From contig JBHLKM010000008.1 in the NCBI GenBank assembly GCA_048886685.1, positions 107,897 to 171,896 on the forward strand: 64,000 bases of DNA, written 5' to 3'. This document shows, piece after piece, positions 1 through 64,000 of the stretch. The notes beneath the pieces were generated by a model. The model did not search any database, was not told the DNA's origin, and was given only the letters and a program-made list of their open reading frames with translations. The stretch comes from Candidatus Hodarchaeota archaeon (lineage in GTDB: Archaea > Asgardarchaeota > Lokiarchaeia > Sigyniarchaeales > SOKP01). A program made the translations under genes and the position numbers. Numbering within the stretch: the first letter of the stretch is position 1; each line of letters starts with the position of its first letter.

Positions 1-714
1 AAAAATTTGAAACCAAATCCCGCAGCCTTTCAAAATTTATCTAGAATTAGGAAAACTATGTTAGAGAAATATGATATTGTAGTTTCTCAGGGAATAACTG
101 GTCCATTTGAGAACTGTGTGTTTGGGATAGGACATGCAAATTTCGCTCGTTTTGCGAGGAAAGATCCAAGTTTCCTTCAACAACATATGGATTTCCAATG
201 GGAAACGATTGAAGAACCCTCTTTGAAGTTGTTAATGAAGCAAAAACCTGATGTGGTAATGTGTGGAGATGACTATGGTTTTAATGCAGGATTACAAATG
301 AATGTTAAAAACTGGCGTAAATTTATTAAACCAAAATTAGCAGAATATGTTAAATATGCTCATGATGGTGCTGCTAAGTTTGTTATACATAGTTGTGGTA
401 ATATAGCTGAGATATTCCCTGATTTTGTTGAAATTGGAATTGATGGGGTAGAATCTTTAAAACCAAAAAATAACGATTTAAAAATGTATAGAGAAAAATA
501 TCCTGAAATTACATTGATTGGTACTGTTGATGATTCAGAAATGTTAAAATATGAATCACCTGGATTTATTAGAAATTCAATTCGAGATGATATTCAAACT
601 TTAGGAAAGAAAGGTGGCTATATACCGGGTCCAACAAATTTCTTATTGGATCAACCCCCTGAAAACATAGTTGCTCTATTTAAAGCGATACAGGATTACG
701 GAAAAATATATTAA
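1..714 (+). CDS. Uroporphyrinogen decarboxylase / MtaA-CmuA methyltransferase family protein (5' truncated by window edge)
   Basis: GDDYG, HSCGN and GGYIPGPTN..PPEN motifs typical of URO-D/MtaA TIM barrels; frame is open from the window start. Confidence 0.8.
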   Translation, partial: KNLKPNPAAFQNLSRIRKTMLEKYDIVVSQGITGPFENCVFGIGHANFARFARKDPSFLQQHMDFQWETIEEPSLKLLMKQKPDVVMCGDDYGFNAGLQMNVKNWRKFIKPKLAEYVKYAHDGAAKFVIHSCGNIAEIFPDFVEIGIDGVESLKPKNNDLKMYREKYPEITLIGTVDDSEMLKYESPGFIRNSIRDDIQTLGKKGGYIPGPTNFLLDQPPENIVALFKAIQDYGKIY

Positions 715-784
715 GTATAAGTTTTTTTTTAATAGAATATAATTATAATCACTTATAAGTATCAAAATAACTAGATGAATTTTA

Positions 785-1837
785 ATGGTTATTGAGACGA
801 ATATAACTAAGATGCTTGGAATTAAGCATCCTATAATTTCAGCTCCAATGGGTCCATTTTTTACGACTGAACTAACTATAGCTGTTTCAGAAGCTGGAGG
901 TCTTGGAGTATTGAGTCATACTGGTTTACTCAGCGAATTTCAAGCTCGTAGATTTCCTACAGAGATAATGAAAGAGAATATGCTTAATGTGATTGAACAT
1001 ACTGATAAACCTTTTGGTTTTAATATCAGAACTTCCCGAACTGAGCAAAGTGGGGCGAGAATTTGTAAAGAAATTCCAAAATTCCTATTAGAAAATCAAA
1101 GGGTTCGAGAACAATGCGTATATGTTGTAACTAGTGCAGGGTCTTCAAGAATCTTGCCTGAATCAAAATCTTTCCAAAAATTGAGGGAAAACGGTTCAAG
1201 TATCAAACATTTTCATGTTGCCCCTGCACTTTGGCTTGCAGATAAATGTGTTGCTACAGGTGTGGATGGTTTGGTGATTACTGGTGGTGAAGGAGGGGGA
1301 CATCAATCATATGAAAGAGTAAGTACTCTTGTTTTGTTGCAACAGGTTATACAGAAATATCCAGATTATCCTGTTGTGGCATGCGGTGGATTTGCAACGG
1401 GGCAAGGTCTTGCGTCTGCTTTAGCCATGGGTGCTGGGGCTGTTGCGATGGGCTCACGGTTTATTGCATCTAATGAAAGTGAATTTCATGATACCTATAA
1501 GAATATAGTTCCTCCCGCAAAAGCTCAAGATACAATACTAACTACTGGTGCATTAGGGCTTATTCGCTTATGGAAAAATGAATATTCACTCCATCATGAA
1601 CTTGTTGCAAATAAAGAAGAAAAATTGGCTCAAGAAGCAGCAATTACTCCAGAAGAAGCAACTGAAATAGCAGAAAAATACGAATTAGCCTACCGAGGCA
1701 ATATCAACGACGGTGCGGTGCCTCTAGGACAAAGCATTGGAGCTATTGATAAAATTGAAGATGTATCTAGTATTATTGATAGGATAATTAAGCATGCGGA
1801 AAAAAACTTGAGAAAAGTCTATTCTTATTTAAAGTAA
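785..1837 (+). CDS. Nitronate monooxygenase / FabK-like FMN oxidoreductase (paralog 1)
   Basis: LGIKHPIISAPM, GGEGGGH, VVACGGF, GAVAMGSRF motifs. Confidence 0.85.
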   Translation: MVIETNITKMLGIKHPIISAPMGPFFTTELTIAVSEAGGLGVLSHTGLLSEFQARRFPTEIMKENMLNVIEHTDKPFGFNIRTSRTEQSGARICKEIPKFLLENQRVREQCVYVVTSAGSSRILPESKSFQKLRENGSSIKHFHVAPALWLADKCVATGVDGLVITGGEGGGHQSYERVSTLVLLQQVIQKYPDYPVVACGGFATGQGLASALAMGAGAVAMGSRFIASNESEFHDTYKNIVPPAKAQDTILTTGALGLIRLWKNEYSLHHELVANKEEKLAQEAAITPEEATEIAEKYELAYRGNINDGAVPLGQSIGAIDKIEDVSSIIDRIIKHAEKNLRKVYSYLK

Positions 1838-2004
1838 ATTTTATTTTTTCTTTTTTAGCTTTTTTTAAAGAACTACCTTGAAGTGAATACTTTAAAATTA
1901 ATAACTGAAGGATTCTAGAATAACTTTAATAAAACTATATATTTACAAAAAACAAAATAAATTCTAAAAAATCTAAAATTATCAATATTCTATTGGTAGA
2001 TAAT

Positions 2005-4314
2005 ATGGTAAGTCAAGAAATAGATGATGAAGGAGTAAAAATTGTAAAAACTACTTCTGCCTTTGATTGCGGAGGTCGGTGTCTCTTAAGGTTTCATGTT
2101 AAGGATGGAAAGGTTATAAGAGTAGAAGGTGATGATTTTCCTGATCCTGACCAACAGCTAAGAGCATGTTTAAGGTGTAGGTCAATCAGACAGTATATTT
2201 ATCATCCAGAAAGATTAAGATATCCCTTAAAAAGAGCTGGTCCAAAGGGTTCCGGCAAGTTTGAAAGGATTTCATGGGATGAAGCATTAGACACTATCGC
2301 AGAGAAATTAAAAGAAACTATAGAGAAATATGGAAATCAAAGCATCCTATATATTACTGGAGGAGGTTATTTAGGAGCTTTACATAGTGCCGGAGCGGCT
2401 TATGCAAGATTATTAAATGCACTTGGAGGATTTTCAAGCTCATACGGTAATATTTCTTCTCAAGGAGCTATTTTTGGAACTCAAGCGTCATACGGTTTTG
2501 GTCAGATTTTTGTTGGTAATAGTCGAGAAGACTGGTTGAATACCAAATTGATCATCTGTTGGGGCTGGGATCCCGCACGCCAGATTTCAGGGACAAATAC
2601 GTTATGGTGGCTAATTAAAGCTAAAGAAAATGGGGCTAAAGTTATTGTAATTGACCCACGTTATTCAGATACAGCTTTAGTGGTAGCAGATCAATGGATT
2701 CCTATCATTCCTGGAACAGATACAGCTATGATGGCAGCCATGGCAAATGTTATGCTTCGAGAAAATTTATATGATCAGGAGTTTCTCGATAAATACACTC
2801 ATGGTTTTGATAAATACAGAGATTATGTCTTGGGTGATGAAGATGGAATTCCAAAAACTCCCGAATGGGCTGAAAAAATTTGTGGCGTACCAGCTTCAAC
2901 CATTGAGAATTTAGCTCGAGAATACGCCACAACTAAACCTGCAGCGTTAGAAGATTGCCAGGGCCCTGCTCGCTCAGCAATGGGTGGTCAATACACACGA
3001 GGAGCTATTACACTTTCTGCAATGACAGGAAATATCGGAAAACCTGGCGGAAGTGCTTGTGGTGGACTCCATGGGATTCCTTATGGTCATATGTTTAGGG
3101 GAATTATAATTCCTCCAGGTGCTAATAAAGCATGGCCAAAAGGAAAATCCCTGAGAGGAAATATTAACCCAAGAGATCGTTTAGACACTCGAGTCCATGT
3201 AAATAAGATCTTTGATGCCATTCTTAACGGTAAAGCAGGTGGATTTCCTATGGACGTTAAATTTGCTTGGTTCTGTGTATGTGATTTCTTAAACCAGATA
3301 GGAAATGCGAATAAATCCGCAAAAGCTTTAAGTCGCGAAGATTTGTTTACTGTTGTTCCAGAATTATGGTTAACTCCTACTGCTCAATATGCTGATATCG
3401 TTCTTCCTGTAACTGGATTTCCGACAAGGAGTGAGCTTACAAGACCATGGCCCTCAGGACCTTATTTTGGTCATATGAATAAAGCTATTGAACCTATCGG
3501 TGAATGTAAGGACGATATCGAAATAGCGGAATTATTAGCTGAGAGACTAGGTATTAAAAATTTTAAAAGAGAGGAACTTCTTGAACTATATTTAAAGAAT
3601 CCCCAACTCGCTCCTGCGAAACCCCTTATAGATCAATATGTTGATATCAATGATAAATGGCTTCGCTTGCTCTCTCTCATGGCACAAGATGTTCGGGAAA
3701 ATATAAAAGATTATGATAAATATAAAAGAGAAGGAATCCATCGAGTCGAACTAAAAGAACCATATGTAGCATTTAAAAAGAATATAGATGATATTGAAAA
3801 AAATCCATTCCCAACGCCTTCTGGGAAGATTGAGATATATTCCGATCAAATTGCAAGCTGGAATCGTCCTAATTGTCCACCTATTGCGAAATATGTACCA
3901 ACATGGGAAAATCGGGATGATCCCTTAGCAGAAAAATATCCACTTCAATTAATATCACCGCATCCAAGGCAACGGGTACATTCAGAACTCTATAAAATCG
4001 AATGGCTCATGGAAGCAATACCTCATCGTATGTGGATAAATCCTGCTGATGCAGAACCTAGAGGTATTAGAAATGGTGATATGTGTTTAGTCTTTAACGA
4101 TAGAGGTACAGTAGCAATTGAAGCGTTTGTCACAAGAAGAATTATGACAGGTGTAGTTTGTATTTATGAAGGTGCCTGGTACAATCCTGATGAGAATGGA
4201 ATAGACAGGGGTGCTTGTGCAAATACCCTAACAAAGGATGAAATGGCTGAAGGTGGTGCGGCTGCGTTGAAAACATGTTTAGTTCAAGTAAAATTGGAGA
4301 AGGGAGGTGAATAA
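2005..4314 (+). CDS. Molybdopterin (Mo/W-bis-PGD) oxidoreductase catalytic subunit, DmsA-like, no Tat signal
   Basis: DCGGRC, HPERLRYPLKR, ISWDEALD, IDPRYSDT, PGTDTA, TPSGKIEIYS; YGNISS resembles the DmsA Ser-ligand loop; ATG 2005 preferred over TTG 1993. Confidence 0.88.
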   Translation: MVSQEIDDEGVKIVKTTSAFDCGGRCLLRFHVKDGKVIRVEGDDFPDPDQQLRACLRCRSIRQYIYHPERLRYPLKRAGPKGSGKFERISWDEALDTIAEKLKETIEKYGNQSILYITGGGYLGALHSAGAAYARLLNALGGFSSSYGNISSQGAIFGTQASYGFGQIFVGNSREDWLNTKLIICWGWDPARQISGTNTLWWLIKAKENGAKVIVIDPRYSDTALVVADQWIPIIPGTDTAMMAAMANVMLRENLYDQEFLDKYTHGFDKYRDYVLGDEDGIPKTPEWAEKICGVPASTIENLAREYATTKPAALEDCQGPARSAMGGQYTRGAITLSAMTGNIGKPGGSACGGLHGIPYGHMFRGIIIPPGANKAWPKGKSLRGNINPRDRLDTRVHVNKIFDAILNGKAGGFPMDVKFAWFCVCDFLNQIGNANKSAKALSREDLFTVVPELWLTPTAQYADIVLPVTGFPTRSELTRPWPSGPYFGHMNKAIEPIGECKDDIEIAELLAERLGIKNFKREELLELYLKNPQLAPAKPLIDQYVDINDKWLRLLSLMAQDVRENIKDYDKYKREGIHRVELKEPYVAFKKNIDDIEKNPFPTPSGKIEIYSDQIASWNRPNCPPIAKYVPTWENRDDPLAEKYPLQLISPHPRQRVHSELYKIEWLMEAIPHRMWINPADAEPRGIRNGDMCLVFNDRGTVAIEAFVTRRIMTGVVCIYEGAWYNPDENGIDRGACANTLTKDEMAEGGAAALKTCLVQVKLEKGGE

Positions 4315-4316
4315 AG

Positions 4317-6323
4317 ATGCAGGTAGGATTTTATTTTGATCAAACAAGATGTGCAGGTTGTAATGCTTGCAGAGTGGCATGTAAAGATTGGCATGACCAA
4401 CCATCAGGTCCAGCATCATGGATGAGAATAAATTACTTTGAAGAAAGGCCATTTCCGAACGTTTTTGCTTGCTATCTTATATCGAATTGCTATCACTGTG
4501 AGGAACCTGTTTGTTCTTATATTTGTCCGAATGAGGCAGTAAGTAAAAGAGAGGAAGATGGGATTGTTGTGGTAGACAAAGACAAATGTAGAGAAGAAGT
4601 TCCATGTGGCATAATTTCAAAAGAAAAAATGGGTCCTAATTATTTATATGGTGAATCTCAAGCTCCTTGTCAAACCGCATGTCCAGTTCATCTCCATATT
4701 CCCGCTTATACTGCTTTAATAGCGAAAGGTAAGTTTAAAGAATCCTTGGATTTAATAAGACGAAGGATGCCATTACCTTCTGTATGTGGTCGCGTTTGTC
4801 TTCATCCATGTGAAGAAGTTTGTGCTCGAAAAGAAGTGGATCAGGCAATCGCAATAGAAGCGTTAAAAGGATTCGTAGCAGATAATGTATCTGAAGAGCC
4901 ACCAAAACGCATAGAGCAAACTCAAACAGAAAAAGTTGCGATAATTGGGTCCGGTCCTGCGGGTTTGGCAGCAGCGTATGACCTTATAAGATTAGGTTAT
5001 GATGTTACAATCTTTGAAGCATTGTCCAATGCTGGAGGTATGCTGACCGTAGGAATTCCAGAACACAGGTTACCACGTGATATACTCAACAGGGATATTA
5101 ACTACATTAAAGCACTTGGGGTAGATATCAAGACTAATACTACAATAGATCTAAATCAAGGTTTAAGTGATCTTTTAAAACAAGGATATGGAGCGGTACT
5201 GGTTGCAATTGGGGCTCATAAAGGGAAGAAACTCGATATACCGGGAGCTGATTTAGATGGGGTATTAGTAGGAACCTCATTCATGCGAGATATTAATCTT
5301 GGTAAAGATGTTAATCTTGGTAATAAAGTAATAGTTATAGGTGGAGGAAATGTTGCTATGGATTGTGCGCGTGCTGCCCGTCGTCTTGGTGTTGAAAAGG
5401 TAGGTGTATCTTGTCTCGAATGTTGTGATGATATGCCAGCTGATGTATTAGAAGTGGAGCAAGCTCGTGAAGAAGGAATTGAGATCTATGATTCTCGTAC
5501 ATTCACAAAAATTGTAAGTAACAATGGAAAAGTTTCTGGAGTAGGATGTCTTGAGATTACAGGATGTACTTTTGATGATGATGGAGAAGCCCATTTTGAT
5601 GTGGTAAGTGATGAAGAACACACTTTAGAGGCTGATACAGTTATTTTTGCTATTGGTCAAGTTCCTGAAGTAAATAATTCTGGGATAATAAAAACCAGCA
5701 AGATGGGTACTATCACCGCAGATCCTGAGACTTTAATGCTTGAAACTGAAGGAATATTTGTTGCTGGAGATTGTTTTAGCGGCGTGGCAAGTATTATTGA
5801 TGCTATAGCAAGTGGTCAAAAATCCGCATCGAAAATCCATCGTTATCTTCAGGGCGATATACTTAGAGTTAGACCCATTCCAGAAATTCCAGCAACCGAT
5901 ATAAAAGTTGATATTCCTTCAGACACAGAGAAAAAAGAGCGTCAACCGATGCCAGTTCTATCAGCATCCGAAAGAGTTAACAATTTCAAGGAGGTCACCT
6001 TAGGATTCAGTGAAGAAGCTGCTATAGCTGAAGCCGAGAGATGTCTTAATTGTGCAGGCCACTTATGTAAAGATGCTTGTCCCTATTCTGCTCCTCAATT
6101 TGTTGAGGAAGAAAAAGCAAGGATGCAAAAATGTAATTATTGTGTTGATAGATTTGATATTGGAAAACAACCTATATGTGTTGAGGCTTGTTATGCACGT
6201 GCTTTAGATTCTGGTACATTAGAGGAATTAAGGTCAAAATATGGAGATATTAAAGAATCACCGGGTTTTTCTTATTCAACAAGTGCTAAACCAGCAATTA
6301 TTTTTAAACCAAAAAAGAAATAA
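4317..6323 (+). CDS. DmsB-like 4Fe-4S subunit with inserted GltD/NfnB-like FAD/NAD(P) oxidoreductase module
   Basis: N-term CAGCNACRVACK and CYHCEEPVC; middle CGRVC, GSGPAG, GGGNVAMD; C-term CKDACPY, KCNYCVDR, PICVEAC; SD GGAGGTGA upstream. Confidence 0.85.
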   Translation: MQVGFYFDQTRCAGCNACRVACKDWHDQPSGPASWMRINYFEERPFPNVFACYLISNCYHCEEPVCSYICPNEAVSKREEDGIVVVDKDKCREEVPCGIISKEKMGPNYLYGESQAPCQTACPVHLHIPAYTALIAKGKFKESLDLIRRRMPLPSVCGRVCLHPCEEVCARKEVDQAIAIEALKGFVADNVSEEPPKRIEQTQTEKVAIIGSGPAGLAAAYDLIRLGYDVTIFEALSNAGGMLTVGIPEHRLPRDILNRDINYIKALGVDIKTNTTIDLNQGLSDLLKQGYGAVLVAIGAHKGKKLDIPGADLDGVLVGTSFMRDINLGKDVNLGNKVIVIGGGNVAMDCARAARRLGVEKVGVSCLECCDDMPADVLEVEQAREEGIEIYDSRTFTKIVSNNGKVSGVGCLEITGCTFDDDGEAHFDVVSDEEHTLEADTVIFAIGQVPEVNNSGIIKTSKMGTITADPETLMLETEGIFVAGDCFSGVASIIDAIASGQKSASKIHRYLQGDILRVRPIPEIPATDIKVDIPSDTEKKERQPMPVLSASERVNNFKEVTLGFSEEAAIAEAERCLNCAGHLCKDACPYSAPQFVEEEKARMQKCNYCVDRFDIGKQPICVEACYARALDSGTLEELRSKYGDIKESPGFSYSTSAKPAIIFKPKKK

Positions 6324-6399
6324 GCAAACCAATTCTTTTTATTTTTTTTTCTTTTTTATTAATTATTATATTTTTAATATTTTAGGGGACTATTTAGAT

Positions 6400-7557
6400 A
6401 TGGATGAAGAAATCGAAATTCATGGTTTTTGTGATGAGAGGTTAACGGCTGTAAAAGAAGCCTTTACCAAAAATTTCAAAGTAGATGGAGATGTTGGAGC
6501 TAGTTTTGCAGCTACTCTAAATGGGAAGTTTATTATTGATATATGGGGTGGTTATACTGATGAGGCTAAATCGAGACCTTGGGAAGAAAACACCATAATA
6601 AATGTATATTCAACAACCAAAGTGATGACTATAATATGCGCACTCATGTTAGTCGATCGAGGATTACTCGATCTTGATGCTCCCGTAGCTACGTACTGGC
6701 CAGAATTCGCGCGAAACGGAAAAGAGAAAATTTTAGTTAGACAAATTTTCAGTCATTCTTCTGGTTTAGCTGGATGGGAAGAAAAAATTAGTGTCGAAGA
6801 TCTTTACAATTGGGATAAAGTTGTTAACTTACTAGCTGCTCAAAAACCATGGTGGGAACCAGGAACCAAGAGTGGGTATCATGGTATTACACATGGTTAT
6901 CTTTTAGGGGAGTTAGTTAGGCGTATAACTGGTAAATCTTTAGGTACTTTTTTTAAAGAAGAAGTAGCTGATCCACTCAATGCGGATTTCCATATTGGTT
7001 TTGGCAAAGAACATGATAAAAGAGTAGCCGATTTAATACCTTTTAAAGCCCCTCAAGAGGGTGATCTAGGTTTTGGAGATACCGATCCTAATTCTATTTT
7101 TAATCGTGTTTTTTCTAATCCTGAGTTAACGACAGAACATATAAAAACGAGAGAATGGCGTGCTGCTGAAATTCCTGCAGCAGGAGGACACGGAAACGCA
7201 AGATCCATAGCAAGAATCGCATCAACTATTGCATGTGGTGGTGAAGTGGATGGTGTTCGAATTTTAAAAACGGAAACAATTAAAAAAGCAATGGAAGAGC
7301 AAAATTATATGAAAGATCTTGTTTTGTTAATGCCAATTCGATGGGGTCTTGGTTTTGGAATTCCAAGTAAAGAGATACCTTACCCATCCCAAAATACAGT
7401 ATGGTGGGGTGGAGCAGGAGGAAGTCTAGTCGTGATGGACTTGGATAATAAAATAAGTCTCTCTTATGTAATGAACCAAATGAAAATGACGACAATGGGA
7501 GACAGGCGAACTGCTAGATTAATAATGTCTCTGTATGCTGGCTTGAATAAAATATAA
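6400..7557 (+). CDS. Serine hydrolase, beta-lactamase family (EstB-like esterase)
   Basis: YSTTK (SxxK), WEPGTKSGYH, WGGAGGS; start moved to ATG 6400 because the longer ORF overlaps the previous gene and a T-tract. Confidence 0.88.
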   Translation: MDEEIEIHGFCDERLTAVKEAFTKNFKVDGDVGASFAATLNGKFIIDIWGGYTDEAKSRPWEENTIINVYSTTKVMTIICALMLVDRGLLDLDAPVATYWPEFARNGKEKILVRQIFSHSSGLAGWEEKISVEDLYNWDKVVNLLAAQKPWWEPGTKSGYHGITHGYLLGELVRRITGKSLGTFFKEEVADPLNADFHIGFGKEHDKRVADLIPFKAPQEGDLGFGDTDPNSIFNRVFSNPELTTEHIKTREWRAAEIPAAGGHGNARSIARIASTIACGGEVDGVRILKTETIKKAMEEQNYMKDLVLLMPIRWGLGFGIPSKEIPYPSQNTVWWGGAGGSLVVMDLDNKISLSYVMNQMKMTTMGDRRTARLIMSLYAGLNKI

Positions 7558-7567
7558 AATTTATTAT

Positions 7568-8749
7568 TTATATATTTGCTAATTGATTACTTAAATCTAT
7601 AAGACCCATAGCAATCTTAGCTGTTTTATTAATATCCACAGCATGGGGCCACCGATCATTAGGATGATGGAAGAATTGATGGTTTGTATCAATAATTGAA
7701 AAATATTCACCTCCTCCTTCAAAAATGTTTTGAGCTTCTCCCCATGGCCTCCTTTGTCCAGGGACGCTCCATTTTGGAATGATTCTAAATTTTTTCAACG
7801 CTTCAAGAGCCAAATTTTCAATTTCTGAATTAGAAGACTGAATTATAACAGTGGGGATAAGAACTCCGTCCTGATCTATTTGGGGTAAGGTTGATAAGTT
7901 CGCTCCTAGGTGTATCCAACATGAAACATTTTTTATCAAACTTGAATTTTTTTCCAGATAGTTATCAAGTCCCAGATGTCCTAATTCATGACCTGAAGTA
8001 GCCAAAAAAATAATATCTCTTTTTGGTAAATTAAAGTAGAAGTTACGCAATATTTCTAAAAAAATTGCTATTCCTCCAGCTCTTTCTGACGCACAATTCC
8101 ACCATCCGCTTCGTGGGGTCATTATTACCATTGGATTTAATTTAGAATCTTTTCCGTTCAATCGAGAGACTATATTGAATGCTTTTGTATTCGTTTTCTT
8201 AATTTTAAAATTTAAAATTGCTTCATTTCCTAAATTTGAGGTTATCCATTCCAAATACCTACCTGAAATCTGTAAAGTTGGTGGTCCAAAAGGTTCTTGG
8301 AAATTTACAGCATTAATAAGCGAAAGTCCAGGAGTATTTCCCTCAGTTACAAGGACCAATCCTAAATGTCTATTAATCTTTCTTATCTTGTCTAACTTTC
8401 TTATTGTGTTATTATTTACACGTGAAATGCCAATAGTATTCTCATTTTCAATTTTTCCTAATTTACCCTTGATAAACTCTTCATTTGGGACTATACAATC
8501 AAAAAGAGGTACACCATCTATTTTTTTATTATTAATCTCTAATGAAGCTTCATTAATATCAATTCTATTGAATATAAATTCCTCCATCTTAGGCTTAAGT
8601 CCTATTTTTTTTATTTCATCACATAACCAATAAGCGCTATCAGAATCAACTTTGGTTCCTGTACGATGGATTCCTTGATTATCATAATCTTTAATAATTC
8701 TATTTATACGTTCTTTTAATTCTTGGATTTTATTAGATTTATTAGACAT
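7568..8749 (-). CDS. Peptidase M28-like Zn-hydrolase fold protein
   Basis: GIHRTGT, ASERAGG, FLATSGHELGHLG, HLGAN, FHHPND pattern. Confidence 0.55.
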   Translation of the reverse strand: MSNKSNKIQELKERINRIIKDYDNQGIHRTGTKVDSDSAYWLCDEIKKIGLKPKMEEFIFNRIDINEASLEINNKKIDGVPLFDCIVPNEEFIKGKLGKIENENTIGISRVNNNTIRKLDKIRKINRHLGLVLVTEGNTPGLSLINAVNFQEPFGPPTLQISGRYLEWITSNLGNEAILNFKIKKTNTKAFNIVSRLNGKDSKLNPMVIMTPRSGWWNCASERAGGIAIFLEILRNFYFNLPKRDIIFLATSGHELGHLGLDNYLEKNSSLIKNVSCWIHLGANLSTLPQIDQDGVLIPTVIIQSSNSEIENLALEALKKFRIIPKWSVPGQRRPWGEAQNIFEGGGEYFSIIDTNHQFFHHPNDRWPHAVDINKTAKIAMGLIDLSNQLANI

Positions 8750-8835
8750 AATTAAAGACTTTACCTTTACTATTGGGTATTATTTCACAAAGAAATAAAA
8801 AAATATAAAAAAAAATTTAAGATATTTTCTATAAA

Positions 8836-10149
8836 TTAAAGAGCTTCAACTACAGAAGCAATGCCTACGCCGAAACCGCCACACATTAATTGTACGCCAT
8901 ATTTTTTATTGTAATTCTTCATGTAATGCACCATTTCAGTAAAGTAGATTACTCCACTTGCACCGATAGGATGGCCTATAGCAATTGCACCTCCAGTAGG
9001 ATTAACTCTCGGATCATCAAATTCATATCCAAAATTTTTTGCAAAAGCCAAACATGGGCTTGCGAAGGCTTCATTAGGTTCGATTACATCCATATCATCT
9101 ACTGTTAGTTCTGCTCGATCCAATGCTTTTCTCATCGCAGGAATTGGTGCGAGCAACATGATGATTGGTTCTCCTCCAGCAACGGCAGTAGAAAGTATTC
9201 GTGCCATTGGTTTTAACCCAAGCTCATCTGCTTTCTCTCGGGACATTAGTAATGTTGCAGCTGCTCCATCAACTATTTGTGAAGAATTTCCTGCAGTGGT
9301 TTTACCTCCTTTCTCAGCAGGTCTGAATACTGGTTTCAGCGATTTAATCATCTCCCATCCTTTTTCTGGATCATCTAAATAAATAGGTCGCACAGTCTGG
9401 TCTTCGGAAATCGTAACCTCCTCAACTTTTTGCTTCCCAGTGTTTTCATCCATAATTGGTTTCATATTTTCATCTATATATCTTCTCAGATAAGTTACTG
9501 GTATCACACGGTTGAAATACTCTTCTTTATTGCGCATTGCCTTAGTAGCTTTCTGATGACTCCACATACCAAATTGATCTAATTCTTCCCTTGTAAAACC
9601 ATATCTATCATTAATCATCTCTGAAGAAACCCCTTGAGGGACGATACTTCTCATAGGTTCATTAGCCCATCTTGGAGACGTTATCATGGGATAGTTTGGG
9701 ATCATTCTAGTTATTTGCATATCTGAACCCATCGCATAATGCGTCATTGACTCAACACCCGCTGCTATACAAATATCACCATCACCCACTTTAATCGCGT
9801 TAGTTACAGTGTTAACAGCTTGAAGTCCCGCATTACAGTATCGATTGACAGTTGCTCCCGCTACTTCTTGTGGCAATCCTGCTAGCATTACTGCTATTCT
9901 AGCGATATTTCCTCCTTGTTCACCTAATTGGGATAAACATCCTACATGGCAATCCTCAATTTCTTTTGGATCAAATTCTGGACACTTTTCTTTTGTTCTA
10001 TCTACAACTGCTCTTAAAACTGTTACCAATAAATCTTGAGCAGAACATTCCCGAAATGCTCCTCCGAGCTTTCTCATTTGGGCTCTACCCGATTTTCCAA
10101 CCGGTGTTCGAACAGCATCAATAACTACACATTCTTTTAATTCTGTCAT
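8836..10149 (-). CDS. Acetyl-CoA C-acyltransferase (thiolase)
   Basis: DAVRTPVG, catalytic NRYCNAG, NEAFA, GHPIGASG, MCGGFGVG. Confidence 0.95.
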   Translation of the reverse strand: MTELKECVVIDAVRTPVGKSGRAQMRKLGGAFRECSAQDLLVTVLRAVVDRTKEKCPEFDPKEIEDCHVGCLSQLGEQGGNIARIAVMLAGLPQEVAGATVNRYCNAGLQAVNTVTNAIKVGDGDICIAAGVESMTHYAMGSDMQITRMIPNYPMITSPRWANEPMRSIVPQGVSSEMINDRYGFTREELDQFGMWSHQKATKAMRNKEEYFNRVIPVTYLRRYIDENMKPIMDENTGKQKVEEVTISEDQTVRPIYLDDPEKGWEMIKSLKPVFRPAEKGGKTTAGNSSQIVDGAAATLLMSREKADELGLKPMARILSTAVAGGEPIIMLLAPIPAMRKALDRAELTVDDMDVIEPNEAFASPCLAFAKNFGYEFDDPRVNPTGGAIAIGHPIGASGVIYFTEMVHYMKNYNKKYGVQLMCGGFGVGIASVVEAL

Positions 10150-10155
10150 TTTTAA

Positions 10156-11310
10156 TCACTCTATTATAATATTTTCTTCTTTTTTTACTTTATTTGGTAA
10201 ATTTAAAATTATTTCTTCTGCTTCAGTCATTATACTTTGAATTAAATCATGAACCGTTGGTATTGAGTGAATTCTACCAGTAACAACACCTGCGTTCATA
10301 AGACTTTCATTTTCATCCTCATCTACTAGTTTTCTGAAACCCTGCTCTTCTAAAATACGGATTTCATTAGTAGATGGGCAAGGTTTTCCACGATAAAGAT
10401 CTGAAGCTCCCTTTATTGTTTCATCTACAACTTCGAGAGAGGCTTGGTTAATTAAGAACCTCATAGGACCAAATATTCCCCTCCCAACAATCGTGTCGAA
10501 TTCTGTAGCTTTTACAAGCTGTTCTTTCCACATTTGCTCAAAATCTCCTTCTTGAGTAGCGATAAACCTCGTTCCCATTTGAATCCCTATAGCTCCTAAA
10601 GCTAGTGCTGCAGCTAAGGATGCTCCATCAGCAAAACCTCCGGCACCAACAACAGGTAAATTAACAGTTCTAACTACCTCTGGGAGTAGAACCATCGAAG
10701 ACGTGTCTCTCCAAGCGCAATGAGCTCCGCCTTCCCTTCCTGATGCAATAATTATATCTACACCAGATCTTTCAGCCCTTTTTGCTCCCCGAACATTTGG
10801 GCAGACTTGACACCATATTATTGAAGGTAATTCATTCTTAATTTCAAAGAATGCTCTTTTTGAACCCTTTTCTCTCGCATTTATAGCCCAAGGAAGGGGA
10901 TCACCAGCGGAAGTCACCATAACTTTTAATTTTTTCTTCACTTCAGGGTTTTCTTCAAATATTTCTTTAACTGCGAACATGAATTGTCTTGAGACCATAG
11001 TAAATTCTTTAGCAATTGGGATGTTAACACCAAATACTGCCTCTGGATAATCTTGGAGTTTTTCATAAACGTATCTTATCGTCTGTTTGAGGACATTTTT
11101 AGCACTTCCTCCTTCCCCAAAATTGAGTTTTCGGTCTTCTTCAGGTATAAAGTTCACATCTGGTCCCGCCATACCAATTGTTGAGATTAAACCTAATCCC
11201 CCTTCTTTAGCTACAGCGATACATAGTTTTGTTGTTGCGTAGGGCCCCATTCCTGCCTGTATAATAGGATATTTCGTCCCAATTATTTCTTGGAATTTTG
11301 TTAGTATCAT
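10156..11310 (-). CDS. Nitronate monooxygenase / FabK-like FMN oxidoreductase (paralog 2), co-operonic with thiolase
   Basis: YPIIQAGMG, GREGGAH, VVGAGGF, QMGTRF; 6-nt gap to thiolase. Confidence 0.85.
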   Translation of the reverse strand: MILTKFQEIIGTKYPIIQAGMGPYATTKLCIAVAKEGGLGLISTIGMAGPDVNFIPEEDRKLNFGEGGSAKNVLKQTIRYVYEKLQDYPEAVFGVNIPIAKEFTMVSRQFMFAVKEIFEENPEVKKKLKVMVTSAGDPLPWAINAREKGSKRAFFEIKNELPSIIWCQVCPNVRGAKRAERSGVDIIIASGREGGAHCAWRDTSSMVLLPEVVRTVNLPVVGAGGFADGASLAAALALGAIGIQMGTRFIATQEGDFEQMWKEQLVKATEFDTIVGRGIFGPMRFLINQASLEVVDETIKGASDLYRGKPCPSTNEIRILEEQGFRKLVDEDENESLMNAGVVTGRIHSIPTVHDLIQSIMTEAEEIILNLPNKVKKEENIIIE

Positions 11311-11581
11311 TTTTATTCATAAATTTAGTTTTTTCAAAAAATTATCAATTCAAAATGTATTTAATTAAATAAATTTTATACTGTTTCTGTATAAAAACTT
11401 TAAACTTGTGATGACTATATTAATCCTAAAAATTTTTAATCTAGTCTCTTGAACTTTAACTCACTGTATAGAATTTCCATTTAAAAAAATAAGAAATTTA
11501 ATAAAAAATACGATTCAAAATGTAATTATATAAATCTTGCTTATAAAAAAGCATAGTTTATACAAATAGTGACTAAATTTC

Positions 11582-12472
11582 ATGGTATTAGAATCTAAAA
11601 AATTAAAATTCTATGCTGATGTTTTTGCCTGGTTTCCTAATAGGCAAATCAAGAAAATCTCAACAGGAAATGGGATTTATTATCAACCTTGTATTCATCC
11701 TAAAGGAACACATGTGTTATATAGTGGAAATTCATCGGGAGTACCGCGAATATGGAAAGGAAATCTCATTACTGGAGAAGTTTCTCCTCTATCTCCAGCA
11801 AATTCGGGAGCACGTCATCCAGTTTTTTCATGGGACGGAAAAAAAATAGCCTTTGCATCAGATAGAGCTTCAGATCAAAATCCTGAGCAAGTGAAAGATA
11901 TGGGTCCTGATGGAGCTCCACCTCGAGATTTAACTTTAAATATCTTCATAATGGATGCTGATGGTACAAATGTTACTCAATTAACTTCTGGCTCATATCA
12001 AGATCAACGTCCATGTTTTAGTCCCGATGGTAAAAAAATTGCATTTGTGTCTACTCGTTCAGGCCCATATCCAGACCTTTGGGTGATTCCAAGTGATGGA
12101 AATACAGAACCTCAAAAATTATTAAAGCAGGGATGGGGTTATCGTCCTTGGTATTCAATTAATGGAAAATTAATATATTTCTTCACAGGCATTAACAATA
12201 GGCATCAAATCTGTCAAATATCTTCTGAAGGAGGAACTCCTATACCACTAGTCAATGACGACCAGGGAAAAAGTCATGGTCCTTTCTCAGATCCCGGTGG
12301 TGAATATCTTTTGATGCATTCTACTCGCGGAGGAAGCTGGGGAATATGGGAATTACCCCTTGATGGAAGCCCACCTCGTTCTCTTCAACCTCCTGGATTT
12401 CAGAACGCTACACACCCAACTAAAGCGAAGAATGGTAATATTACTTTTGATGTTGTGAGGTATAAGAAATAA
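11582..12472 (+). CDS. TolB-like / PD40-repeat beta-propeller protein
   Basis: Repeated PVFSWDGKKIAFAS, PCFSPDGKKIAFVS, PWYSINGK, PFSDPGG units. Confidence 0.8.
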   Translation: MVLESKKLKFYADVFAWFPNRQIKKISTGNGIYYQPCIHPKGTHVLYSGNSSGVPRIWKGNLITGEVSPLSPANSGARHPVFSWDGKKIAFASDRASDQNPEQVKDMGPDGAPPRDLTLNIFIMDADGTNVTQLTSGSYQDQRPCFSPDGKKIAFVSTRSGPYPDLWVIPSDGNTEPQKLLKQGWGYRPWYSINGKLIYFFTGINNRHQICQISSEGGTPIPLVNDDQGKSHGPFSDPGGEYLLMHSTRGGSWGIWELPLDGSPPRSLQPPGFQNATHPTKAKNGNITFDVVRYKK

Positions 12473-12491
12473 TAAAGTGGTTTAAAACCTA

Positions 12492-13616
12492 TTATTGTTT
12501 AATTATGACTCTATTACTAGCTTTCTCTTGTACCACTTTTTCTCCAATGATAGCTATCCTCCTTGATAATTCAGAGATTTTCCATCTTTCATGGTCTTTC
12601 ACATATGTACAAAAAGTGTCCTGCAAAGGATCTTTCCATTTTCCAGGAATTTTATCAGCTCCATATATGACACCCATAAGTGCTCCGATATTACCACAAT
12701 TACAATCAGTATCATAACCCATCATTGCTGCAATACAAATAGAGCGACCAAACGGATCCTCCTTATCTTGAGCCCCAAATAGAAGTGAAAGTATTATTAT
12801 TCCGATATTTGGTAATGTATGAATCATTGCTAAACCTGTATTTAGGATGATACGCCTTACTAAATCCCTTTGGAAAACTAAAGATGAATCAAGCGTTTTA
12901 TTTACCATTTCTTCAATCCAATATTCCTTAGTTAAAATCTGTCTTGCCGCCCTAAAATCGGTCTTATTATTCTCATAAATATCGATTGCCTTCATTACCA
13001 TTTGAGTATATAAACTATCCTTTTCAGGAGGGATGTATTTAAGGGCATTATTGATGTTCTTCCTTATATCTGATTCAAAAAAAGCTTGAGATATCAAAAC
13101 AGCAAGAAAGACCTCTCCTTCTATCCCAATTCCCGCGTGAGAAATACAGCCATCAATTTCAGCGTATTCTTTAGCTATTTCTGGGCATCCTGGAGTAATT
13201 TGTCCCCAAATATCGGCTCGCATCTGAGCTCCTATAAAATCATAATAGAAATTATTAAGGATTCCAGATTTAGGTGGCAAGATTCCAGCTTCAAGATTAT
13301 CATATGCAATTTTTTCGGCAGTAAAGATATTATCTCTTCTACTGAGAAGGTTTAACCATTCTTGACCAATTTGCTGCGAAGTAATATTAATGCCATACTT
13401 TTCCATAGCGAGTAAAGCAACAATTTCATACATCTCGTCATCGTTTACATGATTTAAATCTATTGGTTCAGGATAATCTGTTATATCCCCATATTTACCC
13501 AAAATTTCTTCGTAACCTTTTCCCTCTACTGGTGCACCAACAAAATCCCCAGTAACTCTACCAATCCAGGACCCTAAAACTCTATTATAATATTCATTCG
13601 AACTTAATTCCATCAT
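12492..13616 (-). CDS. ADP-ribosylglycohydrolase family protein
   Basis: GDFVGAPVE, NDD, GAQMRAD, SH, GYDTDCN Mg-binding motifs. Confidence 0.88.
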   Translation of the reverse strand: MMELSSNEYYNRVLGSWIGRVTGDFVGAPVEGKGYEEILGKYGDITDYPEPIDLNHVNDDEMYEIVALLAMEKYGINITSQQIGQEWLNLLSRRDNIFTAEKIAYDNLEAGILPPKSGILNNFYYDFIGAQMRADIWGQITPGCPEIAKEYAEIDGCISHAGIGIEGEVFLAVLISQAFFESDIRKNINNALKYIPPEKDSLYTQMVMKAIDIYENNKTDFRAARQILTKEYWIEEMVNKTLDSSLVFQRDLVRRIILNTGLAMIHTLPNIGIIILSLLFGAQDKEDPFGRSICIAAMMGYDTDCNCGNIGALMGVIYGADKIPGKWKDPLQDTFCTYVKDHERWKISELSRRIAIIGEKVVQEKASNRVIIKQ

Positions 13617-13676
13617 AAAACAATCATCTATTCTTTTTATTCTTCATATCCTTCATTATTATTGTTTGTCATATAA

Positions 13677-14162
13677 TTAAGGCGCAAAGCTTGAGCGCAT
13701 CTTTATACCCCAATGCCCTTCTTGATTAGTAATAATCCAAAGGGAAGGAAAAACACCTATTTTACTACCATCATTTCTGTATCGTGAGAATTGAATTTGG
13801 AGATGTACTTTATTTGGATCGCTTTGAATCACACGACGATAATCCCAACAACTGTGATTCCACCCATATTCATTTATGAACCATTCGAAAAAATTTTCGT
13901 TTGAGATTGGGGGTTTTTCAGTAACGATTAATTTTCCCCCTTTCCCGACACGAGCGTGAGGGAAATTGCACGCATCTGAACAGCCATTGTTATCTTGGTT
14001 ATTAAAATTATTCATGAAAGATATAGCAGTTTCAACTGCCTTCTCTTCAAACTCATTGTTCACGACTGTTAAAACTTTTGTTGTTTCAAGACAATCCTCT
14101 GTTATTTTTTCTATAGTGATTAGTTCTTTAGGATATTGATTATTATTCTTTTCATGGCTCAA
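13677..14162 (-). CDS. NTF2/SnoaL-like small protein
   Basis: ACNFPH, KVHLQIQFSRYRNDG..SLWIIT..GHWGI pattern of an NTF2-like fold; TTG start. Confidence 0.55.
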   Translation of the reverse strand: MSHEKNNNQYPKELITIEKITEDCLETTKVLTVVNNEFEEKAVETAISFMNNFNNQDNNGCSDACNFPHARVGKGGKLIVTEKPPISNENFFEWFINEYGWNHSCWDYRRVIQSDPNKVHLQIQFSRYRNDGSKIGVFPSLWIITNQEGHWGIKMRSSFAP

Positions 14163-14194
14163 TTTTATTCACTAATTTATTATATAAATATAAT

Positions 14195-15400
14195 CTATAG
14201 TTCCCCCTTGTTTTTGAGAAATTCCTTATCTTTATCAATGTAGTATACCCAAGCATTACGAGACATTAAACAGGAATCTTCAGCACCTAGATTTTTTAAC
14301 AGTTCAATACGTAATTTCCGTGATTCAATATTTTCTGGAGATGCTTGTATTAACACATCTAAGACTTCTAGCGCTAATTGTACTTGATCTTGATCAAAGA
14401 GTTCTTGTGCTCTCTTTAAAATTTTATCTGAATCTCCTATAAGATTGTACAGTTCCCCCATGACCTCTTTCTCTGGTCTTGGAAGGAGATGCGCAGGGTT
14501 ATCATCAAAATAACCATGATACCAGCGATATACATTAAACACAAAAAACTCTACCCTTGAATAATATGGTCCCAAGTAGGGTGTTTTTGCGAGGTGATCT
14601 GGAAGCTTAATTTTATGGATCATTTCTGTTATATGTGTTCCCTTATTAATATGATCAACCACTTGGTCGTGGAGGGAGTGGATAGCTTCAATATTATAAT
14701 CTAAAATTGTACGTGCTTTAGTTCCCTTATAGAAATAACCGGCGCCATTACAAAATATATATTTCGGATTCTCAGCTCGTACTGCTTCTAATGCTTTTGC
14801 CCAATCTAATGCAAACCGGGTAGGTTTCCATGGATTGCCAATATTTGGTAGTCCATAGATAATAAGATCTCCTATAAACGCAGCTTTTAATTCTGGTACA
14901 TATACCCATACCGCATCATCTGTTTCAGCTCTAACAGCATGAAGTTCAAAGGTTTTATCCCCAAGTGTTATGGTCATATCTCCTAAAAAGGTTTTAGTGG
15001 GGTACACAAATTCCCGAGGTCTAACAATTTCTGGAATATTGAATTGTACTGCTGATGTATGAGCTCTGTGGGGAGCAAGCATTTTATATTTCTCAAATCG
15101 ATCTGGTAAATATTTGCTAGCGATAATTTCTGGATTATCTTTTAAATACGCTGCAGTCCCTCCAGTATGATCACCGTGTCCATGGGTATAAATGATATAT
15201 TTAATTGTTCCTTTAATTCTTTTGAAGACTTCCTTTGCGACATTAACTCTTGCTATTGTATCAATTAATACAACTCCTTCAGTAGTTTCTACCCACGCAC
15301 AACCGGCTATTGGTAGTCGAGCAATATGAACATCCTTTATAGGATCCTCAAATTCAGCATTTGGGGCACCCAAAATCCGTCTAGGTTTAATTTCATTCAT
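14195..15400 (-). CDS. Alkyl sulfatase (SdsA-like MBL fold plus dimerisation domain), paralog 1
   Basis: THGHGDH, AETDD, PNIGNP, YRWYHGYFDDNPAHL. Confidence 0.8.
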   Translation of the reverse strand: MNEIKPRRILGAPNAEFEDPIKDVHIARLPIAGCAWVETTEGVVLIDTIARVNVAKEVFKRIKGTIKYIIYTHGHGDHTGGTAAYLKDNPEIIASKYLPDRFEKYKMLAPHRAHTSAVQFNIPEIVRPREFVYPTKTFLGDMTITLGDKTFELHAVRAETDDAVWVYVPELKAAFIGDLIIYGLPNIGNPWKPTRFALDWAKALEAVRAENPKYIFCNGAGYFYKGTKARTILDYNIEAIHSLHDQVVDHINKGTHITEMIHKIKLPDHLAKTPYLGPYYSRVEFFVFNVYRWYHGYFDDNPAHLLPRPEKEVMGELYNLIGDSDKILKRAQELFDQDQVQLALEVLDVLIQASPENIESRKLRIELLKNLGAEDSCLMSRNAWVYYIDKDKEFLKNKGEL

Positions 15401-15454
15401 TTTTAATATCCCCTTTAATAGAGTTTAATAATATATATTGGTCTAAATTTAATA

Positions 15455-16495
15455 TTATTTTTTATTTAGTCCTTCATTAATCCTTTCCCATACAACCTCA
15501 ATTGGTAGTGGTTGATAAGGAACCTTTTTAAATTGCTCTTTACAAAGTTTATAGATCATTCTATTATAAGGAATCTCAATTTGTAATGAATCTGCCAATT
15601 TTATCAAATATCCAGTTAAGGATTCAAGCTCAGATTGGTTTTTCTTTCGATGGATCATATCTTGAGCCATACTATTAAACCATGAGTATTTAAGGTTTCG
15701 ACCAAAATTCTTAATTGCTGTTACTTTATCGAGATTTCTACCTAATTCCATTATGTTCCAAGAAGGTAGTCCCTTTAATTCAAACTCTTTATATCCGGCA
15801 GCTTTTACAACCTTCACTCCCTCAAGGTATACATTCATAAAAATTTTCCACAGCGTAAAAATCGCATCATCATCTTTAAGTTCTGAACTTATTAGTGTAA
15901 AAGTTGCATTTGAAAGGTTTATTATTAATTTTGAATGAGCTGCATCTTGAAATTGTTGTGTTGTTCTTGTTGGTATTCCAAGATTTAAAATTTGTGCAAT
16001 TTTATTTATAAGTTCCGGATTTTCATTTTCAGGAGTTCCAAGAGTGAGGTATCCTTTACCTCGAGTTCTAAATATCCCTGGTTCTTCCCGCCAACCAGAC
16101 TGCACGACAACAGCATAAACAATTTTCGTAAAGTATTTAGGTAAAACTCGTTGGTTCTCGAATCCATTTTGTAATCCCACGATAATTGGTTTATCTCCTA
16201 ATTTTTCGAAAATATCTTTGGCTACTACCTCTAAATCATAGTTTTTAACTGTGATTACTACAATATCAATATTAGTAATTTCATTTAAATCTTCTATAAC
16301 TTTAACTTTTATGGGTTCGGGATTGTCCTTTCCCCTTTCATTAAGAATTAAACCATTAGTTTTAAGCGCTTTCGCATTGTCACCCCTCGCTAATAAGTAA
16401 ATATTTTCATATCCTTGCGTTAGCCATCCTCCAAGGGTCGCACCAATTCCACCAATTCCGTAAATAACTAATTTTAATGAATTAATTGTGTTCAC
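15455..16495 (-). CDS. Ketopantoate reductase (ApbA/PanE) family protein
   Basis: GIGGIG, VKNYD, LQNG, KLIIN, SMAQD..SELE. Confidence 0.8.
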   Translation of the reverse strand: MNTINSLKLVIYGIGGIGATLGGWLTQGYENIYLLARGDNAKALKTNGLILNERGKDNPEPIKVKVIEDLNEITNIDIVVITVKNYDLEVVAKDIFEKLGDKPIIVGLQNGFENQRVLPKYFTKIVYAVVVQSGWREEPGIFRTRGKGYLTLGTPENENPELINKIAQILNLGIPTRTTQQFQDAAHSKLIINLSNATFTLISSELKDDDAIFTLWKIFMNVYLEGVKVVKAAGYKEFELKGLPSWNIMELGRNLDKVTAIKNFGRNLKYSWFNSMAQDMIHRKKNQSELESLTGYLIKLADSLQIEIPYNRMIYKLCKEQFKKVPYQPLPIEVVWERINEGLNKK

Positions 16496-16642
16496 TTCAG
16501 ATATTATTCCATTTATATAAAATTGAATAATGAAGAAATAGATTAAAACTTACGGAACTAAAGTATTAATTGAAAATCTCTAACTTTAATACATTTTCTT
16601 AATTATTTTAATCAATATTAAATAGTTATTTGTGAGGTAAAA

Positions 16643-17692
16643 ATGGTATTAGAAACAAATATAACCAAAATGTTAGGGATTAAACACCCTATTATTGCCG
16701 CTCCAATGGGACCTTTCTATACAACTGAGCTGACAATTGCAATTTCAGAAGCAGGTGGACTTGGTGTCTTAAGTCATAGTGCTTTGTTAAGTGATTATCA
16801 GAAAGGAAGAAATCCCATCGAGATTATGAAAGAAAATATGTTACGGGTAGTTGAGCATACCGATAAGCCTTTTGGATTTAATGTAAGGACTTCACGTAGG
16901 GAAATAGCTGCCCCACAATTAGTTACAGAAATTCCAAGATTTATTATGGAAAATCAGAGGGTAAAAGAACAATGTGTTTATGCCATTACTAGCGCAGGGT
17001 CTTCAAAAACATTACCAATGTCAAAAGATTACCAAAAATTAAAGGAAACTGGATCACAAATTAAACATTTTCATGTTGCTCCTGCATTATGGCTTGCTGA
17101 AAAGTGTGTTGCTTCAGGAGTAGATGGAATGGTAGTCACTGGGGGTGAAGGTGGAGGTCACCAATCGTATGAAAAAGTGAGTACCTTAGTCTTGTTGCAA
17201 CAAATTATGCAGAAGTATCCAGACTTTCCTGTAGTAGCATGTGGAGGATTTGCCACAGGTGAAGGACTAGCAGCTGCTCTAGCAATGGGAGCAGGCGCTA
17301 TTGCAATGGGTTCACGTTTTATAGCTTCAGATGATAGTGAATTTAGTAATGAGTATAAAAATATTGTTCCTCCAGCAAAGGCTCAAGATACTATATTGGT
17401 AACAGGATCTTTAGGACCAATTCGTTTATGGAAAAACGAATATTCGTTGCATCACGGCCTAGTAGCTGATAAAGATGCGAAAATAGCTCAAGAACAAGCC
17501 ATGTCACAAGCAGACTTAGTTGAAGAAATGAAGGCATACGAAGCAGCTTATAAGGGGGATACTACAGGAGCTGTTCTCTTAGGACAGAGTATTGGACTAA
17601 TTCATAGCGTGGAAAATGTCAAGAAAATTGTTGATGAAATAGTTGATGATGCAGAAAAACGTTTGAGAAATGCTTATGGATTTTTAAAATAA
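16643..17692 (+). CDS. Nitronate monooxygenase / FabK-like FMN oxidoreductase (paralog 3, close to paralog 1)
   Basis: Shares HFHVAPALWLA and GGEGGGHQSYE with 785..1837; SD GAGGT. Confidence 0.85.
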   Translation: MVLETNITKMLGIKHPIIAAPMGPFYTTELTIAISEAGGLGVLSHSALLSDYQKGRNPIEIMKENMLRVVEHTDKPFGFNVRTSRREIAAPQLVTEIPRFIMENQRVKEQCVYAITSAGSSKTLPMSKDYQKLKETGSQIKHFHVAPALWLAEKCVASGVDGMVVTGGEGGGHQSYEKVSTLVLLQQIMQKYPDFPVVACGGFATGEGLAAALAMGAGAIAMGSRFIASDDSEFSNEYKNIVPPAKAQDTILVTGSLGPIRLWKNEYSLHHGLVADKDAKIAQEQAMSQADLVEEMKAYEAAYKGDTTGAVLLGQSIGLIHSVENVKKIVDEIVDDAEKRLRNAYGFLK

Positions 17693-17712
17693 GCAAAATA
17701 CTAGTTCTATAA

Positions 17713-17727
17713 TTTTTTTTTTTTTTT
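17713..17727 (+). terminator. Oligo-T (T15) tract, archaeal-type terminator candidate
   Basis: 15 consecutive T about 20 nt after the stop of the upstream gene. Confidence 0.4.
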
Positions 17728-17761
17728 AATTAAATTATGAAAATGAAGGTGTTAACTTAAG

Positions 17762-18928
17762 ATGGTAGATGTTAAAAATATTGTAGTAATCGGTGTCGGC
17801 TTAATGGGTAATGGAATTGCCCAAATATCAATGATGGCAGGATACACCACAACACTTGTCGATATTTCTCAAGAAATCATTGATAAAGCTGTTGCTGGTA
17901 TTGAAGGTGGACTAAATAAACTTGAATCTAAAGGAATATTAAAAGTTGCAGAAGTTTTGATACGAATGAAAACGAGTTTAGATCTAGCTTCAGCGGTAAA
18001 GGATGCAGATTTAATTATAGAAGCAGTAGTAGAAGATATGGATGTGAAGAAAAAGATCTTTAAAACCTGTGATGATAATGCCCCTCCTCATGCAGTAATT
18101 GCTTCAAACACATCAACAATGTCTATAACTGAAATGGCAACTGCTACTAATAGACCAGATAAATGTATTGGTATGCATTTTTTCAATCCGGCACCATTAA
18201 TGCGATTAATAGAAGTTATTGCTGGTGAAAAATCTTCTGATGAAGCAATGGAAATTGGTATGAAGGTCAGCGAAAGTTTGCCATGCCTAAGAGGAGACCG
18301 ATACGTTGCAAAAGTTTTAAAGGACCGACCTGGTTTCATTGTCAATAGGTTGAATGCTCCAGGCGGGATCTATATGAATTATCTTCTTGACACTTGCTTA
18401 GAAAAAGGAATTCCTTTTGAATCTCTAGATGCTGATTTTGGAAGTCGCGGTCCAATGTCTCCACTGGTTCTTTCAGACTATACAGGTATTGATACAGGGT
18501 ATCATGTTCGTAATTATTATGCAGATACTTTACATGAAGACTTTAGACCTGGAAAAGTAATAACCAAAATGTTTAATGAAGCAAAATTTGGCAGAAAAAC
18601 GGGGCAAGGATTTTATGATTGGACTAATGGAAGACCACAGCCAGATTTCTCTAAAATCGAAAAAGCTGGATTAGTAGATTCTAGAATTGGCCTTGCTATC
18701 CGTCTAAATGAAGGATGTAGAATATTAGAAGAAGGAATTGCTTCTGGTTGGAAAGTAATAGATGATGCAAATATGGCAGGTATGAATGCACCAGGACCTT
18801 TTGAATACGGAATTAAAAATTGGCAAGAACTTGTTAAAGTTTTAGAAGAATTTGCTGAAGAAATTGGTAGTGAATATCTTAAACCATGTGAACTGTTTAA
18901 AAGCGGAAAATTTATAGATATGAAATAA
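17762..18928 (+). CDS. 3-hydroxyacyl-CoA dehydrogenase with duplicated C-terminal domain
   Basis: GVGLMGNGIA, EAVVE, SNTST, GMHFFNP, PGFIVNR, GRKTGQGFY. Confidence 0.95.
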   Translation: MVDVKNIVVIGVGLMGNGIAQISMMAGYTTTLVDISQEIIDKAVAGIEGGLNKLESKGILKVAEVLIRMKTSLDLASAVKDADLIIEAVVEDMDVKKKIFKTCDDNAPPHAVIASNTSTMSITEMATATNRPDKCIGMHFFNPAPLMRLIEVIAGEKSSDEAMEIGMKVSESLPCLRGDRYVAKVLKDRPGFIVNRLNAPGGIYMNYLLDTCLEKGIPFESLDADFGSRGPMSPLVLSDYTGIDTGYHVRNYYADTLHEDFRPGKVITKMFNEAKFGRKTGQGFYDWTNGRPQPDFSKIEKAGLVDSRIGLAIRLNEGCRILEEGIASGWKVIDDANMAGMNAPGPFEYGIKNWQELVKVLEEFAEEIGSEYLKPCELFKSGKFIDMK

Positions 18929-18981
18929 TTTCCCCTTTTTATTTTTTTTTAACTTTTGATCTAAAAAATGGTGAGGAAATA

Positions 18982-20205
18982 ATGTCAGAAAATTTCAACA
19001 ATCAGGAAGAGATAGTGAATCGAATTGATGTACTTGCACCCAATGTCGTTTATGAGAATCCTATTAAGGATGTTCATACAGTTAGGGCTCCATTATCAAG
19101 TTGTGGGTGGATTCAAACAACCGATGGGGTAGTGTTGATTGACACCTTACTATCTAGAACATGGTCTAAAATGGTTCGAGAACGAATTAAAGATAAAATT
19201 AAATATATAATTTATACACATGGACATCTTGATCACGTGCGTGGAACCAATGTTTTCATGGATGATCAACCTGAAATTATAGCAAGTAAATACTTACCTG
19301 ATCGATTGGATAAATATAAGATGTTAGCTCAATATAAATCTAGGAAGGATGCACAACAATTTGGTTTCCCGGAGGTTATTCCAAAACTAGATGTAATTTA
19401 TCCAACCAAAACATTTCTTGGGGACATGACAATTTTACTCGGTGATAAAACATTCGAACTTCATACAGCACGAGCAGAAACGGATGATGCGCTATGGGTG
19501 TATGTTCCTGAACTTAAGGCTGCATTTATAGGAGATTTAATTATTAGAAGCTTTCCAAATATTGGTAATCCATGGAAACCTACTAGATTTGCGTTAGATT
19601 GGGCAAAAGAATTAGAAAGGATAAAAGAATTAAAGCCTGAATACATTTTTTATGGTGGTGGGGGAATAATGGCTAAAGGTAAAACCGCTATGAAAGCAAT
19701 AAATGATAATATCGAGGTGATTCGTTCTTTACATGACCAAGTTGTTGATTATATAAATCAAGATGTTCATATAACCGAAATGATTCATAAAGTAAAAATT
19801 CCTGATCACCTAAAAGAAAGCCCTTTTCTTCAGGCAAGCTATTCTAGATCTGAATTTTTTACTTTTAATGTATACCGTTGGTATCATGGTTACTTTGATG
19901 GTAATCCGGCCCACCTTTTACCAAGACCAGAAAAAGAGGTTATGGGGGAACTGTACAATCTTATAGGAGATTCATACAAAATTTTAAAAAGAGCACAAGA
20001 CCTTTTAGATAAAAATCGGGCCCAACTTGCATTAGAAGTTTTAGATGTCTTAATTCAAGCAGATCCAGAAAATCTTGATGCTAGAAAGATGAGAATTAAA
20101 CTTTTAGAGAAGATTGGAAAAGATGATTATTGTTTAATGTCTCGAAATGCGTGGGTTTATTTTATTAAAAAGGATAAAGAGTTTATCAAGTCAAAGAAAA
20201 AGTAA
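18982..20205 (+). CDS. Alkyl sulfatase (SdsA-like MBL fold), paralog 2
   Basis: THGHLDH, AETDD, PNIGNPWKPTRFALDWAK shared with 14195..15400. Confidence 0.8.
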   Translation: MSENFNNQEEIVNRIDVLAPNVVYENPIKDVHTVRAPLSSCGWIQTTDGVVLIDTLLSRTWSKMVRERIKDKIKYIIYTHGHLDHVRGTNVFMDDQPEIIASKYLPDRLDKYKMLAQYKSRKDAQQFGFPEVIPKLDVIYPTKTFLGDMTILLGDKTFELHTARAETDDALWVYVPELKAAFIGDLIIRSFPNIGNPWKPTRFALDWAKELERIKELKPEYIFYGGGGIMAKGKTAMKAINDNIEVIRSLHDQVVDYINQDVHITEMIHKVKIPDHLKESPFLQASYSRSEFFTFNVYRWYHGYFDGNPAHLLPRPEKEVMGELYNLIGDSYKILKRAQDLLDKNRAQLALEVLDVLIQADPENLDARKMRIKLLEKIGKDDYCLMSRNAWVYFIKKDKEFIKSKKK

Positions 20206-20284
20206 TAGAATAATTTATTTTCTTTTTTTTTTCTAAGTATTTTAAATCCAGTTTTAACTTTAGATCAATAAAAAGAATAAAGTG

Positions 20285-21625
20285 CTATTCTACTGTTTTC
20301 AAATCTAGACCATAACTTTCTGGTATATAGACTAGAACAAGTGGAATTATTGGGAACATAAAGCATGTCAAAACGAGAGCTATGAACTGAATCCCGAATA
20401 TTGGAAACAATGGAGCAGTAAAAACTCCTAGAAGTAACCCTGTTATGCTCATCACTAAAACCAACAGTCCGTTCCCAATCCCTCTTACATCTGTCGGAAT
20501 AACCTCAATCGAAATTATCATCATTAAAGTCCATAATCCTGCTCTTGTTGACATTCCAAGTATTTTCAATATTATCATTACCATAAATCTCGTTTGTTCA
20601 GAGGGAATATGAGCCCCCCAAGTAAATTGTAAAATTACTGAAATAGGATATAAGAAACTATAAACGATTAACAAAACTTTTCTACCAGAGCGATCTGCTA
20701 TTTTTCCTGTGATGATATAAAAAATTATGAGACCGAAAAGTCCGATCATTGAGATCATACTGAATTCTTCAGAACTCATTAAGGAATAATTCATGAAATA
20801 AGGTTCTAATAAATTACCTGAACCAACCGCAATGGTAAATAAAACTGAAATTATTATTAATACAATATAACCTTTCTTTCTCCCTCTCCCAAAAATTACT
20901 TCAATACTCTCCCTAAAAGAATATTTAATCTCGGATTCCTCATTTAATTCTAAATCTCCACCTTTCTTTTTAAACAAATAAGCAGAAGTTTCCTTGATAG
21001 TAAAAATTATCAATAAGGTAGTGAATAAACCAGTTATTACTGAAAAATATAATACGCCTTTCCAGTGAGAAATAGTATATTCTTTATCATTAGTAATAAA
21101 AATTGAACGATTTATGTAAAAAGTTATTGGCCCAATTATCCCTATAAGTAAAATAATCGTTGACCATATCGCATTTTTCCCTTTTGGAGATTCTTCGTTT
21201 ACATAAATCATCCATACATTCACATTTGCCGCTACAGTTAAAAAAAAAGTTGTTATTGTAAAAATAAGAAGAGAAGTCGTTAAAATTTGAATTAATGGCA
21301 TTATTGTTAAAGTTACTCCGGATAAAATCAAAATAGGTTTTCTCCCCACTTTATCGGCAAATTTTTGGATAAAAATAGAGAAAAAACTCCCCAATCCAGC
21401 AATAATCCCAACATAAGAAAGATAAGTCAAGCCGGTTTCGAAATCCAAATTCGGGAAAAAATACCAGACAAGAGCAGTTGTTTTTCCTCCTTCTAGTGTG
21501 TATGCACGAAAGGCTACAAAAAGAGATAAAATCCCTAACAAATAATATAGATAATGCTTTGAACGTGAAGCTTTAGAAGGAATACTAGTGGTTATATCGG
21601 TTTTTGTGGGTTTGTTAGTCGTCAA
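20285..21625 (-). CDS. MFS transporter
   Basis: About 12 hydrophobic segments; ADKVGRK and ADRSGRK MFS loop motifs; PES near the C-terminus. Confidence 0.9.
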   Translation of the reverse strand: MTTNKPTKTDITTSIPSKASRSKHYLYYLLGILSLFVAFRAYTLEGGKTTALVWYFFPNLDFETGLTYLSYVGIIAGLGSFFSIFIQKFADKVGRKPILILSGVTLTIMPLIQILTTSLLIFTITTFFLTVAANVNVWMIYVNEESPKGKNAIWSTIILLIGIIGPITFYINRSIFITNDKEYTISHWKGVLYFSVITGLFTTLLIIFTIKETSAYLFKKKGGDLELNEESEIKYSFRESIEVIFGRGRKKGYIVLIIISVLFTIAVGSGNLLEPYFMNYSLMSSEEFSMISMIGLFGLIIFYIITGKIADRSGRKVLLIVYSFLYPISVILQFTWGAHIPSEQTRFMVMIILKILGMSTRAGLWTLMMIISIEVIPTDVRGIGNGLLVLVMSITGLLLGVFTAPLFPIFGIQFIALVLTCFMFPIIPLVLVYIPESYGLDLKTVE

Positions 21626-21925
21626 AATAATAGAAAAGAGAATTTTTTTGGTTAAAATTTTAAACCTTTAATTGTTTACTTTTTCGCAATTCCAACACTT
21701 ACAGCTCCCTGCTCTAATAAAAATTTTTCAACTTCTTCATTTAGATTAATGCTTTTATCACCAGATTATCCCCGTTAAAAAAGCATTTAATACTAATCAT
21801 TTTTGATTGTAAAAAACTTTTTCATTATTTTATGAAATGTAAACCTTTCTTGGCATTCATGAGATAAAATCATAAACTTAAGATAATATTAAGTTTTTCT
21901 CTAAATATCGTTGCAGGTGATCATT

Positions 21926-22960
21926 ATAAAACCTATTAACAAATTTAAAACTTATAAGTTTGATGCGGCACCCTTCTTCTTTTTTATCGACATTTTTCCT
22001 CCTGACTATCCTTTCGTAGATAAACCAGATTTTGCGAATTTAATCAATTCTATTGGAACAAATCCAATTATGCCCTTACCAATGAGAGTTGATCGAGTAT
22101 TCAATGGTGAAAAATCGGTTTTAATACGACCAAGAGAACCAATTTCTTTTCCAATAACCGAGGATTTTACAGCATTAATTAATCCTTCCCAGTTTCTTAA
22201 ATTCGGTTTTGAAAAATTGTTGTATTATACTGAAATTCGATCTCGTGAGGCATTCTTTGTATCTCTTTCTCAAGAAAGAGTCTCGAAATGGTGGGCTTCT
22301 ACTAAGTATCTTTATGGAAATCTAACTGCTATGGAAGAAGATTTCTCTGCTTTCTTAAGAGCTTATTTACATACAATTATTAAAGCAAAAGTGCTTGAGG
22401 AAGATCTCATAGATGCTGCACTTAATTATTGTCAATTAGTATCAGATCTTTGTAGAAAACGATTAGAACAAAATACAATTCTCGTTGAAGTAGATGGAAA
22501 GCAAGAAAATGTGAAAATGTATAAAGTGAAAGAAGCTACATACTATAGAAAATTAAAAAAGTCTACAGAAACTGAATATCATCCAGAGTTAATAGACATT
22601 GAAATATATGATCTCACAGACTTAGGTTTCTCAAATGAAAAAGATGATCGAGCTAGCCAATTGATTGGATTAAAAAAAAAATTGATAAAATATATCCCGC
22701 TTCTCTTTTATGATGATTTACTTGAATGCATGCTTCAAAATAAAAAAAGGCTCGAAGAAGATAAAAAAGATATTATAGATCCTTCTTTTCTTTTAGATAA
22801 AGGAATTATTGCTACTAAAAACTCAAAAGATCTAGAGGAAATGAACATGGATGATTTCTCATGGTGGAAAAGTTTTGATACTATTAATTTTACCCCAATT
22901 TTGGAATCTATTAGAAAAACTCAACGAGAATTTCTCCTTACCTTTGAATTTGAGAAATAA
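21926..22960 (+). CDS. Hypothetical protein (probable ATA start; ORF track start TTG 21911)
   Basis: Long ORF with natural composition; AGGTGATC SD at 21915-21922 lies inside the TTG-started ORF. Confidence 0.7.
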   Translation: MKPINKFKTYKFDAAPFFFFIDIFPPDYPFVDKPDFANLINSIGTNPIMPLPMRVDRVFNGEKSVLIRPREPISFPITEDFTALINPSQFLKFGFEKLLYYTEIRSREAFFVSLSQERVSKWWASTKYLYGNLTAMEEDFSAFLRAYLHTIIKAKVLEEDLIDAALNYCQLVSDLCRKRLEQNTILVEVDGKQENVKMYKVKEATYYRKLKKSTETEYHPELIDIEIYDLTDLGFSNEKDDRASQLIGLKKKLIKYIPLLFYDDLLECMLQNKKRLEEDKKDIIDPSFLLDKGIIATKNSKDLEEMNMDDFSWWKSFDTINFTPILESIRKTQREFLLTFEFEK

Positions 22961-23137
22961 TTAATTGTAAATCGATCTAAGATTAATCTTAATATCTCTT
23001 TCTACTAATTTAACGTAGTTAATTAAAAACTAACTTTAAAGTTAGTATATATTTAACTCGTTAATAAACAATCTTAAAAGAGATAATAATCTATTTATGT
23101 TTTAAGAATGTATGAGAAGCTTACCACATTTTTGTAA

Positions 23138-24274
23138 ATGTTGTACAAGAAAGAAAGACCAGCAATTTTAATGCTTAAAAGTGGGAAATACTTCGAGGGT
23201 GTAGGATTCGGAGCGATAAAACAAGTTACTGGAGAACTGGTTTTTAATACAATGACAGGTGCTGGTTATAACGAGACTTTAACGGATCCCTCATATCAAG
23301 GTCAAATTGTTACAATGACCCATCCTCTCATAGGAAATTATGGTGTTCCCCCTTGGGAGAAGGATAAATATGGTATTTTAAAACATTTTGAATCAGATTC
23401 CATAAAAGTGTCAGGTTTTATCGTGAATGAATGTTGTAAAAAACCCAGCCATTATGAGAGTATAAAAACTTTAGATGATTTCCTTCGCGAGGAAGATATC
23501 CCTGGAATCGAATGGGTAGATACTAGGGCGATAACAAAACTATTAAGAGAAGAGGGTGTTCAAGTAGGATTACTCTCTGTATTAAACTCAGGAGAAAAAC
23601 CTGATTTTGAACAATTAAAAGAGGATGTTATAAAAGCAGAAGATCCTAATCTACGACATTTAGCAAGTGAAGTTTCAACAAAAGAAGTAAAAATTTATAG
23701 TCAACCTAACCCGATCGGAAAAGTTGTTGTCTTAGATATGGGAGTAAAATTGAATATCTTACGAAATTTTGCAGAAAGAAGATTAGAAATTATAGTTGTC
23801 CCATATGATTATTCCTATGATCAAATTATGGATTTTCAGCCAAATGGAGTTTTTATATCAAATGGTCCAGGAGACCCTGCATTGTATAAGGGCGCTATTA
23901 ATGTTTGTAAGAAATTAATAGAAAATAATATCCCAACATTTGGAATTTGTTTAGGAAATCAAATTATAGGATTAGCTGCAGGAGGATCATCTTATAAACT
24001 GAAATACGGGCATAGAGGGGGGAACAAGACAGTTATAAATACTGAGACAAACCACTGTTATATTACTTCTCAAAATCATGGTTTTTGTGTAAAAGATTTT
24101 GAAATTGGCGGTTTTAGGGAGTTTTTAAAAAATATTGATGATAAATCCAACGAAGGATTAGTTCATGAACATAAACCTATTTTTGCTGTACAATTCCACC
24201 CTGAAGCTTGTCCTGGCCCCCTAGACTCTTTATATCTATTTGATAAATTTATGGAAGTAATGGAGCTAAAATAA
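23138..24274 (+). CDS. carA: Carbamoyl-phosphate synthase small subunit
   Basis: GELVFNT, TDPSY, SNGPGDP, GICLG, SQNHGF, QFHPEA. Confidence 0.97.
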   Translation: MLYKKERPAILMLKSGKYFEGVGFGAIKQVTGELVFNTMTGAGYNETLTDPSYQGQIVTMTHPLIGNYGVPPWEKDKYGILKHFESDSIKVSGFIVNECCKKPSHYESIKTLDDFLREEDIPGIEWVDTRAITKLLREEGVQVGLLSVLNSGEKPDFEQLKEDVIKAEDPNLRHLASEVSTKEVKIYSQPNPIGKVVVLDMGVKLNILRNFAERRLEIIVVPYDYSYDQIMDFQPNGVFISNGPGDPALYKGAINVCKKLIENNIPTFGICLGNQIIGLAAGGSSYKLKYGHRGGNKTVINTETNHCYITSQNHGFCVKDFEIGGFREFLKNIDDKSNEGLVHEHKPIFAVQFHPEACPGPLDSLYLFDKFMEVMELK

Positions 24275-24275
24275 A

Positions 24276-27200
24276 ATGCCATTAGATAAGAGTATAAAAA
24301 AAGCATTGGTGCTTGGATCTGGTGGTATTCGAATTGGGCAGGCAGGTGAATTCGATTATAGCGGGTCGCAAGTTCTGAAAGCTTTACAGGAAGAAGGAAT
24401 AGAGACGATTTTGATTAACCCTAATATAGCAACAATCCAGACTGATCCTCAAATGTCGGATCGCGTCTATTTATTACCTCTAAATATTAAATATGTAGAA
24501 GAAGTCATTAAAAAGGAGATGCCTGATGGTTTATTATTATCTTTTGGTGGTCAAACAGCATTAAATGTCGGAGTTGAATTAAGTGAAGAAGGTATATTAG
24601 ATAAATATAAATTAAGAGTATTAGGAACGCCAATAGAAGCTATTGAAGCAACAGAAGACCGAGATCTATTTGTTAAAGCAATGGAGCGATCTAATGTTAA
24701 AGTATGTAAAAGCCAAGCGGTAAACTCATATTCAGAAGCGTTAAAGGCTGTTGAAGAAATTGGATTTCCTTGCATGATTCGAGTAGCATATACTTTAGGT
24801 GGAAGAGGATCTGGTATTGTTAATAATATGAAAGAATTCGAAAGAATGGCTAAGAAAGCTTTAGCTCAATCAAGGATTAATCAAATTCTTATTGAAGAGA
24901 GTATATGGGGCTGGAAGGAAATTGAATACGAAGTTGTAAGAGATTCTGAAGATAACTGTTTTATTAATTGTAACATGGAGAACTTTGATCCAGTGGGACT
25001 CCACACAGGTGAATCTTTTGTTGTAAGCCCTAGTCAAACACTTACCAATGAAGAATACCAGATGCTTCGTTCTGCATCAATTAGAGTTATTCGAAATCTT
25101 GGCATTATTGGGGAGTGTAATATTCAATATGGGTTAGATCCATTTTCAAAAGAATTTCGAGCAATAGAGGTAAATGCTAGACTTTCAAGATCGTCAGCAT
25201 TAGCCTCAAAAGCGACGGGGTATCCTTTAGCATATATAGCAGCAAAACTAGCAATAGGCTATACCTTACCCGAATTAAAAAACAAAATTACTGGAATTAC
25301 CACCGCATGTTTTGAACCCGCATTAGATTATCTAGTGTTAAAGATTCCAAGATGGGATCTCACTAAATTTAAAAAAGTTGACCGAAGATTAGGTTCCCAA
25401 ATGAAAAGTGTGGGAGAAGTAATGGCAATTGGTAGAACATTTGAAGAAGTGCTTCAGAAAGCTATTCGGATGTTAGACATTGGTATGAAAGGATTTGTAG
25501 CCAATGATTTAGAACCCATTGATGACATCAATGAATTAAAGTATGCTTTAAGAAATCCGACCGACTTAAGAGTGTTCAGAATTGCTGAAGCAATTAAAAG
25601 AGGAATTTCTATCGATGAAATTTATCGCCTATCAAGAGTAGATACATGGTTTCTTCATAAATTAGAAAATATAATTGATATTGAACGTAATTTAAAAAAT
25701 CTGGACTTACTAGAGACCTCAGATAATGAAAAAAATTACTGGCTAGAAAGGGCAAAAAGGTATGGCTATTCTGATGGACAAATTGCCAAAATAATGGGAG
25801 TAGATACAATATTTATAAGACAATTGAGAAGAAAATTAGGAATTCATCCTTTTGTTAAAAGGATTGACACTTTAGCTGCCGAGTGGCCAGCAGTAACAAA
25901 TTATTTATATCTCACGTATAATGCATCCGAACATGATATAGATTTTGAACAGGAAAATAAATCAAATCTTAGAAAAGTAATTGTTCTAGGCTCAGGTACT
26001 TATCGTATTGGAGCATCTGTCGAGTTCGATTGGGGATCTGTTAATTGCTTATGGGGTTTAAAAAAATTAGGCATTGATCAAGCAATTATGATTAATTATA
26101 ACCCTGAAACGGTATCTACTGATTACGATATATCTGATAAATTATACTTCGAAGAAATCTCTGGTGAAAGAGTACTTGATATTTGTGAACTGGAAAAAGC
26201 AACTGGTATAGTAGTATCTGCTGGAGGTCAGATAGCAAATAATTTAGCTGCAAAAATCACAAAATATTCTGAATTCTTTAGAAAAACTAATTTGAAGATC
26301 CTTGGTACCCATGGTACAAGAATAGATATGGCAGAAGATAGAAGTAAGTTTAGCGCGTTATTGGACCAGTTGAATATAAAACAACCAGATTGGAATGCAT
26401 TAATAGAGAAAGATGAGGCAATAAAATTTGCCAAAGAAGTTGGTTATCCTGTGTTAGTTAGGCCATCTTATGTGTTAAGTGGAGCTGCTATGAGAGTGTG
26501 TTATGATGAAAAAACGCTCAGGGACACTCTTGATCTTGCTGCTTCTGTTTCAAGAGAATATCCGGTTGTAATTACTAAATTTTTCATCAATGCAAGGGAG
26601 ATTGAATGTGATGGAATTTGCGATGGAGATAATGTACTAATCGGCGCCATAGTAGAGCATATAGAAAATGCTGGAATTCATTCGGGAGACGCTACTATGT
26701 CCATTGGTTTTTATACTATTTCAGACGAAGTTATTAAGGAAATTGAGGGTAATACCAAAAAGATTGCACTTGCATTAAAAATCCAAGGACCTTTTAATGT
26801 TCAATATATGATTAAGAACGGAGATGTTTATGTAATTGAGTGTAATTTACGTAGTTCAAGATCTATGCCATATGTCTCGAAAACTCGAGGGATTAACTTA
26901 ATGAGATTAGCAGCAGAGGTAATAATGGGCAACGAAATTCCTAAAAGACTCCTAAATCTACCTTATGGAAACTATGTTGGAATTAAAGCCCCAATGTTTT
27001 CTTTTCTAAGATTAGATAAAGCCGATTTTCGACTTGGGGTTGAAATGGCATCTACAGGGGAGATTGGAATAATAGGAGACGATTTTCAAGATGCGTTAAT
27101 AAAAGCTTTAGAAGCTACTGAAATGCGTATCCCTGTGGAGGGCGGGAATGTATTAATTTCAGTAGGTGGAGAAGAACTAAAGAAACAAATAATTCCTCTT

Positions 27201-27587
27201 GCCAAAAAATTAAAGAGTTTAGGCTTTACAATATTTGCTACAGAAGATACGGCATTGGCATTAAAAAACAGTGGAATTTATGCTGTAAAACTCTACAAAA
27301 TTCAAGAGGCTGGGATGGAACCAAATATTATGGGTTGTCTTCAAAATGGAGCAATTGACTTAGTAATTAATATTCCTCTACCAACTACAGTAGAGGAAAA
27401 ATTTGCCAAAATAATAGAGGATGAATACAAAATTAGAAGGATGGCGGTCGATTATAATATTCCAGTGATAATAAATTTACAACTTGCAAGAGCAGTTGTA
27501 GATGCGATAGGAAATGTTCGGAAAAAAAAAGTTGAGATAAAGTCTCTTAACGAGTATCATCAGAATTTAAAAGAAGTTTATTGGTAA
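24276..27587 (+). CDS. carB: Carbamoyl-phosphate synthase large subunit
   Basis: GQAGEFDYSG, NPNIATIQTD, two ATP-grasp halves, C-terminal MGS domain; 1-nt gap after carA. Confidence 0.97.
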   Translation: MPLDKSIKKALVLGSGGIRIGQAGEFDYSGSQVLKALQEEGIETILINPNIATIQTDPQMSDRVYLLPLNIKYVEEVIKKEMPDGLLLSFGGQTALNVGVELSEEGILDKYKLRVLGTPIEAIEATEDRDLFVKAMERSNVKVCKSQAVNSYSEALKAVEEIGFPCMIRVAYTLGGRGSGIVNNMKEFERMAKKALAQSRINQILIEESIWGWKEIEYEVVRDSEDNCFINCNMENFDPVGLHTGESFVVSPSQTLTNEEYQMLRSASIRVIRNLGIIGECNIQYGLDPFSKEFRAIEVNARLSRSSALASKATGYPLAYIAAKLAIGYTLPELKNKITGITTACFEPALDYLVLKIPRWDLTKFKKVDRRLGSQMKSVGEVMAIGRTFEEVLQKAIRMLDIGMKGFVANDLEPIDDINELKYALRNPTDLRVFRIAEAIKRGISIDEIYRLSRVDTWFLHKLENIIDIERNLKNLDLLETSDNEKNYWLERAKRYGYSDGQIAKIMGVDTIFIRQLRRKLGIHPFVKRIDTLAAEWPAVTNYLYLTYNASEHDIDFEQENKSNLRKVIVLGSGTYRIGASVEFDWGSVNCLWGLKKLGIDQAIMINYNPETVSTDYDISDKLYFEEISGERVLDICELEKATGIVVSAGGQIANNLAAKITKYSEFFRKTNLKILGTHGTRIDMAEDRSKFSALLDQLNIKQPDWNALIEKDEAIKFAKEVGYPVLVRPSYVLSGAAMRVCYDEKTLRDTLDLAASVSREYPVVITKFFINAREIECDGICDGDNVLIGAIVEHIENAGIHSGDATMSIGFYTISDEVIKEIEGNTKKIALALKIQGPFNVQYMIKNGDVYVIECNLRSSRSMPYVSKTRGINLMRLAAEVIMGNEIPKRLLNLPYGNYVGIKAPMFSFLRLDKADFRLGVEMASTGEIGIIGDDFQDALIKALEATEMRIPVEGGNVLISVGGEELKKQIIPLAKKLKSLGFTIFATEDTALALKNSGIYAVKLYKIQEAGMEPNIMGCLQNGAIDLVINIPLPTTVEEKFAKIIEDEYKIRRMAVDYNIPVIINLQLARAVVDAIGNVRKKKVEIKSLNEYHQNLKEVYW

Positions 27588-27795
27588 TTCTTCTTTTTTC
27601 TGTGCTATCTTTTATTAATGAAACTATTAATGACAGTAAGAAATTTAGTGATACTAAAGGGTTTAAGTTCTTAGCTATAGTTGTTCTTAGTATAATATTT
27701 AAAAGTTAATTAATAGAAATCTTGAAAAATCTTGAAAATATATCACAATTTATTATTTATTTAATATCTGAAGATTTAACTTAGGTGTCAATTAG

Positions 27796-28080
27796 ATTTA
27801 TTTTCGTGGTTACATTTTAATTCGATTGAAAATCATCGGGACTCAATGGAAAGTTGCAGAAAAACTAAAAGGTCTAAAACCTAAAAACTCAAAAGAAGAT
27901 TGGGAAATAACATACGCTACACCTATTTATGGGGGATGGGATTTAATGGTTGAGTGTAGCTTTAACGATTTGGATGACTTAGAAAAAATTGTTACTTTTT
28001 GTCGAACTGATGAGGAATTATCTGAATGGATAGAAGCAACTACAACCCTAATTAGTACAAAGAGGAATTATCCCCCTTAA
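27796..28080 (+). CDS. Stand-alone Lrp/AsnC ligand-binding (RAM) domain protein (probable ATT start)
   Basis: YFRGYILIRL beta1 strand upstream of the TTG; IYGGWDLMVE, ATTTLI; SD AGGTG at 27783-27787. Confidence 0.7.
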   Translation: MYFRGYILIRLKIIGTQWKVAEKLKGLKPKNSKEDWEITYATPIYGGWDLMVECSFNDLDDLEKIVTFCRTDEELSEWIEATTTLISTKRNYPP

Positions 28081-28207
28081 ACGGGTATACTATAGTTTGA
28101 GATATTTTAAATTCTTACTCTGAAAGGTAAAACTCTATTAATCATCAAATATTTCAAATAAAATAATTTAGATACATTTTTTCTGTTAAATAAGACAATT
28201 AATAAGG

Positions 28208-30058
28208 ATGAAGAAACGTAAAAGCAATACGATTCAAAAACGTATTGTTGAGTTCTCTCCGGAAGGTTCGGATCCGTTTGAAAAAGCCCGTCATAAAGGT
28301 TCACGGAGTTGGATTTATTCACATTTATTTTATAAATCCAATAAGTACCTAATTATAATCGTATTATTTACAACAATTTTAACGTCCAATTTATGGTCTA
28401 TAACTTCTATTCTTATTGGTAATGCCATTACAGATTTCTTCTTAGGGAAGACTGATTCGTTATTATATTATACTGTTTTTATTTTATTGTTAAACGTTGG
28501 TTCTCCATTTTTGAGGATGTTAAGCTTCGCACTAAGAGAAGTCTTAGCTCATAGAATGGAAAGAGATTGTAGAAGAGAATTTTATTCTAATCTTTTAGGG
28601 AAGAGTCAATCTTTCCATGAACAGCAGCAAATTGGGACACTTATGGCATTAGCAACCAATGACGTTCGTATGCTTAATTTTCTTATCAGTCCTGCGATTT
28701 CTTTAATATTCGAATCTTTCACAGCTTTGGTAATTCCTTTAATATATGTTATAATTTTTTATCCAGTTCAATTAATATTAGCTCCCTCTGTTTTTGCAGT
28801 ATTATTTATAATTTCTTTAAGGTCTTATGTTAACAAAATAGCTCCAATATCTTGGAAACTGAGAGGTTTCTTTGGTAGCATGAATACTACTTTAAATGAG
28901 ACTCTTACTGGCATTGAGGTTGTTAAAGCTACTGTTCAAGAGGCAGGTGAATTAGAAAAATATGTTTTAAATGCAAGTGGATATCGAGATGCTTTTATTG
29001 AACAAGGTCATGTTCAAGCAAGGTATCTCCCTTTTTTAATATTAGCTTTAACTATTACTTTTGGTCTAACTCATGCAATTATTCTACATTTAACACTTGG
29101 GGAGCTTATATTCCCGATCGGTTTTATTGTCGGTTATATGGCATTATTAGGGCAATTAGGTTTTCCAACACAAATTTCTATATTTGTGTTTGCCATTGTT
29201 CGGGTAGCAATTACGAGTGCTCAAAGGCTCCTTAATACAATGAATTTAGAAACTGAGATTGATGAAAATATTTCAGGAATTTCAAAACCATTAAAAGGGG
29301 GAATAACGTTTGAAAATGTCTCTTTCTCTTATCCCGGAAGTGATAAACCTGTACTTAATAATATTAATTTACAGGTGAGGCCGGGACAGACAGTAGCTAT
29401 TGTAGGTACAACAGGTTCAGGAAAAACAACCCTTACTAAATTGATATCTCGTCTATATGATGTTGATAAAGGTAAAATTTTAGTTGATAATGTTGATATT
29501 CGTGATTATGCTCTAAAATCATTGAGGAGTCAAATATCTTATATAGAACAAGATGTTTTTTTGTTTTCAGATTCAGTGTTTAACAACATCTCATTTGGAA
29601 GAACATCATCAGAAGAAGAAATAATAAAAGTTGCAAAAGAAGCGCAAGCTCATGAATTTATCTGTGAATTACCTGATCAATACGAATCTGAAGTTGGAGA
29701 AAGAGGAGTTCAATTAAGTGGTGGAGAACGACAAAGAATAGCGATAGCTCGAGCTTTTCTGTCTGATCCAAGAATTCTGATCTTAGATGATTCAACGTCC
29801 TCAATAGATTCGAATACAGAAGATAAAATACAAAGAGCAATTCGGAATATCCTCAAAGATAGAACCACACTTCTTATAACTCATAGACTTTCACAAATTA
29901 GATGGGCTGACCTAATAGTTGTCTTAAAAAAAGGAGAGATAGCAGCAATGGGAACACATGATGAACTTTTATCTACTTCGGAAGAATATAGAAAGATTTT
30001 CGTTAAAAAGTTTGATATCGATATAGAAAAACTTATAATACAAGATACGGGTACTTGA
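28208..30058 (+). CDS. ABC exporter, fused TMD-NBD, heterodimer subunit A (degenerate Walker B)
   Basis: GTTGSGKT, LSGGERQ, ILDDST, ITHR. Confidence 0.93.
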   Translation: MKKRKSNTIQKRIVEFSPEGSDPFEKARHKGSRSWIYSHLFYKSNKYLIIIVLFTTILTSNLWSITSILIGNAITDFFLGKTDSLLYYTVFILLLNVGSPFLRMLSFALREVLAHRMERDCRREFYSNLLGKSQSFHEQQQIGTLMALATNDVRMLNFLISPAISLIFESFTALVIPLIYVIIFYPVQLILAPSVFAVLFIISLRSYVNKIAPISWKLRGFFGSMNTTLNETLTGIEVVKATVQEAGELEKYVLNASGYRDAFIEQGHVQARYLPFLILALTITFGLTHAIILHLTLGELIFPIGFIVGYMALLGQLGFPTQISIFVFAIVRVAITSAQRLLNTMNLETEIDENISGISKPLKGGITFENVSFSYPGSDKPVLNNINLQVRPGQTVAIVGTTGSGKTTLTKLISRLYDVDKGKILVDNVDIRDYALKSLRSQISYIEQDVFLFSDSVFNNISFGRTSSEEEIIKVAKEAQAHEFICELPDQYESEVGERGVQLSGGERQRIAIARAFLSDPRILILDDSTSSIDSNTEDKIQRAIRNILKDRTTLLITHRLSQIRWADLIVVLKKGEIAAMGTHDELLSTSEEYRKIFVKKFDIDIEKLIIQDTGT

Positions 30059-30061
30059 AAA

Positions 30062-31876
30062 ATGTGGGTTGGATTAGAAAGCGAAGAATATGATAGAATT
30101 TACAAGGATAGAGTTTTGGTAAAAAGGATTATTCAATACTTTAGCCCCTATAAAAAATCTATGTCTTTTGTAGTTTTTCTTTTAACTCTTTCTTCATTAT
30201 TTAGTTCTTTGGTCCCAATTCTAACTACTATGGTATTAAATAATTTAGAGACCCATAAAGATATTATTTATCTTGTATTCATAATATCATTGACGTTTGG
30301 TCTAAATATATTTGGATGGGTTTTTAATTATTTTAGGCGTCGTAAAATTTCTAAAATCATTGGAGATGTTGTATTAGATTTAAGAAGGGATGCCGGTGAA
30401 GCTGTTTTAAATCATGATTTATCTTTTTTTGATAGAAATCCAATTGGTAAAATTGTGAGTCGTATTAATACAGATTCCAGAGATTTAGGTCAAGTTGTTG
30501 AGCTCTCTTTAGATCTTGTATCCTCCTTTTTTATCGTAGCCATTATATTAGTAGCTATGGCATTTATGAATCTTACTTTATTTTTCATCACATTAATTAC
30601 ATTTCCTTTATTTTTTATTCTAGCACTTTCTTATCGTAAAGTTGCCAGGAAAAGAGCTTTATTGGGACAACGAGCTCTCGCTTCTGTTAATGCATATATT
30701 AAAGAGAGTTTCTCGGGAATTCAGATTGCTAAAACTTTCCGACAGGAACAAAAATTATATGAGACTTTTAATGATGTAAATGATACATCTTACAAGGTTA
30801 ATCTCAAAAGAGGATTTACTTTTAGTATAGTATGGCCTGCTTTAAGCATGGTTCAAGGAATAGTATTATCTTTAATTGTATTTCTCGGAGGAGCCAAAGT
30901 ATTAGATGGGTCTTTAAGTGTAGGTGATTTAAATTTGTTTTTGTCAGGATTAAACTTTCTCTTCTTTCCCCTGATATCTATTGCTTCCTTTTGGCCAGTA
31001 TTTCAGACAGGTATGGCAGCATCAGAGCGTATTTTTGCTTTAATAGATACAATCCCGTTAGTTATTCAAAATGATTATATAAAACCACCAAAACTAAGAG
31101 GTGAAATTATATTTAAGGATATCACCTTTAGATATGAAGCATCAAAGGAAGTTTTCCAGAATTTCAATTTAAAAATTAAACCTGGAGAATCAATAGCCAT
31201 TGTTGGTCATACAGGTGCAGGAAAGTCAAGTCTTGCGAAACTAATAGCCAGATTTTATGAATTTCAGGAGGGAGATATTTTGGTTGACGCACAAAGCATA
31301 AGAAATTACGATTTAAAAGAATATAGAAGACAAATTGGAATAATACCACAAACTCCTTTTCTATGGGCTGATTCTCTTGAAAATAACATCAAGTACTGCT
31401 GTAAAAATGCTACAGATGAAGCTGTCTTTAATGCTCTTGATGATTCTAGTGGATTTGATTGGATTGAAGATCTGCCATATGGCTTAAAAACTTATACAGG
31501 TGAACGAGGGAGTCTTCTCTCAATGGGACAGCGTCAATTAGTTGTTTTTGCCCGGGTTTTATTGGAAAATCCCTCAATTCTAATATTAGATGAAGCAACG
31601 GCATCTGTCGATCCTTTTACTGAAACAAGAATTCAAGATGCTTTTCAAAAAACAATTGAAGGACGTACCTCGATAATTATCGCTCATAGACTCACCACAG
31701 TAAAACATGTTGATAGGATAATCGTTATGGATCATGGAAAAATTGTCGAAGAAGGTAATCATGAGGAGCTAATGGCTAAGGGAGGAACTTATGCTGAGCT
31801 TTACAACACTTATTTCAGGCATCAGAGTCTTGAATATATCGAAAAGATGAGAGAAATTGTGGAAAATAAGACTTAA
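30062..31876 (+). CDS. ABC exporter, fused TMD-NBD, heterodimer subunit B (degenerate signature)
   Basis: GHTGAGKS, LSMGQRQ, ILDEAT, IAHR. Confidence 0.93.
   Translation: MWVGLESEEYDRIYKDRVLVKRIIQYFSPYKKSMSFVVFLLTLSSLFSSLVPILTTMVLNNLETHKDIIYLVFIISLTFGLNIFGWVFNYFRRRKISKIIGDVVLDLRRDAGEAVLNHDLSFFDRNPIGKIVSRINTDSRDLGQVVELSLDLVSSFFIVAIILVAMAFMNLTLFFITLITFPLFFILALSYRKVARKRALLGQRALASVNAYIKESFSGIQIAKTFRQEQKLYETFNDVNDTSYKVNLKRGFTFSIVWPALSMVQGIVLSLIVFLGGAKVLDGSLSVGDLNLFLSGLNFLFFPLISIASFWPVFQTGMAASERIFALIDTIPLVIQNDYIKPPKLRGEIIFKDITFRYEASKEVFQNFNLKIKPGESIAIVGHTGAGKSSLAKLIARFYEFQEGDILVDAQSIRNYDLKEYRRQIGIIPQTPFLWADSLENNIKYCCKNATDEAVFNALDDSSGFDWIEDLPYGLKTYTGERGSLLSMGQRQLVVFARVLLENPSILILDEATASVDPFTETRIQDAFQKTIEGRTSIIIAHRLTTVKHVDRIIVMDHGKIVEEGNHEELMAKGGTYAELYNTYFRHQSLEYIEKMREIVENKT
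31772..31876 (+). repeat. 105-bp direct repeat, copy 1 (3' end of ABC exporter subunit B)
   Basis: 94/105 nt identical to 33233..33337, ungapped. Confidence 0.95.
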
Positions 31877-32077
31877 TACCTGTCATTTTAAATATCATAT
31901 AGAATATTATTCACTTACACTTACCTATTTTAACTCTAATAATAACTCCATATTCATTTCATTTCTTCATAAAGATACCCTTTAATAGACCTATGGGCAG
32001 TTACATATTCAATAAAACACATTTATATTTCTCTATTTTTATTATTAGTGTAATTCTTGAATTTTATTTTGACAACA

Positions 32078-33212
32078 ATGAAAATTAGCGAGGATTGTCT
32101 TTTTTTTTTTGGTTTTTCTCCTGAAACTACGAAGTTTAGTCAAGTTTATAATGCAATCTCTGATTTTATGGAGAATAAGCATAAAATTGATCCTTCTGGG
32201 AGATTTAATTTTATCCTATTTCTTCATGATGGACCAAATTATTTAAATCATTTTACTCTCGACTCAGAATATGTTTTAAAGACCTTAAAATTATTAAAGA
32301 ATGATATTATAAAGACTAATACTTTTAGGGGTTTTTTAATTGCTCTTTCTCTACTTATTGAAAACTTTAAAAGAACTTCAGAAAAAATATATCGATTGCT
32401 AGTTCTATTAGATGAAAATGCTTATAAAATTCCCCTCGATGAATTTCCCTTAATAGAAAAATTGGCTAAAGATGTCAGGAATCTGCCATTTTATATAGAT
32501 ATAATACGTATAGGAACAAATGAAAATGAAGAGAATCAATTCTTAAAAAGAATAGCAACTTCCGTTAATGGAGAATTTAATCAAATAAAAAATGTTCAAG
32601 AACTGAAACCATTATTAAATAAACTCGCAGTAAAAACCTTTAAAATGGAATATCTATACTCAAAATATAAATTAAATATATATCAGAAAGAAACCTACGA
32701 ATTTTTTATCAGCCTGGCGGATAAACCTAAGGTTTTTAATGAACTTACATCTTGCTCAATTTGTTTTCAGGATGATATTGAAGGTATTGTGCAATGTCCT
32801 TCATGTGGAACATTGGTACATAAAATATGTTGGGCACAATGGGCTATAAACTCAGTTCAAAAGTACCACATGTTTATAGGTGCCATAACTGCTATTATTT
32901 ATTGAAACTTGATCAGAATTTTGTATTTGATGTTCAAATCGGGACAATTCCTCTAATTTCAAAATTAAATAACATAAAAAAAAAAATTCCAATGATTATT
33001 TAATAAAATTGGAATCTAAAATTGATCTTCAGATTATAAAAGCTGAGGATCCAATGGTTTCAGAAATTAGAACGATAATTGAATCAAAAAAGAGTAATTC
33101 AGAAAGTATTGAGAATGACGAAATTATAACAGTTCAAATCTGCCCTATTTGCAATGATGTCGTATATGGTAAAAGAAAAAATTGTCAAGTTTGTGGTTTT
33201 CTTTTATCATGA
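32078..33212 (+). pseudogene. vWA domain + C4HC3 (PHD/RINGv-like) finger + C-terminal Zn ribbon, broken by two single-A deletions
   Basis: Adding one A at 32859-32862 and one at 32976-32986 joins ORFs 32057..32905 and 33009..33212 and completes CSIC..CPSC..HKIC..CHNC. Confidence 0.75.
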
Positions 33213-33214
33213 GT

Positions 33215-33230
33215 AAAATCATATGATTTT
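33215..33230. repeat. Perfect 16-bp palindrome AAAATCATATGATTTT at the repeat junction
   Basis: Self-complementary; 2 nt before repeat copy 2. Confidence 0.85.
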
Positions 33231-33232
33231 CT

Positions 33233-33337
33233 ATGGCTAAAGGAGGGACTTATGCTGAGCTATACAACAATTATTTCAGGCACCAGAGTCTTGAATACAT
33301 CGAAAAAATGAAAGAAATTGTACAAAACAAGACTTAA
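33233..33337 (+). repeat. 105-bp direct repeat, copy 2 (orphan ABC gene 3' end)
   Basis: Encodes MAKGGTYAELYNNYFRHQSLEYIEKMKEIVQNKT*, versus MAKGGTYAELYNTYFRHQSLEYIEKMREIVENKT* in copy 1. Confidence 0.95.
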
Positions 33338-33399
33338 TAAGAAAAAAGAAAAATGAAAATAAATGAGTTTATCTGCTAGTCCTCATTAAAATACCCATT

Positions 33400-35208
33400 T
33401 CAAGTTCTATGTATGCTTGTTCTAAAGCTATTGGCTTCTACAAGAAGATTTTTCAGACCATAATGTAAGACAAATGAGCCAAATGCTATAAAGAAAATAA
33501 AGAGTCCTGGCCAGATCGTTGCCCAAGGAGCATCATATAAGTGTGATCTCGCTATATCAACATCTTTACCTAATCCAAAAGAATCAGAGAATCCTAAAAA
33601 TCCAAATGATTCATAAATTAAAACGAATATACCAAATGCTAATGGAATATAGATAACTATATTCTTCAAAGAGGTTAAAATATTTTTTTTACTTAATGGA
33701 ACATTAGCGATTCCTCGAGTAAACAGAGGAATTAGTAAAATCCCTGAAAGAATCGTGATTACATCGATAATATGACCAACAATATTAATAAATAAAGGAA
33801 TAACCATTATTATGGGAATAATAAAAATAATAATCAATATTACCTCAATCGCTCTGTTAACGTATCTATGTAAGCTAGAAATAAATCCAAATATTATTCC
33901 CCCAGCTAAACCTATAATAATAGCTCCAAATCCGTATAACAATACACCACGAAGACCATATAACACCCTTGCAAACACATCACGTCCCAATTCTGTTTGT
34001 CCAAGAACATGGGCATCTGATGGGAGATTCCATGCATCAGCGAATACATCATTAGCTTCTTCAATAGTGAACCCTGAGATTGGCCCAGCAAAGATTGCAC
34101 AAACCACAATACCTATCGTGACTATCAAGCCAAGTAGGATTAATGGGTTTTTAATAAGGTAAAGGGGAGAATATTTTAGGAATTTTTTTAAATCCCTTCT
34201 AGAGGTAGTTCCCCGATTATCTTCACTTGGATTTGATTCTTCATTTTGTAATGTAGGGGAATTTTGTTCAGTAGCATGTTGTCTATCGAATTTTAAGAAT
34301 GAAACAATACTATAAATTATGCTTGAAATAAATGTTAATACTACCAAAAATATCAGAAATACGAATATTACTCCTCTTATTACATTTGGATCACTATTCA
34401 TTATACCCCTGAGAAAAACCTCACTTAATAAATGTAAATTAAAAGTAATTTCTATTAAGGAGTAAAAGATCATAATGAAATTAAAAATCATCATGGTTTT
34501 CATAGTGTGTGAAAGAATAGATTTTTCGTTTAGTTTTCGCTCCATATTAGACCGAGTTTGCCAAGCCACGAATGCGATAATTGCAGGAGTTATCGTAACG
34601 GTAGGCAGGATAAGGTGTTCAATCCTATCTAGGGCTAAGTAGATTTGTCCGGATAATCTAGCATCCAATATCGGAAATCCTGTTATTTCTGCTGGATCTG
34701 GATACCCAGGATTCTTAAATCCAATAGCAGGGAATCTACCTAAGAAGAGCATTAAACTACTGTGGGTTTCCCCCCCGATAAAACTATTATATTGGAAAAT
34801 CATTCCAAGGAAAAATATTGGAAATGCAATGCCAAGAGCAATAGACAATTGAATCAATTTATTTTTACATGTCCCCCTTAATTTAAATGAGGTTCTTCCA
34901 AGAGCAATTCCGCCTATTAATCCTAATAGAATTGGAACCCAAAGAAATTCAATCGTTCGAAAAAGTCGAAAAGAGCCAACAAGCTCAGTGACGGGCATTC
35001 CTGCATAAATACTCGACGAAACACCCCAATCATCTGAAAAAAAATCACCCAAATAATCTAAGAATGTTAAATCGGGAGTATTTGCAATCTGAATAAAAAA
35101 TGCATAGCTAATTAATAATCCAACGAATAAGAGAGTAATCGCTATTACGAAGCAGGCAATTATATTTATGAGAAATTGCATTTGTTTTCTATTAGAACTA
35201 AATATCAT
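33400..35208 (-). CDS. Fused DppB-DppC peptide ABC permease
   Basis: DppB-like DWGVS and EHLILP..TRSNM; DppC-like HVLGQTELGRDVFARVLYG, GFLGF, APWATIWPG. Confidence 0.8.
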   Translation of the reverse strand: MIFSSNRKQMQFLINIIACFVIAITLLFVGLLISYAFFIQIANTPDLTFLDYLGDFFSDDWGVSSSIYAGMPVTELVGSFRLFRTIEFLWVPILLGLIGGIALGRTSFKLRGTCKNKLIQLSIALGIAFPIFFLGMIFQYNSFIGGETHSSLMLFLGRFPAIGFKNPGYPDPAEITGFPILDARLSGQIYLALDRIEHLILPTVTITPAIIAFVAWQTRSNMERKLNEKSILSHTMKTMMIFNFIMIFYSLIEITFNLHLLSEVFLRGIMNSDPNVIRGVIFVFLIFLVVLTFISSIIYSIVSFLKFDRQHATEQNSPTLQNEESNPSEDNRGTTSRRDLKKFLKYSPLYLIKNPLILLGLIVTIGIVVCAIFAGPISGFTIEEANDVFADAWNLPSDAHVLGQTELGRDVFARVLYGLRGVLLYGFGAIIIGLAGGIIFGFISSLHRYVNRAIEVILIIIFIIPIIMVIPLFINIVGHIIDVITILSGILLIPLFTRGIANVPLSKKNILTSLKNIVIYIPLAFGIFVLIYESFGFLGFSDSFGLGKDVDIARSHLYDAPWATIWPGLFIFFIAFGSFVLHYGLKNLLVEANSFRTSIHRT

Positions 35209-35415
35209 TATTTTGGTTCAAACCTCATATAATTTTAAAAACTATTTTTTAGAGATTTCTGATGTTATTAATTTATTACAGTAGATTGAAACTATAAAAA
35301 TGTTTTCACTAATCAAAATTGTTTCAAATTTATCATGAATCAACAAAATTTTAAATTTTAATTAAAATAAATTAAGATAAGTTAGACCCAAATTAAAAAA
35401 AATGAGGAATTTAAA

Positions 35416-35787
35416 TTGGTTGAATTTATTAAAGGAAAATTATTAGCGGCGCTATTATTAGCTCTTGTCGGTTCTGTATTATTAGTAATTGGTGGTATTC
35501 TTGGAATTTCTCTACCTGAAATGGAACCTATTTTGGAAGAAGAACCTATCCTCTTTATGACATTCATTTTACCCATAATTTTAGGCCTTATTGGTATTGC
35601 TGGTGCTGCTTTAACGATAATTGAAAAAAATGATTTGAACTATATTATAATAATCGTTGGATTAATTGCGGTTATAGGAATATTCATACCTCTTATAGAT
35701 GAATACCCATTGGTGATGACCCTCCTTTATATTGATCCATTTCTGATTTTAATCGGGGGAATCCTCAGTGTAGTAATTAATGAATAA
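35416..35787 (+). CDS. Small 4-TM membrane protein
   Basis: Four hydrophobic segments; GAGG SD before TTG. Confidence 0.7.
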   Translation: MVEFIKGKLLAALLLALVGSVLLVIGGILGISLPEMEPILEEEPILFMTFILPIILGLIGIAGAALTIIEKNDLNYIIIIVGLIAVIGIFIPLIDEYPLVMTLLYIDPFLILIGGILSVVINE

Positions 35788-35920
35788 TACGCCTAGCCAC
35801 ATTTTTTTATCTAATTTTTTAGAAAATATAAAAGAAATTATGAAAAACAAGATATAACAAGAGAAATAAGAATAAAATTTTATTCCTTTTAATCACAATT
35901 TGAGATTTCTAATCAAGGAT

Positions 35921-37270
35921 CTATAGCCGAATATAGCGTTCTCTTTCCCAATCACTCACAACAACTCTATAAGCATCAAATTCCTCTAATTTAGCATAGT
36001 AGTAATTCTTAAATGCTGTTTCACCAAATATTTCTTTCATTGATTCAGATTCTTTAAACTCCAATAACGCTTCATGTAAACTACCGGGTAGAGATACAAT
36101 ACCTTCCTTTTCCATTTCTTTACTGGAAAGATGGTAAACATTTCTATCTGTTGGTTCAGATATTTCAATGTCATCTGATAATACACCTTCCAAACCTGTA
36201 GTTAAAAGCACGGCAAACTGAAGATATGGATTTCCAGACGGATCTGGGCATCGAATTTCACATCGAGCGGCATTAGGTCTACCGTGAAAATCAGGTACCC
36301 TAATCAGAGGTGACCTGTTACGAAATCCCCAAGCAAGATATACAGGGGCCTCATAACCTGGGACGAGTCTTTTATATGAATTTGGCCAGCTACTTAGAAC
36401 AGCACACATGGCTCTTGAATGTTTTAATTGACCTGCTATCCATTTCTTCATTGTTAGTGATATATTATCTTGATCGTTTTCATCATAAAATGCATTATTA
36501 CCATTTTTCCATAATGACTGATGTACATGCATACCTGAACCATTAATTCCATGAAAGGGTTTTGCCATGAAAGTTCCAGTAAGATTGTGGTTTGCTGCAA
36601 CCGTTTTGACTATTGTTTTAATAGTTATTGTATTGTCAGCGGTATTCACAGCCTCATCATAACGAAAATCAATCTCATGTTGACCATAAGCAACTTCATG
36701 ATGAATACACTCAACATTAATTCCCATTGCATCACTATATTCTGCAATTGTATATCTTATCATCTCATTTTTATCATATGGATCATAATCGAAATATCCT
36801 CTCATATCTGATGGTTTAAATTCTGCTTTAGTATCTGGAGTTAGTATAAAAAATTCCATTTCAGGTGCACAAAAATATTTATAACCATGTTCTTTTGCCT
36901 TATTTGTAGCACGCTGTAAAATATAACGAGGATCCCCCTCATATCGTTCACCATCAGGTTTATAAATATCACAAATAACTCGAGCAACCTTGTTTTCTTT
37001 TCGCCATGGTAAGAGGTAAAAAGTGCTCGGATCAGGAAGTGCAACTTTATCAGATTCCTCAATAGCTCCATATCCTGTTATCGAACTTCCATCAAAATTT
37101 TCTCCTACTTCAAAAATATCTTCAATTCTCTTAGAATTAATCTCAAATGATTTAATAATTCCATGAATATCTGTAAATTGAAGATAGATAAATTTAATCC
37201 CTTCCTCCTTAATCCTCTCTATCACAGCATCACACATTTCTTTCCTTTTTGGATTATCTTTTTCAATCAT
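35921..37270 (-). CDS. glnA: Glutamine synthetase type I
   Basis: LQFTDIHG, FDGSSI, HHEVA.GQHEI, NGSGMHVHQS, YKRLVPGYEAP, NRSPLIRVP, EIRCPDP. Confidence 0.97.
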   Translation of the reverse strand: MIEKDNPKRKEMCDAVIERIKEEGIKFIYLQFTDIHGIIKSFEINSKRIEDIFEVGENFDGSSITGYGAIEESDKVALPDPSTFYLLPWRKENKVARVICDIYKPDGERYEGDPRYILQRATNKAKEHGYKYFCAPEMEFFILTPDTKAEFKPSDMRGYFDYDPYDKNEMIRYTIAEYSDAMGINVECIHHEVAYGQHEIDFRYDEAVNTADNTITIKTIVKTVAANHNLTGTFMAKPFHGINGSGMHVHQSLWKNGNNAFYDENDQDNISLTMKKWIAGQLKHSRAMCAVLSSWPNSYKRLVPGYEAPVYLAWGFRNRSPLIRVPDFHGRPNAARCEIRCPDPSGNPYLQFAVLLTTGLEGVLSDDIEISEPTDRNVYHLSSKEMEKEGIVSLPGSLHEALLEFKESESMKEIFGETAFKNYYYAKLEEFDAYRVVVSDWERERYIRL

Positions 37271-37296
37271 TTTTTATAACTCTTTTAGTTGTTATT

Positions 37297-37668
37297 TTAT
37301 TCATAAATTAGAGATGAATCTTTTTTACTCCTCATAAACGTGGAAAAATCTTTTATGGTTAATGCTTTTCGAATGTTTTCTGAATTCAAATTTAACTTAT
37401 TATTAGGTTCACAATTCCAGTCGTAGGATGCTCTTTCGTGAATTGCAAAATTATTGGGTTCTGGAGTTAAATCTTTAATTAGTTCACAAGTTTTACTTGT
37501 TTTAAACGCAATTGTATCAATACCTAAAAAAATTGAACAATTCCATTTATTATTGTCTCGACCTCCAAAATCTGTTAATCCACTAGATATAGAATAATCT
37601 TCACACTCCTGACAGATTTTACTATCATAACGGTACTTTTTTCCACAAACAGGACATTTTATTTCCAT
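37297..37668 (-). CDS. Zn-ribbon protein ending LIYE (paralog A), first gene of the glnA operon
   Basis: CPVCGKKYRYDSKICQECE..KWNC; 26-nt gap to glnA. Confidence 0.75.
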   Translation of the reverse strand: MEIKCPVCGKKYRYDSKICQECEDYSISSGLTDFGGRDNNKWNCSIFLGIDTIAFKTSKTCELIKDLTPEPNNFAIHERASYDWNCEPNNKLNLNSENIRKALTIKDFSTFMRSKKDSSLIYE

Positions 37669-37764
37669 TTTTTCATATTCTCTCTCATTTAATTTTTGAT
37701 TTAATTAATTTTTCAAAAAGAAATATACGTATATTGCCAAATTAAATCAATTTTTATTTTTATA

Positions 37765-37780
37765 TGGGATTTAAACCCCA
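37765..37780 (-). promoter_or_regulatory. GGG-N8-CCCA box upstream of the glnA operon
   Basis: TGGGGTTTAAATCCCA on the minus strand, 30 nt downstream of TATA-like TTTATATATA (37811-37820). Confidence 0.7.
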
Positions 37781-38017
37781 TTTTTTATCCTTTAACAATA
37801 AATGTGATCGTATATATAAAAATCTTTTGATCAATTATCTCAAATATTCATTTCTTGATAAAAATGTTAACAATATATTTAATAATCATTGAATAAAGTG
37901 ACCGATTGATTATTTAGAAATTTTTTGTCGTTATAGAGAATGATCATTTGAATATTTTTTATTGCTTTATTTAATCAAATGCATACTTTTATAATTATTT
38001 CATAACTATCTATTAAT

Positions 38018-38521
38018 ATGGTTGTTAATTCTAAGATAGTTAACTTATCTGATTTGGATAAGAAGATCCTAACTAAACTAGACGAAGATGGAAGATTATC
38101 ATTTCGTCATCTTGCTAAAGACTTAGAAGTAGGTTCACCTGTAACCATTAAAAATCATGTTGAGAATTTAGAAGAAAAGGGTGTTATTAAAAATTATGGA
38201 GTACAGATTGATTATGAAAAACTAGGGTATGATATTATCGCTCTTATTGAATTAACGGTTTCAAAAGGTAAAATGCTTGAAGTTGAAAATAAATTAGCCC
38301 AGAACCCAAACATTTTTGCTGTGTATGATATTACAGGAACATATGATGCTCTTATTCTTGCGAGATTTAAAACTAGGGCGGAGCTAAGCGAAATGATAAA
38401 AGAAGAAATACATACTTCTCCCTATGTTGAACGAACTAATACTCATATAGTTTTAAATATTATTAAAGAGGAATTTTCTTTTAAAAATTTGATAGAAAAA
38501 GAAGGAATAGAACTTCAATAG
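38018..38521 (+). CDS. Lrp/AsnC family transcriptional regulator
   Basis: LSDLDKKIL..DGRLS HTH, LEEKGVIK, LGYDI, ITGTYD. Confidence 0.93.
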   Translation: MVVNSKIVNLSDLDKKILTKLDEDGRLSFRHLAKDLEVGSPVTIKNHVENLEEKGVIKNYGVQIDYEKLGYDIIALIELTVSKGKMLEVENKLAQNPNIFAVYDITGTYDALILARFKTRAELSEMIKEEIHTSPYVERTNTHIVLNIIKEEFSFKNLIEKEGIELQ

Positions 38522-38540
38522 CAATCTAAAGCGAGGATAC

Positions 38541-38696
38541 TGAAAACGTTCAACAAAAATCATTAATTATTAATACTAGGATTGAATCCAAAGATAAATG
38601 TTCACTGAAATAAATCTTTATGTTTAAAATGTTCACAAAATCGAATATTCTGTAGACTATTTACTATTTTTAATATGAAAAAATATAAAATGTTCA
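38541..38696 (+). promoter_or_regulatory. Array of AAAYGTTCA repeats, candidate Lrp binding sites
   Basis: GTTCA cores at 38548, 38600, 38631, 38692. Confidence 0.45.
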
Positions 38697-38880
38697 ATAA
38701 CCTTACACAAAACTTAAATAGAAGAAGATTTTCACTGAATAATTTTCATAAGAAACGTATAATATTAATAGATCTTTCATTTATATTTAACTATTCTTGT
38801 CGAAAGGTTTAGAAAAATTATGAAAAGACATAATTTCTTTCAATAAATTATAAATAGAAGTTCTCCTTTAGTAATAAATA

Positions 38881-38896
38881 AGGGAACTTGTTCCCA
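38881..38896 (+). promoter_or_regulatory. GGG-N8-CCCA box upstream of the wHTH/Zn-ribbon/hdrBC/glt operon
   Basis: AGGGAACTTGTTCCCA, about 25 nt after TATA-like TTATAAATA (38848-38856). Confidence 0.7.
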
Positions 38897-38965
38897 CAAA
38901 TAAAAAAATAAGACATAAAAGAGGTAAAAAAAAATAAAAAAATTTTTTGAAAGGAGGTTTTAAAA

Positions 38966-39181
38966 ATAACAGTTCAAGAGTATTTTCGAACATGGGAAGA
39001 AATTTGCTTGGAAAAACTAAAAGAAATAGGAAGATGCTCAGCAGCCGAATGGGCTAGGGCAATGGGATATGGAGATAATCGTAATGGTGTGACAACAGTA
39101 ATAAAACGAATAAAAAAAACTATGCCTGAAAGGTTAACGGTTTATTATAACACCAGGCCACGATTATATGAAGCTGTATAA
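38966..39181 (+). CDS. Small winged-HTH protein, 71 aa, ATA start; absent from the ORF track
   Basis: (M)TVQEYFRTWEEICLEKLKEIGRCSAAEWARAMGYGDNRNGVTTVIKRIKKTMPERLTVYYNTRPRLYEAV*; GGAGGT SD 7 nt upstream; in-frame TGA at 38948. Confidence 0.7.
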   Translation: MTVQEYFRTWEEICLEKLKEIGRCSAAEWARAMGYGDNRNGVTTVIKRIKKTMPERLTVYYNTRPRLYEAV

Positions 39182-39211
39182 ACAGAATATTAAAGTAGAG
39201 TGTGAATTAAG

Positions 39212-39724
39212 ATGCCATTAAAATGCCAAATTTGTGGAAAAGAATATTTATATGATGGAAAGATATGCCATAGCTGCGAAGAGAGTGCCATTACAAGTGG
39301 TTTGACATCTCGAGAGGGATATGAACATAAGTGGAGATGTGATAATTTTATTGAACCGAATGGTTTAGTATTTGGAAGCAATTTAAATAAGAGAAGAGAG
39401 TTTACATTAAAATTAATTGAATGTCCTGAATGTGGAGAAAAGTATTCCTATGGCAGAAAAATCTGTCATGTCTGTGAAGGTAATTTATTGCCGTTTGGAA
39501 CGTTATTCGATTCAGATCGCAAGGCACGTAGGTGGAATTGTGAAACAGTATTAGCTTGTATAGAGATATTGTCATCTAATTTAGATACTACTGAGACCAT
39601 TGTAAAAGATGTACCCCATTTAGAAAAACTCGAGAAAACTGATTATAAATGGAATCAAGTTTCGACTATAAAATATAATAATGAACAAATAGATGGGAAG
39701 AACAAGCTTCTGATCTATGAATAA
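39212..39724 (+). CDS. Double Zn-ribbon protein ending LIYE (paralog B)
   Basis: Two CxxCGxxYxYxxKICxxCE..WxC repeats. Confidence 0.75.
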   Translation: MPLKCQICGKEYLYDGKICHSCEESAITSGLTSREGYEHKWRCDNFIEPNGLVFGSNLNKRREFTLKLIECPECGEKYSYGRKICHVCEGNLLPFGTLFDSDRKARRWNCETVLACIEILSSNLDTTETIVKDVPHLEKLEKTDYKWNQVSTIKYNNEQIDGKNKLLIYE

Positions 39725-39920
39725 ATATCATTTTTTAAATTCAAGATTATTAAAAAAAAGTAAAAATAATGAATATAACTCAGGTTAAAATTATGAGCAT
39801 TGTAGTAGTAAAGAAGGTAGCTTATACATCTAATTAAAATTAAGTTATTTCTTTATGGTTTTACTTAATATTTTCATTTTATTTTAAAGTAACTTAATGT
39901 AATTAAAGAGGTTAAAAAAA

Positions 39921-41261
39921 ATTCAACAAGAGATAATGTTATTTCCAGGATGCGTGATAGTAAATAGATTTCCCTTTATTGAAGTCTCAATAAGGAAAGT
40001 ATTTGATCATCTGGGAATATCTTTTACTGAAAATCCCAAATTTTCTTGTTGTCCAGATCCAAATGGCATTAAAAATTCTAATAAGTTATTATATTCTATT
40101 ACCGCAGCTCGCAATATTGCTCTTGCTGAGTTAGAAAATAAAGCAATATTAACACCCTGTAACGGATGCTTTAGCACATTAAAAAAAGTCAAAAGTGAAA
40201 TCGATACAGATCACCATTTCAAAAGGAAAATCAATAGTTATTTAGATAAGATTGATATCAAGGTTGAGGGAAAGACTGAAGTATTCCATATGGTTGATTT
40301 CATTTTCAAATTTAAGAGAGACACTATCAGGGATAATTTAATATATCCACTGACGGGATTAAGAGTTGCTGTGCATTATGGATGTCATTTTCTTAGACCA
40401 AGCAATAAAGTTCAGATAGATGATCCCTTGGAACCAGCAATCTTTGATGACTTAATTAAGGATTTAGGTGCTGAAAGTATAGATTATAATCTTAAAATGG
40501 ATTGTTGTGGGGGAATTCTCGAGAGAGCTGGAAATTCAAGTTTATCATTAGAAATTATTAAAGCAAAATTAGAAAGCATGAAAGAAAAAGATGTGGATTG
40601 CATTGTTGTTTGCTGTCCTCAATGTTATATGCAATTTGATCATTTACAACAGGAAATGAAAAAATTTGACTTTAATTATGACATTCCTGTGCTATATTAT
40701 TCAGAATTATTATCTCTCGCATTAGGGCTAGATCTCCGAGATATTATTAAAAAGCATCATAGAACCCAAGTTGATTCACTTTTTGAAAAGATCGATCTCA
40801 TCCAAGAGAAAAATAAGGAGATAAGAAAATTCTTCGATCTTACCTTTTTACTTAAATGCTATTCATGTGGGGCATGCGATGACGATTGTATTATCTCAAA
40901 GATGACCGAATTTAGTCCGAAGGCACTCATAGGCAATATTATCAAAGGAAAAATTGATCAGGTAATCTCAGATCCTTCTATTTGGATGTGTCTCGACTGT
41001 TATTTGTGTTATGAGCTTTGTCCGATGGGAATTGGCCTAATTGAAATTTTTACTATATTACGAAATTTAGCAAAAGAAAGAGGTTTTATCACTAAAGGAT
41101 TTGAAAAGGAATTTAACGCTTTTTACAAAAAAGGAATAGTAGGAATGCCTTCGAAGGCAGCACGATCTAGAGTTGGATTACCATCACATATACCGGATGT
41201 TGGAGATTTGAAAGATTTGTTTAATGTAGTAGAAAGAGAGAATACAAAACTAGAGGAATAA
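39921..41261 (+). CDS. Heterodisulfide reductase HdrB-HdrC fusion (probable ATT start; ORF track start ATG 39936)
   Basis: Two CCG domains (FPGC..SCCPDP..PCNGC; HYGCH..CCGG..CCPQC) followed by CYSCGACDDDC and CLDCYLCYELCP. Confidence 0.88.
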   Translation: MQQEIMLFPGCVIVNRFPFIEVSIRKVFDHLGISFTENPKFSCCPDPNGIKNSNKLLYSITAARNIALAELENKAILTPCNGCFSTLKKVKSEIDTDHHFKRKINSYLDKIDIKVEGKTEVFHMVDFIFKFKRDTIRDNLIYPLTGLRVAVHYGCHFLRPSNKVQIDDPLEPAIFDDLIKDLGAESIDYNLKMDCCGGILERAGNSSLSLEIIKAKLESMKEKDVDCIVVCCPQCYMQFDHLQQEMKKFDFNYDIPVLYYSELLSLALGLDLRDIIKKHHRTQVDSLFEKIDLIQEKNKEIRKFFDLTFLLKCYSCGACDDDCIISKMTEFSPKALIGNIIKGKIDQVISDPSIWMCLDCYLCYELCPMGIGLIEIFTILRNLAKERGFITKGFEKEFNAFYKKGIVGMPSKAARSRVGLPSHIPDVGDLKDLFNVVERENTKLEE

Positions 41262-41264
41262 TTT

Positions 41265-42455
41265 ATGAGATGGGAAAATTATACCTCATTACCAGAGCAG
41301 TATAGGAATCAGAGAGTATTCGATGGATGTGGGATTTCTGGATTTATAAATGTTGATGGGAGTAGGGTTAGAGGGGATAAAGTCATTGATATGCTATGTA
41401 TTTTAAAGGAGAGGGAAAATGGATTAGGAGCTGGGTTTGCGGCTTATGGTATTTATCCAAAATATAAAAATTATTATGCATTTCATTTTCTCTTTGATAA
41501 TATTTCTGCTAAAACAAAAGTTTTAGATTATTTAGATAATAAAGGTACAATTATCGCATCTGAACCAATTCCAACTAATACTCCTTTAAATGTTGATAAT
41601 CCACCGATTATTTGGAGAGCTTTCTTCGATCCTAATAAAAGTGGAAGTCTGGAACCAGACGAAAAAGTCGTACAGATTGTAATGGAAATAAATGCGAACA
41701 TAGAAAATGCTTTTGTTATGTCTTCCGGTAAAAACATGGGTGTGTTTAAAGGAAATGGGTGGTCACATGAAATTGCCAATTTTTACAAAATTTCAGATTA
41801 TGACGCTTTTATGTGGTTAGCGCATTCTAGGTTTCCTACCAATACTCCTGGATGGTGGGGAGGTGCTCACCCCTTTAATTTATTAAATTGTTCAGTTGTT
41901 CATAATGGAGAAATAACATCCTATGGAACAAATAGAAGGTACTTAGACTCGTTTGGATATAAATGCACTCTCTTCACCGACACAGAAGTCATTGCATATT
42001 TATTTGATTTATTATGTCGTAAGCATCAAATACCCTTATCTATCGCCACAATTGCTCTAGCACCACCATTATTTGGTGAGATCGAAAAGTTAAGCAGGAG
42101 AGAGCAACTAGTGCTTAAAAGTATAAGAGCAACTTATCGGAGCGCGATGTTAAATGGACCATTTTCAATTGTGGTTGGTTTTTCAAATCCAATTCCTACA
42201 ATGATCGGATTATCTGATAGAAAAAAATTAAGACCCCTTGTAATTGGAATTTCAGATGATGAAAACACTATATATATGAGTAGTGAGGAAGCATCTTTCA
42301 AACGATTGACGTTATCTAATAGAAATTTCTCAATGAAAGAAATATGGCATCCCAAAAGTGGGTCAGCAACGATTGTCATGCTTGGTAAAGGATTGATAAC
42401 AAATGGCCTTGAAACACCAATAAAAAATTTAAAATTAACAATGATGGAGGCTTAA
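41265..42455 (+). CDS. Glutamate synthase amidotransferase subunit (archaeal GltB1, Ntn type)
   Basis: DGCG (Ntn Cys), ERENGLGAG, HSRFPTNT, AHPF, HNGEI, TDTEV. Confidence 0.9.
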   Translation: MRWENYTSLPEQYRNQRVFDGCGISGFINVDGSRVRGDKVIDMLCILKERENGLGAGFAAYGIYPKYKNYYAFHFLFDNISAKTKVLDYLDNKGTIIASEPIPTNTPLNVDNPPIIWRAFFDPNKSGSLEPDEKVVQIVMEINANIENAFVMSSGKNMGVFKGNGWSHEIANFYKISDYDAFMWLAHSRFPTNTPGWWGGAHPFNLLNCSVVHNGEITSYGTNRRYLDSFGYKCTLFTDTEVIAYLFDLLCRKHQIPLSIATIALAPPLFGEIEKLSRREQLVLKSIRATYRSAMLNGPFSIVVGFSNPIPTMIGLSDRKKLRPLVIGISDDENTIYMSSEEASFKRLTLSNRNFSMKEIWHPKSGSATIVMLGKGLITNGLETPIKNLKLTMMEA

Positions 42456-42458
42456 ATA

Positions 42459-43979
42459 ATGGCAATCGCGCATGAAATTATTAATTATTTTAAAGTTGAT
42501 ATAAATAGAGAAGATTGTAAAAAATGTAAACGATGCATTAATCACTGTTCATTTGGAGTTTTGTCTTTTAATGGGGAACAAATAATTGCTGAGGATCATA
42601 AATGTGTTGCCTGTCAACGGTGTGCAGTTATGTGTCCTGGAAATGCGATAAGAATTGTTCAAAATGAGTCATTTTTGCCACCTCATGGACATTATACAAG
42701 AAAAATTCGAAATATAATCTGGGCTCAATCTGGGAATGGAGGTGTTCTACTATCCGCAACTGGTAATGATAGACCAATCCGTTCAATATTCGATGATTTA
42801 CTTCTAGATGCGTGCCAAGTTACTAATCCCTCTATCGATCCCTTAAGAGAAACAATTGAAACTAAGATAATTTTTGGGAGAAAACCAAAGAAATTAACTT
42901 TCATCTCTCATCCGGATGATTTAGAAAAAATTTCTTTAAAAACCAACTTGATGCCGAATTTTGAGATTGATATGCCAATCATGGTAGGTCATATGTCTTT
43001 GGGTTCAATTAGTTATAATGCATGTCAGGCAATTTACCAAGCAGCAACTGAATTAAATATTGTAGCAGGATCAGGTGAAGGGGGTTTACATCCAGATTTC
43101 TATGAATATGCTCCGAATATAATTACAGAAGTTGCTTCTGGAAGATTTGGAGTGGATATTAATTATCTTAGCAATGCTGCGGCGTTAGAAATAAAGATCG
43201 GGCAAGGAGCTAAACCAGGGCATGGTGGTCACTTACCAGGTGAAAAAGTTAGCAGTTTAATCTCGCAAACCCGAATGATTCCAAAAGGAAGCGATGCGTT
43301 ATCACCTTATCCCCATCATGATATTTATTCAATAGAAGATTTAGCTCAATTGATAGCTGCCTTAAAAGAAGCAACAAGATATAAAGTTCCTGTAGGAGTA
43401 AAAATAGCGGCAGTTCATAATTCTGCTCCGATTGCAGTTGGAATTGTTAGAGGAAGTGCTGATTTTCTTACTTTAGACGGATTCCGTGGTGGAACTGGTG
43501 CTGCTCCAAGAATTATTCGGGATCATGCAGGAATCCCCATTGAATTAGCCATAGCTGCCGTTGATGAAAGATTAAGACAAGAAAATTTACGTGAAGAAGT
43601 AACTTTAATAGCTGGCGGTTCAATTCGATATTCTGCTGATTTAATTAAGGCTATTGCTCTAGGCGCTGATGTAGCAATGTGTTGTATGCCAGTTTTAATT
43701 TCAATGGGATGTAGAGTTTGTCAGCAATGCTTCAGGGGACTATGTCCCTGGGGAATTGCAACTCAACAAGAATATTTGGTAAAACGATTAGATGTTGATG
43801 TTGCGAAAAATAGAATAATTAATTTATTTCATTCTTGGAATGAAGAATTAAAGGAAGTTTTAGGAGCGATGGGAATTGATTCTATAGAATCGCTCCGCTC
43901 AAACCGAGACCGATTAAGATATATAGGTCCAAATCCGCGTATTGCGGACATTTTAGGAGTAAAACATGCAGGTGAATAA
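42459..43979 (+). CDS. Glutamate synthase FMN subunit with N-terminal 2x[4Fe-4S] (archaeal GltB2)
   Basis: VASGRFG, KIGQGAKPGHGGHLP, HHDIYSIEDL, GGTGAAP, CRVCQQC..CPWGIATQ. Confidence 0.92.
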   Translation: MAIAHEIINYFKVDINREDCKKCKRCINHCSFGVLSFNGEQIIAEDHKCVACQRCAVMCPGNAIRIVQNESFLPPHGHYTRKIRNIIWAQSGNGGVLLSATGNDRPIRSIFDDLLLDACQVTNPSIDPLRETIETKIIFGRKPKKLTFISHPDDLEKISLKTNLMPNFEIDMPIMVGHMSLGSISYNACQAIYQAATELNIVAGSGEGGLHPDFYEYAPNIITEVASGRFGVDINYLSNAAALEIKIGQGAKPGHGGHLPGEKVSSLISQTRMIPKGSDALSPYPHHDIYSIEDLAQLIAALKEATRYKVPVGVKIAAVHNSAPIAVGIVRGSADFLTLDGFRGGTGAAPRIIRDHAGIPIELAIAAVDERLRQENLREEVTLIAGGSIRYSADLIKAIALGADVAMCCMPVLISMGCRVCQQCFRGLCPWGIATQQEYLVKRLDVDVAKNRIINLFHSWNEELKEVLGAMGIDSIESLRSNRDRLRYIGPNPRIADILGVKHAGE

Positions 43980-44817
43980 AATTACTATAGTTAATGATAT
44001 TGAAACAAAAGATTTTGGAATTGGAATTGAAGAACCATTAGAGATAGATGCTGCTCCAAATGGAGATCCTCTCGATTATAGAGAATTAAATTCCATGATT
44101 CATAATGCTGTTAATAATAATTGTAAGAAAATTGTGTTAAACAATGTTTGTGGGCAAAGATTTATAGGTGCTGCTTTACAAGGAGATGTAGAAATAAGTA
44201 TTAATGGGGTTCCTGGTAATGATTTAGGGATTTTTATGGATGGTCCAAGAATTAGTGTTTTTGGGAATTGTGAGGACCAATCTGGTAATACCATGAATCA
44301 AGGAACAATGATAATTGATGGGGATGGAGGAGATGTTATAGGCTTATCTTCAAGAGGCGGGAAGATTTATATCAAAGGTGATGTTGGATATAGAGTTGGT
44401 ATTCACATGAAAGAATATGAAGACCATTTTCCAATATTAATAGTCGGTGGCACAGCTAAAGACTTTTTAGGTGAATATATGGCTGGTGGTAAAATTATTG
44501 TACTTGGTTTAAAAATTTCCTCAAATAGTAGTATTTCTGAGAGTCCACAGTCAATTTGTGGTACGGAATTAGGAACAGGGATTCATAGGGGTGCTATTTA
44601 TCTTCGAACAGAAGAAAATGTAGAGGATAGGTTAGGTGTTGGAGCAAAAGTTTTCAATCTTTCAAAAGATGAACAAGAAGAAATTGATACTTACGTAGAA
44701 GATTTCTGTAAAACATTTAATGTTCCCCTAAGTGCTGTTGATAATAAACCTTTTAAAGTTATTAAACCAATTTCAAAAAGACCTTTTGGTGGAAATTATT
44801 GTAGCCAATTAATCTAA
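43966..44817 (+). CDS. Glutamate synthase GXGXG subunit (archaeal GltB3)
   Basis: GQRFIG, GVPGNDLG, GYRVGIHMK, DFLGEYMAGG; overlaps gltB2 by 14 nt. Confidence 0.9.
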   Translation: MQVNKITIVNDIETKDFGIGIEEPLEIDAAPNGDPLDYRELNSMIHNAVNNNCKKIVLNNVCGQRFIGAALQGDVEISINGVPGNDLGIFMDGPRISVFGNCEDQSGNTMNQGTMIIDGDGGDVIGLSSRGGKIYIKGDVGYRVGIHMKEYEDHFPILIVGGTAKDFLGEYMAGGKIIVLGLKISSNSSISESPQSICGTELGTGIHRGAIYLRTEENVEDRLGVGAKVFNLSKDEQEEIDTYVEDFCKTFNVPLSAVDNKPFKVIKPISKRPFGGNYCSQLI

Positions 44818-45040
44818 TTTTTTCCCCTTTTTTTGAATTTGTTCATTTATAAACATTAAGCTTTAATATATGAATAACAACCCTTAAACATTGTTCAATT
44901 ATATTCATTTTTTCTAAAAAATATTGAAAAATTCTTATATTAATTTTTAAGATTATCGGATTTTTTAATTAAATATTAATAAATTGTTTAATTTCGATCC
45001 TAATATTTATTAATAATAAAACCTAATTTATTATAAAAAA

Positions 45041-45056
45041 TGGGAATACAAACCCA
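45041..45056 (+). promoter_or_regulatory. GGG-N8-CCCA box upstream of the second FMN subunit
   Basis: TGGGAATACAAACCCA, 25 nt after TATA-like TTTATTAATA (45006-45015). Confidence 0.65.
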
Positions 45057-45092
45057 CTATTTTTTTGAATACATTTGAAAAGTAGATTATTT

Positions 45093-46742
45093 ATGACAAA
45101 ATTTTCAATGGATACTCATCAATCAAGCATGATAGGGTCTAGAACCAGAGTTGAGGATTCTTGTGAATCTGGTTTGTGCCCAATTTGTGTAGCAGATTGC
45201 CCTGTTTTCTGCGAAGTTTCAAAATCTGCTTTGCGCGGTCGCGAAGTGTTATATCCACGTAGAGAATTTTTTGGTAATTCTACAGCTGGTTCACCAAAAG
45301 ATTTTGGGTTCTCTTATAGTGACTTTCAAATTCAATTTGAATGTCGAGGAGCTCAGGGAATTGAAGAAGATGAAGATAAAGTAATATTTCCTAATGTTAA
45401 TATTAAAACTAAGTGGGGAAATATTGAACAAAAAAATCCATTTGTAATTGCTGGTTTAGGAAGCACTTACGTTGCAAAACGTAACTGGGATGGTTTAGCA
45501 ATAGGAGCTGCATTATCAGGAGTAAGTACTACTGTAGGAGAGAATGTAGTTGGAATGGATCCTTATGCTAAATTCGCAAACCATGCCGTATATCCTAAAG
45601 TAGTTGATACACAGGATATGAAATATCGGGTTGAAAAATACAGAGAATTTTGGGATGGGAAGCATGGAGATATTATTGTACAAAAAAATGTAGAGGATAC
45701 AAGATTAGGTGTTTTTGATTATGTTATGTCTAATTTAGAAGTAAACTCACTTGAAATAAAATTTGGTCAAGGTGCAAAAGCAATTGGAGGCGAAGTCAGG
45801 TTAGAATCATTGGAGCGTGCCCAATTACTGCAGGAAAGAGGGTACCTTGTCTTTCCTGATCCTTCAGATCCAGTTATTATTGAACAGTGGAAAGAAGGAT
45901 TAATTCCAGACTTTGAAAGACATAGTCGGGTAGGACTATCTTCTACTGAGGATGTTTTAGAAGAAATTGATCAAGTACGCTCAAGCGGCGCAAAAAATAT
46001 TTTCATAAAAACTGGAGCATACAGACCAGCAGCAACAGCTTGGATAATAAGATTAGGTATTGAAGGAAAAGTAGATGGAATGACTTTTGATGGTGCTGGT
46101 GGAGGTACTGGTATGAGTCCAGTAAGTATGATGAATGAAGGATCAATTCCAACAGCCTATTTAGAAGCACTAGTAGTTGGATGTCTTGATATGATTAAAA
46201 AGAAAAATCCGAATGTATCTATACCCTCTATTGCAATAGCAGGTGGTATTGCTAATGAAACACAGATTTTTAAAGCACTTGCTATGGGTGCTCCTTATGT
46301 AAATTGCATTGCGATGGCAAGAGCCCCAATTACCGCAGCTATGAAAGCAAAATTCATTGGAGAGGTTATTAATAAAAAGGAAGCCACACCTGCAATGCTT
46401 CGCAATTTGGGTTTCTATAAGGACAAAGATCCTAAAAGTTTGACATTAAGTGAAGCTTTTGTTGAGTATGATAATTTGAATAGAATTTATAACGGAAATC
46501 GTATTCCTCCTTCGGCGATTGGAGTTTACACTTATTTTACTAGCAAATTAGGTATAGGACTCCAACAACTATTAGCTGGAGTTCGAAAATTTAAGGCGAA
46601 TTTAATATGTCGAAATGATATTGCTTATATTTCTCAAAGAGCTAAAGAAGTATGTAAAAAATGGAATCTTGGAATTAAATCTCAAGAATCACTCGATTAT
46701 GAGTTAGTAAAAAATGAGATTTATTCTGGGAATTATGATTAA
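45093..46742 (+). CDS. FMN-binding glutamate synthase family protein (stand-alone GltB2-like) with N-terminal Cys cluster
   Basis: CESGLCPICVADCPVFCE, KFGQGAKAIGGE, DGAGGGTGMSP, AGG, KALAMGA; ATG 45093 preferred over TTG 45075. Confidence 0.85.
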   Translation: MTKFSMDTHQSSMIGSRTRVEDSCESGLCPICVADCPVFCEVSKSALRGREVLYPRREFFGNSTAGSPKDFGFSYSDFQIQFECRGAQGIEEDEDKVIFPNVNIKTKWGNIEQKNPFVIAGLGSTYVAKRNWDGLAIGAALSGVSTTVGENVVGMDPYAKFANHAVYPKVVDTQDMKYRVEKYREFWDGKHGDIIVQKNVEDTRLGVFDYVMSNLEVNSLEIKFGQGAKAIGGEVRLESLERAQLLQERGYLVFPDPSDPVIIEQWKEGLIPDFERHSRVGLSSTEDVLEEIDQVRSSGAKNIFIKTGAYRPAATAWIIRLGIEGKVDGMTFDGAGGGTGMSPVSMMNEGSIPTAYLEALVVGCLDMIKKKNPNVSIPSIAIAGGIANETQIFKALAMGAPYVNCIAMARAPITAAMKAKFIGEVINKKEATPAMLRNLGFYKDKDPKSLTLSEAFVEYDNLNRIYNGNRIPPSAIGVYTYFTSKLGIGLQQLLAGVRKFKANLICRNDIAYISQRAKEVCKKWNLGIKSQESLDYELVKNEIYSGNYD

Positions 46743-46795
46743 ATAAATTTTCTTCTTTTTACTAAAAAAAAAATAGAAATAGCAAAGTCTAAAGA

Positions 46796-48586
46796 TTAGT
46801 TCATAAGACTTTCTAATTGATTAACAAAATCTTCATACTGTTTTATCCCGAGTACCCAAAAGTCTTTCTTTGTTACATCTAATCCTACAATCATTCCTAA
46901 TTCTACCGGAGAAATGCTGCCACCTGCAGCGAGAAGCTTCTTAAATTTGGGAACAAAGTCTTTACCCTCTTTTTTATAAGCTTGATAAAGTGCATAAACA
47001 AAAAGTTGAGCATAGACATAGGGGTAATTATAGAAGCGAAAATTTGGGATGAAGTAATGTTGCTTCATAGTCCATTCCCAATCCATCTCCTCAAACCATT
47101 CTACAGAATCTCCGTATATTTTATCTCTACCAGCGCACCAATATTTCGATATAGTCTTACCATCTAGATTTTCACCTTTTTCTATCGCTTTATATAAATC
47201 ATGTTCAAACCAATATCTCGCACTTACTTGAAATGCAGCTTGTCCCGCATCGTCAAGTACATAGGCTAGTATTGCCATTTTTTCTTCTTTTGATTCGGCT
47301 ACTTCAAGAAGTAAATCGGTTAATAAAAGTTCTCCAAATATTGAAGCAGTCTCTGCTACACTATACCCTGGATGAATATTAAAGTATGTTTGTGCTTGGA
47401 TGGCTAAATAATCATGGATTGCATGACCAAGCTCATGAATAAGTGTAAAAATTTCATTCATTTCTCCAGTATACGTCATAAGAATAAATGCAGATTTTCC
47501 TTTATACCAAGAAGCGCAATTAGCTCCATTTCTTTTACCGTTTCTAGGACTTGCGTCAATATGATTTCGATTGAACATATCATTAAGATACTCCGCAAAT
47601 TCCTTATCAAATTTTTCATTTGCTTGAATTACGAGTTCTTTAGCTTTTTCCCATAAATATTTTTTATGTGGGGCAATCGGAAGTGGAGCTCGAACATCAG
47701 CACAATTTAACTTGGGAAAACCTAGGATCTTTGCTTTAAGATTCATATATCTACGATAAACATCAACACCTTCTTCTATTGCCCTCATCAAATTATCAAT
47801 TATTTCTTGAGTTGTATCATTTACAATAAGGCTATCATGCATTGGGTTATCATATTTTCTTCTCTTCGAATTATTCACCCAATTTCCGCATATACTTCTC
47901 AAAGCCGTAGAAAAGATATACTCATCTTCTCCTAGCAAACCATAAATAGACTTATTTGCTGAAATTCTGGTATTCCTATCTGGGTGGTTGAGTAAAGCAT
48001 TAGCCTCCCCATAAGATAGTTCTTTTTTCTCACCCTCAAATTCTACTACAATTTTTCTTGTATTCAACCATTTAGACTGTAGGGTGCTCCATGCCCTTAC
48101 CCCATATTGATCTTTTTCAAGAATTATTTGTTCTTCTATTTCAGAAAGATCATGAGGAAATTTTCTTTTAATTATCTCTAGAAGATGTTTATAATTAGAT
48201 AGAATCGGTTCATTGATTATGTCAGCATTGTTATAAACAAATTTGGCAATATCTAAGTCCAAAAAGGCTAGATCTTTAGCTATTTTTGTTGTAAAATCAT
48301 CAATACGATTCTTTAAAGCCTCACTTTCTGGAATAGTCATATTAGCACTGAATAATCTATCCTTATAAAGATCTAATTCACCAAGTTCAGCTCCAAATTC
48401 TTCTTGTATTTTAAATAGTTCTAACAATTTCTTAGGTGTAAATTCAGGAGAATTAATTTTCCCTTTATAATTATTAACAAGTTCAGTAGCCTTACTAGAG
48501 AGGGTATCCATCCTTTCAGTGATTTTAGGGTCATCATGACCAACGAAAATTTCTGTTAAATCCCACGCGATTTCTTTTTCAGTCAT
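46796..48586 (-). CDS. pepF: Oligoendopeptidase F (peptidase M3B)
   Basis: AWDLTEIF, HELGHAIH, AETASIFGE, FYNYPY. Confidence 0.92.
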   Translation of the reverse strand: MTEKEIAWDLTEIFVGHDDPKITERMDTLSSKATELVNNYKGKINSPEFTPKKLLELFKIQEEFGAELGELDLYKDRLFSANMTIPESEALKNRIDDFTTKIAKDLAFLDLDIAKFVYNNADIINEPILSNYKHLLEIIKRKFPHDLSEIEEQIILEKDQYGVRAWSTLQSKWLNTRKIVVEFEGEKKELSYGEANALLNHPDRNTRISANKSIYGLLGEDEYIFSTALRSICGNWVNNSKRRKYDNPMHDSLIVNDTTQEIIDNLMRAIEEGVDVYRRYMNLKAKILGFPKLNCADVRAPLPIAPHKKYLWEKAKELVIQANEKFDKEFAEYLNDMFNRNHIDASPRNGKRNGANCASWYKGKSAFILMTYTGEMNEIFTLIHELGHAIHDYLAIQAQTYFNIHPGYSVAETASIFGELLLTDLLLEVAESKEEKMAILAYVLDDAGQAAFQVSARYWFEHDLYKAIEKGENLDGKTISKYWCAGRDKIYGDSVEWFEEMDWEWTMKQHYFIPNFRFYNYPYVYAQLFVYALYQAYKKEGKDFVPKFKKLLAAGGSISPVELGMIVGLDVTKKDFWVLGIKQYEDFVNQLESLMN

Positions 48587-48744
48587 AATAATAAATACCT
48601 TAAAAATTGGAAAATTTAAAAACCTTTACTACAGATTTAATTTAATACTTAAAGTCGGGGATGGAAAAAAGAAATAGAAATTATGTCTATGAAATGATCT
48701 AGGATTATTTAATTATTTTATATTAAAATCAGTTAAAGTTAGAT

Positions 48745-50304
48745 TTATTCATATTCTATCGTTCCAGGGGGTTTATTGGTGATATCATATACGACTCTAT
48801 TTATTCCCCTAACCTCATTAATAATTCTTGTTCCTATTTTCTCTAATAAATCCCAGTTTAACTTAGCAAAATTGGCGGTCATGACATCAAGAGATTCAAC
48901 AGCTCTAATCGCACAAATATATTCATATGTGCGGTAATCTCCCATGACACCAACAGTTTTTAGTGGTAAAAAAACACAAAAAGCTTGCCATAAAGCTTCA
49001 TATACTCCTCCTTTTTTAATTTCTTCAATTAAAATCTCGTCGGCTTCTCTTAAGATATTAAGCTTTTCTTTATTTATAGGACCTACAATTCTTACAGCCA
49101 AACCAGGTCCTGGAAAGGGATGTCTTGAGATTATTTCCTCTGGGATTCCGAGTTTTATTCCAATTTTTCTAACCTCGTCTTTATACAAGTTTTTTAATGG
49201 CTCGATCACTTCTAGCATCATATTTTCTGGTAATGCTACATTATGATGTGATTTAATTCTTGCTGACGCCTTACTTGTTGCGCTTGTTTCCACTCGATCG
49301 GGATAAATTGTTCCTTGGGCAAGGTATTTTATATCTGGATTTTCTTTTTCTAGTTCAATAGTTTTATTTTCAAATACCTCAATAAATGTATGACTAATTA
49401 TCTTACGCTTTTCTTCTGGATCCCCAATATTTTCAAGTCTATTTAAGAATAGTTCTTCAGCATCTACATAATGAAAATTTTTAAATTTCAATTTATCCTT
49501 GAATGTCTTTTGGACTTCCATTTCTTCATTCTTCCTCAATAAACCATTATTTACAAACACGCTATGTAAGCGATCACCGATAGCTCTATGAATTAAAACA
49601 GCTGTTACAGAAGAATCTACTCCCCCACTTAACCCTAAAATCACTTTATTATTTGGGCCTATTTCGCTTTTAATTTCTTCAATAATACTTTCGATTAAAC
49701 CTTCAACTTTCCATTCTTTTTTGCATTGAGCTATTTTAAATACAAAATTCTCTAAAATCTTATTACCTTTAGGAGTATTAACTACTTCGGGATGAAATTG
49801 AACACCAAATAATAATTGTTCTTCATTTGAATAAGAAGCTACGGGGCAGGTTTCTGTTTTAGCTAAAGTTTTAAAACCCTTAGGTAAGGAAGTAACTTGA
49901 TCACCATGAGACATCCATACTATTTCTTCTCTATTTAATGAGTCGAAAAGAAGGTTTTTCTTTACAATAATAATATTTGTTTTACCATATTCCTTTGATT
50001 CTTTGGATTCCACCTTTCCTTTATGTTTATGTATAATTAAATGATGTCCATAGCAGATTCCTAAAATAGGGATTTTTTTTTCAGAAGTAAATTGAAATAA
50101 TTCATCACTTATAGTTGGACTATCTTTTTCATAGATACTATTCGGTCCTCCAGAAAATATTATAGCTTTAGGCATGATGCTTCTAATTTTGTCTAGACCA
50201 ACATCATAGGGAAAAATCTCTGAATATACTCCAAAATCCCGAATCCTCCTGGTGATTAAATGTGCATATTGCCCACCAAAATCCAAAACAATAACACAAT
50301 CCAT
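48745..50304 (-). CDS. guaA: GMP synthase, full-length fused form
   Basis: LDFGGQY, GICYG, QFHPEV, SGGVDS, IKSHHNV, RHPFPGPGLAVR, KPPGTIEYE. Confidence 0.97.
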   Translation of the reverse strand: MDCVIVLDFGGQYAHLITRRIRDFGVYSEIFPYDVGLDKIRSIMPKAIIFSGGPNSIYEKDSPTISDELFQFTSEKKIPILGICYGHHLIIHKHKGKVESKESKEYGKTNIIIVKKNLLFDSLNREEIVWMSHGDQVTSLPKGFKTLAKTETCPVASYSNEEQLLFGVQFHPEVVNTPKGNKILENFVFKIAQCKKEWKVEGLIESIIEEIKSEIGPNNKVILGLSGGVDSSVTAVLIHRAIGDRLHSVFVNNGLLRKNEEMEVQKTFKDKLKFKNFHYVDAEELFLNRLENIGDPEEKRKIISHTFIEVFENKTIELEKENPDIKYLAQGTIYPDRVETSATSKASARIKSHHNVALPENMMLEVIEPLKNLYKDEVRKIGIKLGIPEEIISRHPFPGPGLAVRIVGPINKEKLNILREADEILIEEIKKGGVYEALWQAFCVFLPLKTVGVMGDYRTYEYICAIRAVESLDVMTANFAKLNWDLLEKIGTRIINEVRGINRVVYDITNKPPGTIEYE

Positions 50305-50533
50305 TATTGAGAAACTCTTAACTTAGAATTGAAATATATCTTGAATTAATATTTTTTATGTTGAAATCGTTTCTTAATTATTTTTTAATAAGTTAAATAA
50401 TCAAATTAATTTTTCCAATTAGTCGTAGATTTTTTCTAACTTAAAATTATTTATTAAATAGATATTCAAAAAACCATTATAGCAAAAGAAATGATTGTAA
50501 ATTAGATTTTCTTAAGAAATAATTATTAAAATA

Positions 50534-50549
50534 GGGGAAAAAATTCCCA
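50534..50549 (+). promoter_or_regulatory. GGG-N8-CCCA box upstream of the nfn-like operon
   Basis: GGGGAAAAAATTCCCA. Confidence 0.65.
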
Positions 50550-50665
50550 TAAACAGAGTGATTTACGATATATTTTTTTTAGGTCGAATTATTCTTCAAT
50601 TAGGAGGAACAAAATTATTTTCGAATTGAATCTTCAAATAAATCTTGAATATAATAAGAATCGCA

Positions 50666-51550
50666 ATGCCTTTTAAAATTTTAAAAAAAATCCAACTTGG
50701 AAAAAGTGGTACATTATTTGAAATTGATATTTACGCCCCGCTAATAGCTAAGAAAGCATTTGCAGGTAACTTTATACTTCTTAGAATTAATGAAACAGGG
50801 GAGCGAATTCCCTTAACAATTGCTGATTATGATACTGATAACGGAACATTAACTATCGTTTTTCAAGTAATTGGAAAAAGTACAAAACTTCTTTCTACTC
50901 TGAATGTAGAAGATGAAATTTTAGATGTTGTTGGACCATTAGGTAATAGAATTCATACTGAAAAATATGAAAATTCTGTTGTTATTGTTGGGGGTGGTGT
51001 TGGTATAGCAGAATGTTATCCCCAAGCAAAGGAATTGAAAAACATAGGAAATAACATTATATCGATAATAGGAGCAAGGACGAAAGATTTAATATTTTGG
51101 AAAGATAAAATGGCTGCTGTAACTGATACATTAATTATATGCACTGATGATGGAAGTGAAGGAATAGAGGGATTTGTAACAGATCCACTTAAAAAGCTAC
51201 TCAAAACTGAGAAAATAAGTGTTGTGATAGCGATTGGACCATTAATCATGATGAAGAACGTTTCTCTTTTAACAAATGGATTGAATAATTTGCCTAAAGT
51301 AAGAACCTATGTATCTTTAAATACAATAATGATTGATGGTACTGGAATGTGTGGGGGATGTCGATTCTCAACTCATGATGGTAACATATATTTTGCATGT
51401 GTTGAAGGACCTGATGTAGATGGGCATATAGTTGATTTTGATAATCTTTTAAATCGTTCTAAAAGATTTATTAAACAAGAACAGGAATCTTTAGAAAATT
51501 TTGAACATGAATGTAAAGCTCTAGAAAAAACAGGGGGAAATGCATCTTAG
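50666..51550 (+). CDS. nfnA: NfnA/SudB-type FAD-[2Fe-2S] subunit (ferredoxin:NADP+ oxidoreductase small subunit)
   Basis: GERIPLTI, GPLG, GGGVG, TDDGS, DGTGMCGGC..CVEGP; ATG 50666 preferred over TTG 50645. Confidence 0.88.
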   Translation: MPFKILKKIQLGKSGTLFEIDIYAPLIAKKAFAGNFILLRINETGERIPLTIADYDTDNGTLTIVFQVIGKSTKLLSTLNVEDEILDVVGPLGNRIHTEKYENSVVIVGGGVGIAECYPQAKELKNIGNNIISIIGARTKDLIFWKDKMAAVTDTLIICTDDGSEGIEGFVTDPLKKLLKTEKISVVIAIGPLIMMKNVSLLTNGLNNLPKVRTYVSLNTIMIDGTGMCGGCRFSTHDGNIYFACVEGPDVDGHIVDFDNLLNRSKRFIKQEQESLENFEHECKALEKTGGNAS

Positions 51551-54275
51551 AATGGAGTTCCAAACACCATTAATAAAAGTTTTGCTTGAGAATAAGGCTA
51601 AGATTTTAGAGGCAAAAAGATATGGCACTGAATCTGAATTTCAAAACTTCCTTAATTTAATAATTAATGCAGAAAAACAACGACAAGCTGTTTTAAAAGG
51701 GATAAAAGAAATAGGCTCTATAAATATCCAAAAATTAAAGAATAATTTGGGCATAACAGAAGAAGCCCTGATTTATAATGTAGAGTATTTAAAAGAATTA
51801 GGTTCTTTGGAATTTATTGGGGAAAAATCAAGATTTTTTCAAAAAATAATTGAAAAAAATGGTTATACTGGCTTATTTCCAAATGTTTCAATAATAAGAG
51901 ACAGAAATCTATGTTGTGGTTGTGGTTTATGTGATTCTATCTGCCCTGTAAAAGCAATAAACTATACAGGTAATACTTTTGAGCTAAAGGAAGAAGTTTG
52001 TTTCAACTGTGGGTTGTGTTTTTCATGTTGTCCAAGATCTTTCTTCCCAAAAACATTGAAAAGAATTAAAAAAAATACTCATTTAAATTCCAAATTTTCA
52101 GAACCATTGAATTATTATTATGAAATACATTCTGCTTCCACTAATGATGATCGTATAAGAGCTGTAGCTCAGAATGGAGGAATTGTTACCAGTTTGCTTA
52201 AAGCAGCTTTTCAAGAGAATTTTATTGATGCTGCTATAGCAGTAAGTGTGTCTGATGAGCCGCATAAATCTCTACCTATAATAATTGATAGTGAGGAAGG
52301 ATTATTAAGAACTGCAAGCACAAAATATACAAATTCGCCCTCTTTGAAGTTATTACGCATATCTCAAGATTATAAAAGGATTGCTGTAGTTGGTACACCT
52401 TGTATGATGAAGGCACTTAAAAAAGTCTCCTTTTATCCTCTTAATAAACCTTTTTATGAAAATATCGTCATAAAAATCGGATTATTTTGTATGGACTCAT
52501 TTAATTATGATCAAATTAAATCTGTATTGAAAAAAGAGTTTCATATAACTCCAAAAGAAGTAAAAAAAATGGATATTGACAAGGGACGATTTTATGTTTT
52601 TCATCAAGACGGTTCTATTTTTACTATGCCTGTAAAAGATCTTGTTAAATTTAGTAGACTTGAATGTTTCTTCTGTGATGATCTCACCTCAGAACAAGCC
52701 GATATTTCTGTAGGCTCTATAGGATCTGAACCTGGCTGGTCTACAGTGCTTGTAAGGACTAAAAAAGGAGTTCAATTATTTCAGAAGGCTTTAAGTCTTG
52801 GATTAATTGAAAAAAAAGAAATATTAGAGGATAGTAAAGATTTTATTACTCTAAGCAGAATTGCTAAATCTAAACAAAAGGTTTATAAGGACATATATCG
52901 ACCAAAAATGATAGAACAGGACCCAAATATAAGAATTACTAATTTTCAAGAAGTAGCTAAAGGTTTAACATTAGATATGGTAAAATTAGAATCTACAAGG
53001 TGTTTACAATGTGGAAAACCGCTTTGTATTGAAGGTTGTCCAGTAAATATAGATATTCCTCAATTCATTAGATTATTGAGGGAAGAAAAATTAATTGATG
53101 CACTAAGAGTGATGAAAGATTATAATTTATTACCGGCCATATGTGGAAGAGTGTGTCCTCAAGAAATACAATGTGAAAAAACATGTTTACTAAATAATTT
53201 AGAAGAACCAATCAGTATTGGTTATTTAGAAAGATTTATTGCTGATTGGGAAAGAATGAATGAACTCAAAGAATGTCCAGATTGTCAATCCCCAAACAAT
53301 ATTAAAGTTGCGATTATAGGTTCAGGACCAGCAGGATTAACATGTGCTGCAGAACTTGCTAAATTGGGTTATGATGTCACTATCTTTGAAGCATTACATG
53401 ATGGAGGAGGCGTATTAACTTATGGTATTCCTGAATTTAGATTACCAAAAGAGATCGTTAAAGACGAAATTGATACCTTAAAATTACTTGATGTAAAGAT
53501 TCAATATAATACGATTATAGGCAAAACGTTAACAATACAGGATTTGAAGGATCAAGGATACAAGGCTATTTTCATAGGTGTAGGCGCAGGACTCCCGATA
53601 TTCCCTAAAATAAATGGCTTAAACCTAAATGGTGTTTTAACAGCAAATGAATTTCTTACAAGAGCGAACCTAATGAAAGCTTATAAATTTCCTGAATATG
53701 ACACTCCAATTAAAGTGGGAGATATTGTTACTGTTATTGGAGGAGGAAATACGGCTCTTGATGCTTCTAGAGTTGCCAAACGATTAGGGGCCAAAAAAGT
53801 AATGGTTATTTATAGGAGATCCGAAGCAGAGATACCCGCAAGAAAAGAAGAATTTCATCATGCTATTGAAGAAGGAATCGAATTCCAGTTTTTAACTAAT
53901 CCTTTAGAGTTTATAGGTGATGAAAATGACAATGTAAAACAAATTCAGGTTATTAAAATGAAATTAGGTGAACTTGATGAATCTGGCCGACGTAGACCAA
54001 TCCCAATCGAAAATTCTGAATTTTCCATATATGCTGACACTGTTATATTAGCAATTGGTACAATAGCTAATCCAATATTAATTAAATCGCTTCCAGAATT
54101 AAAACTTGATAAATGGGGTTATATCGAAACTGATGAAAATAGTAGAACTAATTTAGAAGGAATTTATGCAGGGGGAGATATAGTTTCAGGCTCTGCAACC
54201 GTTATATCTGCCATGGGTGGTGGAAAAAAAGCTGCTCACGCCATAGATGAGTATTTAAGAAATCTATTATTATAA
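51540..54275 (+). CDS. wHTH-like + 2x[4Fe-4S] + FrhB (F420-binding) + NfnB/SudA/GltD fusion
   Basis: CCGCGLCDSICP, QNGGIVTSLL, VVGTPC, GLFC, ADISVGSIG..GWSTVLVRT; then RCLQC, CGRVCPQE, GSGPAG, GGGNTA, YRRS. Confidence 0.88.
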   Translation: MHLRMEFQTPLIKVLLENKAKILEAKRYGTESEFQNFLNLIINAEKQRQAVLKGIKEIGSINIQKLKNNLGITEEALIYNVEYLKELGSLEFIGEKSRFFQKIIEKNGYTGLFPNVSIIRDRNLCCGCGLCDSICPVKAINYTGNTFELKEEVCFNCGLCFSCCPRSFFPKTLKRIKKNTHLNSKFSEPLNYYYEIHSASTNDDRIRAVAQNGGIVTSLLKAAFQENFIDAAIAVSVSDEPHKSLPIIIDSEEGLLRTASTKYTNSPSLKLLRISQDYKRIAVVGTPCMMKALKKVSFYPLNKPFYENIVIKIGLFCMDSFNYDQIKSVLKKEFHITPKEVKKMDIDKGRFYVFHQDGSIFTMPVKDLVKFSRLECFFCDDLTSEQADISVGSIGSEPGWSTVLVRTKKGVQLFQKALSLGLIEKKEILEDSKDFITLSRIAKSKQKVYKDIYRPKMIEQDPNIRITNFQEVAKGLTLDMVKLESTRCLQCGKPLCIEGCPVNIDIPQFIRLLREEKLIDALRVMKDYNLLPAICGRVCPQEIQCEKTCLLNNLEEPISIGYLERFIADWERMNELKECPDCQSPNNIKVAIIGSGPAGLTCAAELAKLGYDVTIFEALHDGGGVLTYGIPEFRLPKEIVKDEIDTLKLLDVKIQYNTIIGKTLTIQDLKDQGYKAIFIGVGAGLPIFPKINGLNLNGVLTANEFLTRANLMKAYKFPEYDTPIKVGDIVTVIGGGNTALDASRVAKRLGAKKVMVIYRRSEAEIPARKEEFHHAIEEGIEFQFLTNPLEFIGDENDNVKQIQVIKMKLGELDESGRRRPIPIENSEFSIYADTVILAIGTIANPILIKSLPELKLDKWGYIETDENSRTNLEGIYAGGDIVSGSATVISAMGGGKKAAHAIDEYLRNLLL

Positions 54276-54456
54276 TGTTTCACCCCTTTCCCAGATTTTT
54301 CCCATAGCAAACTTTTATTGCGTTTATTTTAATATAATTAATTATTATTCAAATTAAATATAAAAAAAAGCAATTCTATTCAAGAAATTTCTAATTATTG
54401 GAGATTAATTGAACAACATTCATTCTAGCATAAAATAATAAAAAAAATTGATTAAA

Positions 54457-55707
54457 ATGAATGAGAATTTAGATCCTTTTTCAATTGCTCAACAACAACT
54501 TTATGATGCGTGTAAAATAAGTGGGTATGATTCAGAAATCTATAATGCGTTAAGCGAGCCAGAACGATTCGTTCAAATTAAAATCACAATGAAAATGGAT
54601 GATGGGTCGCTAAAGACTTTCCAAGGTTTCAGAAGCCAATATAATTCTGCTAGAGGACCAATGAAAGGTGGTATTCGGTGGCATCCTGATGAATCAGCTT
54701 CTCTTGTAAAAGCATTATCTGCATGGATGACATGGAAGACTGCTTGTGTTGATATCCCCTTAGGTGGTGCAAAAGGAGGAATTATATGTAATCCTAAAGA
54801 GATGAGTAATCGGGAAATTGAAACTTTAGCGAGAAGTTATATAAGGCAGCTCGCAGACTTTATTGGACCTAATATCGATGTACCTGCCCCAGATGTTTAT
54901 ACAAATCCACAAATTATGGCATACATGCAAGATGAATATGAAAAAATAGTACGCCATCATGCACCCTCAGTTATTACTGGCAAGCCTTTACCTTTGGGTG
55001 GTAGTGCTGGAAGGTCAATAGCAACAGCTAAAGGGGGAGTTTATACAGTTAGAGAGGCTGCAAAAGACATAGGATTGAACTTAAATGGTGCAACTGTAGC
55101 AATTCAAGGATATGGTAATGCTGGATCATGGGCAGCTAAAATTCTACATGATGATTTCAATTGTAAAATCATAGCTGTATCAGATTCTAGAGGTGGCATT
55201 TATAATGAAGATGGTTTAAACCCTTACGCTGCAGGTGAGCATAAAGAAAAAACAAGATCAGTAGTAGGAACTAAGGGTTCAAAAGAAATTTCAAACGAAG
55301 AATTATTGGAGTTAGAATGTGATGTTTTAATACCTGCGGCATTAGAAAATGTTATAACTAGAAATAACGCAGATAATATAAATACCAAAATTATTGCGGA
55401 ATTGGCAAATGGCCCAACAACACCTGATGCAGATACTATACTTTTTGAAAAAGGAGTTCTTGTTATACCTGATTTTTTGTGTAATGCTGGTGGGGTTACT
55501 GTATCATATTTCGAAATGGTGCAAGGTTATTACCGATATTTCTGGACAGAAACAGAAGTTTTTGAAGCATTGGATAGAGTTATGACGAGAGCTTATCGTT
55601 CTACAGTTGATCAATCAGAGAGATTCAATACCCATAATAGAATGGGGGCATATATTATCTCTTTAGAGCGTGTGATATCTGCAATGAGACTTAGAGGGTG
55701 GATTTGA
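54457..55707 (+). CDS. gdhA: Glutamate dehydrogenase
   Basis: KGGIRWHP, MTWK, GGAKGG, DVPAPD, TGKP, QGYGNAG, ELANGP, NAGGV. Confidence 0.95.
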   Translation: MNENLDPFSIAQQQLYDACKISGYDSEIYNALSEPERFVQIKITMKMDDGSLKTFQGFRSQYNSARGPMKGGIRWHPDESASLVKALSAWMTWKTACVDIPLGGAKGGIICNPKEMSNREIETLARSYIRQLADFIGPNIDVPAPDVYTNPQIMAYMQDEYEKIVRHHAPSVITGKPLPLGGSAGRSIATAKGGVYTVREAAKDIGLNLNGATVAIQGYGNAGSWAAKILHDDFNCKIIAVSDSRGGIYNEDGLNPYAAGEHKEKTRSVVGTKGSKEISNEELLELECDVLIPAALENVITRNNADNINTKIIAELANGPTTPDADTILFEKGVLVIPDFLCNAGGVTVSYFEMVQGYYRYFWTETEVFEALDRVMTRAYRSTVDQSERFNTHNRMGAYIISLERVISAMRLRGWI

Positions 55708-55747
55708 TTCAGATTTGATTTAAGGAATTTTTTCTTTTTTATTCCTT

Positions 55748-57052
55748 TTATCCAAATATTGGGACGATGATCAATAACGATATTATAGAGATTCCGATAT
55801 GAATTGATGCAAATAAAGAACCCATTTTAAGCAAACGCTTATAATTTAAATTATCTACTCCTGAATCTCTAGCTATTTTTAAAGTCATCATATCGGCAGC
55901 AGCACCTTGAGGTATGAAATTCCCCCCAAGATTTATTCCTATTAAAAAAGCAAAGAGAAGAGGAATTGGTGAAAAGTCATGTATAAGAGGATTTACCAAG
56001 GTTTGAACAATAGGAATGAAAATTAATGCAGTTGGTGTATTTGCAACGACACCAGAAATAGCACTGATTATTATGAGGAGAAAGAATGAAATCCAGAATG
56101 GATTTAATATTTCAAAAGATATATTTTCAAAAATTTCTGCAAATCCGGCTTCAATTAAACATCCAACAACCACATACAAGGATATGAAGAAAAAAATAAT
56201 TTCCCATTCAATATCTTTTAATAACTCACTCATAGGTTTTTTTGTATATTTTCTATTAGCCAAAACTAAGATAAGTGCAGAAATAGCGGCGGTTAAATAA
56301 AGTATTGGGAGAAGCCCAAATAAAATGATTGTAATAATAATTGCTATTCCATTAAAATAGAACATCTTCTTGTTTTTAACCATTATATCAGTATCAATTA
56401 AGTCTATTACGAATTTTTTTTGCATTTCTTCTATCTTAGGCTCTTTTTTCAGCCAAAATCGATCGAGTAAAAATATTGTTGCAAAAAGTAAGATAAATGA
56501 AATTATCCAATAATTTTGAATGAAATATAAGGTGTCAAGATTAAATGCAGCAGAGATGATGATGTTTTCTCCACTTGAAAAAGGTGTTATTATCGAACCA
56601 ATATTGATACAAATAGTCATCCCTAATAAATAGGTTCCTGATCTAATTTTTAGAAAATGACACAATCGAATGACTATTGGTGCTAAAATTAACACTACGA
56701 CAACATCACTTATAATTGCCGCTAAGAAGGTAGTAATAATACATAATAACCAAAAAAAAATACGCTGATCACCTTTAGATAATTTAAAAAGTTTTACGGC
56801 AACAAATTCTAAGATATTAGAGTCTTGAGCAATTTTAGTTATAAGACTCATGCTTAATATGATTATGATTGCTGACCATTCTATAAAGGAGATAAAATCA
56901 TCTATATCTGTTCCTCTTCTCATAAATGTTATTGTAGCAGCAATAAAGCAACATAATAGTGAAATTGCGACAAAGTCTAAATTAGATTTAGAATAACTTA
57001 GAATAATCAAAGCAAACAAAACAAAAATGATGATAAGAAGTACCAGATCCAT
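55748..57052 (-). CDS. ArsB/NhaD/SLC13-family ion transporter
   Basis: About 12 TMs; NIGSIITPFSSGEN, SGVVANTP, NLGGNFIPQGAAA. Confidence 0.8.
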   Translation of the reverse strand: MDLVLLIIIFVLFALIILSYSKSNLDFVAISLLCCFIAATITFMRRGTDIDDFISFIEWSAIIIILSMSLITKIAQDSNILEFVAVKLFKLSKGDQRIFFWLLCIITTFLAAIISDVVVVLILAPIVIRLCHFLKIRSGTYLLGMTICINIGSIITPFSSGENIIISAAFNLDTLYFIQNYWIISFILLFATIFLLDRFWLKKEPKIEEMQKKFVIDLIDTDIMVKNKKMFYFNGIAIIITIILFGLLPILYLTAAISALILVLANRKYTKKPMSELLKDIEWEIIFFFISLYVVVGCLIEAGFAEIFENISFEILNPFWISFFLLIIISAISGVVANTPTALIFIPIVQTLVNPLIHDFSPIPLLFAFLIGINLGGNFIPQGAAADMMTLKIARDSGVDNLNYKRLLKMGSLFASIHIGISIISLLIIVPIFG

Positions 57053-57235
57053 GATTATGTAACACTTTTTTCAAAAAATCAATTAATAATTTTAAATAAA
57101 TTGCTTTTAATAAATCTATTTGAAATCAATCATGTTCAATTTAAGAGCAAACTAATTAGAAGTATTAAAGATTTATTTTATATCTTCTTCCTATTTGTAA
57201 TAAAAATTGAAATAACCTAATAATTTAAAGATAAA

Positions 57236-58081
57236 TTACTTTAATAAAAAAAGCTGAATAAGAAAAATAAATAAATTCAAGTCATTAAGAAGAGAGAAGT
57301 TTGAGATAAGGTAATCAAAAATATTTTCTTCTATGAAAAGTTTTATTGATGCATAATATCCTTCTTCATCCTTAAGGATTTCTACCATGCGCTTGATTAG
57401 ATTTATGAGTTGTTTTTCAACAATAATCGTATCACAGTTCATAGGATTTATGTTAATTATATTAATTCCCGTCTTTCTTTGAAATGTTATACTGCTTAAT
57501 TCAGTATTTTTTCTTATGATCTCTAACTGAGAATAATTTTGAAACATAATCTCAATCTTCTTATATATTCTTTTCTTCTTTTTTTCGCTAAAATGACCTT
57601 CAATAACATTTATAACTAAATTTAATATTTGTTGAAATATTCCTAACATATCGACAAATTCTGCAACAGTAGTTATGTGTTCAGCTTGTTTCCATTGAGT
57701 ATAGAATTCATCTATAGTGTTTTCAAATGGTTTATAGATTTCGACATTTCCTGCCCATTTACTCCCCCATCGATTTTTTTCACTAGCATATTGTTGTATA
57801 AACGTGTGCCGTATTACATCCAATCTCGATCTTAATGTATCACCACTCACATCTTTAGAATCTGCTCCTATAAATAGAAGATTAGTTTCCTTATCTTGTA
57901 TATAAGCCCATCTTAATCCCCCCATTTCGATAGAATCTATTCCCTGCTTAAATTCCACTATGGTAAATTGATTTAGAGCTGTTAGAAGCCCAGAAACAAG
58001 ATCTTCATTCACTGGAAAGTCCATGTATGGTTTGTACACTAAAGTAATTCCTGAGTCAGATTCCATAACCCAAATGTTAAT
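57236..58081 (-). CDS. Longin-like N-terminal domain protein (probable ATT start; ORF track start ATG 58066)
   Basis: (M)NIWVMESDSGITLVY..DLVSGLLTALNQF..IDSIEMGGLRWAY..LLFIG. Confidence 0.65.
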   Translation of the reverse strand: MNIWVMESDSGITLVYKPYMDFPVNEDLVSGLLTALNQFTIVEFKQGIDSIEMGGLRWAYIQDKETNLLFIGADSKDVSGDTLRSRLDVIRHTFIQQYASEKNRWGSKWAGNVEIYKPFENTIDEFYTQWKQAEHITTVAEFVDMLGIFQQILNLVINVIEGHFSEKKKKRIYKKIEIMFQNYSQLEIIRKNTELSSITFQRKTGINIININPMNCDTIIVEKQLINLIKRMVEILKDEEGYYASIKLFIEENIFDYLISNFSLLNDLNLFIFLIQLFLLK

Positions 58082-58212
58082 TCTAAAACACCAAATCGAC
58101 CATTAAATTATATAAATAATATTTTTCCAAGCCTAATACTAAAAACTTACACTAAAGAATATTAATTTTAGTCTTAATTAAAATATGGATTTAAACCTTA
58201 TAAATTCACTAT

Positions 58213-58704
58213 TTACAATAAATCTTCTAAAGAATTATTTCTTACCCAACGTTCTAGTTTTCTTAACATCTCTGTTATTTTATTTCTCAAGGTAAGTTCA
58301 GCTACGCTTTTCCCAATAAGATTGAGAAATTCACTCCCTAATTTGAAACTCTTTATAAATACTCCTAATTTGGATTTATTGTCTGACAAAGCCTTAATCC
58401 TTAACCTTCCTTCAAGTTCTCTAACATCCTTATTATTCCGAACGTTTAATTCAATTAATCGTCCTTTCCCTTCTTCTTGTTCACCCTCATCCTGCAGAAC
58501 TAATTCTCCTTCCATTTCGATGGGAATATTTATAATCTCATCAGTTACCTTACTATATAAAACATTTGGTGAAATGAATTTTGCATCCATTTTCTTTGCT
58601 GGATTAACAGTTTCCCAAAATTTCACAGAATAAAATGCTTTTATAAGTAAATCCTTGTTACAATTATCTAATTCTACGACTTTAGAAATAATGTTTGATG
58701 TCAA
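58213..58704 (-). CDS. Hypothetical protein, possible START/SRPBCC-like fold
   Basis: Beta-rich middle region and long C-terminal helix. Confidence 0.5.
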   Translation of the reverse strand: MTSNIISKVVELDNCNKDLLIKAFYSVKFWETVNPAKKMDAKFISPNVLYSKVTDEIINIPIEMEGELVLQDEGEQEEGKGRLIELNVRNNKDVRELEGRLRIKALSDNKSKLGVFIKSFKLGSEFLNLIGKSVAELTLRNKITEMLRKLERWVRNNSLEDLL

Positions 58705-58946
58705 AATACAATACCAATCTCAAAATTTTCTTAATTATTAAAATATTGAAAGCTTATAATAGTTTATATCTTTAATAAAGGTTTTGAGAATAGATGATTT
58801 TTTTTTTAGTTTTCCTAATAGTTTTGCCTCAGTCTTCCTCTGATTTAATCATTTTTTCTGAAAAAATCATGAAATATTTGTTTTCATCATAGGCTAAATT
58901 ATGTTTTGAGTCTGTTTTCGAAAATAAAGTAAATGAGAAAAAATTC

Positions 58947-59150
58947 TTATGTTGATCTAAATAACTTACTCTCTTCGAGATTATTCTCTTCTTTACAATG
59001 AGGACAAATCCATGTTTCATCATTTTTCTTTGTAGAATTTATGCAATCATGGCAAATAGCCACATCGCATATACAATAGTAAGTATCTTCTATTGTACTT
59101 TCACAGCTTTTACCACATATAAAACATTCAGGGGGATGGTGGTCTGACAT
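58947..59150 (-). CDS. Stand-alone C4C4 RING-like zinc finger protein
   Basis: CFIC..CIC-x4-CHDC..CPHC. Confidence 0.7.
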   Translation of the reverse strand: MSDHHPPECFICGKSCESTIEDTYYCICDVAICHDCINSTKKNDETWICPHCKEENNLEESKLFRST

Positions 59151-59245
59151 TTTACAATTATACTAATTGAATTTAATTTTTTCTATATTATACTTTTAAT
59201 TCGAAGTAATATATTACTTTAATTATTAGATATAACTTAGTAATC

Positions 59246-59440
59246 ATGGATAGATTACATTCGACTCTTCGGTTATTATCGCTTGTTAGTATTTTTTTTA
59301 TTTATAGAGCAATTATGGGAGCAATTAATGATAAATCCAATGAAGTTATTCTATGGTCATTAATTACGATAGTTTATGTTATTTCACTTGTTGTAGCCTA
59401 TTTTGTTCTTACAAGAGGGGAAAAGGAGCAAAAAGCTTAA
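59246..59440 (+). CDS. Small 2-TM membrane protein
   Basis: Two hydrophobic helices. Confidence 0.6.
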   Translation: MDRLHSTLRLLSLVSIFFIYRAIMGAINDKSNEVILWSLITIVYVISLVVAYFVLTRGEKEQKA

Positions 59441-59449
59441 TCTTAAAAT

Positions 59450-59728
59450 TTATTTCTTTTTCTTTAAAAAATCTGGAATCATCCCATCAATTCCAAGACT
59501 CTTCAAAATTGTATCTCTAATATTCATTTGAATTGTTAACTCTGACATTTGTTTCATAGTATCTTCCAAGGCTTTTGAAAATAGTTCACTCGCTTCTTTA
59601 ATAGTGTGAGAAGTTAACTCTAAAGATTCCCTAATAGCAAGATTGGTATCATGTAGTTCCTCTGTTAGTTTTTCCAGACTCTTACGCATTTCAGATAGTT
59701 CCTCTTTAAGTTCTTTTATTCCAGCCAT
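59450..59728 (-). CDS. Small coiled-coil protein
   Basis: Heptad-rich helical sequence. Confidence 0.65.
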   Translation of the reverse strand: MAGIKELKEELSEMRKSLEKLTEELHDTNLAIRESLELTSHTIKEASELFSKALEDTMKQMSELTIQMNIRDTILKSLGIDGMIPDFLKKKK

Positions 59729-59846
59729 TTTTCCATTAATTTCGTTGTTAAGCTAAATAAATATTTACTATATATTAAAATTAGTAACTCCTATTGGATA
59801 AAATTATATTTATACACGATGAAAGAGATAAAAAAAAGAGTTTGAA

Positions 59847-60536
59847 TTATAAAATATTTAAACCAAAGATACTTACTCCCCAAATCCATAACGCAAATCC
59901 CTGAACTAGGCAAAAAATCATTATAATGAACGCAATAGGAGGCCATGAAAGAAATTTCGATATTTTTTTCAACACTCCAACATAGAATTTTACAGTAAGT
60001 GCAACTATTACTGTTACAATTATAAATATTATTACCAGTAACCACTTTGGATTGATCACATCTGCAATCAATGTAACTGCTGAATCTGGCACGAGTATAG
60101 CTATTACAACAACCGTAACTGTACCTGCTAAAAGACCAATTATACTGGACAATGGAAGATCGCTTATTGGTTTCATGAACATGGTAATTCCTATTATGAT
60201 CAAAAAGATACATGTAAAATGATTTGCAGCATCTTCGGTTACATCTCGATATTCAAAACTGGGAGGTATATTTCTGATTAACCCAATAGCACCTGACCAC
60301 ACGACAAATACTCCAAGTACTAAACCAAGATAAGATAATCCCCGTAAAAACTTAGTTATATCAAACTCTTCTTGTTCCACTTTTCTTTTTGTAAATGATC
60401 CTCTTCGCTTTCTTTCAAAGCCTAGCCAAGTAATCGCCATTAAACCACTTAAAACCATCATAATTGCGGCTGATTCTGCAACCCAATTAAAAAAACCTCT
60501 GATCGCATCCCAATAATCAAATAGCATATAAATCAC
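59847..60536 (-). CDS. Multi-pass membrane protein of unknown function
   Basis: About 6 hydrophobic segments. Confidence 0.7.
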   Translation of the reverse strand: MIYMLFDYWDAIRGFFNWVAESAAIMMVLSGLMAITWLGFERKRRGSFTKRKVEQEEFDITKFLRGLSYLGLVLGVFVVWSGAIGLIRNIPPSFEYRDVTEDAANHFTCIFLIIIGITMFMKPISDLPLSSIIGLLAGTVTVVVIAILVPDSAVTLIADVINPKWLLVIIFIIVTVIVALTVKFYVGVLKKISKFLSWPPIAFIIMIFCLVQGFALWIWGVSIFGLNIL

Positions 60537-61088
60537 TTTTTTGAAATTTAAAATTTTAAATATAAGTTAGATTTCGATTTTAAAAATTTATTCTAAAAGA
60601 TGTCATTTCCAAGGGAGTTAAAATTTAAGTCTAAATTGTTTTTAACCTATTGACCATAAAAATAATGTATTTATTCTCTTATTTATTATACAATTAAAAA
60701 ACACCTAAATAACTGATTCAAATGTCCGAGTGGAAAGATAGGATTCACACTTCGATCTGTAATAATTCTTATAATACAGGTTGAATTGCAATTGATCAAA
60801 TCATAAATCGAATTAAAAAATTTAGACTTAAGAGACAAATGAAAAGAAAAAATAAACTAAATACCAGAAATCTCAAAGATTAGCTTATCAAATGCTAGAA
60901 GCTAATCTTAGAAATTCAGCAAAGAATTCGAGATTACACAACTTTCTTCTTTTTATTGAAAATTAACAAAAACTCATTCTTTTTTATGAAAAATTAATGT
61001 CTTATTTTATGATGTTATCTTTTATAATCGCCATCCTTTAATCTCTCATTCGTTTCTGATTACATAAGATATTAATAAGTGTATTAAA

Positions 61089-61229
61089 ATGGAAGAGAAA
61101 AAAGATTACCTTGATTTAGAATTTGATGATGGCTGTTATGCGACATCTTGATCAATGATTAATATGTGGTATCAAAGAGCACGTAAAATACAAAAGTTAA
61201 AAGAAGAACAGGAACAAAAGCACAAATAA
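61089..61229 (+). other. 46-codon micro-ORF with in-frame TGA (possible selenoprotein or pseudogene)
   Basis: MEEKKDYLDLEFDDGCYATS*SMINMWYQRARKIQKLKEEQEQKHK*; TGA at 61149-61151. Confidence 0.4.
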
Positions 61230-61320
61230 ATACTAATTCTCAAGATATTAAATCGTAAAATGATAGGATTTAATATTAAGTTCGGCAAGAACTTAGAGAT
61301 TAACACAAAACCTTTTTTAT

Positions 61321-62688
61321 TTAATTAGAATTGTTTTTTGACCCTTCTCCTATTTTTCTATAGATAAATCCTTTACTTTCTATGATCTTCTTATTAAAGA
61401 TATTACGACCATCGATAATAATGGGTCTGGTCTTCATCTTTTCTTTGAGATTATCAAGATCAATCGAATAATATTGTTTATGATTTGTAGCAAACAGTAA
61501 TACATCAGAATTATTCACTGCTGCATCAAAATCAGCGGTCAACTCCGTTTCTTTATAATCTATTTCTTTAACCCAAGGATCATGGGCGATATATTCAATA
61601 TTATGGGAATGGTATCTATTTTTCAAGAAATTTACAATTCTTTCCGTAGGGGTATTTCTCGTATCATCACAATCTGCCTTATATGCAACTCCCATTAAAC
61701 CAATTCTTAAATTATCATGTTTGTCAGCTTCTTTTAGAGCATCTTCCATTAATTCAACCATATGTTCTGGCATAAAGTCATTCAATTCTCTGCCATAAGG
61801 TAGAATTTTTACATGATCAAGATATTTCTTGGCAGTATAAGTTTGAAGGCCATACATCAATAGCCATGGGTCTTTCGTGAGACAGTGACCTCCTACCCCA
61901 CTTCCGGGAAAGTGCATCATTCTATCATGTCTATAATTTATTAGTTTGATAATTTCAAAAATATTCCTGTTAAAATCCTCAGCGACTAGTGCCATTTCGT
62001 TGGCAAATGCAATATTTATATCTCTATAAGTATTTTCTATACATTTTGTTAACTCTGCAGTTAAAGTATCTGTAACTTGAAGTTCTTCCTTGACAACTTT
62101 CCCATAGAGGAATTTAGCATTCTCATTAGCTTTTCCACATCCACCACCAATTACTCTCGGAAAATCTGTAATATACTCCAGTAATTTCCCGGGCATTACT
62201 CGTTCAAATGAAAAAACAAGGTAAAAATCTTTTCGTCTTTTCATACTACTACCTTCTTCTAAAATTGGTTGTACAATATTATCCGTGGTCCCTGGTGCTA
62301 CAGTTGATTCTATAATTACCGTCACTCCCTTTTTCATTTTTGGAGCAAATAATTTTGAAACATCTATCAATGATTCGTAGCGTGGTATTCTTTTTTCGTC
62401 GACTGGAGTCTGAACATCAATCAAAATATAATCTGCTTCTTGAATATTGTCATAACTGTCCGTTACTTTGAATTTTCCATTTTTCACTACTCGTTCAATT
62501 AATGCATCTAATCCGGGCTCCTCTCCTTCAAAAGGATTCTTTCCCTCGTTAAGACAATCAATCTTCCACCCTGAACGTTTTGATCGACGCTGGATACCAG
62601 TAACATAAAAATCTTCTACATCTGCTAGCAGAGCTGCCATTGGTATTCCGACATAACCCATCCCAATTACTACAATATTAATCGTCAT
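61321..62688 (-). CDS. Nucleotide-sugar dehydrogenase (UDP-ManNAc/UDP-GlcNAc 6-dehydrogenase family)
   Basis: GMGYVG, ESTVAPGTT, ERVMPG, ENTYRDINIAFANE, GVGGHCLTKDP, AYKADCDDTR. Confidence 0.92.
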   Translation of the reverse strand: MTINIVVIGMGYVGIPMAALLADVEDFYVTGIQRRSKRSGWKIDCLNEGKNPFEGEEPGLDALIERVVKNGKFKVTDSYDNIQEADYILIDVQTPVDEKRIPRYESLIDVSKLFAPKMKKGVTVIIESTVAPGTTDNIVQPILEEGSSMKRRKDFYLVFSFERVMPGKLLEYITDFPRVIGGGCGKANENAKFLYGKVVKEELQVTDTLTAELTKCIENTYRDINIAFANEMALVAEDFNRNIFEIIKLINYRHDRMMHFPGSGVGGHCLTKDPWLLMYGLQTYTAKKYLDHVKILPYGRELNDFMPEHMVELMEDALKEADKHDNLRIGLMGVAYKADCDDTRNTPTERIVNFLKNRYHSHNIEYIAHDPWVKEIDYKETELTADFDAAVNNSDVLLFATNHKQYYSIDLDNLKEKMKTRPIIIDGRNIFNKKIIESKGFIYRKIGEGSKNNSN

Positions 62689-63020
62689 TTTCTGTTTTGT
62701 ATTGCTTTTAATGATTATTATAAATGGTATTATCTTTTCAAGTAATCCATTATAGAAAAAATTTTAGAATAAAAATGCAAAAAGAAGAGGGAAAAATAAT
62801 AAAAAATAAGTGAAATTTTTCTATTTCTTTTTAATTACTATTGTTCTATTTTGGAATCTTCTATCTTTTTCAAAAAGTTATTATCCCAAATTTAGGAATA
62901 AAACACATATAGGAATACAAAATTTATAAATAGAAAATACTTAAGTCCTATAACGAAATTCTTTTAATAATAGAAATCTGGTTGATAATTTTATTTTATA
63001 ATTAAAAAAAGGTAAATAAT

Positions 63021-64000
63021 ATGCTAGAAATCCCTAAACAGAAAGAAGAAGATCTTATTGATAAGAGAGATTTTCGAAAAAGAAGATTGAATGTGTATAA
63101 AAAACATGACCCAACTTTTCAAAAGATCATGAAGATAGATATTGAAAAAAATGTCTCATGGGGGACGATAGTTGAAGAAAACGCACAAAAGTTCCCAGAT
63201 AATCCCGCGATCAAATTTGAAGATATAATGTTTACTTATAAAGAATTTAATGAATATGTTAATCAGTACGCTCATTACTTTATCTCTTTAGGCTTGAAAA
63301 AAGGTGATGTTGTTGAGATCTTTATGATAAATAGACCAGAATTTTTAATCATTTTTACTGCTATTAGTAAAATAGGAGCAATAAACTCATTGATTAATAC
63401 CGAACTGCGAGAAAGAACCCTTGTGCATTGCTTAAAACTTACTCCTGGAAAATTGATTATCATCGGTTCAGAAGTAATCAATAATTTCATTAAAATTAAA
63501 TCTGAGCTCAATCTATCACAAGAACAGATACTTTTATTTTCGTCAGATCGGGATTCTATACCAATTCCGGATGGTTTTATTGATCTTAATCAAGCCATTA
63601 AGGATTTTCCAACTCACAATCCTTCAACTACGGTTAATATTAAAACCAATGACCCTATTGCTTATTTTTTTACTTCTGGCACTACAGGCTTATCCAAAGC
63701 AGCTATAGTAATCCATCGTTCATTAGTTCTTAATGGTTATCTTTTTGGGCCTATAATAACCGAAGCAACTACGGATGATACAATTTATGTTGCGCTCCCT
63801 TTTTTTCACGGGACTGCTATATGGCTAGGTTGGGCTCCCGCTTTTGCAAGTGGAGCGATTTTAGCAGTAAGCCGCAAGTTCAGTGTTAGCCGTTTTTGGG
63901 ATGAAATTCGTGAATATAATGCAACAATCTTTACTTATGTCGGAGAATTATGTCGATATTTGATGAATCAAGATCCAACCCCTAATGACAGAAATAATAC
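63021..64000 (+). CDS. Long-chain acyl-CoA synthetase, FATP-like (3' truncated by window edge)
   Basis: Translated by hand from ATG 63021: TYKEFNEYVNQYAHYF..GLKKGDVV, YFFTSGTTGLSKAA, LPFFH, RKFSVSRFWDE..FTYVGELCRYL. Confidence 0.9.
   Translation, partial: MLEIPKQKEEDLIDKRDFRKRRLNVYKKHDPTFQKIMKIDIEKNVSWGTIVEENAQKFPDNPAIKFEDIMFTYKEFNEYVNQYAHYFISLGLKKGDVVEIFMINRPEFLIIFTAISKIGAINSLINTELRERTLVHCLKLTPGKLIIIGSEVINNFIKIKSELNLSQEQILLFSSDRDSIPIPDGFIDLNQAIKDFPTHNPSTTVNIKTNDPIAYFFTSGTTGLSKAAIVIHRSLVLNGYLFGPIITEATTDDTIYVALPFFHGTAIWLGWAPAFASGAILAVSRKFSVSRFWDEIREYNATIFTYVGELCRYLMNQDPTPNDRNN

Follow-up and report, generated by a model that had tools for sequence, protein, structure and literature searches.

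Glutamate-tailed zinc-ribbon proteins as possible partners of a winged-helix and Lrp nitrogen circuit in Asgard archaea

Described systems and the present locus

What is known of nitrogen control in archaea concerns mainly PII/GlnK, NrpR and 2-oxoglutarate, along with a few small proteins of methanogens and haloarchaea, and to our knowledge nothing has been described on nitrogen control in Asgard archaea. Several described systems share individual traits with the locus that is analysed here. In haloarchaea, the Lrp regulator that is encoded beside glnA activates this gene (PMC8229911). Brz of Halobacterium salinarum is a small CPxCG zinc-finger protein that controls the transcription of bop; its gene lies immediately before bop on the same strand, and a transcriptional role was shown for the zinc motif of Brz (PMC2253796). 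In Bacillus subtilis, the C-terminal tails of the MerR-type regulators TnrA and GlnR bind glutamine synthetase (GS) (PMC4335299). The terminal glutamate of LysW is an attachment point (PMC12998189), and the HbYX motif, which consists of a hydrophobic residue, a tyrosine and almost any last residue, is found in the 20S proteasome ligands PAN, Cdc48 and PbaB (PMC12352868).

In this study, we analysed a 64-kb window of an Asgard archaeal genome (hereafter, the window; all coordinates are positions within it). This genome and most of its genus have no PII, Amt or NrpR; instead, they have a compact module around the GS, GOGAT and GDH genes, the parts of which are a candidate palindromic operator, a 71-aa winged-helix protein, an Lrp regulator and zinc-ribbon (ZnR) proteins with a glutamate tail. 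The absence of PII, AmtB and NrpR had initially been noted for the gene cluster only, and it extends to the whole assembly (estimated to be 100% complete), in which no PII, Amt or NrpR was found. If our main reading of the module, which is set out below, is true, the module would represent a nitrogen circuit that arose independently and uses a short docking motif of a new kind at the C-terminus, and all of its parts are small enough to be reconstituted biochemically. The generality of such a circuit is limited, as only a few uncultured genera have the family.

The zinc-ribbon family and its C-terminal tail

The two ZnR genes of the window encode proteins of a similar design. ZnR1 (37297..37668, minus strand; 123 aa) has an N-terminal 44-aa zinc-ribbon module (37531-37662), a second YDWNC motif, a linker that is predicted to be disordered and the tail SSLIYE, and ZnR2 (39212..39724, plus strand; 170 aa) has two zinc-ribbon modules (39218-39346 and 39416-39547), a YKWN motif and the tail KLLIYE. 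According to the ORF calls, the final LIYE is encoded at 37300-37311 in the former and at 39710-39721 in the latter, and a T6 run lies 3' of the ZnR2 stop codon. The preliminary description had reported one repeat in ZnR1, two in ZnR2 and a shared SGLT, YxWN and LIYE, all of which we found as described: ZnR1 has a single CxxCGxxYxYxxKICxxCE unit that is followed by KWNC, the two units of ZnR2 end in HKWRC and RRWNC, and pairwise BLASTP confirmed that the proteins are homologous (2e-15 for repeat 1 and 2e-12 for repeat 2). The first cysteine pair reads CPVCG in ZnR1 and CPECG in repeat 2 of ZnR2, and the Cys/His ligands are invariant. Orthologs of ZnR1 (54-85% identity) retain C5, C8, C19, C22, W42-N43-C44, Y82, W84-N85, L120 and E123, and those of ZnR2 (45-80% identity) terminate in LLIYE, FLKFE or FLRFE.

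An AF2 model of ZnR1 that was based on 37 sequences was confident for residues 1-30 only, in which the head forms a zinc knuckle and one helix, and the remainder of the protein is predicted to be disordered. Neither protein matched an HTH family in Pfam or NCBIfam. The Pfam model DZR_2 (PF18912, double zinc ribbon; gathering threshold 27 bits) scored 27.7 bits for ZnR2 and 17 bits for ZnR1, but this model is generic and uninformative on function. A search for look-alikes of ZnR1 in the ESM Atlas yielded no usable feature match, the structural matches all had TM<0.5, and nothing credible was detected by an Rfam scan of positions 35500-40200.

In their outline, the ZnR proteins resemble Brz: they are small, have a CPxCG-type motif and no recognisable DNA-binding domain, and their genes lie upstream on the same strand. 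However, beyond the cysteine pattern there is no detectable sequence relationship between them. The 44-aa module with W-N-C, the long disordered linker and the C-terminal [YF]-Glu are features of ZnR only and are undescribed for Brz; moreover, the putative targets of ZnR are nitrogen genes.

The ZnR family is undescribed and very narrowly distributed. As had been supposed when it was called unrecognised, no Pfam or NCBIfam model is specific for it, and the module was found in only 97 clusters among 1.84 billion (1.84e9) representative proteins. Free-standing members have an N-terminal 44-aa zinc-ribbon head of the CCCC or CCHC type, a variable linker with W-N-C motifs, which is long and probably disordered, and a C-terminal glutamate peptide. 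The tail, which can be written as L-[IVLM]-[YF]-E, is carried by 56 of the 91 family representatives, the linkers of which are unrelated, so that its conservation reaches well past ZnR1 and ZnR2, and a non-conserved tail, which the preliminary description had named as speaking against it, was not observed. It is strictly C-terminal in all of the tail-bearing representatives and its last residue is Glu in 56/56; the penultimate residue is Tyr in 42/56 and Phe in 14/56, and at position -3, I, V, L or M was found in 48/56, while the ZnR2 clades with LKFE and LRFE have K or R there. Among approximately 4181 non-overlapping ORFs of the 4.4-Mb genome, ZnR1 and ZnR2 are the only ones that end in [LIVMFY][LIVMFKRY][YF]E, compared with a background of 21/4181 ORFs that have any YE or FE end. 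The tail that is shared by ZnR1 and ZnR2 is thus beyond chance. No clean rule connected the tail subtype (IYE vs KFE/RFE) with the downstream gene. Two kinds of members have no tail, namely a ZnR::Lrp fusion of 197 aa, which occurs in seven genomes and forms a separate cluster, and the free class-F modules, which have neither a tail nor an Lrp part.

The genes of the circuit occur in one family of Loki-type Asgard archaea, mostly without PII. ZnR is present in 29 of the 34 genomes of genus g1 and in 31 of the 35 genomes of g14, and it was found in none of the 16 genomes of three sister genera. The link to nitrogen genes, on which the preliminary description relied, is tight in two genera, and the unlinked homologs that it had named as speaking against it did not occur. 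PII was found in none of the 35 g14 genomes, in 5/34 of g1, 3/4 of g12 and 4/7 of g16; in the g1 genomes that have it, PII shares an island with the ZnR genes. The possibility that the absence of PII mirrors the presence of ZnR was considered, and the match is only partial: g13 is without both, g17 has both, and there are few independent events.

Regulators, enzymes and palindromes of the module

Directly downstream of ZnR1 lies glnA (35921..37270, minus strand), which encodes a type I GS (Pfam Gln-synt_C, 5.6e-122; TIGR00653, 506 bits). The adjacency had been described; the stop codon of ZnR1 and the start of glnA are 26 nt apart, and the two genes are probably part of one transcript because there is no T-run in this gap. 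On the opposite strand, ZnR2 precedes, also as described, the HdrBC-like gene (39936-41261, plus strand), from which it is separated by 211 nt. Beyond it lie gltB1 (amidotransferase), gltB2 (FMN) and gltB3 (GXGXG), which, based on Pfam, together with the HdrBC-like gene form a split glutamate synthase region (39936..44817, plus strand), and the same HdrBC-gltB gene order was found in loci L044 and L047. Further downstream, glt2like (45075..46742, plus strand) encodes a 555-aa FMN protein that is related to GltB2 (Pfam PF01645, 4e-15) and had no NCBIfam match. A glt2like gene immediately follows the ZnR2-type gene in eight related loci, with gaps of 3-95 nt. The pair pepF-guaA was considered as a third independent neighbourhood of ZnR and was rejected, as it corresponds to the position that ZnR2 has in the window, but without the glt genes.

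Two genes had been overlooked in the preliminary description. The first encodes an Lrp/AsnC regulator with a wHTH and a RAM domain (38018..38521, plus strand; Pfam PF01037, 7.5e-15, and HTH_24); it sits between the ZnR1 and ZnR2 genes, is divergent from ZnR1-glnA and is syntenic in nearly all of the loci. Its top NCBIfam match is the haloarchaeal Lrp (NF041396), and, as in haloarchaea, it adjoins the glnA locus. The exact two-gene arrangement is present in the ZnR-less genera and in two ZnR1-less species of the same genus, in which Lrp is directly divergent to glnA. In contrast to the haloarchaeal pair, here a zinc-ribbon gene separates glnA from the shared promoter region, and there is an additional pair that consists of a wHTH gene and a ZnR gene. 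Judging by this gene order, ZnR1 looks as though it was inserted into an older Lrp-glnA pair.

The second of these genes is hidden directly before ZnR2. This gene, sORF71 (38966..39181, plus strand), is the first of the sORF71-ZnR2 pair, has an ATA start 7 nt after GGAGGT and encodes a 71-aa protein that was modelled by AF2 as a confident winged helix (pLDDT 85, pTM 0.69), with the MarR, ArsR, PadR and Z-alpha winged helices as the best Foldseek matches. The phyletic pattern of sORF71 matches that of ZnR (28/34 genomes of g1, 34/35 of g14 and none in g12, g13 or g16), and a ZnR match lies at most 340 bp downstream of approximately 40 of the 53 sORF71 genes. Three genomes have sORF71 without a detectable ZnR, so that ZnR is dispensable for sORF71, which speaks against our main reading.

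Across the loci, a conserved module can be recognised in which Lrp is divergent to ZnR1-glnA, a ZnR2-type gene and, in most cases, GOGAT-type genes come after sORF71, and a palindrome closely follows a TATA-like box. In the window, there are nine GGG-N8-CCC sites compared with 3.05 expected. The palindrome GGGATTTAAACCCC (37766..37779) is located 98 nt upstream of the start of ZnR1, within the promoter region of ZnR1-glnA; the operator candidate GGGAACTTGTTCCC (38882..38895) lies approximately 28 nt past a TATA-like box, and 84 nt separate it from the start of sORF71; and GGGAATACAAACCC (45042..45055) lies in front of the second FMN-type gene. In 18 of 19 loci, the start of sORF71 is preceded, at a distance of 74-96 nt, by a GGGA-N6-TCCC palindrome with fixed arms and a variable centre, and for the ZnR1-glnA promoter region, GGGA-N5/6-TCCC was present at the matching place in 6/9 orthologous spacers. 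Upstream of the same GOGAT-like gene in genomes without sORF71, it was present in 0/8. The palindrome thus tracks the sORF71-ZnR module. It may instead be an RNA hairpin, for which a covariation check was uninformative because the arms never vary.

Possible roles of the ZnR proteins

Our main reading, which we hold as quite possible although still short of probable, is that ZnR1 and ZnR2 are lineage-specific co-regulators in a wHTH/Lrp nitrogen circuit, in which the tail docks on a partner that is common to all of the paralogs. The ZnR proteins would be small accessory partners of DNA-binding regulators and would take part in nitrogen control without PII. In such a circuit, sORF71 would bind the GGGA-N6-TCCC palindrome and, together with Lrp, set the transcription of the regulon; the ZnR proteins, made from the operons that they help to control, would modulate sORF71 and Lrp. 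The tail would serve as a short docking peptide for the one shared partner, and the zinc head and the linker would carry a signal or specificity. A shared partner, such as a transcription factor, is suggested rather than each adjacent enzyme because the same tail is found on paralogs beside unrelated enzymes. The same follows from the tailless fusion of the module to Lrp, from the fixed sORF71-ZnR2 pair and from the persistence of this pair in genomes without a GOGAT-like neighbour. The wHTH/Lrp regulators are the most likely partner, given that the tail was lost from the paralog in which the module is joined to Lrp, although the argument that the fusion replaces the tail is weakened by the existence of the class-F modules, which lack both.

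An alternative that we consider rather unlikely is that the ZnR proteins regulate the adjacent enzyme directly, ZnR1 acting on GS and ZnR2 on the GOGAT-type enzyme, with the free terminal glutamate and the aromatic residue next to it mimicking the substrate by entering or capping a glutamate or glutamine site. In analogy to the tails of TnrA and GlnR, which bind the GS of Bacillus, the state of the enzyme may then also be passed to Lrp or sORF71. This alternative draws on gene order: of 18 loci, 17 have a GS gene directly behind the ZnR1-type gene, and in two of these the GS is a different type I paralog with only 35% identity; in 12 of 17 loci, a gap of 3-95 nt separates a ZnR2-type gene from a GOGAT-type gene downstream of it. 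The ZnR1-type genes thus stay beside GS even if it is a different paralog, as a direct GS partner would, which speaks against our main reading. The neighbours of the paralogs (GS, GltB and a GDH paralog) all bind glutamate, and the terminal Glu is the sole residue that never changes; docking on a transcription factor would leave it unexplained that an invariant Glu occurs next to Glu/Gln enzymes. Small-protein regulators are known for archaeal and cyanobacterial GS, and a protein that is predicted to be mostly disordered with short conserved motifs would fit folding on binding. The folding of regulator tails on GS is established (PMC4335299).

The likeness to TnrA and GlnR includes a regulator gene beside glnA (glnRA) and a short C-terminal signalling peptide, and the logic would be the same if the ZnR tail docked on GS. 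However, there is no homology between the two systems and ZnR1 and ZnR2 have no MerR-type winged helix; in TnrA and GlnR, the winged helix and the tail are on one chain, whereas here they are on separate chains (sORF71 or Lrp vs ZnR). Their tail folds into a helix of approximately 15 residues, but the conserved ZnR tail has only 4-7 residues and is predicted to be non-helical. Further observations argue against a direct action on the enzymes. The enzymes beside which the same tail occurs are of unrelated fold, and the sORF71-ZnR pairs are kept where no glt gene follows. As a partner of ZnR2, glt2like does not match by its phyletic profile, being widespread without ZnR and present in only about half of the ZnR genomes. 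No GS residues separate the genomes with ZnR1 from those without it; all seven differing columns follow phylogeny, and no docking patch on GS emerges since the two ZnR1-less species of the same genus resemble those that contain ZnR1. In addition, GS and GDH recognise a free amino group, which is absent in a peptide-bonded Glu.

It is very unlikely, in our opinion, that the terminal Glu is a chemical handle, i.e., a protein-bound glutamate that would be offered to GS- or GOGAT-type sites, either as a plug that reports or blocks their state or as a LysW- or Pup-like carrier that is amidated and de-amidated. If true, the GS-GOGAT cycle of Asgard archaea without PII would have a protein-tethered branch. 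The carrier version, which is most improbable on its own, holds that the neighbouring enzyme of the GS fold would activate or amidate the gamma-carboxyl of the terminal Glu, and that amidotransferase or GOGAT-type enzymes would then use it, giving a Glu/Gln that is tethered to a protein. This version is prompted by the Pup-like disorder, the Glu end and the position before a GS-fold carboxylate-amine ligase, and the ZnR proteins also share the outline of LysW/ArgW, i.e., a small size, an N-terminal zinc ribbon, a strictly conserved C-terminal Glu and genes among glutamate-family enzymes. LysW ends in EDWGE, whereas ZnR ends in [YF]-E. For LysW itself, the role of the terminal Glu is described (PMC12998189), but ZnR matched no LysW model (Pfam E<=0.1, NCBIfam E<=0.01) and, with a pI of 6.1-6.6, is not strongly acidic. 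The ZnR neighbours are GS, GOGAT-type genes, Lrp, sORF71, pepF and guaA, and no LysX-type ATP-grasp ligase was seen among the annotated neighbours in the loci. Moreover, the adjacent GS genes are ordinary, highly conserved type I genes, close relatives with the same enzymes are without ZnR, and the Lrp fusion and the pairing with wHTH transcription factors would be unexplained.

Finally, the suggestion of the preliminary description that IYE fits the HbYX motif, by which ZnR would dock on the alpha ring of the 20S proteasome as an adaptor or gate opener and link the nitrogen enzymes to proteolysis, is extremely unlikely: although LIYE is formally hydrophobic-Tyr-X at the extreme C-terminus (PMC12352868), as in the known ligands, and the tail motif is strictly C-terminal in all tail-bearing members, the fit is poor, given that the last residue is free to vary in HbYX and is always Glu here, that Phe frequently replaces Tyr, that whole ZnR2 clades (L-K-F-E or L-R-F-E) have a charged Lys or Arg at the Hb position and that no proteasome gene was found in any of the approximately 60 loci examined. 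The Cdc48/PAN-size AAA+ proteins of the genome itself end in LYR, FYK and LYS, never in Glu.

Composition and extent of the ZnR family

The two small zinc-ribbon proteins of the window had been proposed in the preliminary description to be members of an unrecognised family of nitrogen-enzyme regulators, and the features on which this proposal was built were all found in the open reading frames. ZnR1 (37297-37668, minus strand, 123 aa) contains one CxxCG-x9-KICxxCE unit that is followed by KWNC, ZnR2 (39212-39724, plus strand, 170 aa) contains two such units, and both proteins share SGLT, a Y-x-W-N motif and the LIYE end. They are homologous to each other (2e-15 and 2e-12 in BLASTP), and among the approximately 4181 ORFs of the 4.4-Mb assembly, the four-residue tail pattern ends only these two. 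As described, ZnR1 lies directly before glnA (35921-37270; Pfam 5.6e-122), with 26 nt and no T-run between its stop codon and glnA, while ZnR2 precedes the hdrBC-glt genes on the opposite strand. A T6 run is located immediately 3' of the ZnR2 stop codon; the HdrBC-like gene begins 211 nt after ZnR2, and next come gltB1, gltB2, gltB3 and another GltB2-like gene, glt2like (45075-46742, plus strand), which encodes a 555-aa FMN protein. Identity of glt2like across the order is 72-91%, although no NCBIfam model exists for it. Its orthologs begin with MTKFS, so translation probably starts at the ATG six codons past the listed TTG. Several of these orthologous genes are intact except for a single in-frame stop codon, TAA, TAG or TGA.

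Full-length searches returned 15 relatives of ZnR1 and 28 of ZnR2, all of them unnamed and from Promethearchaeota-type metagenome bins. When a profile built for the 44-aa module (alignment A3, 27 sequences) was run against 1.84 billion cluster representatives, just 97 clusters matched at E<=0.001, of which about 91 were credible. The family is without any described relative and is limited to a small number of uncultured Asgard genera: the module was present within the order in 29/34 genomes of the window's genus, 31/35 of a second and 4/5 of a third, and in 0/16 genomes from three additional genera of the same taxonomic family. The credible representatives are 46-197 aa long, with the module N-terminal in nearly all of them, and some members have Tyr, Phe or Ile in place of the third Cys and a His beside it, which gives a CCHC ligand set. 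The claim that a conserved tail follows diverging linkers was also borne out. A [YF]-E end was found on 56 of the 91 representatives; these tails have N at -7, L at -4, I, V, L or M at -3, Y (42) or F (14) at -2 and E at -1 in all 56, and the linkers between module and tail could not be aligned. Many of the 35 tail-less representatives are short fragments or belong to the class F described below. The AF2 model of ZnR1 (37 sequences) was confident for residues 1-30 only, which form the zinc knuckles and a helix at 20-28. Past residue 30, pLDDT fell below 50, and the short motifs W42-N43-C44, E70-P71, Y82-x-W84-N85 and the tail can be recognised in the protein; the model is consistent with a disordered chain that bears short motifs. 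A loose pattern also brought up a 67-aa Cys-rich protein with about nine Cys, including CxxC pairs, which is conserved between the window (58947-59150, minus strand) and a related genome (L053:485-688) and is unrelated to the ZnR family.

Gene neighbourhoods and nitrogen control background

A survey of about 60 loci supported the association of the homologs with nitrogen genes. In 17/18 loci, the ZnR1-type gene (class 1, one module and tail) was located directly 5' of a co-oriented glutamine synthetase (GS) gene, 26-160 nt away from it. Two genomes of the window's genus have at this place a second, different type I GS, 479-481 aa long and only 35% identical to GlnA of the window (L044:13500-14936 and L047:6457-7899); in one of the two, a pair of PII genes lies a few kb away. 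ZnR2-type genes (class 2, one or two modules and tail) were preceded by sORF71, a 71-aa winged-helix gene, in 17/17 loci examined. GOGAT-type genes followed in 12 of these (glt2like in eight, hdrBC-gltB in three, gltB1 in one), and in the other five the sORF71-ZnR pair is convergent with pepF-guaA, which is the arrangement of the window minus the glt genes. The window's genome has a second sORF71-ZnR pair that is truncated where contig C46 ends. The class F module has no tail. Seven genomes of the window's genus encode it as a 197-aa fusion with an entire Lrp/AsnC protein (HTH_24 at 5e-17 plus a RAM domain). The second genus and the window's genome have it as a free-standing module, which in the latter is just an 84-aa remnant without the Lrp part (contig C2:296350-296604). 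Class F (also at L053, L055-L060, L064, L068 and L071) always adjoins a response regulator, a histidine kinase, a second regulator and a GDH paralog.

Between ZnR1 and ZnR2 lies an Lrp/AsnC regulator that had been overlooked (38018-38521, plus strand) and whose top NCBIfam model is haloarchaeal Lrp. An Lrp-glnA pair is known from haloarchaea (PMC8229911). Genera without ZnR, and two species of the same genus that lack ZnR1, have the Lrp ortholog directly divergent to glnA, so ZnR1 appears to have been inserted into an older Lrp-glnA pair. The Lrp-ZnR1 spacer contains three TGATC(A/G) boxes (37805, 37828 and 37941, within 37805-37945) in blocks that are conserved among orthologous spacers. The Lrp-glnA spacer of L084, from a ZnR-less genus, has similar ATGATCA boxes, and the boxes are candidate Lrp sites that predate the ZnR insertion.

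The cluster had been described as lacking PII, AmtB and NrpR, and this extends to the whole assembly (estimated 100% complete), in which PII (PF00543), the ammonium transporter (PF00909) and the NrpR domain (PF01995) were not found while the controls responded. PII was present in 5/34 genomes of the window's genus and 0/35 of the second, sister genus, compared with 3/4 and 4/7 in two ZnR-less genera; its distribution is patchy across the order, and this anticorrelation is suggestive but phylogenetically weak. Where PII is found in the window's genus, it shares an island with the ZnR genes.

sORF71 and its palindrome

The sORF71 frame (38966-39181, plus strand, 71 codons), directly before ZnR2, had been missed previously. 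It has no match in Pfam or NCBIfam and is kept in 18 other loci at 51-90% identity. Its AF2 model (19 sequences; pLDDT 85, pTM 0.69) has three helices and a beta hairpin, and the Foldseek neighbours are MarR, ArsR, PadR and Z-alpha winged helices (TM 0.6-0.7). The frame opens with ATA, 7 nt downstream of a GGAGGT Shine-Dalgarno sequence; ATA also stands at this codon in five of the 18 other loci, and ATG is found in the remainder, which form another clade. The first canonical start (TTG at 39008) would come too late to encode the beginning of helix 1 in the confident model; judging from this model, sORF71 must therefore use ATA or a near-cognate start, and the ATA may be an inbuilt means of keeping translation low.

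A GGGA-N6-TCCC palindrome, usually flanked by T and A, was located 74-96 nt before the sORF71 start in 18/19 loci, about 25-30 nt past a TATA-like box; its arms are fixed and its centre is free. A similar GGGA-N5/6-TCCC element precedes ZnR1 in 6/9 spacers. The window contains nine GGG-N8-CCC sites against 3.05 expected, a number reached in 0/100 shuffles, and genome-wide there are 19 strict GGGA-N6-TCCC sites against about seven expected. Four strict sites are intergenic: two precede the two sORF71 genes, one an nfn-like operon (window 50535-50548; operon start 50645) and one an iorB/iorA-like 2-oxoacid:ferredoxin oxidoreductase operon (contig C10:86952-86965), and with the latter two the candidate regulon would extend into electron supply and amino-acid catabolism. 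In genomes without sORF71, 0/8 regions upstream of glt2like contained the element. The phyletic patterns of sORF71 and ZnR are the same, and a ZnR module lies <=340 bp downstream of approximately 40 of the 53 best sORF71 matches. The candidate operator, sORF71 and ZnR therefore travel together.

Proposed mechanism and partner of the tail

We propose that sORF71, encoded right after the palindrome, would bind it, that Lrp would act at the glnA spacer and that the ZnR proteins would be accessory partners of these two DNA-binding proteins. The proposed kind of function has precedents in a small zinc-finger co-regulator and in tail-mediated readout in nitrogen control. Brz, a small CPxCG protein encoded upstream of its target, is able to control transcription (PMC2253796); ZnR is likewise a small zinc-motif protein upstream of a linked gene and may act similarly. 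In Bacillus, the tails of TnrA and GlnR show that a regulator tail is able to read the state of GS (PMC4335299).

For the tail, we favour a partner shared by all paralogs, for which the wHTH/Lrp proteins are the simplest candidates, because the same tail occurs on paralogs beside unrelated enzymes, because it is lost in the covalent Lrp fusion and because the sORF71-ZnR pair persists without the glt genes, glt2like having a wider and different distribution from that of ZnR. Direct docking of the tail on the neighbouring enzymes, as had been suggested for GS, is a less likely alternative, favoured by two facts: ZnR1 remains with GS genes even across GS replacement, and the invariant terminal Glu adjoins enzymes that all bind glutamate. 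The GS sequences gave no docking signature. The reading of the tail as an HbYX motif that opens the proteasome gate is formally possible for LIYE but fits the family poorly, as HbYX allows almost any last residue (PMC12352868) whereas Glu is invariant here, Tyr is replaced by Phe in a quarter of the tails, whole clades carry LKFE or LRFE, and the Cdc48- and PAN-size ATPases of the window's genome end in LYR, FYK and LYS.

Follow-up and report, generated by a model that had tools for sequence, protein, structure and literature searches.

A palindromic GGGAA-N4-TTCCC element as predicted operator of a small nitrogen and 2-oxoacid regulon in Promethearchaeota

The GGG-N8-CCCA boxes that precede nitrogen-assimilation genes in the window, the 64-kb stretch of DNA analysed here, very probably form the core of a 16–20 bp palindromic operator that is read by a dimeric helix-turn-helix (HTH) factor and marks a small regulon. 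The full motif is the palindrome A-R-T-GGGAA-N4-TTCCC-A-Y-T, with GGG-N8-CCC as its core. Judged from the sequence, the palindrome is most likely a transcription-factor binding site. A stand-alone winged-helix protein of 71 amino acids (71-aa protein), encoded directly behind one of the sites, is either a candidate for the binding protein or the best-conserved target.

The boxes in the window and in the genome

The window contains nine GGG-N8-CCC matches compared with an expectation of 3.05 ± 1.54, and none of 100 shuffles reached at least nine. Only four of these matches are intergenic, at 37766, 38882, 45042 and 50535, while the remaining five (2561, 16676, 20603, 43735 and 50799) lie within long ORFs. 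The preliminary description had reported four GGG-N8-CCCA boxes and, by eye, their absence from other intergenic regions. Both observations hold, the four boxes being all the non-coding GGG-N8-CCC matches of the window. The spacer had been described as non-pairing; its length is indeed fixed at 8 nt, but the inner A/T of each half belongs to the palindrome.

Site 1 (37763–37782, minus strand; matrix score 16.4) precedes the ZnR123-glnA operon and has imperfect half-sites, which read GGGG and TCCC on the gene strand. The first gene behind it encodes the Zn-ribbon protein ZnR123 (37297–37668, minus strand) and the second, glnA, the glutamine synthetase (GS; 35921–37270, minus strand; Pfam Gln-synt_C/N). 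Divergent from glnA, an Lrp/AsnC regulator is encoded (38018–38521, plus strand). Site 2 (38879–38898, plus strand) has a matrix score of 21.3 and is followed by the gene of the 71-aa protein (38966–39181, plus strand), which starts with an ATA codon behind an AGGAGG Shine-Dalgarno box, and by the gene of ZnR170 (39212–39724, plus strand), a protein with two Zn-ribbon units and a DZR_2 match. ZnR170 and ZnR123 are paralogues.

Site 2 had originally been placed at the head of an hdr/glt operon. This is not borne out, as the site directly heads the 71-aa and Zn-ribbon genes, and the hdrD-like and glutamate synthase (GOGAT) genes follow only after a gap of 211 nt that contains an oligo-T run and a TATA-like box. 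The separated genes encode an HdrD-like CCG/4Fe-4S protein and a split glutamate synthase (39936–44817, plus strand; GATase_2, Glu_synthase and GXGXG). They may have their own promoter in the gap, which leaves a link between the GOGAT genes and site 2 uncertain. Site 3 (45039–45058, plus strand; matrix score 15.2) is located about 35 nt 5' of the ATG (45093) of a second copy of a GltB-like FMN protein (gltB2; 45093–46742, plus strand). Site 4 (50532–50551, plus strand; matrix score 18.4) lies about 118 nt 5' of the nfnA-like gene, in front of a region encoding an NfnA-like subunit and an FrhB-GltD/NfnB fusion (50645–54275, plus strand). The conserved start of the NfnA-like protein is the ATG at 50666.

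Enrichment of the core was also found when the non-coding DNA of the genome (530 kb, 21% GC, with GC-rich RNA genes masked) was scanned: GGG-N8-CCC occurs 13 times, with 3.6 ± 2.1 expected, and GGGA-N6-TCCC five times, with 0.7 expected. A 20-bp matrix was trained on other genomes, those of relatives, and then applied to this genome. At a score of at least 14 it returns 10 non-coding sites compared with 0.68 ± 0.83, the maximum in 200 dinucleotide shuffles being four. At a score of at least 18, five intergenic and no coding sites are found, in a genome that is 87% coding. The palindrome occurs singly per promoter. Further sites precede the genes for ATP-citrate lyase (ACL) and isocitrate dehydrogenase (icd), as well as those for a 2-oxoacid:ferredoxin oxidoreductase (ior) and an acyl-CoA synthetase (acs). 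Acyl-CoA dehydrogenase genes are also preceded by sites and constitute weaker members of the target set. Site C9 was retained as doubtful, its nearest downstream gene being 392 nt away, and site C28, which falls within a small ORF that looks plausible, was dropped. Since the sites have only 16–20 bp in common, an origin from a mobile element or repeat was judged unlikely. Counted in 120 genomes regardless of context, the exact 16-bp palindrome did not separate genomes with the 71-aa gene from those without. Coding W-E/D...F-P contexts dominate such counts, and only the split into coding and non-coding occurrences is informative.

Conservation and position at promoters

Most same-genus genomes that were checked retain the sites at orthologous promoters, and only the spacer between the half-sites drifts. 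The motif is present at the orthologous promoters of the 71-aa, ACL, nfn and ior genes. In counts that come from related genomes and are not independent samples, an equivalent of site 2 precedes the 71-aa gene in each of the 20 same-genus genomes for which upstream DNA is available, and at 44 of 65 species-level loci compared with 1 of 65 in a control region. By the same type of count, the ACL promoter site is found in 12 of 13 same-genus genomes and in 4/4 from two sister genera, the nfn promoter site in 12 of 14 same-genus genomes (at −93 to −113), and the ior promoter site in 3/3 within the genus and 3/4 in the sister family f2. For gltB2, three of seven same-genus orthologues have their own site (site 3); the four others directly follow the 71-aa gene and hence sit behind site 2. 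The glnA site is kept in only about 5–6 of 19 same-genus genomes. It is retained in relatives that keep the Zn-ribbon gene and has decayed to a half site where this gene is missing.

The position of the palindrome relative to TATA-like boxes differs between promoters. When the positions of TATA-like words in front of start codons were profiled over the whole genome, no peak appeared other than that of the Shine-Dalgarno sequence, and the geometry was therefore judged from conserved blocks; in DNA of 21% GC, the TATA assignments rest on conservation only, and start sites follow from the TATA position. On the gene strand of site 1, a TATA-like box (37811–37822) ends 31 nt upstream, and at site 2 a TATA box (38847–38856) lies 25 nt upstream. 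Across relatives, the 71-aa and glnA promoters have a conserved TATA box whose end is 25–33 nt upstream of the site, and the site is probably transcribed there. At the ACL, nfn and probably ior promoters, a conserved TATA-like block starts 12–24 nt downstream of the site, which places the site in untranscribed DNA there. The same architecture of site and TATA-like block is seen at the ACL promoter in family f2. A TATA-like box in front of the site had been noted at three sites; this applies to sites 1 and 2 but not to nfn, whose conserved TATA-like block (50570–50582) is located downstream of site 4. Judged by conserved blocks, the motif is thus upstream of the TATA element at some promoters and downstream at others. 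The repressor role assigned to the boxes earlier fits the two promoters with the site after the TATA box, but not the three with the site upstream of it.

Candidate binding proteins and alternative readings

Roughly, the chance that the palindrome is bound by an older factor comes close to even, that of the 71-aa protein is clearly lower, and the remainder falls to other options. The older factor would be common to families f1 and f2, with losses in several genera of f1, and its regulon would include the 71-aa and Zn-ribbon genes as lineage-specific members that tie GS and GOGAT to it. This reading draws on family f2, which lacks the 71-aa family but keeps the motif, some of the targets (ACL, 2-oxoacid oxidoreductase and Zn-ADH) and the site-to-TATA geometry. 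Exact palindromes in non-coding DNA are present in the f2 genomes G038 (5), G036 (3), G053 (2) and G033 (2). However, no candidate gene was found for such a factor, no transcription-factor gene was seen beside the f2 sites, and within f1 the sites disappear exactly where the 71-aa gene is missing.

The alternative, in which a dimer of the 71-aa protein itself recognises the palindrome, acts as repressor of its own operon and masters the regulon, is tentative, though several observations fit it. Its AlphaFold2 model (pLDDT 86) shows the topology H-b-H-H-b-b, and the top Foldseek matches, with TM values of 0.6–0.72, are all winged helix-turn-helix (wHTH) DNA binders, among them MarR/BpsR, ArsR/CzrA, PadR/LmrR and AspA. 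The protein is thus confidently predicted to adopt a wHTH fold, with exclusively DNA-binding structural neighbours. Sequence searches with the family against Pfam and PDB gave nothing usable, and a set of 1.8 billion representatives contains 36 clusters of the family. The promoter of the 71-aa gene itself carries the best site, which is also the most symmetric (20/20 and 44/65, as given above), at or after the start predicted from the TATA position, a classic signature of autoregulation. In family f1, five genomes with the protein have 8 of 15 exact palindromes in non-coding DNA, and five genomes lacking the protein have 0 of 9. In genera g1, g14 and g20 the site is present at the ACL and nfn promoters, and none of eight such promoters has it in g12, g13, g16 and g17. 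As the 71-aa protein has no ligand domain, nitrogen may be sensed through a partner, either a Zn-ribbon protein or GS.

Family f2 speaks against binding by the 71-aa protein. The motif, targets and promoter spacing are kept there (ior at −82, ACL at −74/−78, POR-gamma and Zn-ADH), but two profiles of the 71-aa family found no match in 14 f2 genomes, and an hmmsearch of the family against all ORFs near f2 sites gave none either. The nested distribution equally fits a lineage-specific target, and the Zn-ribbon protein shows the same distribution as the 71-aa protein; ZnR170 was not found in the five genomes without the 71-aa gene. The most far-reaching version is doubtful: a nitrogen and 2-oxoacid master regulator from a family not described before, acting with the paralogous Zn-ribbon proteins at the head of the GS and GOGAT operons, binding GGGAA-N4-TTCCC and sensing through a protein partner instead of a ligand pocket, in Asgard archaea without NrpR, PII or Amt. 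Such a protein would silence its own operon and that of GS and turn on citrate lyase, Nfn and the 2-oxoacid oxidoreductase.

Binding of the palindrome by the Lrp/AsnC regulator encoded at 38018–38521, in analogy to the Lrp beside glnA in haloarchaea, is very unlikely. The divergent lrp-glnA pair is kept in 17 of 19 same-genus genomes and in three f2 genomes, and a weak in-register similarity links the 71-aa family with the Lrp HTH. The Halobacterium Lrp beside glnA controls glnA and korAB, and its regulon likewise includes glnA and a 2-oxoacid oxidoreductase (PMC2894021). The Lrp encoded here does not track the palindrome: orthologues with 57–65% identity occur in G042, G041 and G060, all of which are without non-coding palindromes. 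Multi-site clusters are typical of Lrp (PMC2995911). In the lrp-glnA spacer, three to five TGATCA boxes form a conserved cluster, whereas the palindrome is single. The Lrp probably regulates separately, through the TGATCA boxes at 37800–37950.

An RNA element, such as a 5'-UTR hairpin or a terminator-like stem acting on mRNA stability, translation or termination, is highly improbable. In its favour, the palindrome can fold into a stem of 5 bp, transcription probably covers the site in the case of the 71-aa and glnA promoters, and a terminator scan flags two sites. The core has four pairs, G-C, G-C, G-C and A-T, which are kept in 56–58 of 58 sites, with no alternative pair type. No covariation was detected among them, G-U is no commoner than A-C, and pairing of the flanks above chance was not found. 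The core pairs keep their identity and never covary, which indicates a protein-recognised DNA site and not an RNA hairpin. With energies between −4.6 and −7.8 kcal/mol (z −1.1 to −1.8), the predicted hairpins are weak and within the shuffle range, and an Rfam search of the sites gave no match. At ACL, nfn and ior, the site precedes the conserved TATA-like block. A role as terminator was dismissed, as the stems with a T-run stand on strands without an upstream gene. The preference for a DNA site expressed in the preliminary description is supported by the enrichment and the phylogenetic footprints as well as by the missing covariation.

The chance of a variant operator of NrpR, a nitrogen repressor responding to 2-oxoglutarate, is close to nil, since no NrpR protein was found: the domain PF01995 has no match in this genome, for which markers indicate a completeness of 100%, whereas M. 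jannaschii and M. acetivorans, searched as controls, both give matches. AmtB and PII were likewise not found in the genome. The resemblance that had suggested NrpR lies in the 4-N6-4 layout of GGAA-N6-TTCC (PMC2723118), in glnA being among the targets, and in the site after the TATA box at two promoters. The third half-site base is, however, G and not A in all 58 sites, many targets are non-nitrogen genes, and some sites are upstream of the promoter. Exact GGAA-N6-TTCC is not enriched in non-coding DNA, with 7 intergenic and 110 coding occurrences. Of the typical NrpR targets nif, glnK-amtB and glnA, glnA has a counterpart here, and most of the predicted targets are of different kinds. The new factor, which had been named together with the NrpR variant, is the better option.

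The proposed regulon and related systems

A dimeric HTH factor would read the palindrome from one face of the DNA, placing a recognition helix in each half-site. In this Promethearchaeota (Asgard, Loki-type) lineage, its regulon is proposed to comprise ZnR-glnA, the 71-aa wHTH gene with ZnR170, possibly hdrD-GOGAT joined to site 2 by read-through, the second GltB-like gene, the Nfn-like/GltD-like electron module, ACL-icd, the 2-oxoacid:ferredoxin oxidoreductase with acyl-CoA synthetase and, more weakly, acyl-CoA dehydrogenases. The nitrogen regulon proposed before thus stands as a shared DNA operator that includes GS and GOGAT-linked genes, but it is wider than nitrogen. Going by position, repression would be expected where the site follows the TATA box (the 71-aa operon, ZnR-glnA and probably gltB2), and activation where it lies about 20 nt before it (ACL-icd, nfn and ior-acs). 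The result would be a switch between ammonium assimilation and the catabolism of amino acids and 2-oxoacids. Binding to DNA, the direction of regulation and the nature of the signal are inferred throughout.

In the literature searched on transcription regulation in Asgard archaea and Lokiarchaeota, no described regulon or cis-element was found. The present motif is sharply defined, has about ten targets per genome and is kept in many species, and it stands in an organism in which the standard nitrogen-sensing components NrpR, PII and Amt were not found. It offers a readout of assimilation versus amino-acid fermentation in metatranscriptomes of uncultured Promethearchaeota. If the 71-aa protein is the binder, it would represent a new regulator family with partner-based sensing; if not, an older factor common to two families remains to be found.

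A precedent is TrmBL1, a single archaeal factor that activates or represses depending on position. The palindromic glycolytic motif of Thermococcales represses downstream of the TATA box, activates upstream of BRE/TATA, and switches opposing metabolic branches (PMC4706686), much like the switch proposed here. The motif and regulon differ, no TrmB-type protein is linked to the palindrome, and the sign of regulation here is a prediction. Methanogen NrpR operators are 14-bp 4-N6-4 palindromes at the promoters of glnA and other nitrogen genes, and repress from a position at or after the start site (PMC2723118), as may some of the present sites. The present palindrome differs from them in one base per half, which is invariant; its targets include carbon and 2-oxoacid genes, and some positions are activator-like.

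Small autoregulated wHTH repressors (MarR, ArsR and PadR) share the predicted fold of the 71-aa protein and a palindrome in their own promoter after the TATA box. In contrast, the 71-aa protein consists only of a winged helix, without a dimerisation or ligand domain or a Pfam family, its binding is a prediction, and the motif outlives the protein in f2. Bacillus GlnR/TnrA and cyanobacterial NtcA, which are small DNA-binding proteins or global factors, use palindromes of about 14–17 bp to control GS and GOGAT; being of unrelated protein families with other motifs, they are analogies only. The targets of NtcA extend to icd, and its effect depends on position. For GlnR, sensing goes through GS itself (PMC9249791).

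The palindrome and its targets

Nine copies of the GGG-N8-CCC box lie in the window, where 3.05 are expected; 0 of 100 shuffles give as many. Only four matches are non-coding (37766, 38882, 45042 and 50535), and these are the four boxes named in the preliminary description; the remaining five lie within long ORFs. The window corresponds to C8:107897-171896 of an assembly of 4.42 Mb and 30.9% GC. Throughout this assembly, the non-coding matches form a single family, tRNA T-arms excepted, and the box is the core of a palindrome with the consensus A-R-T-GGGAA-N4-TTCCC-A-Y-T. The corresponding 20-bp matrix was trained on sites of other genomes only and then run on the genome studied. At scores of at least 18, five intergenic and no coding sites were found. 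At scores of at least 14, ten intergenic sites were found, where 0.68 ± 0.83 (maximum 4) are expected by chance (200 dinucleotide shuffles, 530 kb of non-coding DNA); eleven further sites are coding, with coding DNA making up 87% of the genome.

Within the window, the palindrome precedes ZnR123-glnA (37766), the gene of a 71-aa winged-helix protein (38966..39181, plus strand) together with ZnR170 (38882), the second GltB-like gene gltB2 (45042), and the nfnA-like gene with an FrhB-GltD fusion (nfn, 50535). ZnR123 and ZnR170 are paralogous Zn-ribbon proteins. Putative targets outside the window are a POR-gamma/TPP 2-oxoacid:ferredoxin oxidoreductase with an ADP-forming acyl-CoA synthetase (ior), ATP-citrate lyase A/B with isocitrate dehydrogenase (ACL), and, on contig C46, another 71-aa locus that has diverged from the first. 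Two acyl-CoA dehydrogenase/thiolase-like loci carry a site with one mismatch, while a site on contig C28 was discounted, as it sits within a plausible small ORF. The nitrogen regulon initially envisaged holds for glnA and the GOGAT-linked targets, but the regulon is wider, extending to ACL-icd, ior with its acyl-CoA synthetase, and the acyl-CoA dehydrogenases.

The ZnR170 gene is followed by a 211-nt gap (39725-39935) and then by hdrD-like and split GOGAT genes. An oligo-T run immediately behind the ZnR170 stop and a TATA-like box some 45 nt upstream of the hdrD-like ATG make a separate promoter possible, so the GOGAT genes may be transcribed from one of their own that lacks the palindrome. 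Contig C46 (4.7 kb) holds further, diverged versions of the 71-aa gene (56% identity), lrp (74%) and glnA (88%), plus a palindrome of its own. The contig represents either a related strain that was binned together with this genome (contamination 8.4%) or a paralogous locus.

Conservation and nature of the site

The motif is kept at orthologous promoters, a check that the preliminary description had proposed. The palindrome lies 70-100 nt upstream of the 71-aa gene in 20/20 same-genus genomes with upstream DNA, and its four central bases vary freely among these promoters. Among species representatives, 44 of 65 71-aa loci have it, compared with 1/65 control regions; the 21 loci without it are mostly more diverged family copies. 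Of 13 same-genus genomes, 12 have the ACL site, located at -93 give or take a few nt; it is also present in 4/4 genomes of genera g14 and g20. The nfn site is kept in 12/14 genomes, and the ior site in 3/3 genomes of the genus and 3/4 of the sister family f2. gltB2 has its own site in three of seven genomes; in the rest, it lies directly behind the 71-aa gene. Conservation is weakest at glnA, where the palindrome is retained mainly alongside the Zn-ribbon gene and reduced to a half site in genomes without it. Two glnA promoters (G019 and G012) carry GGG-N7-CCC, one base shorter in the spacer, in the equivalent position upstream of the Zn-ribbon gene. By sequence comparison, the palindrome is a real, conserved putative operator with a regulon.

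A DNA site had been preferred over an RNA hairpin, and this preference is upheld. The four core pairs (G-C, G-C, G-C, A-T) are present in 56-58 of 58 oriented sites with zero alternative pair types, and the fifth pair, A-T, in 37/58. Flank pairing above chance was not found in the 58 sites, with G-U no commoner than A-C. The predicted hairpins are weak and inside the shuffle range, and an Rfam search of the sites gave no match. Furthermore, at ACL, nfn and ior the site lies upstream of a conserved promoter block and would thus not be transcribed. Together, these observations lead to the conclusion that the palindrome is a putative sequence-specific protein-DNA site.

Position relative to the promoter

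The 71-aa promoters contain a strongly conserved TATA box, ending 25 nt before the first G here and 31-33 nt before it in most relatives; at glnA, a TATA-like box ends 31 nt upstream of the site. Archaeal transcription starts about 22-25 nt downstream of the TATA box. Assuming this distance, the site would span about +2 to +25, which is a repressor-like position. A different layout is seen at ACL, where a conserved A-rich/TTTAT block begins about 21 nt downstream of the site, at nfn, where a conserved block begins 12-24 nt downstream, and at ior, with a conserved 45-nt block downstream. With a centre near -55 to -60, these three sites would occupy an activator-like position. The ACL layout is identical in kind in f2. 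A genome-wide TATA position profile was uninformative, and the geometry was assigned from the conserved blocks.

Use of the palindrome is probably position-dependent. TrmBL1, a single archaeal factor with both signs of action according to site position, is a documented precedent for such action (PMC4706686). The motif is new, and the regulator family possibly so, within a known kind of mechanism.

The ior block (L079-L081), 10-55 nt past the site, is near-identical in three genomes with IorB identity of just 66-78%, and may represent a promoter with its leader or a different element. Another conserved block, (ACAGAAAT)GTTTAGA, is located about 20-60 nt upstream of the 71-aa TATA box (L012-L026; window 38806-38816). 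It occurs in most relatives at variable distance and could be a second regulatory site.

Candidate binding factors

The simplest reading of the distribution is that an older factor, common to f2 and to f1, the family of the genome studied, would bind the palindrome. f2 retains the motif at ior, ACL and the genes of POR-gamma, Zn-ADH and carA (the last three named from N-terminal sequence reading, not family search), with several non-coding exact palindromes per genome, but two profiles of the 71-aa family gave no match in 14 f2 genomes, nor near the f2 sites. The 71-aa and Zn-ribbon genes would then be later additions coupling GS and GOGAT to the older factor.

The 71-aa protein stays a serious candidate for the binder, owing to the autoregulation signature of a palindrome in its own promoter. 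It is confidently predicted to be a bare winged helix (pLDDT 86), its structural neighbours are all wHTH DNA binders, and its small family comprises 36 clusters among 1.8 billion representatives. In f1, the protein occurs in genera g1, g14, g20 and g21, with sites in all three checked (g1, g14 and g20); g12, g13, g16 and g17 are without it, and the site is absent at 8/8 tested promoters. Likewise, all nine exact palindromes in five genomes without the gene lie within ORFs of at least 218 aa, whereas 8/15 are non-coding in five genomes with it. Besides the f2 sites, the identically nested distribution of ZnR170 weighs against this candidate.

The Lrp encoded beside glnA is an unlikely binder, since its orthologues are retained in genomes without non-coding sites and the lrp-glnA spacer has a conserved TGATCA box cluster, fitting the multi-site binding habit of Lrp proteins (PMC2995911). 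This spacer (37800-37950) contains 3-5 palindromic TGATCA(T/A) boxes, of which one adjoins the TATA box of glnA. The cluster is kept in same-genus genomes and f2, and occurs in three tandem repeats in one genome (G027). The adjacent Lrp probably uses these boxes as its operator. The conserved lrp-glnA pairing echoes that of Halobacterium (PMC2894021).

An NrpR regulon, the variant reading offered at the outset, is rejected: the NrpR regulatory domain (PF01995) had no match in the genome (100% complete by markers) with control genomes positive, and the base distinguishing the palindrome from the NrpR operator GGAA-N6-TTCC (PMC2723118) is invariant. AmtB (PF00909) and PII (PF00543) likewise had no match in this genome, so the usual nitrogen-sensing set appears to be missing.

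Two minor observations concern the 71-aa gene. In several genomes, a profile of distant family members gives weak hits (E 2e-4 to 7e-3) to the HTH of the Lrp beside glnA, and hhalign aligns the family with this HTH in register (E 0.08); an AsnC-type DNA-binding domain may have given rise to the protein. The gene starts with ATA, 8 nt past an AGGAGG box (window 38950-38968), as it does in G003, G017, G011, G023 and G016, with ATG in other relatives; the weakness of ATA as a start codon may be deliberate.

Follow-up and report, generated by a model that had tools for sequence, protein, structure and literature searches.

In a Candidatus Hodarchaeota archaeon (Lokiarchaeia), a gene encoding an HdrB–HdrC fusion heads a split glutamate synthase operon, and the same linkage recurs in both archaea and bacteria. 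We think it fairly probable that the products of the four genes form a single glutamate synthase, with the fusion as its electron-input subunit, fed by a thiol. For complex formation, the direction of electron flow and the identity of the donor, we argue from gene order, conservation, motif integrity and co-occurrence.

The cassette and its surroundings

The window, a 64,000-nt stretch of contig JBHLKM010000008.1, carries the cassette at 39921-44817 (Table 1). As the initial annotation described, an intact hdrB–hdrC fusion precedes gltB1, gltB2 and gltB3, which the open reading frames and domains confirmed. The gaps from the fusion to gltB1 and from gltB1 to gltB2 are 3 nt each, and gltB2 and gltB3 overlap by 14 nt. 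The operon encodes an Ntn glutaminase with an N-terminal Cys motif, an FMN synthase with an Fe-S motif and a GXGXG subunit, as expected of a split glutamate synthase. The putative catalytic Cys of GltB1 (codon 41328-41330) would become N-terminal after removal of a pro-peptide. GltB2 has a 2x[4Fe-4S] ferredoxin domain at its N-terminus and a CxxCxxCx4C cluster motif at its C-terminus, and its gene is the sole true gltB2 in the source genome. A 555-aa gltB2-like gene (45075-46742) was considered as a further member of the system and rejected, since across Lokiarchaeia its presence does not depend on that of the cassette.

In the fusion, two CCG domains are followed by a 4Fe-4S dicluster. Its start is probably the AUU codon at 39921, as first called: the ATT follows a Shine-Dalgarno-like GAGGT, and an ATT occupies this position in 31 of the 43 Asgard loci; in 21 of those the last ten codons contain no ATG, GTG or TTG.

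Table 1. Features of the cassette and its surroundings (positions in the window).
Feature	Position	Strand	Remarks
Palindromic box WGGGA-N6-NCCCA	38881..38896	+	Upstream of glt operon; putative nitrogen-regulon operator
Unannotated conserved 71-aa ORF	38966..39181	+	Probable ATA start
170-aa double zinc-ribbon protein	39212..39724	+	Upstream of cassette in close kin only
GAGGT, Shine-Dalgarno-like	39908..39912	+	8 nt 5' of ATT start
hdrB–hdrC fusion	39921..41261	+	446 aa from ATT at 39921; 441 aa from ATG at 39936
HdrB domain	39921..40805	+	Two CCG motifs, non-cubane [4Fe-4S] clusters
HdrC domain	40806..41261	+	2x[4Fe-4S]: C308/311/314/318, C352/355/358/362 (numbering from ATG)
gltB1	41265..42455	+	Glutamine amidotransferase subunit; GATase_2 domain
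gltB2	42459..43979	+	FMN synthase subunit; Fer4 + Glu_synthase domains
gltB3	43966..44817	+	GXGXG beta-helix subunit; GXGXG domain
nfnA, frhB-nfnB (GltD-like), gdhA	50645-55707		Separate operon 6 kb downstream of cassette

The palindromic box recurs at the glnA region, at the gltB2-like gene and, as a variant, at the nfn–gdhA operon; its presence at both the glt operon and the glnA region fits a role in assimilation. No match to amt or glnK was found in a local search of the source genome. The 71-aa ORF is likely to lie on the same transcript as the cassette in close kin, outside the conserved cassette. The initial annotation did not include the nfn–gdhA operon, nor the more than 15 hdrA-type genes and seven further hdrB genes elsewhere in the source genome; it reported no hdrA in the window, and no hdrA-like gene lies near the cassette there.

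Conservation, loss and independence from HdrA

The linkage is not confined to the source genome. The fusion was followed by gltB1 in all 72 informative GTDB loci; besides Asgard and other archaea, the carriers include members of about seven bacterial phyla. The same order was present in Schekmanbacteria, Planctomycetota and a deltaproteobacterial/Acidulodesulfobacterium cluster. This linkage is far beyond chance, and it is ancient. The frequency of the cassette is about 30% in Lokiarchaeia, 44% in the Coriobacteriia sampled and 65% in one class of Armatimonadota. Separate hdrB and hdrC genes exist in two forms, which are also glt-linked.

Among 149 Lokiarchaeia surveyed, 44 of 45 fusion carriers had a matching gltB2, the exception being at a contig end. 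The five Lokiarchaeia with a different GltB2 lacked the fusion; their operon instead included genes for a Fer4 protein and a Pyr_redox_2 (NAD(P)H) flavoprotein. Genes for GltD, an NAD(P)H flavoprotein and FrhB were absent from the operon here, which upheld the original reading for gltD and frhB, and from 80 loci.

Three Lokiarchaeia (G061, G016 and G049) retained intact gltB1-3 of the same type and had lost hdrBC, a decayed remnant of which persists in G016. The glutamate synthase core may thus work without HdrBC, and also on ferredoxin. GltB2, with a ferredoxin domain of its own, could accept electrons from free ferredoxin, which likewise counts against a need for HdrBC. These losses speak for a reading in which HdrBC is co-expressed but outside the catalytic electron path, acting in thiol/disulfide sensing, in regulation or repair of the synthase (of its catalytic Cys, for example) or in another nitrogen-linked reaction. 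We regard this as unlikely, given that HdrBC alternates with an input module of known NAD(P)H type in the same operon, and that its place directly before gltB1 or gltB2 is preserved across domains, with sequence identity of 32-40%.

A tree of HdrB sequences, called for to look for a glt-linked clade, essentially returned one: 37 of 38 glt-linked or B–C-fused HdrBs were set apart from 32 other HdrBs with support of 94/92, from a bootstrap not fully settled. The exceptions were one fusion outside the clade (L184) and one unlinked HdrB on a long branch inside it (P0228). Split hdrB and hdrC genes were rejected as the ancestral form, since they nest among fusions, which makes fission more likely.

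The fusion could also supply the B and C parts of an HdrABC complex that draws its HdrA from another locus, the synthase being a branch of a bifurcating complex or a mere neighbour. The source genome would allow this, as several of its hdrA-type genes have no adjoining hdrBC, and hdrA was present in 15 of 39 carriers. However, its HdrA-linked HdrBs fall outside the glt-linked clade, the HdrC part of the fusion lacks the N-terminal stretch of HdrA-linked HdrC, and no hdrA was found within 10 kb of the cassette in any of 80 loci. Moreover, none was detected in 24 of the 39 carrier genomes, including single-chromosome or single-scaffold assemblies (G160, G169 and G170), nor in 13 of 20 Armatimonadota carriers, and in one single-chromosome assembly (G169) the fusion is the only CCG protein. 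An HdrA encoded elsewhere, raised at the outset as a way for the proposal to fail, is therefore not generally needed; this reading is refuted as a general rule and is very improbable overall. Universal synteny, a clade of its own, mutual exclusion with the ferredoxin and NAD(P)H flavoprotein module, and independence from HdrA together support HdrBC as a dedicated partner of the glutamate synthase.

The active site and the electron donor

The HdrB part shares about 35-40% identity with HdrB of methanogens, and the predicted model of the fusion (pLDDT 91.6) has the HdrB fold (TM 0.90-0.92 by target). The cluster ligands are C6, C38, C39, C75 and C78, and C150, H151, C190, C191, C227 and C230 (numbered from ATG); across the 78 aligned fusions these are invariant in every sequence that covers the column, and all cluster cysteines, those of HdrC included, are kept. 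The residues of HdrB that bind CoM and CoB are Gly46, Gly198, Arg14, Arg201 and Arg240 (PMC13261682). The CoB anchors Arg14 and Arg201 are kept (R11 and R197 here), that is, two of three substrate-anchoring Arg, while Gly46 is replaced by Asn and Arg240 by His, and the glycine loop is shortened and altered. The CoM-binding loops change from CCPAPG to CCP(D/E)xx..K and from CCGAGGG to CCGGxL. The thiol/disulfide active site looks intact. In its fold, both CCG motifs with His, the HdrC dicluster and Arg14/Arg201, the fusion resembles HdrABC (PDB 5ODC/5ODR, 7BKB, 8RVU). It differs in the fusion of B to C, the absence of an HdrA partner, the CoM-binding loops, the loss of Arg240, scores below the family cut-offs (263.6 bits against 345.15 for the HdrB profile TIGR03288, and 80 against 160 for the HdrC profile TIGR03290) and the proposed direction, which is thiol oxidation.

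In the glutamate synthase family, GltB1 hydrolyses Gln, and the ammonia released reacts with 2-oxoglutarate at the GltB2 FMN site; the same would hold here. HdrBC would run the Hdr reaction backwards, as in thiol:fumarate reductase, to supply the electrons. The energetics allow such turnover, as had been anticipated. Reported potentials are -290 mV for lipoamide (PMC6067878), -281 mV as a revised value for CoM/CoB (PMC12054007) and -270 mV for the FMN of GltS with 2-oxoglutarate bound (PMC8097209). With lipoamide or the revised CoM/CoB value, the calculated step from thiol to FMN is level to slightly downhill; with the older CoM/CoB value of -138 mV, FMN reduction is about 20-25 kJ/mol uphill. 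The overall thiol-driven reaction comes to about -40 kJ/mol, calculated with textbook values for the GOGAT couple.

Lokiarchaeia are amino-acid fermenters and the normal direction of HdrBC is disulfide reduction, both of which would suit reverse operation, in which glutamate would be oxidised on GltB2 and its electrons handed by HdrBC to a disulfide in amino-acid catabolism. Glutamate oxidation coupled to a disulfide at -280 mV is strongly uphill, however, the glutaminase subunit is kept throughout, and glnA, whose region shares the upstream box with the glt operon, lies within 10 kb of the cassette in many loci. We consider reverse operation improbable.

The part of the initial proposal that was not supported is CoM-SH/CoB-SH as the general thiol: neither comA nor comE was found in three bacterial carriers, and the CoM-binding loops are changed. 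The part that made HdrBC a thiol-oxidising input module fared better, with a dedicated partner and a site that looks intact. In the source genome comDE is present, while comA and mcrA were not found; mcrA was present in three archaeal carriers. CoM/CoB is a possible donor only in MCR-bearing carriers and perhaps in the source genome.

For most carriers we favour, as candidate donor, a carrier protein of GcvH type with its dihydrolipoyl arm, which would be recharged by lipoamide dehydrogenase and NADH or by glycine cleavage; a small-molecule thiol would be the alternative. A dihydrolipoyl protein is the leading candidate because every carrier tested has a lipoyl H-protein, and it holds about half of the weight that we give to a thiol-fed synthase. 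GcvH was present in all 42 carriers of one search. It was found in 66/66 carriers and 16/85 non-carriers in Coriobacteriia, and in 3/3 carriers and 2/118 non-carriers (5/121 overall) in one methanogen class, although the correlation is confounded by kinship. Lipoate ligase was present in 5/5 carriers examined, and lipoamide dehydrogenase in 5/5 non-methanogen carriers but above the family cut-off in only 1/3 carriers of the methanogen class. No lipoyl-carrier gene was among the recurrent neighbours of the cassette in 80 loci, although one was present elsewhere in every carrier genome tested. In the Sporomusa HdrBCA–MetVF system neither glutathione nor dihydrolipoate gave stimulation (PMC9430772); thus turnover of such thiols cannot be presumed for HdrB-like subunits. 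Two other candidates were rejected: DsrC as donor, which was not found in five genomes, and CoA-disulfide reductase as regenerator, which in a search of five genomes occurred only in the source genome, though one copy adjoins the cassette in another locus (L186).

Other CCG proteins, such as SdhE, EtfD and GlpC, have roles as relays, docking sites or quinol contacts. HdrBC might likewise be a synthase subunit that acts as an Fe-S relay, a docking site or a membrane/quinol contact and turns over no thiol, with quinol or ferredoxin (from the nearby NfnAB–FrhB, for example) as donor. The SdhE model also matches the fusion (E 1e-46), the nfnA/frhB-nfnB/gdhA operon carries its variant of the glt box, and hdrBC is dispensable in three genomes. 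Yet the fusion is far nearer HdrB than SdhE/EtfD (263 vs 160 bits; TM 0.92 vs 0.26), it retains both non-cubane sites and the two anchoring Arg, nfn genes occur within 10 kb at just 7 of the 80 loci, each of them in Lokiarchaeia, and a catalytic HdrB domain would be superfluous for a ferredoxin donor. Such a relay is the most plausible of the alternatives, though still unlikely.

Relation to known systems and significance

Thiol:fumarate reductase (TfrAB) of methanogens follows the logic proposed here for the thiol-fed synthase, in that a CCG and Fe-S subunit draws thiol electrons for a biosynthetic flavoenzyme. It differs in that its enzyme is an FAD fumarate reductase rather than an FMN synthase, and in being restricted to CoM/CoB organisms. 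In TfrB and HdrD the Fe-S domain also comes first. The reversed B-then-C order of the fusion, remarked on earlier, was confirmed: positions 266-485 of the TfrB model (NCBIfam NF004898) match its N-terminus (59.7 bits, below the cut-off of 385). No TfrA or HdrE partner was found in 80 loci, where the neighbours of the fusion are glt genes.

Other split GltB1/B2/B3 synthases likewise combine a GATase, a ferredoxin and FMN synthase and a GXGXG core with a fourth redox gene in the operon. There the fourth gene encodes an FrhB-like protein or a ferredoxin and NAD(P)H flavoprotein, whereas here it is HdrBC, which lacks a site for flavin or for nucleotide binding. The FrhB-linked form was proposed to be F420-dependent (PMC3087415, PMC9012536), described as remaining to be proven (PMC3087415). 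NADPH-GltS (GltB and GltD) and Fd-GltS (PDB 6S6S, 7MFM, 1LLW; PMC8097209) share the FMN synthase domain (E ~1e-56) and the chemistry. They differ from the present system, in which the large subunit is split in three, the operon has no GltD, and GltB2 itself carries a 2x[4Fe-4S] domain, along with a fourth invariant Cys within the [3Fe-4S] motif. The sHdr–LbpA system of sulfur oxidisers offers Hdr-like non-cubane proteins in hosts without CoM/CoB, tied functionally to GcvH-like lipoate-binding proteins (PMC6067878). That system includes HdrA and has lbpA genes in its cluster, whereas the present one lacks HdrA, has its lipoyl genes at unlinked loci and is paired with a glutamate synthase.

Our search of the literature on an Hdr–glutamate synthase link or on split glutamate synthases found no description of this unit, but most subscription papers lay outside it, so novelty is not proven. 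The cassette is probably an undescribed, thiol-fed electron route into nitrogen assimilation in an Asgard archaeon and many uncultured anaerobic bacteria and archaea. More tentatively, it may represent a further class of glutamate synthase whose electron source is a protein-bound dihydrolipoyl group, or some other dithiol that is not CoM/CoB, oxidised at an HdrB-type non-cubane site. Since HdrBC here lacks HdrA and has just one partner reaction, which can be assayed, a four-gene construct of 4.9 kb would allow direct screening of candidate thiols.

When nitrogen is scarce, ammonium is assimilated mainly through glutamate synthase, with NAD(P)H and ferredoxin as known donors and F420H2 as a proposed one. 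A thiol-fed form, if true, would add a new donor class. It also bears on the long-standing question of the role of HdrB-like proteins in organisms without coenzymes M and B. A form fed by a dihydrolipoyl group or another such dithiol would give HdrA-independent HdrBC its first defined substrate and stand-alone function in non-methanogens.

The hdrBC-gltB cassette and its spread

The ORFs of the window confirmed the arrangement described in the initial annotation, with an hdrB-hdrC fusion (hdrBC) ahead of three glutamate synthase genes. Residues 1-290 of the fusion align with methanogen HdrB (E 8e-64) and the remainder with HdrC, beginning at HdrC residue 28-37. The AlphaFold2 model was confident (pLDDT 91.6) and superposed on HdrB with a TM of 0.90-0.92. 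The nearest homologues carry the names Promethearchaeota or Lokiarchaeia.

The start assigned earlier, 39921, is an ATT 8 nt 3' of GAGGT (window 39908-39923). It is kept in 31 of 43 Asgard loci, with the near-cognates ATA, ACA or ACG in some others. Because this ATT is conserved, a canonical start is often absent nearby, and an in-frame stop sometimes lies 1-2 codons 5', AUU initiation there is likely. It may reflect translational control or else a general Lokiarchaeia habit. Many of these fusion proteins are N-terminally truncated in database annotation (419-433 aa).

Features of the window
Feature	Position	Strand	Content or context
GGG-N8-CCCA palindromic box	37765-37780		upstream of glnA/lrp region
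GGG-N8-CCCA palindromic box	38881-38896		upstream of glt operon
GGG-N8-CCCA palindromic box	45041-45056		upstream of gltB2-like gene
Variant box	50534-50549		upstream of nfnA (nfn-gdhA operon)
Zinc-ribbon protein	37297-37668	-	5' of glnA
71-aa ORF	38966-39181	+	unannotated
Zinc-ribbon protein	39212-39724	+	5' of hdrBC
hdrB-hdrC fusion	39921-41261	+	two CCG domains, then 4Fe-4S dicluster (Pfam, NCBIfam)
gltB1	41265-42455	+	GATase_2 (Pfam, NCBIfam)
gltB2	42459-43979	+	ferredoxin + Glu_synthase (Pfam, NCBIfam)
gltB3	43966-44817	+	GXGXG (Pfam, NCBIfam)
GltB2-like, 555 aa	45075-46742	+	FMN-binding; N-terminal CxxCxxxCxxxC motif
nfnA, frhB-nfnB, gdhA	50645-55707	+	operon 6 kb downstream of cassette

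The linkage extends to many genomes beyond this one. Among 80 GTDB loci of the fusion, gltB1 follows directly in all 72 informative ones (at least 400 nt 3' of the fusion; one copy frameshifted), and its start is visible at the contig end in three more. Carriers in these loci belong to Lokiarchaeia, Methanosarcinales, Actinomycetota and Armatimonadota and include a Thermoproteota archaeon; the cassette was also found in Schekmanbacteria, Planctomycetota and a deltaproteobacterial/Acidulodesulfobacterium cluster. Fusions named Nitrospirota, Bacillota and Ca. Borrarchaeum are known here from protein alone. Two unfused hdrB and hdrC pairs, in B-C order, lie 5' of glt genes. At L165:7001-9856, split hdrB and hdrC immediately precede gltB2 in a locus lacking gltB1 and gltB3, with a glutamate dehydrogenase gene 5 kb 5' of the pair.

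The fusion occurs in 45 of 149 Lokiarchaeia genomes (matching gltB2 in 44, the remaining one being a contig end), and in 66 of 151 Coriobacteriia. For one Armatimonadota class the count was 20 of 31 genomes, for one methanogen class 3 of 121. None was found without glt wherever the contig permitted checking, and the dependence is one-way, of the fusion on glt. The gene unit is real and ancient; no description of it was found in the searchable literature.

HdrBC as the probable electron-input subunit

In all five genomes tested, the sole true gltB2 is the cassette copy. Five Lokiarchaeia with a different GltB2 (52-55% identical) all lack the fusion, and their glt operons encode a 4Fe-4S ferredoxin and a flavoprotein of the Pyr_redox_2 family (Pfam confirmation for three of the five). 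We infer from gene content that HdrBC occupies the electron-input slot, and it probably lies within the electron path of the synthase. The FMN-proximal motif of GltB has three cysteines and a [3Fe-4S] cluster, whereas that of GltB2 here (CxxCxxCx4C; C418, C421, C424, C429; window 43710-43745) has an additional, invariant fourth, so it may bind [4Fe-4S].

The glt-linked clade raised in the initial annotation was recovered in the HdrB tree, where all but one of the 38 HdrBs that are glt-linked or fused in B-C order were set apart from 32 others, including paralogues from this genome, with support of 94/92; one unlinked long-branch HdrB grouped with these 37. A larger quick tree was also built.

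Within 10 kb of the fusion, none of the 80 GTDB loci showed an hdrA. Searches for hdrA came up empty in 24 of 39 carrier genomes and in 13 of 20 Armatimonadota carriers, so an HdrA partner is generally dispensable. G169, a single-chromosome assembly, encodes no CCG protein besides the fusion. Elsewhere, the present genome has seven further hdrB genes and more than 15 of hdrA type.

Three Lokiarchaeia (G061, G016, G049) have lost hdrBC and keep intact cassette-type gltB1-3, which argues against a strict need for it. In G016 a decayed 3' remnant of hdrBC (L176:8139-8342, minus strand) precedes gltB1-3, marking a recent loss.

Nitrogen-linked surroundings

The box matched three times, ahead of the glt operon, the gltB2-like gene and the glnA region, where 0.53 matches would be expected; 12 of 35 Asgard loci have it 5' of the cassette. 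Its spacing resembles that of the NrpR operator. Because the box is common to the glt operon and the glnA region, and glnA often neighbours the cassette in the 80 GTDB loci, the assimilation direction is favoured.

The nfnA operon was overlooked in the initial annotation. With its 911-aa FrhB-NfnB fusion it is a candidate F420H2/NADPH/NADH/ferredoxin transhydrogenase adjoining glutamate dehydrogenase. The 555-aa GltB2-like gene, present in 66 of 149 Lokiarchaeia, occurs independently of the cassette, though often close by in bacteria and archaea. The 71-aa ORF has a probable ATA start after GGAGGT, is 50-94% identical in relatives, has no Pfam match and has a paralogue on contig C46 close to a second glnA; it may encode a small DNA-binding protein that regulates nitrogen genes. 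The two zinc-ribbon proteins, which are related and lie either side of lrp, are conserved only in close kin.

The active site and the candidate thiol

The alignment of 78 fusions shows conservation, wherever covered, of the ten CCG cysteines (ligands of the non-cubane clusters), a His and the eight cysteines of HdrC. In PDB 5ODR, Gly46 and Gly198 contact the CoM sulfonate, and Arg14, Arg201 and Arg240 contact CoB (PMC13261682). By alignment, the fusion retains Arg14 and Arg201 (R11 and R197 here) but lacks Arg240, and both CoM-binding loops are altered, with an acidic residue and a lysine that the clade conserves. This suggests a catalytic site adapted to a substrate other than CoM/CoB. Two other HdrBs of this genome retain methanogen-type loops.

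Textbook values for 2-OG/Glu and for the hydrolysis of Gln put the GOGAT couple at about -50 to -70 mV. Reported potentials are -290 mV for lipoamide (PMC6067878), -281 mV, revised, for CoM/CoB (PMC12054007) and -270 mV for GltS FMN with 2-OG bound (PMC8097209). On this basis, electron transfer from either thiol would yield about -41 to -47 kJ/mol, FMN reduction being level or slightly downhill; the older CoM/CoB value of -138 mV reduces the overall yield to between -14 and -18 kJ/mol and makes FMN reduction uphill.

CoM/CoB is ruled out as the general donor, since comA and comE are absent from three bacterial carriers examined. CoM is possible in this genome, which has comDE (comA and mcrA are absent), and in three archaeal carriers that have mcrA. 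The comD-comE pair of this genome (sulfopyruvate decarboxylase, above cut-offs) lies at L228:7129-8183 (G000:C5:24128-25182); together with the methanogen-type loops of the two paralogues, this may make CoM use in Lokiarchaeia worth examining. Neither DsrC nor CoA-disulfide reductase is common to the five genomes searched for each.

A lipoyl protein is a lead rather than a result, and as the specific donor it is a tentative choice. GcvH-type proteins (lipoyl H-protein) occurred in 50 of 50 genomes searched, 42 of them carriers. Counts confounded by kinship gave GcvH in 66/66 carriers against 16/85 non-carriers in Coriobacteriia, and in 3/3 against 2/118 in the methanogen class, where the H-protein loci inspected had no glycine-cleavage P and T genes alongside; because of this kinship the nominal P values are too favourable. 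Lipoate ligase was found in 5/5 carriers searched, and lipoamide dehydrogenase in 5/5 non-methanogen carriers and, above cut-off, in only 1/3 methanogen-class carriers. The mercapto-octanoyl arm of lipoyl would resemble the mercapto-heptanoyl arm of CoB. The sHdr-LbpA system is a precedent for an Hdr-like/lipoyl-protein link (PMC6067878). In methanogen-class archaea, GcvH-like proteins form stand-alone pairs (L213:7101-11537, L214:7417-8307, L218, L219), just one member of each having a clear lipoyl-lysine motif; the pair in L219, a non-carrier, adjoins lipoate ligase and radical SAM genes.

Of the thiol-driven GOGAT proposed initially, the thiol stands as the rather likely donor and CoM/CoB as its general form does not. 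By their defining features, the HdrBC-glutamate synthase belongs to neither the CoB-CoM Hdr nor the Tfr family. Its most likely mode would be feeding by thiol oxidation through HdrBC, analogous to that of thiol:fumarate reductase.

Follow-up and report, generated by a model that had tools for sequence, protein, structure and literature searches.

An NfnSL-type transhydrogenase with a fused ferredoxin–FrhB cassette in a Lokiarchaeia family and its possible coupling to F420

Architecture of the nfnS–fusion locus

The window, a 64,000-nt stretch, comes from an uncultured Asgard archaeon and carries nfnS followed by a long fusion gene, both on the same strand as gdhA (Table 1). A Pfam and open reading frame survey places guaA, nfnS, gdhA and a CitMHS transporter in the neighborhood of the fusion. 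The earlier note had described a canonical NfnA/SudB followed by a 911-aa protein with wHTH-like, 2x[4Fe-4S], FrhB and NfnB regions; Pfam and the NfnA/SudB model NF004862 agree, and the second protein likely starts at Met5 (51552), a single base past the nfnS stop codon and the start point of the majority of its homologues. Pfam locates a 4Fe-4S dicluster (res. ~121–167), FrhB_N (res. 197–272, E 3e-17) and FrhB_C (res. 279–428, E 3e-43) ahead of the Fer4_20 (res. 465–574) and Pyr_redox_2 (res. 589–893) domains of the NfnL part, and the HTH region returned no Pfam match.

Table 1. Features of the nfnS–fusion locus in window coordinates.
Feature	Position	Strand	Details
Palindromic box	50531..50552 (GGG-N8-CCCA at 50535-50549)		Core GGGA-N6-TCCC / GGG-N8-CCCA; ~115 nt upstream of nfnS
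nfnS (NfnA/SudB; NfnI-like)	50666..51550	+	FAD, NAD(H) site, Asp-ligated [2Fe-2S]; frame open from 50645, ATG 50666
Fusion gene, 911 aa (907 aa from the probable Met5 start)	51540..54275	+	Helix+HTH, 2x[4Fe-4S], FrhB, NfnL; stop-free
Long helix + HTH-like domain	51552..51869	+	Homologues: the tail at the C-terminus of long MvhD; the corresponding region in FrhB paralogues of Hdr islands
Built-in 2x[4Fe-4S] ferredoxin domain	51891..52037	+	C125, C128, C131, C135, C154, C157, C160, C164
FrhB-family F420 oxidoreductase module (FAD + [4Fe-4S])	52107..52895	+	C288, C317, C376, C379
Complete NfnL (NfnB/SudA)	52905..54275	+	Two [4Fe-4S], Glu564 ligand, bifurcating-FAD Arg634, NADP-binding R759/R760, R768
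Codon 553 (Asn in window copy)	53196..53198	+	Four residues past cluster ligand C549
gdhA, Thermococcales-type glutamate dehydrogenase	54457..55707 (from ATG)	+	Neighbor; conserved with the fusion only partly

The fusion is not an assembly artefact. This explanation is ruled out by ~90 full-length fusion clusters (57–78% identity), by a second assembly (99.3% identity) with the same open frame, and by independent bridging contigs across the joints, among them two Logan contigs that cover the FrhB–NfnL joint with zero differences and whose runs may be the window's own source. An AlphaFold model of the full-length protein has a pLDDT of 76 and a pTM of 0.59.

The palindromic box upstream of nfnS is a candidate operator of a glutamate/2-oxoglutarate regulon; its GGG-N8-CCCA core, reported earlier, is present but lies outside the interval the earlier note described. 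Similar boxes precede the Lrp/glnA region, the CCG-gltB operon, a second gltB, the ATP-citrate-lyase/IDH operon and iorB. The box belongs to the locus and not to the fusion, and it also precedes unfused genes. Congeners keep it ahead of nfnS whether their nfnL is fused or plain; the plain gene encodes a 462-aa NfnL and sits in the same guaA-nfnSL-gdhA arrangement. In congeners the box escaped a strict TGGG-N8-CCCA scan and was recovered with a weight matrix trained on this genome's own sites. Genome-wide, intergenic GGG-N8-CCC occurrences (51) show no excess over an N7 control (57), and many are tRNA arms. The 14-bp spacing is similar to that of the NrpR operator; this reading was rejected, as a domain search in the window's genome found no NrpR.

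The position directly upstream of gdhA holds in the window, with a gap of ~180 nt, but not in general: gdhA comes next in only 10 of 30 fused loci and also follows plain nfnL loci. The link to gdhA is a property of the locus, and the proposal that F420H2 supplies NADPH for GDH finds no backing in it; a search for evidence that electrons go to GOGAT likewise gave nothing in support.

Conservation of the Nfn core and the N-terminal cassette

NfnS passes NF004862 (354 bits, cut-off 220), retains the [2Fe-2S] motif DGTGMCGGCR...C and matches 5jca_S (E 5e-84) and 4ylf_A (8e-72), with NfnII/Xfn 5vj7_B reaching only 1.5e-40. In 30 of 30 fused loci, the gene immediately before the fusion ends in an NfnS domain. 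The NfnL domain matches 4ylf_B (E 1e-165) and 5jca_L (E 5e-155), and a Foldseek comparison gives 54–56% identity to the core of solved NfnL. Its ligands C488, C491, C496, C500, C539, C545, C549 and E564 are invariant in 91 of 91 sequences. E564 aligns to P. furiosus E126, the Glu cluster ligand, and R634 corresponds to P. furiosus R201, the Arg at N5 of the bifurcating FAD; both residues are invariant along with R759/R760 and R768. The YRRS motif of the NADP site, seen earlier, falls at residues 758–761 with both Arg invariant. An Arg at the FAD N5 is no proof of bifurcation by itself (cf. StnC); tight NADPH/NAD+/acceptor bifurcation by the fusion enzyme is predicted by homology. The database label GltD (glutamate synthase small chain) was discarded: TIGR01316 is passed (580 > 472) and the GltD models TIGR01317/01318 are failed, identity to A. 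brasilense GltD is 32% versus the 54–56% to NfnL, and nfnS always adjoins. BfuBC (NuoF/NuoE-like) genes of the Bfu family are absent from the fusion neighborhood in the window.

The 450-aa N-terminal cassette is homologous by sequence comparison to Hdr/MvhD-associated FrhB paralogues. Within the genome, its first 110 residues match only the MvhD tail and FrhB paralogues (E 5e-14 to 2e-4). The helix+HTH region is the least conserved part, with a mean identity of 48%; residues 42–88 fold HTH-like (rmsd ~1 Å over 47 residues) at a weak, non-diagnostic VIA-align Z of 4.6–4.8, in a region whose single-sequence model is weak (pLDDT 62) and whose Atlas scores are <0.9. The eight cysteines of the ferredoxin domain and the four of FrhB are present in 91 of 91 sequences, in domains that are only 47–68% identical. 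The fused ferredoxin domain has a mean net charge of −3; the free 65-aa ferredoxin of this genome has −13. Codon GC3 gives no sign of a foreign origin for the cassette.

Among solved structures, the cassette best matches F420 reductases or oxidases (8riu_B, 6qgr_B, 3zfs_C, 8rja_E, 7npa_A), and against the frhB and FpoF models of NCBIfam its scores stay below cut-off. The FrhB [4Fe-4S] cysteines C104, C134, C192 and C195 correspond to C288, C317, C376 and C379 of the fusion. FrhB binds FAD through loops with QDGG, GTKYT and CMENF motifs and lines its F420 channel with IGKGK and STGSVGS (PMC3591093, PMC3930138). The fusion-family consensus of the FAD loops is QDGG, GTKY and CMESF, and the window copy reads QNGG, STKYT and CMDSF, placing it off-consensus at three FAD/F420-loop positions (N212, S260 and D319, the last found in 1 of 91). 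The channel motifs are kept as IDKGRF (K348 in 82/91, G349 in 89/91) and SVGSIGS (G392 and S393 in 91/91). The module keeps its Cys ligands and both sets of motifs apart from the three loop positions, and F420 binding by the module is predicted from these family motifs.

Distribution of the cassette and the ferredoxin face of NfnL

The fusion is restricted to one Lokiarchaeia family, in which 34 of 68 genomes carry it; the Nfn genes examined in the sister family are all plain. About half of the family relies on a plain NfnL, which can occupy the same locus and coexist with intact cof genes; the module is therefore dispensable. Quick IQ-TREE and FastTree trees, which disagree in places (the L027 group), perhaps through recombination, indicate that the cassette has been lost again at least two times independently; one further copy carries an internal FrhB_C deletion.

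The window's genome has cofG, cofH, cofD and cofE over cut-off and cofC at only 76 bits (cut-off 105); on gene content, the host is predicted to make F420. Across the family cofG occurs in 62 of 70 and cofD in 67 of 70 genomes, compared with 0 of 14 and 2 of 14 in the sister family. Loss of F420 synthesis does not account for loss of the cassette, because four genomes keep both cofG and cofD and a fifth keeps cofD. A search for Fno (npdG) gave zero matches over cut-off in 90 genomes of the order, the genus having a sub-cut-off relative (84 bits vs 150).

Ferredoxin is predicted to dock at the NfnL cluster beside position 553 (PMC6405883). At the equivalent position, NfnL of T. maritima and of P. 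furiosus has Lys, as do almost all unfused relatives. The residue is Lys or Arg in 102 of 109 plain NfnL but in only 7 of 127 fused proteins, counts in which related sequences are not independent; the exceptions are these seven and L102. All nine plain proteins nested within the fused clade have Lys or Arg. Because the basic residue is nearly absent from fused proteins, the cassette may occupy the ferredoxin face of NfnL, where residue 553 would touch ferredoxin.

A possible F420-coupled electron path and its alternatives

We propose, with a probability of about 0.55, that the protein is a variant NfnSL in which the attached ferredoxin–FrhB cassette replaces the ferredoxin partner, catalyzing 2 NADPH + NAD+ + F420 <=> 2 NADP+ + NADH + F420H2; F420 probably takes the place of free ferredoxin. 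NADPH would reduce the NfnL FAD, whose surrounding residues are conserved, with the chemistry assigned by homology. By the same homology, one electron would pass through the NfnS [2Fe-2S] cluster and FAD to NAD+. The other would travel over the proximal and distal NfnL clusters into the fused 2x[4Fe-4S] domain, across a presumed contact, and from there to the FrhB cluster and FAD, as in Fsr, FrhBG and the ethanotroph F420 reductases. Once the enzyme has turned over twice, the FrhB FAD would hand a hydride to F420.

The enzyme would couple three two-electron pools close to equilibrium. At usual cell ratios, NADPH oxidation with F420 reduction is favored by a computed 15–23 kJ/mol, so the enzyme would run in this direction, with NADPH from, for example, GDH, IDH or MtdA; it would reverse only when F420 is highly reduced, and it could substitute for Fno. 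At −340 to −380 mV, confurcation with NADH holds a computed NADPH/NADP+ ratio of only ~0.5–2, versus ~230 for ferredoxin at −500 mV, and with P. furiosus potentials F420H2 electrons climb 13–17 kJ per electron to the −513 mV cluster. The suggestion that F420H2 replaces or supplements ferredoxin as low-potential donor survives in part. An F420-wired low-potential branch is supported by the FrhB ligands, cofG/H/D/E, the confinement to an F420-making family and the co-varying residue of the ferredoxin face; the energetics speak against a true low-potential donor, and such a role toward GDH is weak because the reaction lies near equilibrium and favors F420 reduction.

An unlikely alternative is that the cassette acts as a tethered FpoF-like F420:ferredoxin oxidoreductase in a four-substrate hub, where free ferredoxin still exchanges electrons, either on NfnL or on the outer of the fused clusters, F420 supplements it, and ferredoxin-driven NADPH supply to GDH persists. 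The acidic 65-aa 2x[4Fe-4S] ferredoxin of the genome fits such a hub, as do the full-length likeness of the cassette to FpoF/FqoF (155 bits, under cut-off), the interchange of plain and fused NfnL at one locus behind the same box, and the boxes before citrate-lyase/IDH, GOGAT and glnA-region genes; a high NADPH/NADP+ ratio, too, is attainable only with ferredoxin. However, 120 of 127 fused proteins have lost the basic residue at 553, which argues against the usual docking of a free acidic ferredoxin on NfnL, and an open F420 outlet would be expected to drain low-potential electrons.

We consider it improbable that the MvhD-derived helix+HTH tail ties Nfn to an HdrA/MvhD/HdrD-type complex that receives the electrons of F420H2 oxidized at FrhB, bypassing the NfnL branch. 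The exclusive match of the N-terminus to the MvhD tail and FrhB paralogues would suit such docking, the gene immediately before nfnS is of the Fe-S-GltD-CCG (HdrD-like) type in ~8 of 30 fused loci, and HdrA-NfnB fusions occur in ANME-1 (PMC9012536). Yet no hdr gene adjoins the fusion in the window or in close congeners, the HdrD-like neighbor remains at three loci after cassette loss, and the tail is the part that varies most. Equally improbable is another substrate at the FrhB site, or a cassette that is an electronically unconnected passenger being lost. The same fold serves non-F420 substrates in BciB, with ferredoxin and chlorophyllide (PMC13297055), and the repeated deletions and the three off-consensus loop residues of the window copy point the same way; against this stand the 12 of 12 invariant Cys, the retained channel motifs, the range limited to an F420-making family and the change at NfnL 553 alongside the cassette.

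Compared with NfnAB of T. maritima (4YLF) and NfnI of P. furiosus (5JCA), the fusion enzyme has the same two-gene layout, core identity, Glu-ligated proximal cluster, Arg at the flavin N5, NADP arginines and Asp-ligated [2Fe-2S], but differs in its cassette and in having lost the basic residue by the distal cluster. It matches none of the four Nfn patterns A–D (PMC6405883). In Ca. Ethanoperedens thermophilum, a 2x[4Fe-4S] + FrhB unit switches CODH and Fwd from their normal coupling with ferredoxin to F420 (PMC11493965). These subunits (8RIU chain B, E 2.5e-51; 8RJA chain E, 5e-46) resemble the cassette but are separate subunits on non-bifurcating C1 enzymes, whereas in the window the unit shares one chain with a flavoprotein of the bifurcating type. 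Fsr (7NP8/7NPA), FrhB (3ZFS/4OMF, 6QGR) and FpoF/FqoF share the ferredoxin + FAD/[4Fe-4S] F420 module, N-terminally fused in Fsr as well, yet their partners are a sulfite reductase, a hydrogenase and a membrane complex instead of Nfn. F420-Bfu, itself a prediction, and Nfn-Bfu/Stn (PMC9304861, PMC10482914) likewise rely on bifurcation to connect F420 or NADP(H) with NAD(H); they use a BfuBC core, place F420 or NADP at mid-potential and keep ferredoxin, while on the NfnSL core F420 would sit at the low-potential end. Fno also connects the F420 and NADP pools, but as a small Rossmann protein with direct hydride transfer and without NAD(H) or Fe-S clusters.

In the freely accessible literature, no description of an Nfn–FrhB/F420 fusion was found. 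More tentatively than the F420-coupled reaction itself, we suggest that this may be the first flavin-based bifurcating enzyme without a diffusible one-electron carrier, with strict NADPH/NAD+/F420 coupling, F420 at the low-potential end, and repeated exchange of this arrangement among Lokiarchaeia accompanied by a matching change of the ferredoxin dock. If so, F420 would join the best-studied bifurcating enzyme as a terminal partner, a soluble two-gene test case would be at hand for coupling with a low-potential acceptor at ~−350 mV instead of −500 mV, and it would be seen how F420-making Asgard archaea that have no clear Fno connect F420 to NADP. The significance is bounded, as this is an accessory module of one family, made of two known parts. 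Natural fused/unfused pairs at the same locus, 70–75% identical, permit direct comparison. NCBI gene calls often omit the FrhB half of the fusion, an annotation fault that conceals it in public records.

Architecture and reality of the fused gene

In the window, nfnS is followed by an uninterrupted frame of 911 codons that lies directly upstream of gdhA and joins a wHTH-like region, a 2x[4Fe-4S] ferredoxin domain, FrhB N and C parts, and NfnL, an arrangement described in the earlier note on which reading frames, Pfam domains, and structure matches agree; guaA lies upstream of nfnS in divergent orientation. Residues 456–907 align with the NfnL proteins 4ylf_B of T. maritima (E 1e-165) and 5jca_L of P. 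furiosus (E 5e-155), and NfnS is nearer in sequence to NfnI-S than to NfnII/Xfn. Met5 (51552) is the probable start, since most homologues begin there, and the protein would then have 907 residues. The free-ferredoxin partner apart, all sequence features tested identify the enzyme as NfnSL; identities as GltD and as a Bfu enzyme are rejected. The architecture is among none of Nfn patterns A–D; the predicted F420-Bfu is a conceptual relative with a different core, and BciB shows that a FrhB fold can work without F420. No published account of an Nfn-FrhB fusion was found in the literature open to search.

An assembly artefact is ruled out. A search for the architecture, as proposed earlier, recovers ~90 full-length clusters at 57–78% identity, the named ones labeled Promethearchaeota or Lokiarchaeota; two Logan contigs, possibly from the source samples, bridge the FrhB-NfnL joint with 0 differences, and a second assembly, 99.3% identical, has the same open frame. 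Gene calls from an internal methionine conceal the fusion in annotated databases: Met457 is a frequent NCBI start, the remainder being named 'glutamate synthase' and ~1.3 kb left unannotated. Seven such records have an open frame extending 439–470 codons further upstream, with FrhB motifs in it; in an eighth the contig end truncates it.

Features of the window, the fusion, and other loci
Feature	Location	Strand	Remark
nfnS	50666-51550	+	ATG start
Fusion gene	51540-54275	+	overlaps nfnS end
gdhA	start 54457	+	downstream of fusion gene
4Fe-4S dicluster	residues ~121-167		Pfam
FrhB_N	residues 197-272		Pfam
FrhB_C	residues 279-428		Pfam
Fer4_20	residues 465-574		Pfam
Pyr_redox_2	residues 589-893		Pfam
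Palindromic box	50531-50552		core GGGA-N6-TCCC, before nfnS
Nitrogen cluster	35921-46742		glnA, Lrp/AsnC regulator, CCG/Fe-S gene, split GOGAT (GATase, FMN, GXGXG), second Glu_synthase-like gene; three boxes
Molybdopterin oxidoreductase (773 aa), then GltD-like Fe-S flavoprotein (668 aa)	1993-6323		window
Ferredoxin-FrhB-PyrK/NfnS-like fusion, 605 aa	L005 6696-8513	-	host genome
FrhB with GltD-like module between N and C parts	L006 6216-8687	+	
Divergent FrhB genes	L002 6947-8818; 9018-10454	-; +	one after Cys-poor MvhD fold + HTH, one with TrmB-type HTH
Long MvhD	L090 2684-3481		helix+HTH tail as in fusion's N-terminus
Fusions with internal-Met NCBI start	L099 2646-4001; L101 2643-4001; L103; L104; L106		HTH-ferredoxin-FrhB half unannotated, frame open

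Probable origin, placement, and loss of the cassette

Among solved structures, the N-terminal ~450-residue cassette is most similar to FrhB, Fsr, and the F420 reductases of ethanotroph CODH/Fwd. Its eight ferredoxin and four FrhB cysteines show no variation across 91 sequences, in which the FAD loops and F420-channel motifs (PMC3591093, PMC3930138) are also retained; the window copy is off consensus at N212, S260, and D319. Residues 1–110, for which a long helix and an HTH-like domain are predicted, share homology with the long-MvhD tail and with the equivalent region in three host FrhB paralogues; a structural role of the HTH is therefore likelier than a regulatory one. These three paralogues match the entire cassette at 36–40% identity, so the cassette probably came in one piece from an Hdr/Mvh-associated FrhB. 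Judged by its ~12 FrhB paralogues, including FrhB-PyrK and GltD-interrupted forms, module shuffling is common in this genome.

Several plain NfnL proteins, which have no cassette, are nested in a well-supported fused clade of our NfnL trees, quick ones in which recombination is possible. Their N-termini retain either the fusion's first residues or FrhB's last helix, suggesting that the cassette was deleted independently at least twice. T. maritima and P. furiosus NfnL both carry Lys at position 553, four residues past the cluster ligand C549. The position is K/R in 102/109 plain versus 7/127 fused proteins, counts with many near-copies and some exceptions, only some 'plain' database proteins having been checked against DNA; it is K/R in all nine nested plain proteins. 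By the NfnL fold, C549 belongs to the distal cluster. This cluster is the predicted docking site of ferredoxin (PMC6405883). The host's free ferredoxin, at a charge of -13, is strongly acidic, and the fused domain, at -3, is mildly acidic. Since residue 553 co-varies with fusion on this docking side and free ferredoxin is acidic, we read this as the cassette sitting on NfnL's ferredoxin face, the basic patch being required again after cassette loss.

An 862-residue fusion with part of FrhB_C deleted (L068 3051-5639) is possibly a decaying copy. In another Asgard family, NfnL carries a ~140-residue Cys-rich N-terminal extension (L087 7431-9302); such proteins mostly also have no basic residue at 553 (P0114, P0115, P0118-P0120).

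Proposed electron path and direction

NfnL residues required for bifurcation (PMC9503767, PMC10482914) are invariant in the 91 sequences (E564, R634, R759, R760, R768). On the simplest path, electrons would pass from L-FAD through the proximal and distal clusters to the fused ferredoxin, the FrhB cluster, FAD, and F420, the link from NfnL to the cassette being the step we infer. This path follows the ethanotroph CODH/Fwd enzymes, in which a ferredoxin-FrhB unit replaces ferredoxin (PMC11493965). The explanation we favor, at a probability of roughly 0.55, is an NfnSL with the cassette in ferredoxin's place, coupling NADPH, NAD+, and F420.

The earlier note cast F420H2 as the low-potential donor, giving NADPH for GDH or electrons for GOGAT. 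Reported potentials are -370 mV for NADP, -280 mV for NAD, and -340 to -380 mV for F420 (PMC6405883, PMC9304861, PMC11493965, PMC10229431). From these, 2 NADPH + NAD+ + F420 is computed to be downhill by 15–23 kJ/mol, and the reverse reaction sustains NADPH/NADP+ of only ~0.5–2, versus ~230 with ferredoxin at -500 mV, so F420H2 does not qualify as the kind of low-potential donor that an Nfn uses. At GDH's potential such a ratio may suffice for glutamate synthesis, and strong reduction of the F420 pool could therefore allow F420H2 to supply GDH. The window's GDH has its closest matches among Thermococcales enzymes, which work catabolically in peptide fermenters, so disposal of NADPH would fit too. 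What stands of the proposed F420-linked Nfn is the F420 link, favored by sequence features and an F420-making family; gdhA lies downstream in only 10/30 fused loci. The enzyme would be better seen as a balancer of the NADP, NAD, and F420 pools.

Distribution and regulatory context

Among 300 genomes of the host's phylum, the full-length fusion occurs in 34/68 of its family, and five of these have two copies; the matches listed include none from another family. In 30/30 loci the gene directly before it ends in an NfnS domain; other neighbors are an Fe-S-GltD-CCG, MtdA-type, or IDH-like gene. Congeners have a plain 462-residue NfnL at the corresponding guaA-nfnSL-gdhA locus. As for the F420 biosynthesis genes to which the earlier note had pointed, cofG, cofH, cofD, and cofE of the host score above cut-off and cofC weakly. 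cofG is found in 62/70 and cofD in 67/70 family genomes, against 0/14 and 2/14 in the sister family (single-contig genomes included), whose Nfn genes, among those examined, are plain; because related genomes are not independent, the profile counts as one or two events rather than as statistical evidence. Fno had 0 hits above cut-off in 90 genomes. Within the genus, 20/22 genomes encode an F420_oxidored-family Rossmann protein below that cut-off (L094 3863-4450), which is rare in the rest of the order. In one locus two tandem fused nfnL genes follow a single nfnS (L074 7361-12871). Elsewhere in Lokiarchaeia, NfnS is fused behind a NuoG/FdhA-like Fe-S and molybdopterin-family domain (L063 640-4014, L066 386-3688, L075 6777-8756; also L064, L065, L079, L082), after a NuoF-like gene; L075 also has the FrhB-NfnL fusion.

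The box noted before nfnS is present and conserved in the genus, nfnL fused or plain alike; most other loci with the fusion yielded no box. Similar boxes precede the Lrp/glnA region, the CCG-gltB operon, a second gltB, the ATP-citrate-lyase/IDH operon, and iorB; this pattern ties the locus to glutamate/2-oxoglutarate metabolism without bearing on F420. NrpR was not found in the host genome. In two sister-family genomes a TGGG-N8-CCCA box precedes plain nfnS (L067 6476, L083 6465), so the regulatory link possibly predates the fusion. The boxed ATP-citrate-lyase operon (L092 4018-8553) ends in an isocitrate-dehydrogenase-like gene of a type that adjoins nfnSL in L040, L064, and L077.
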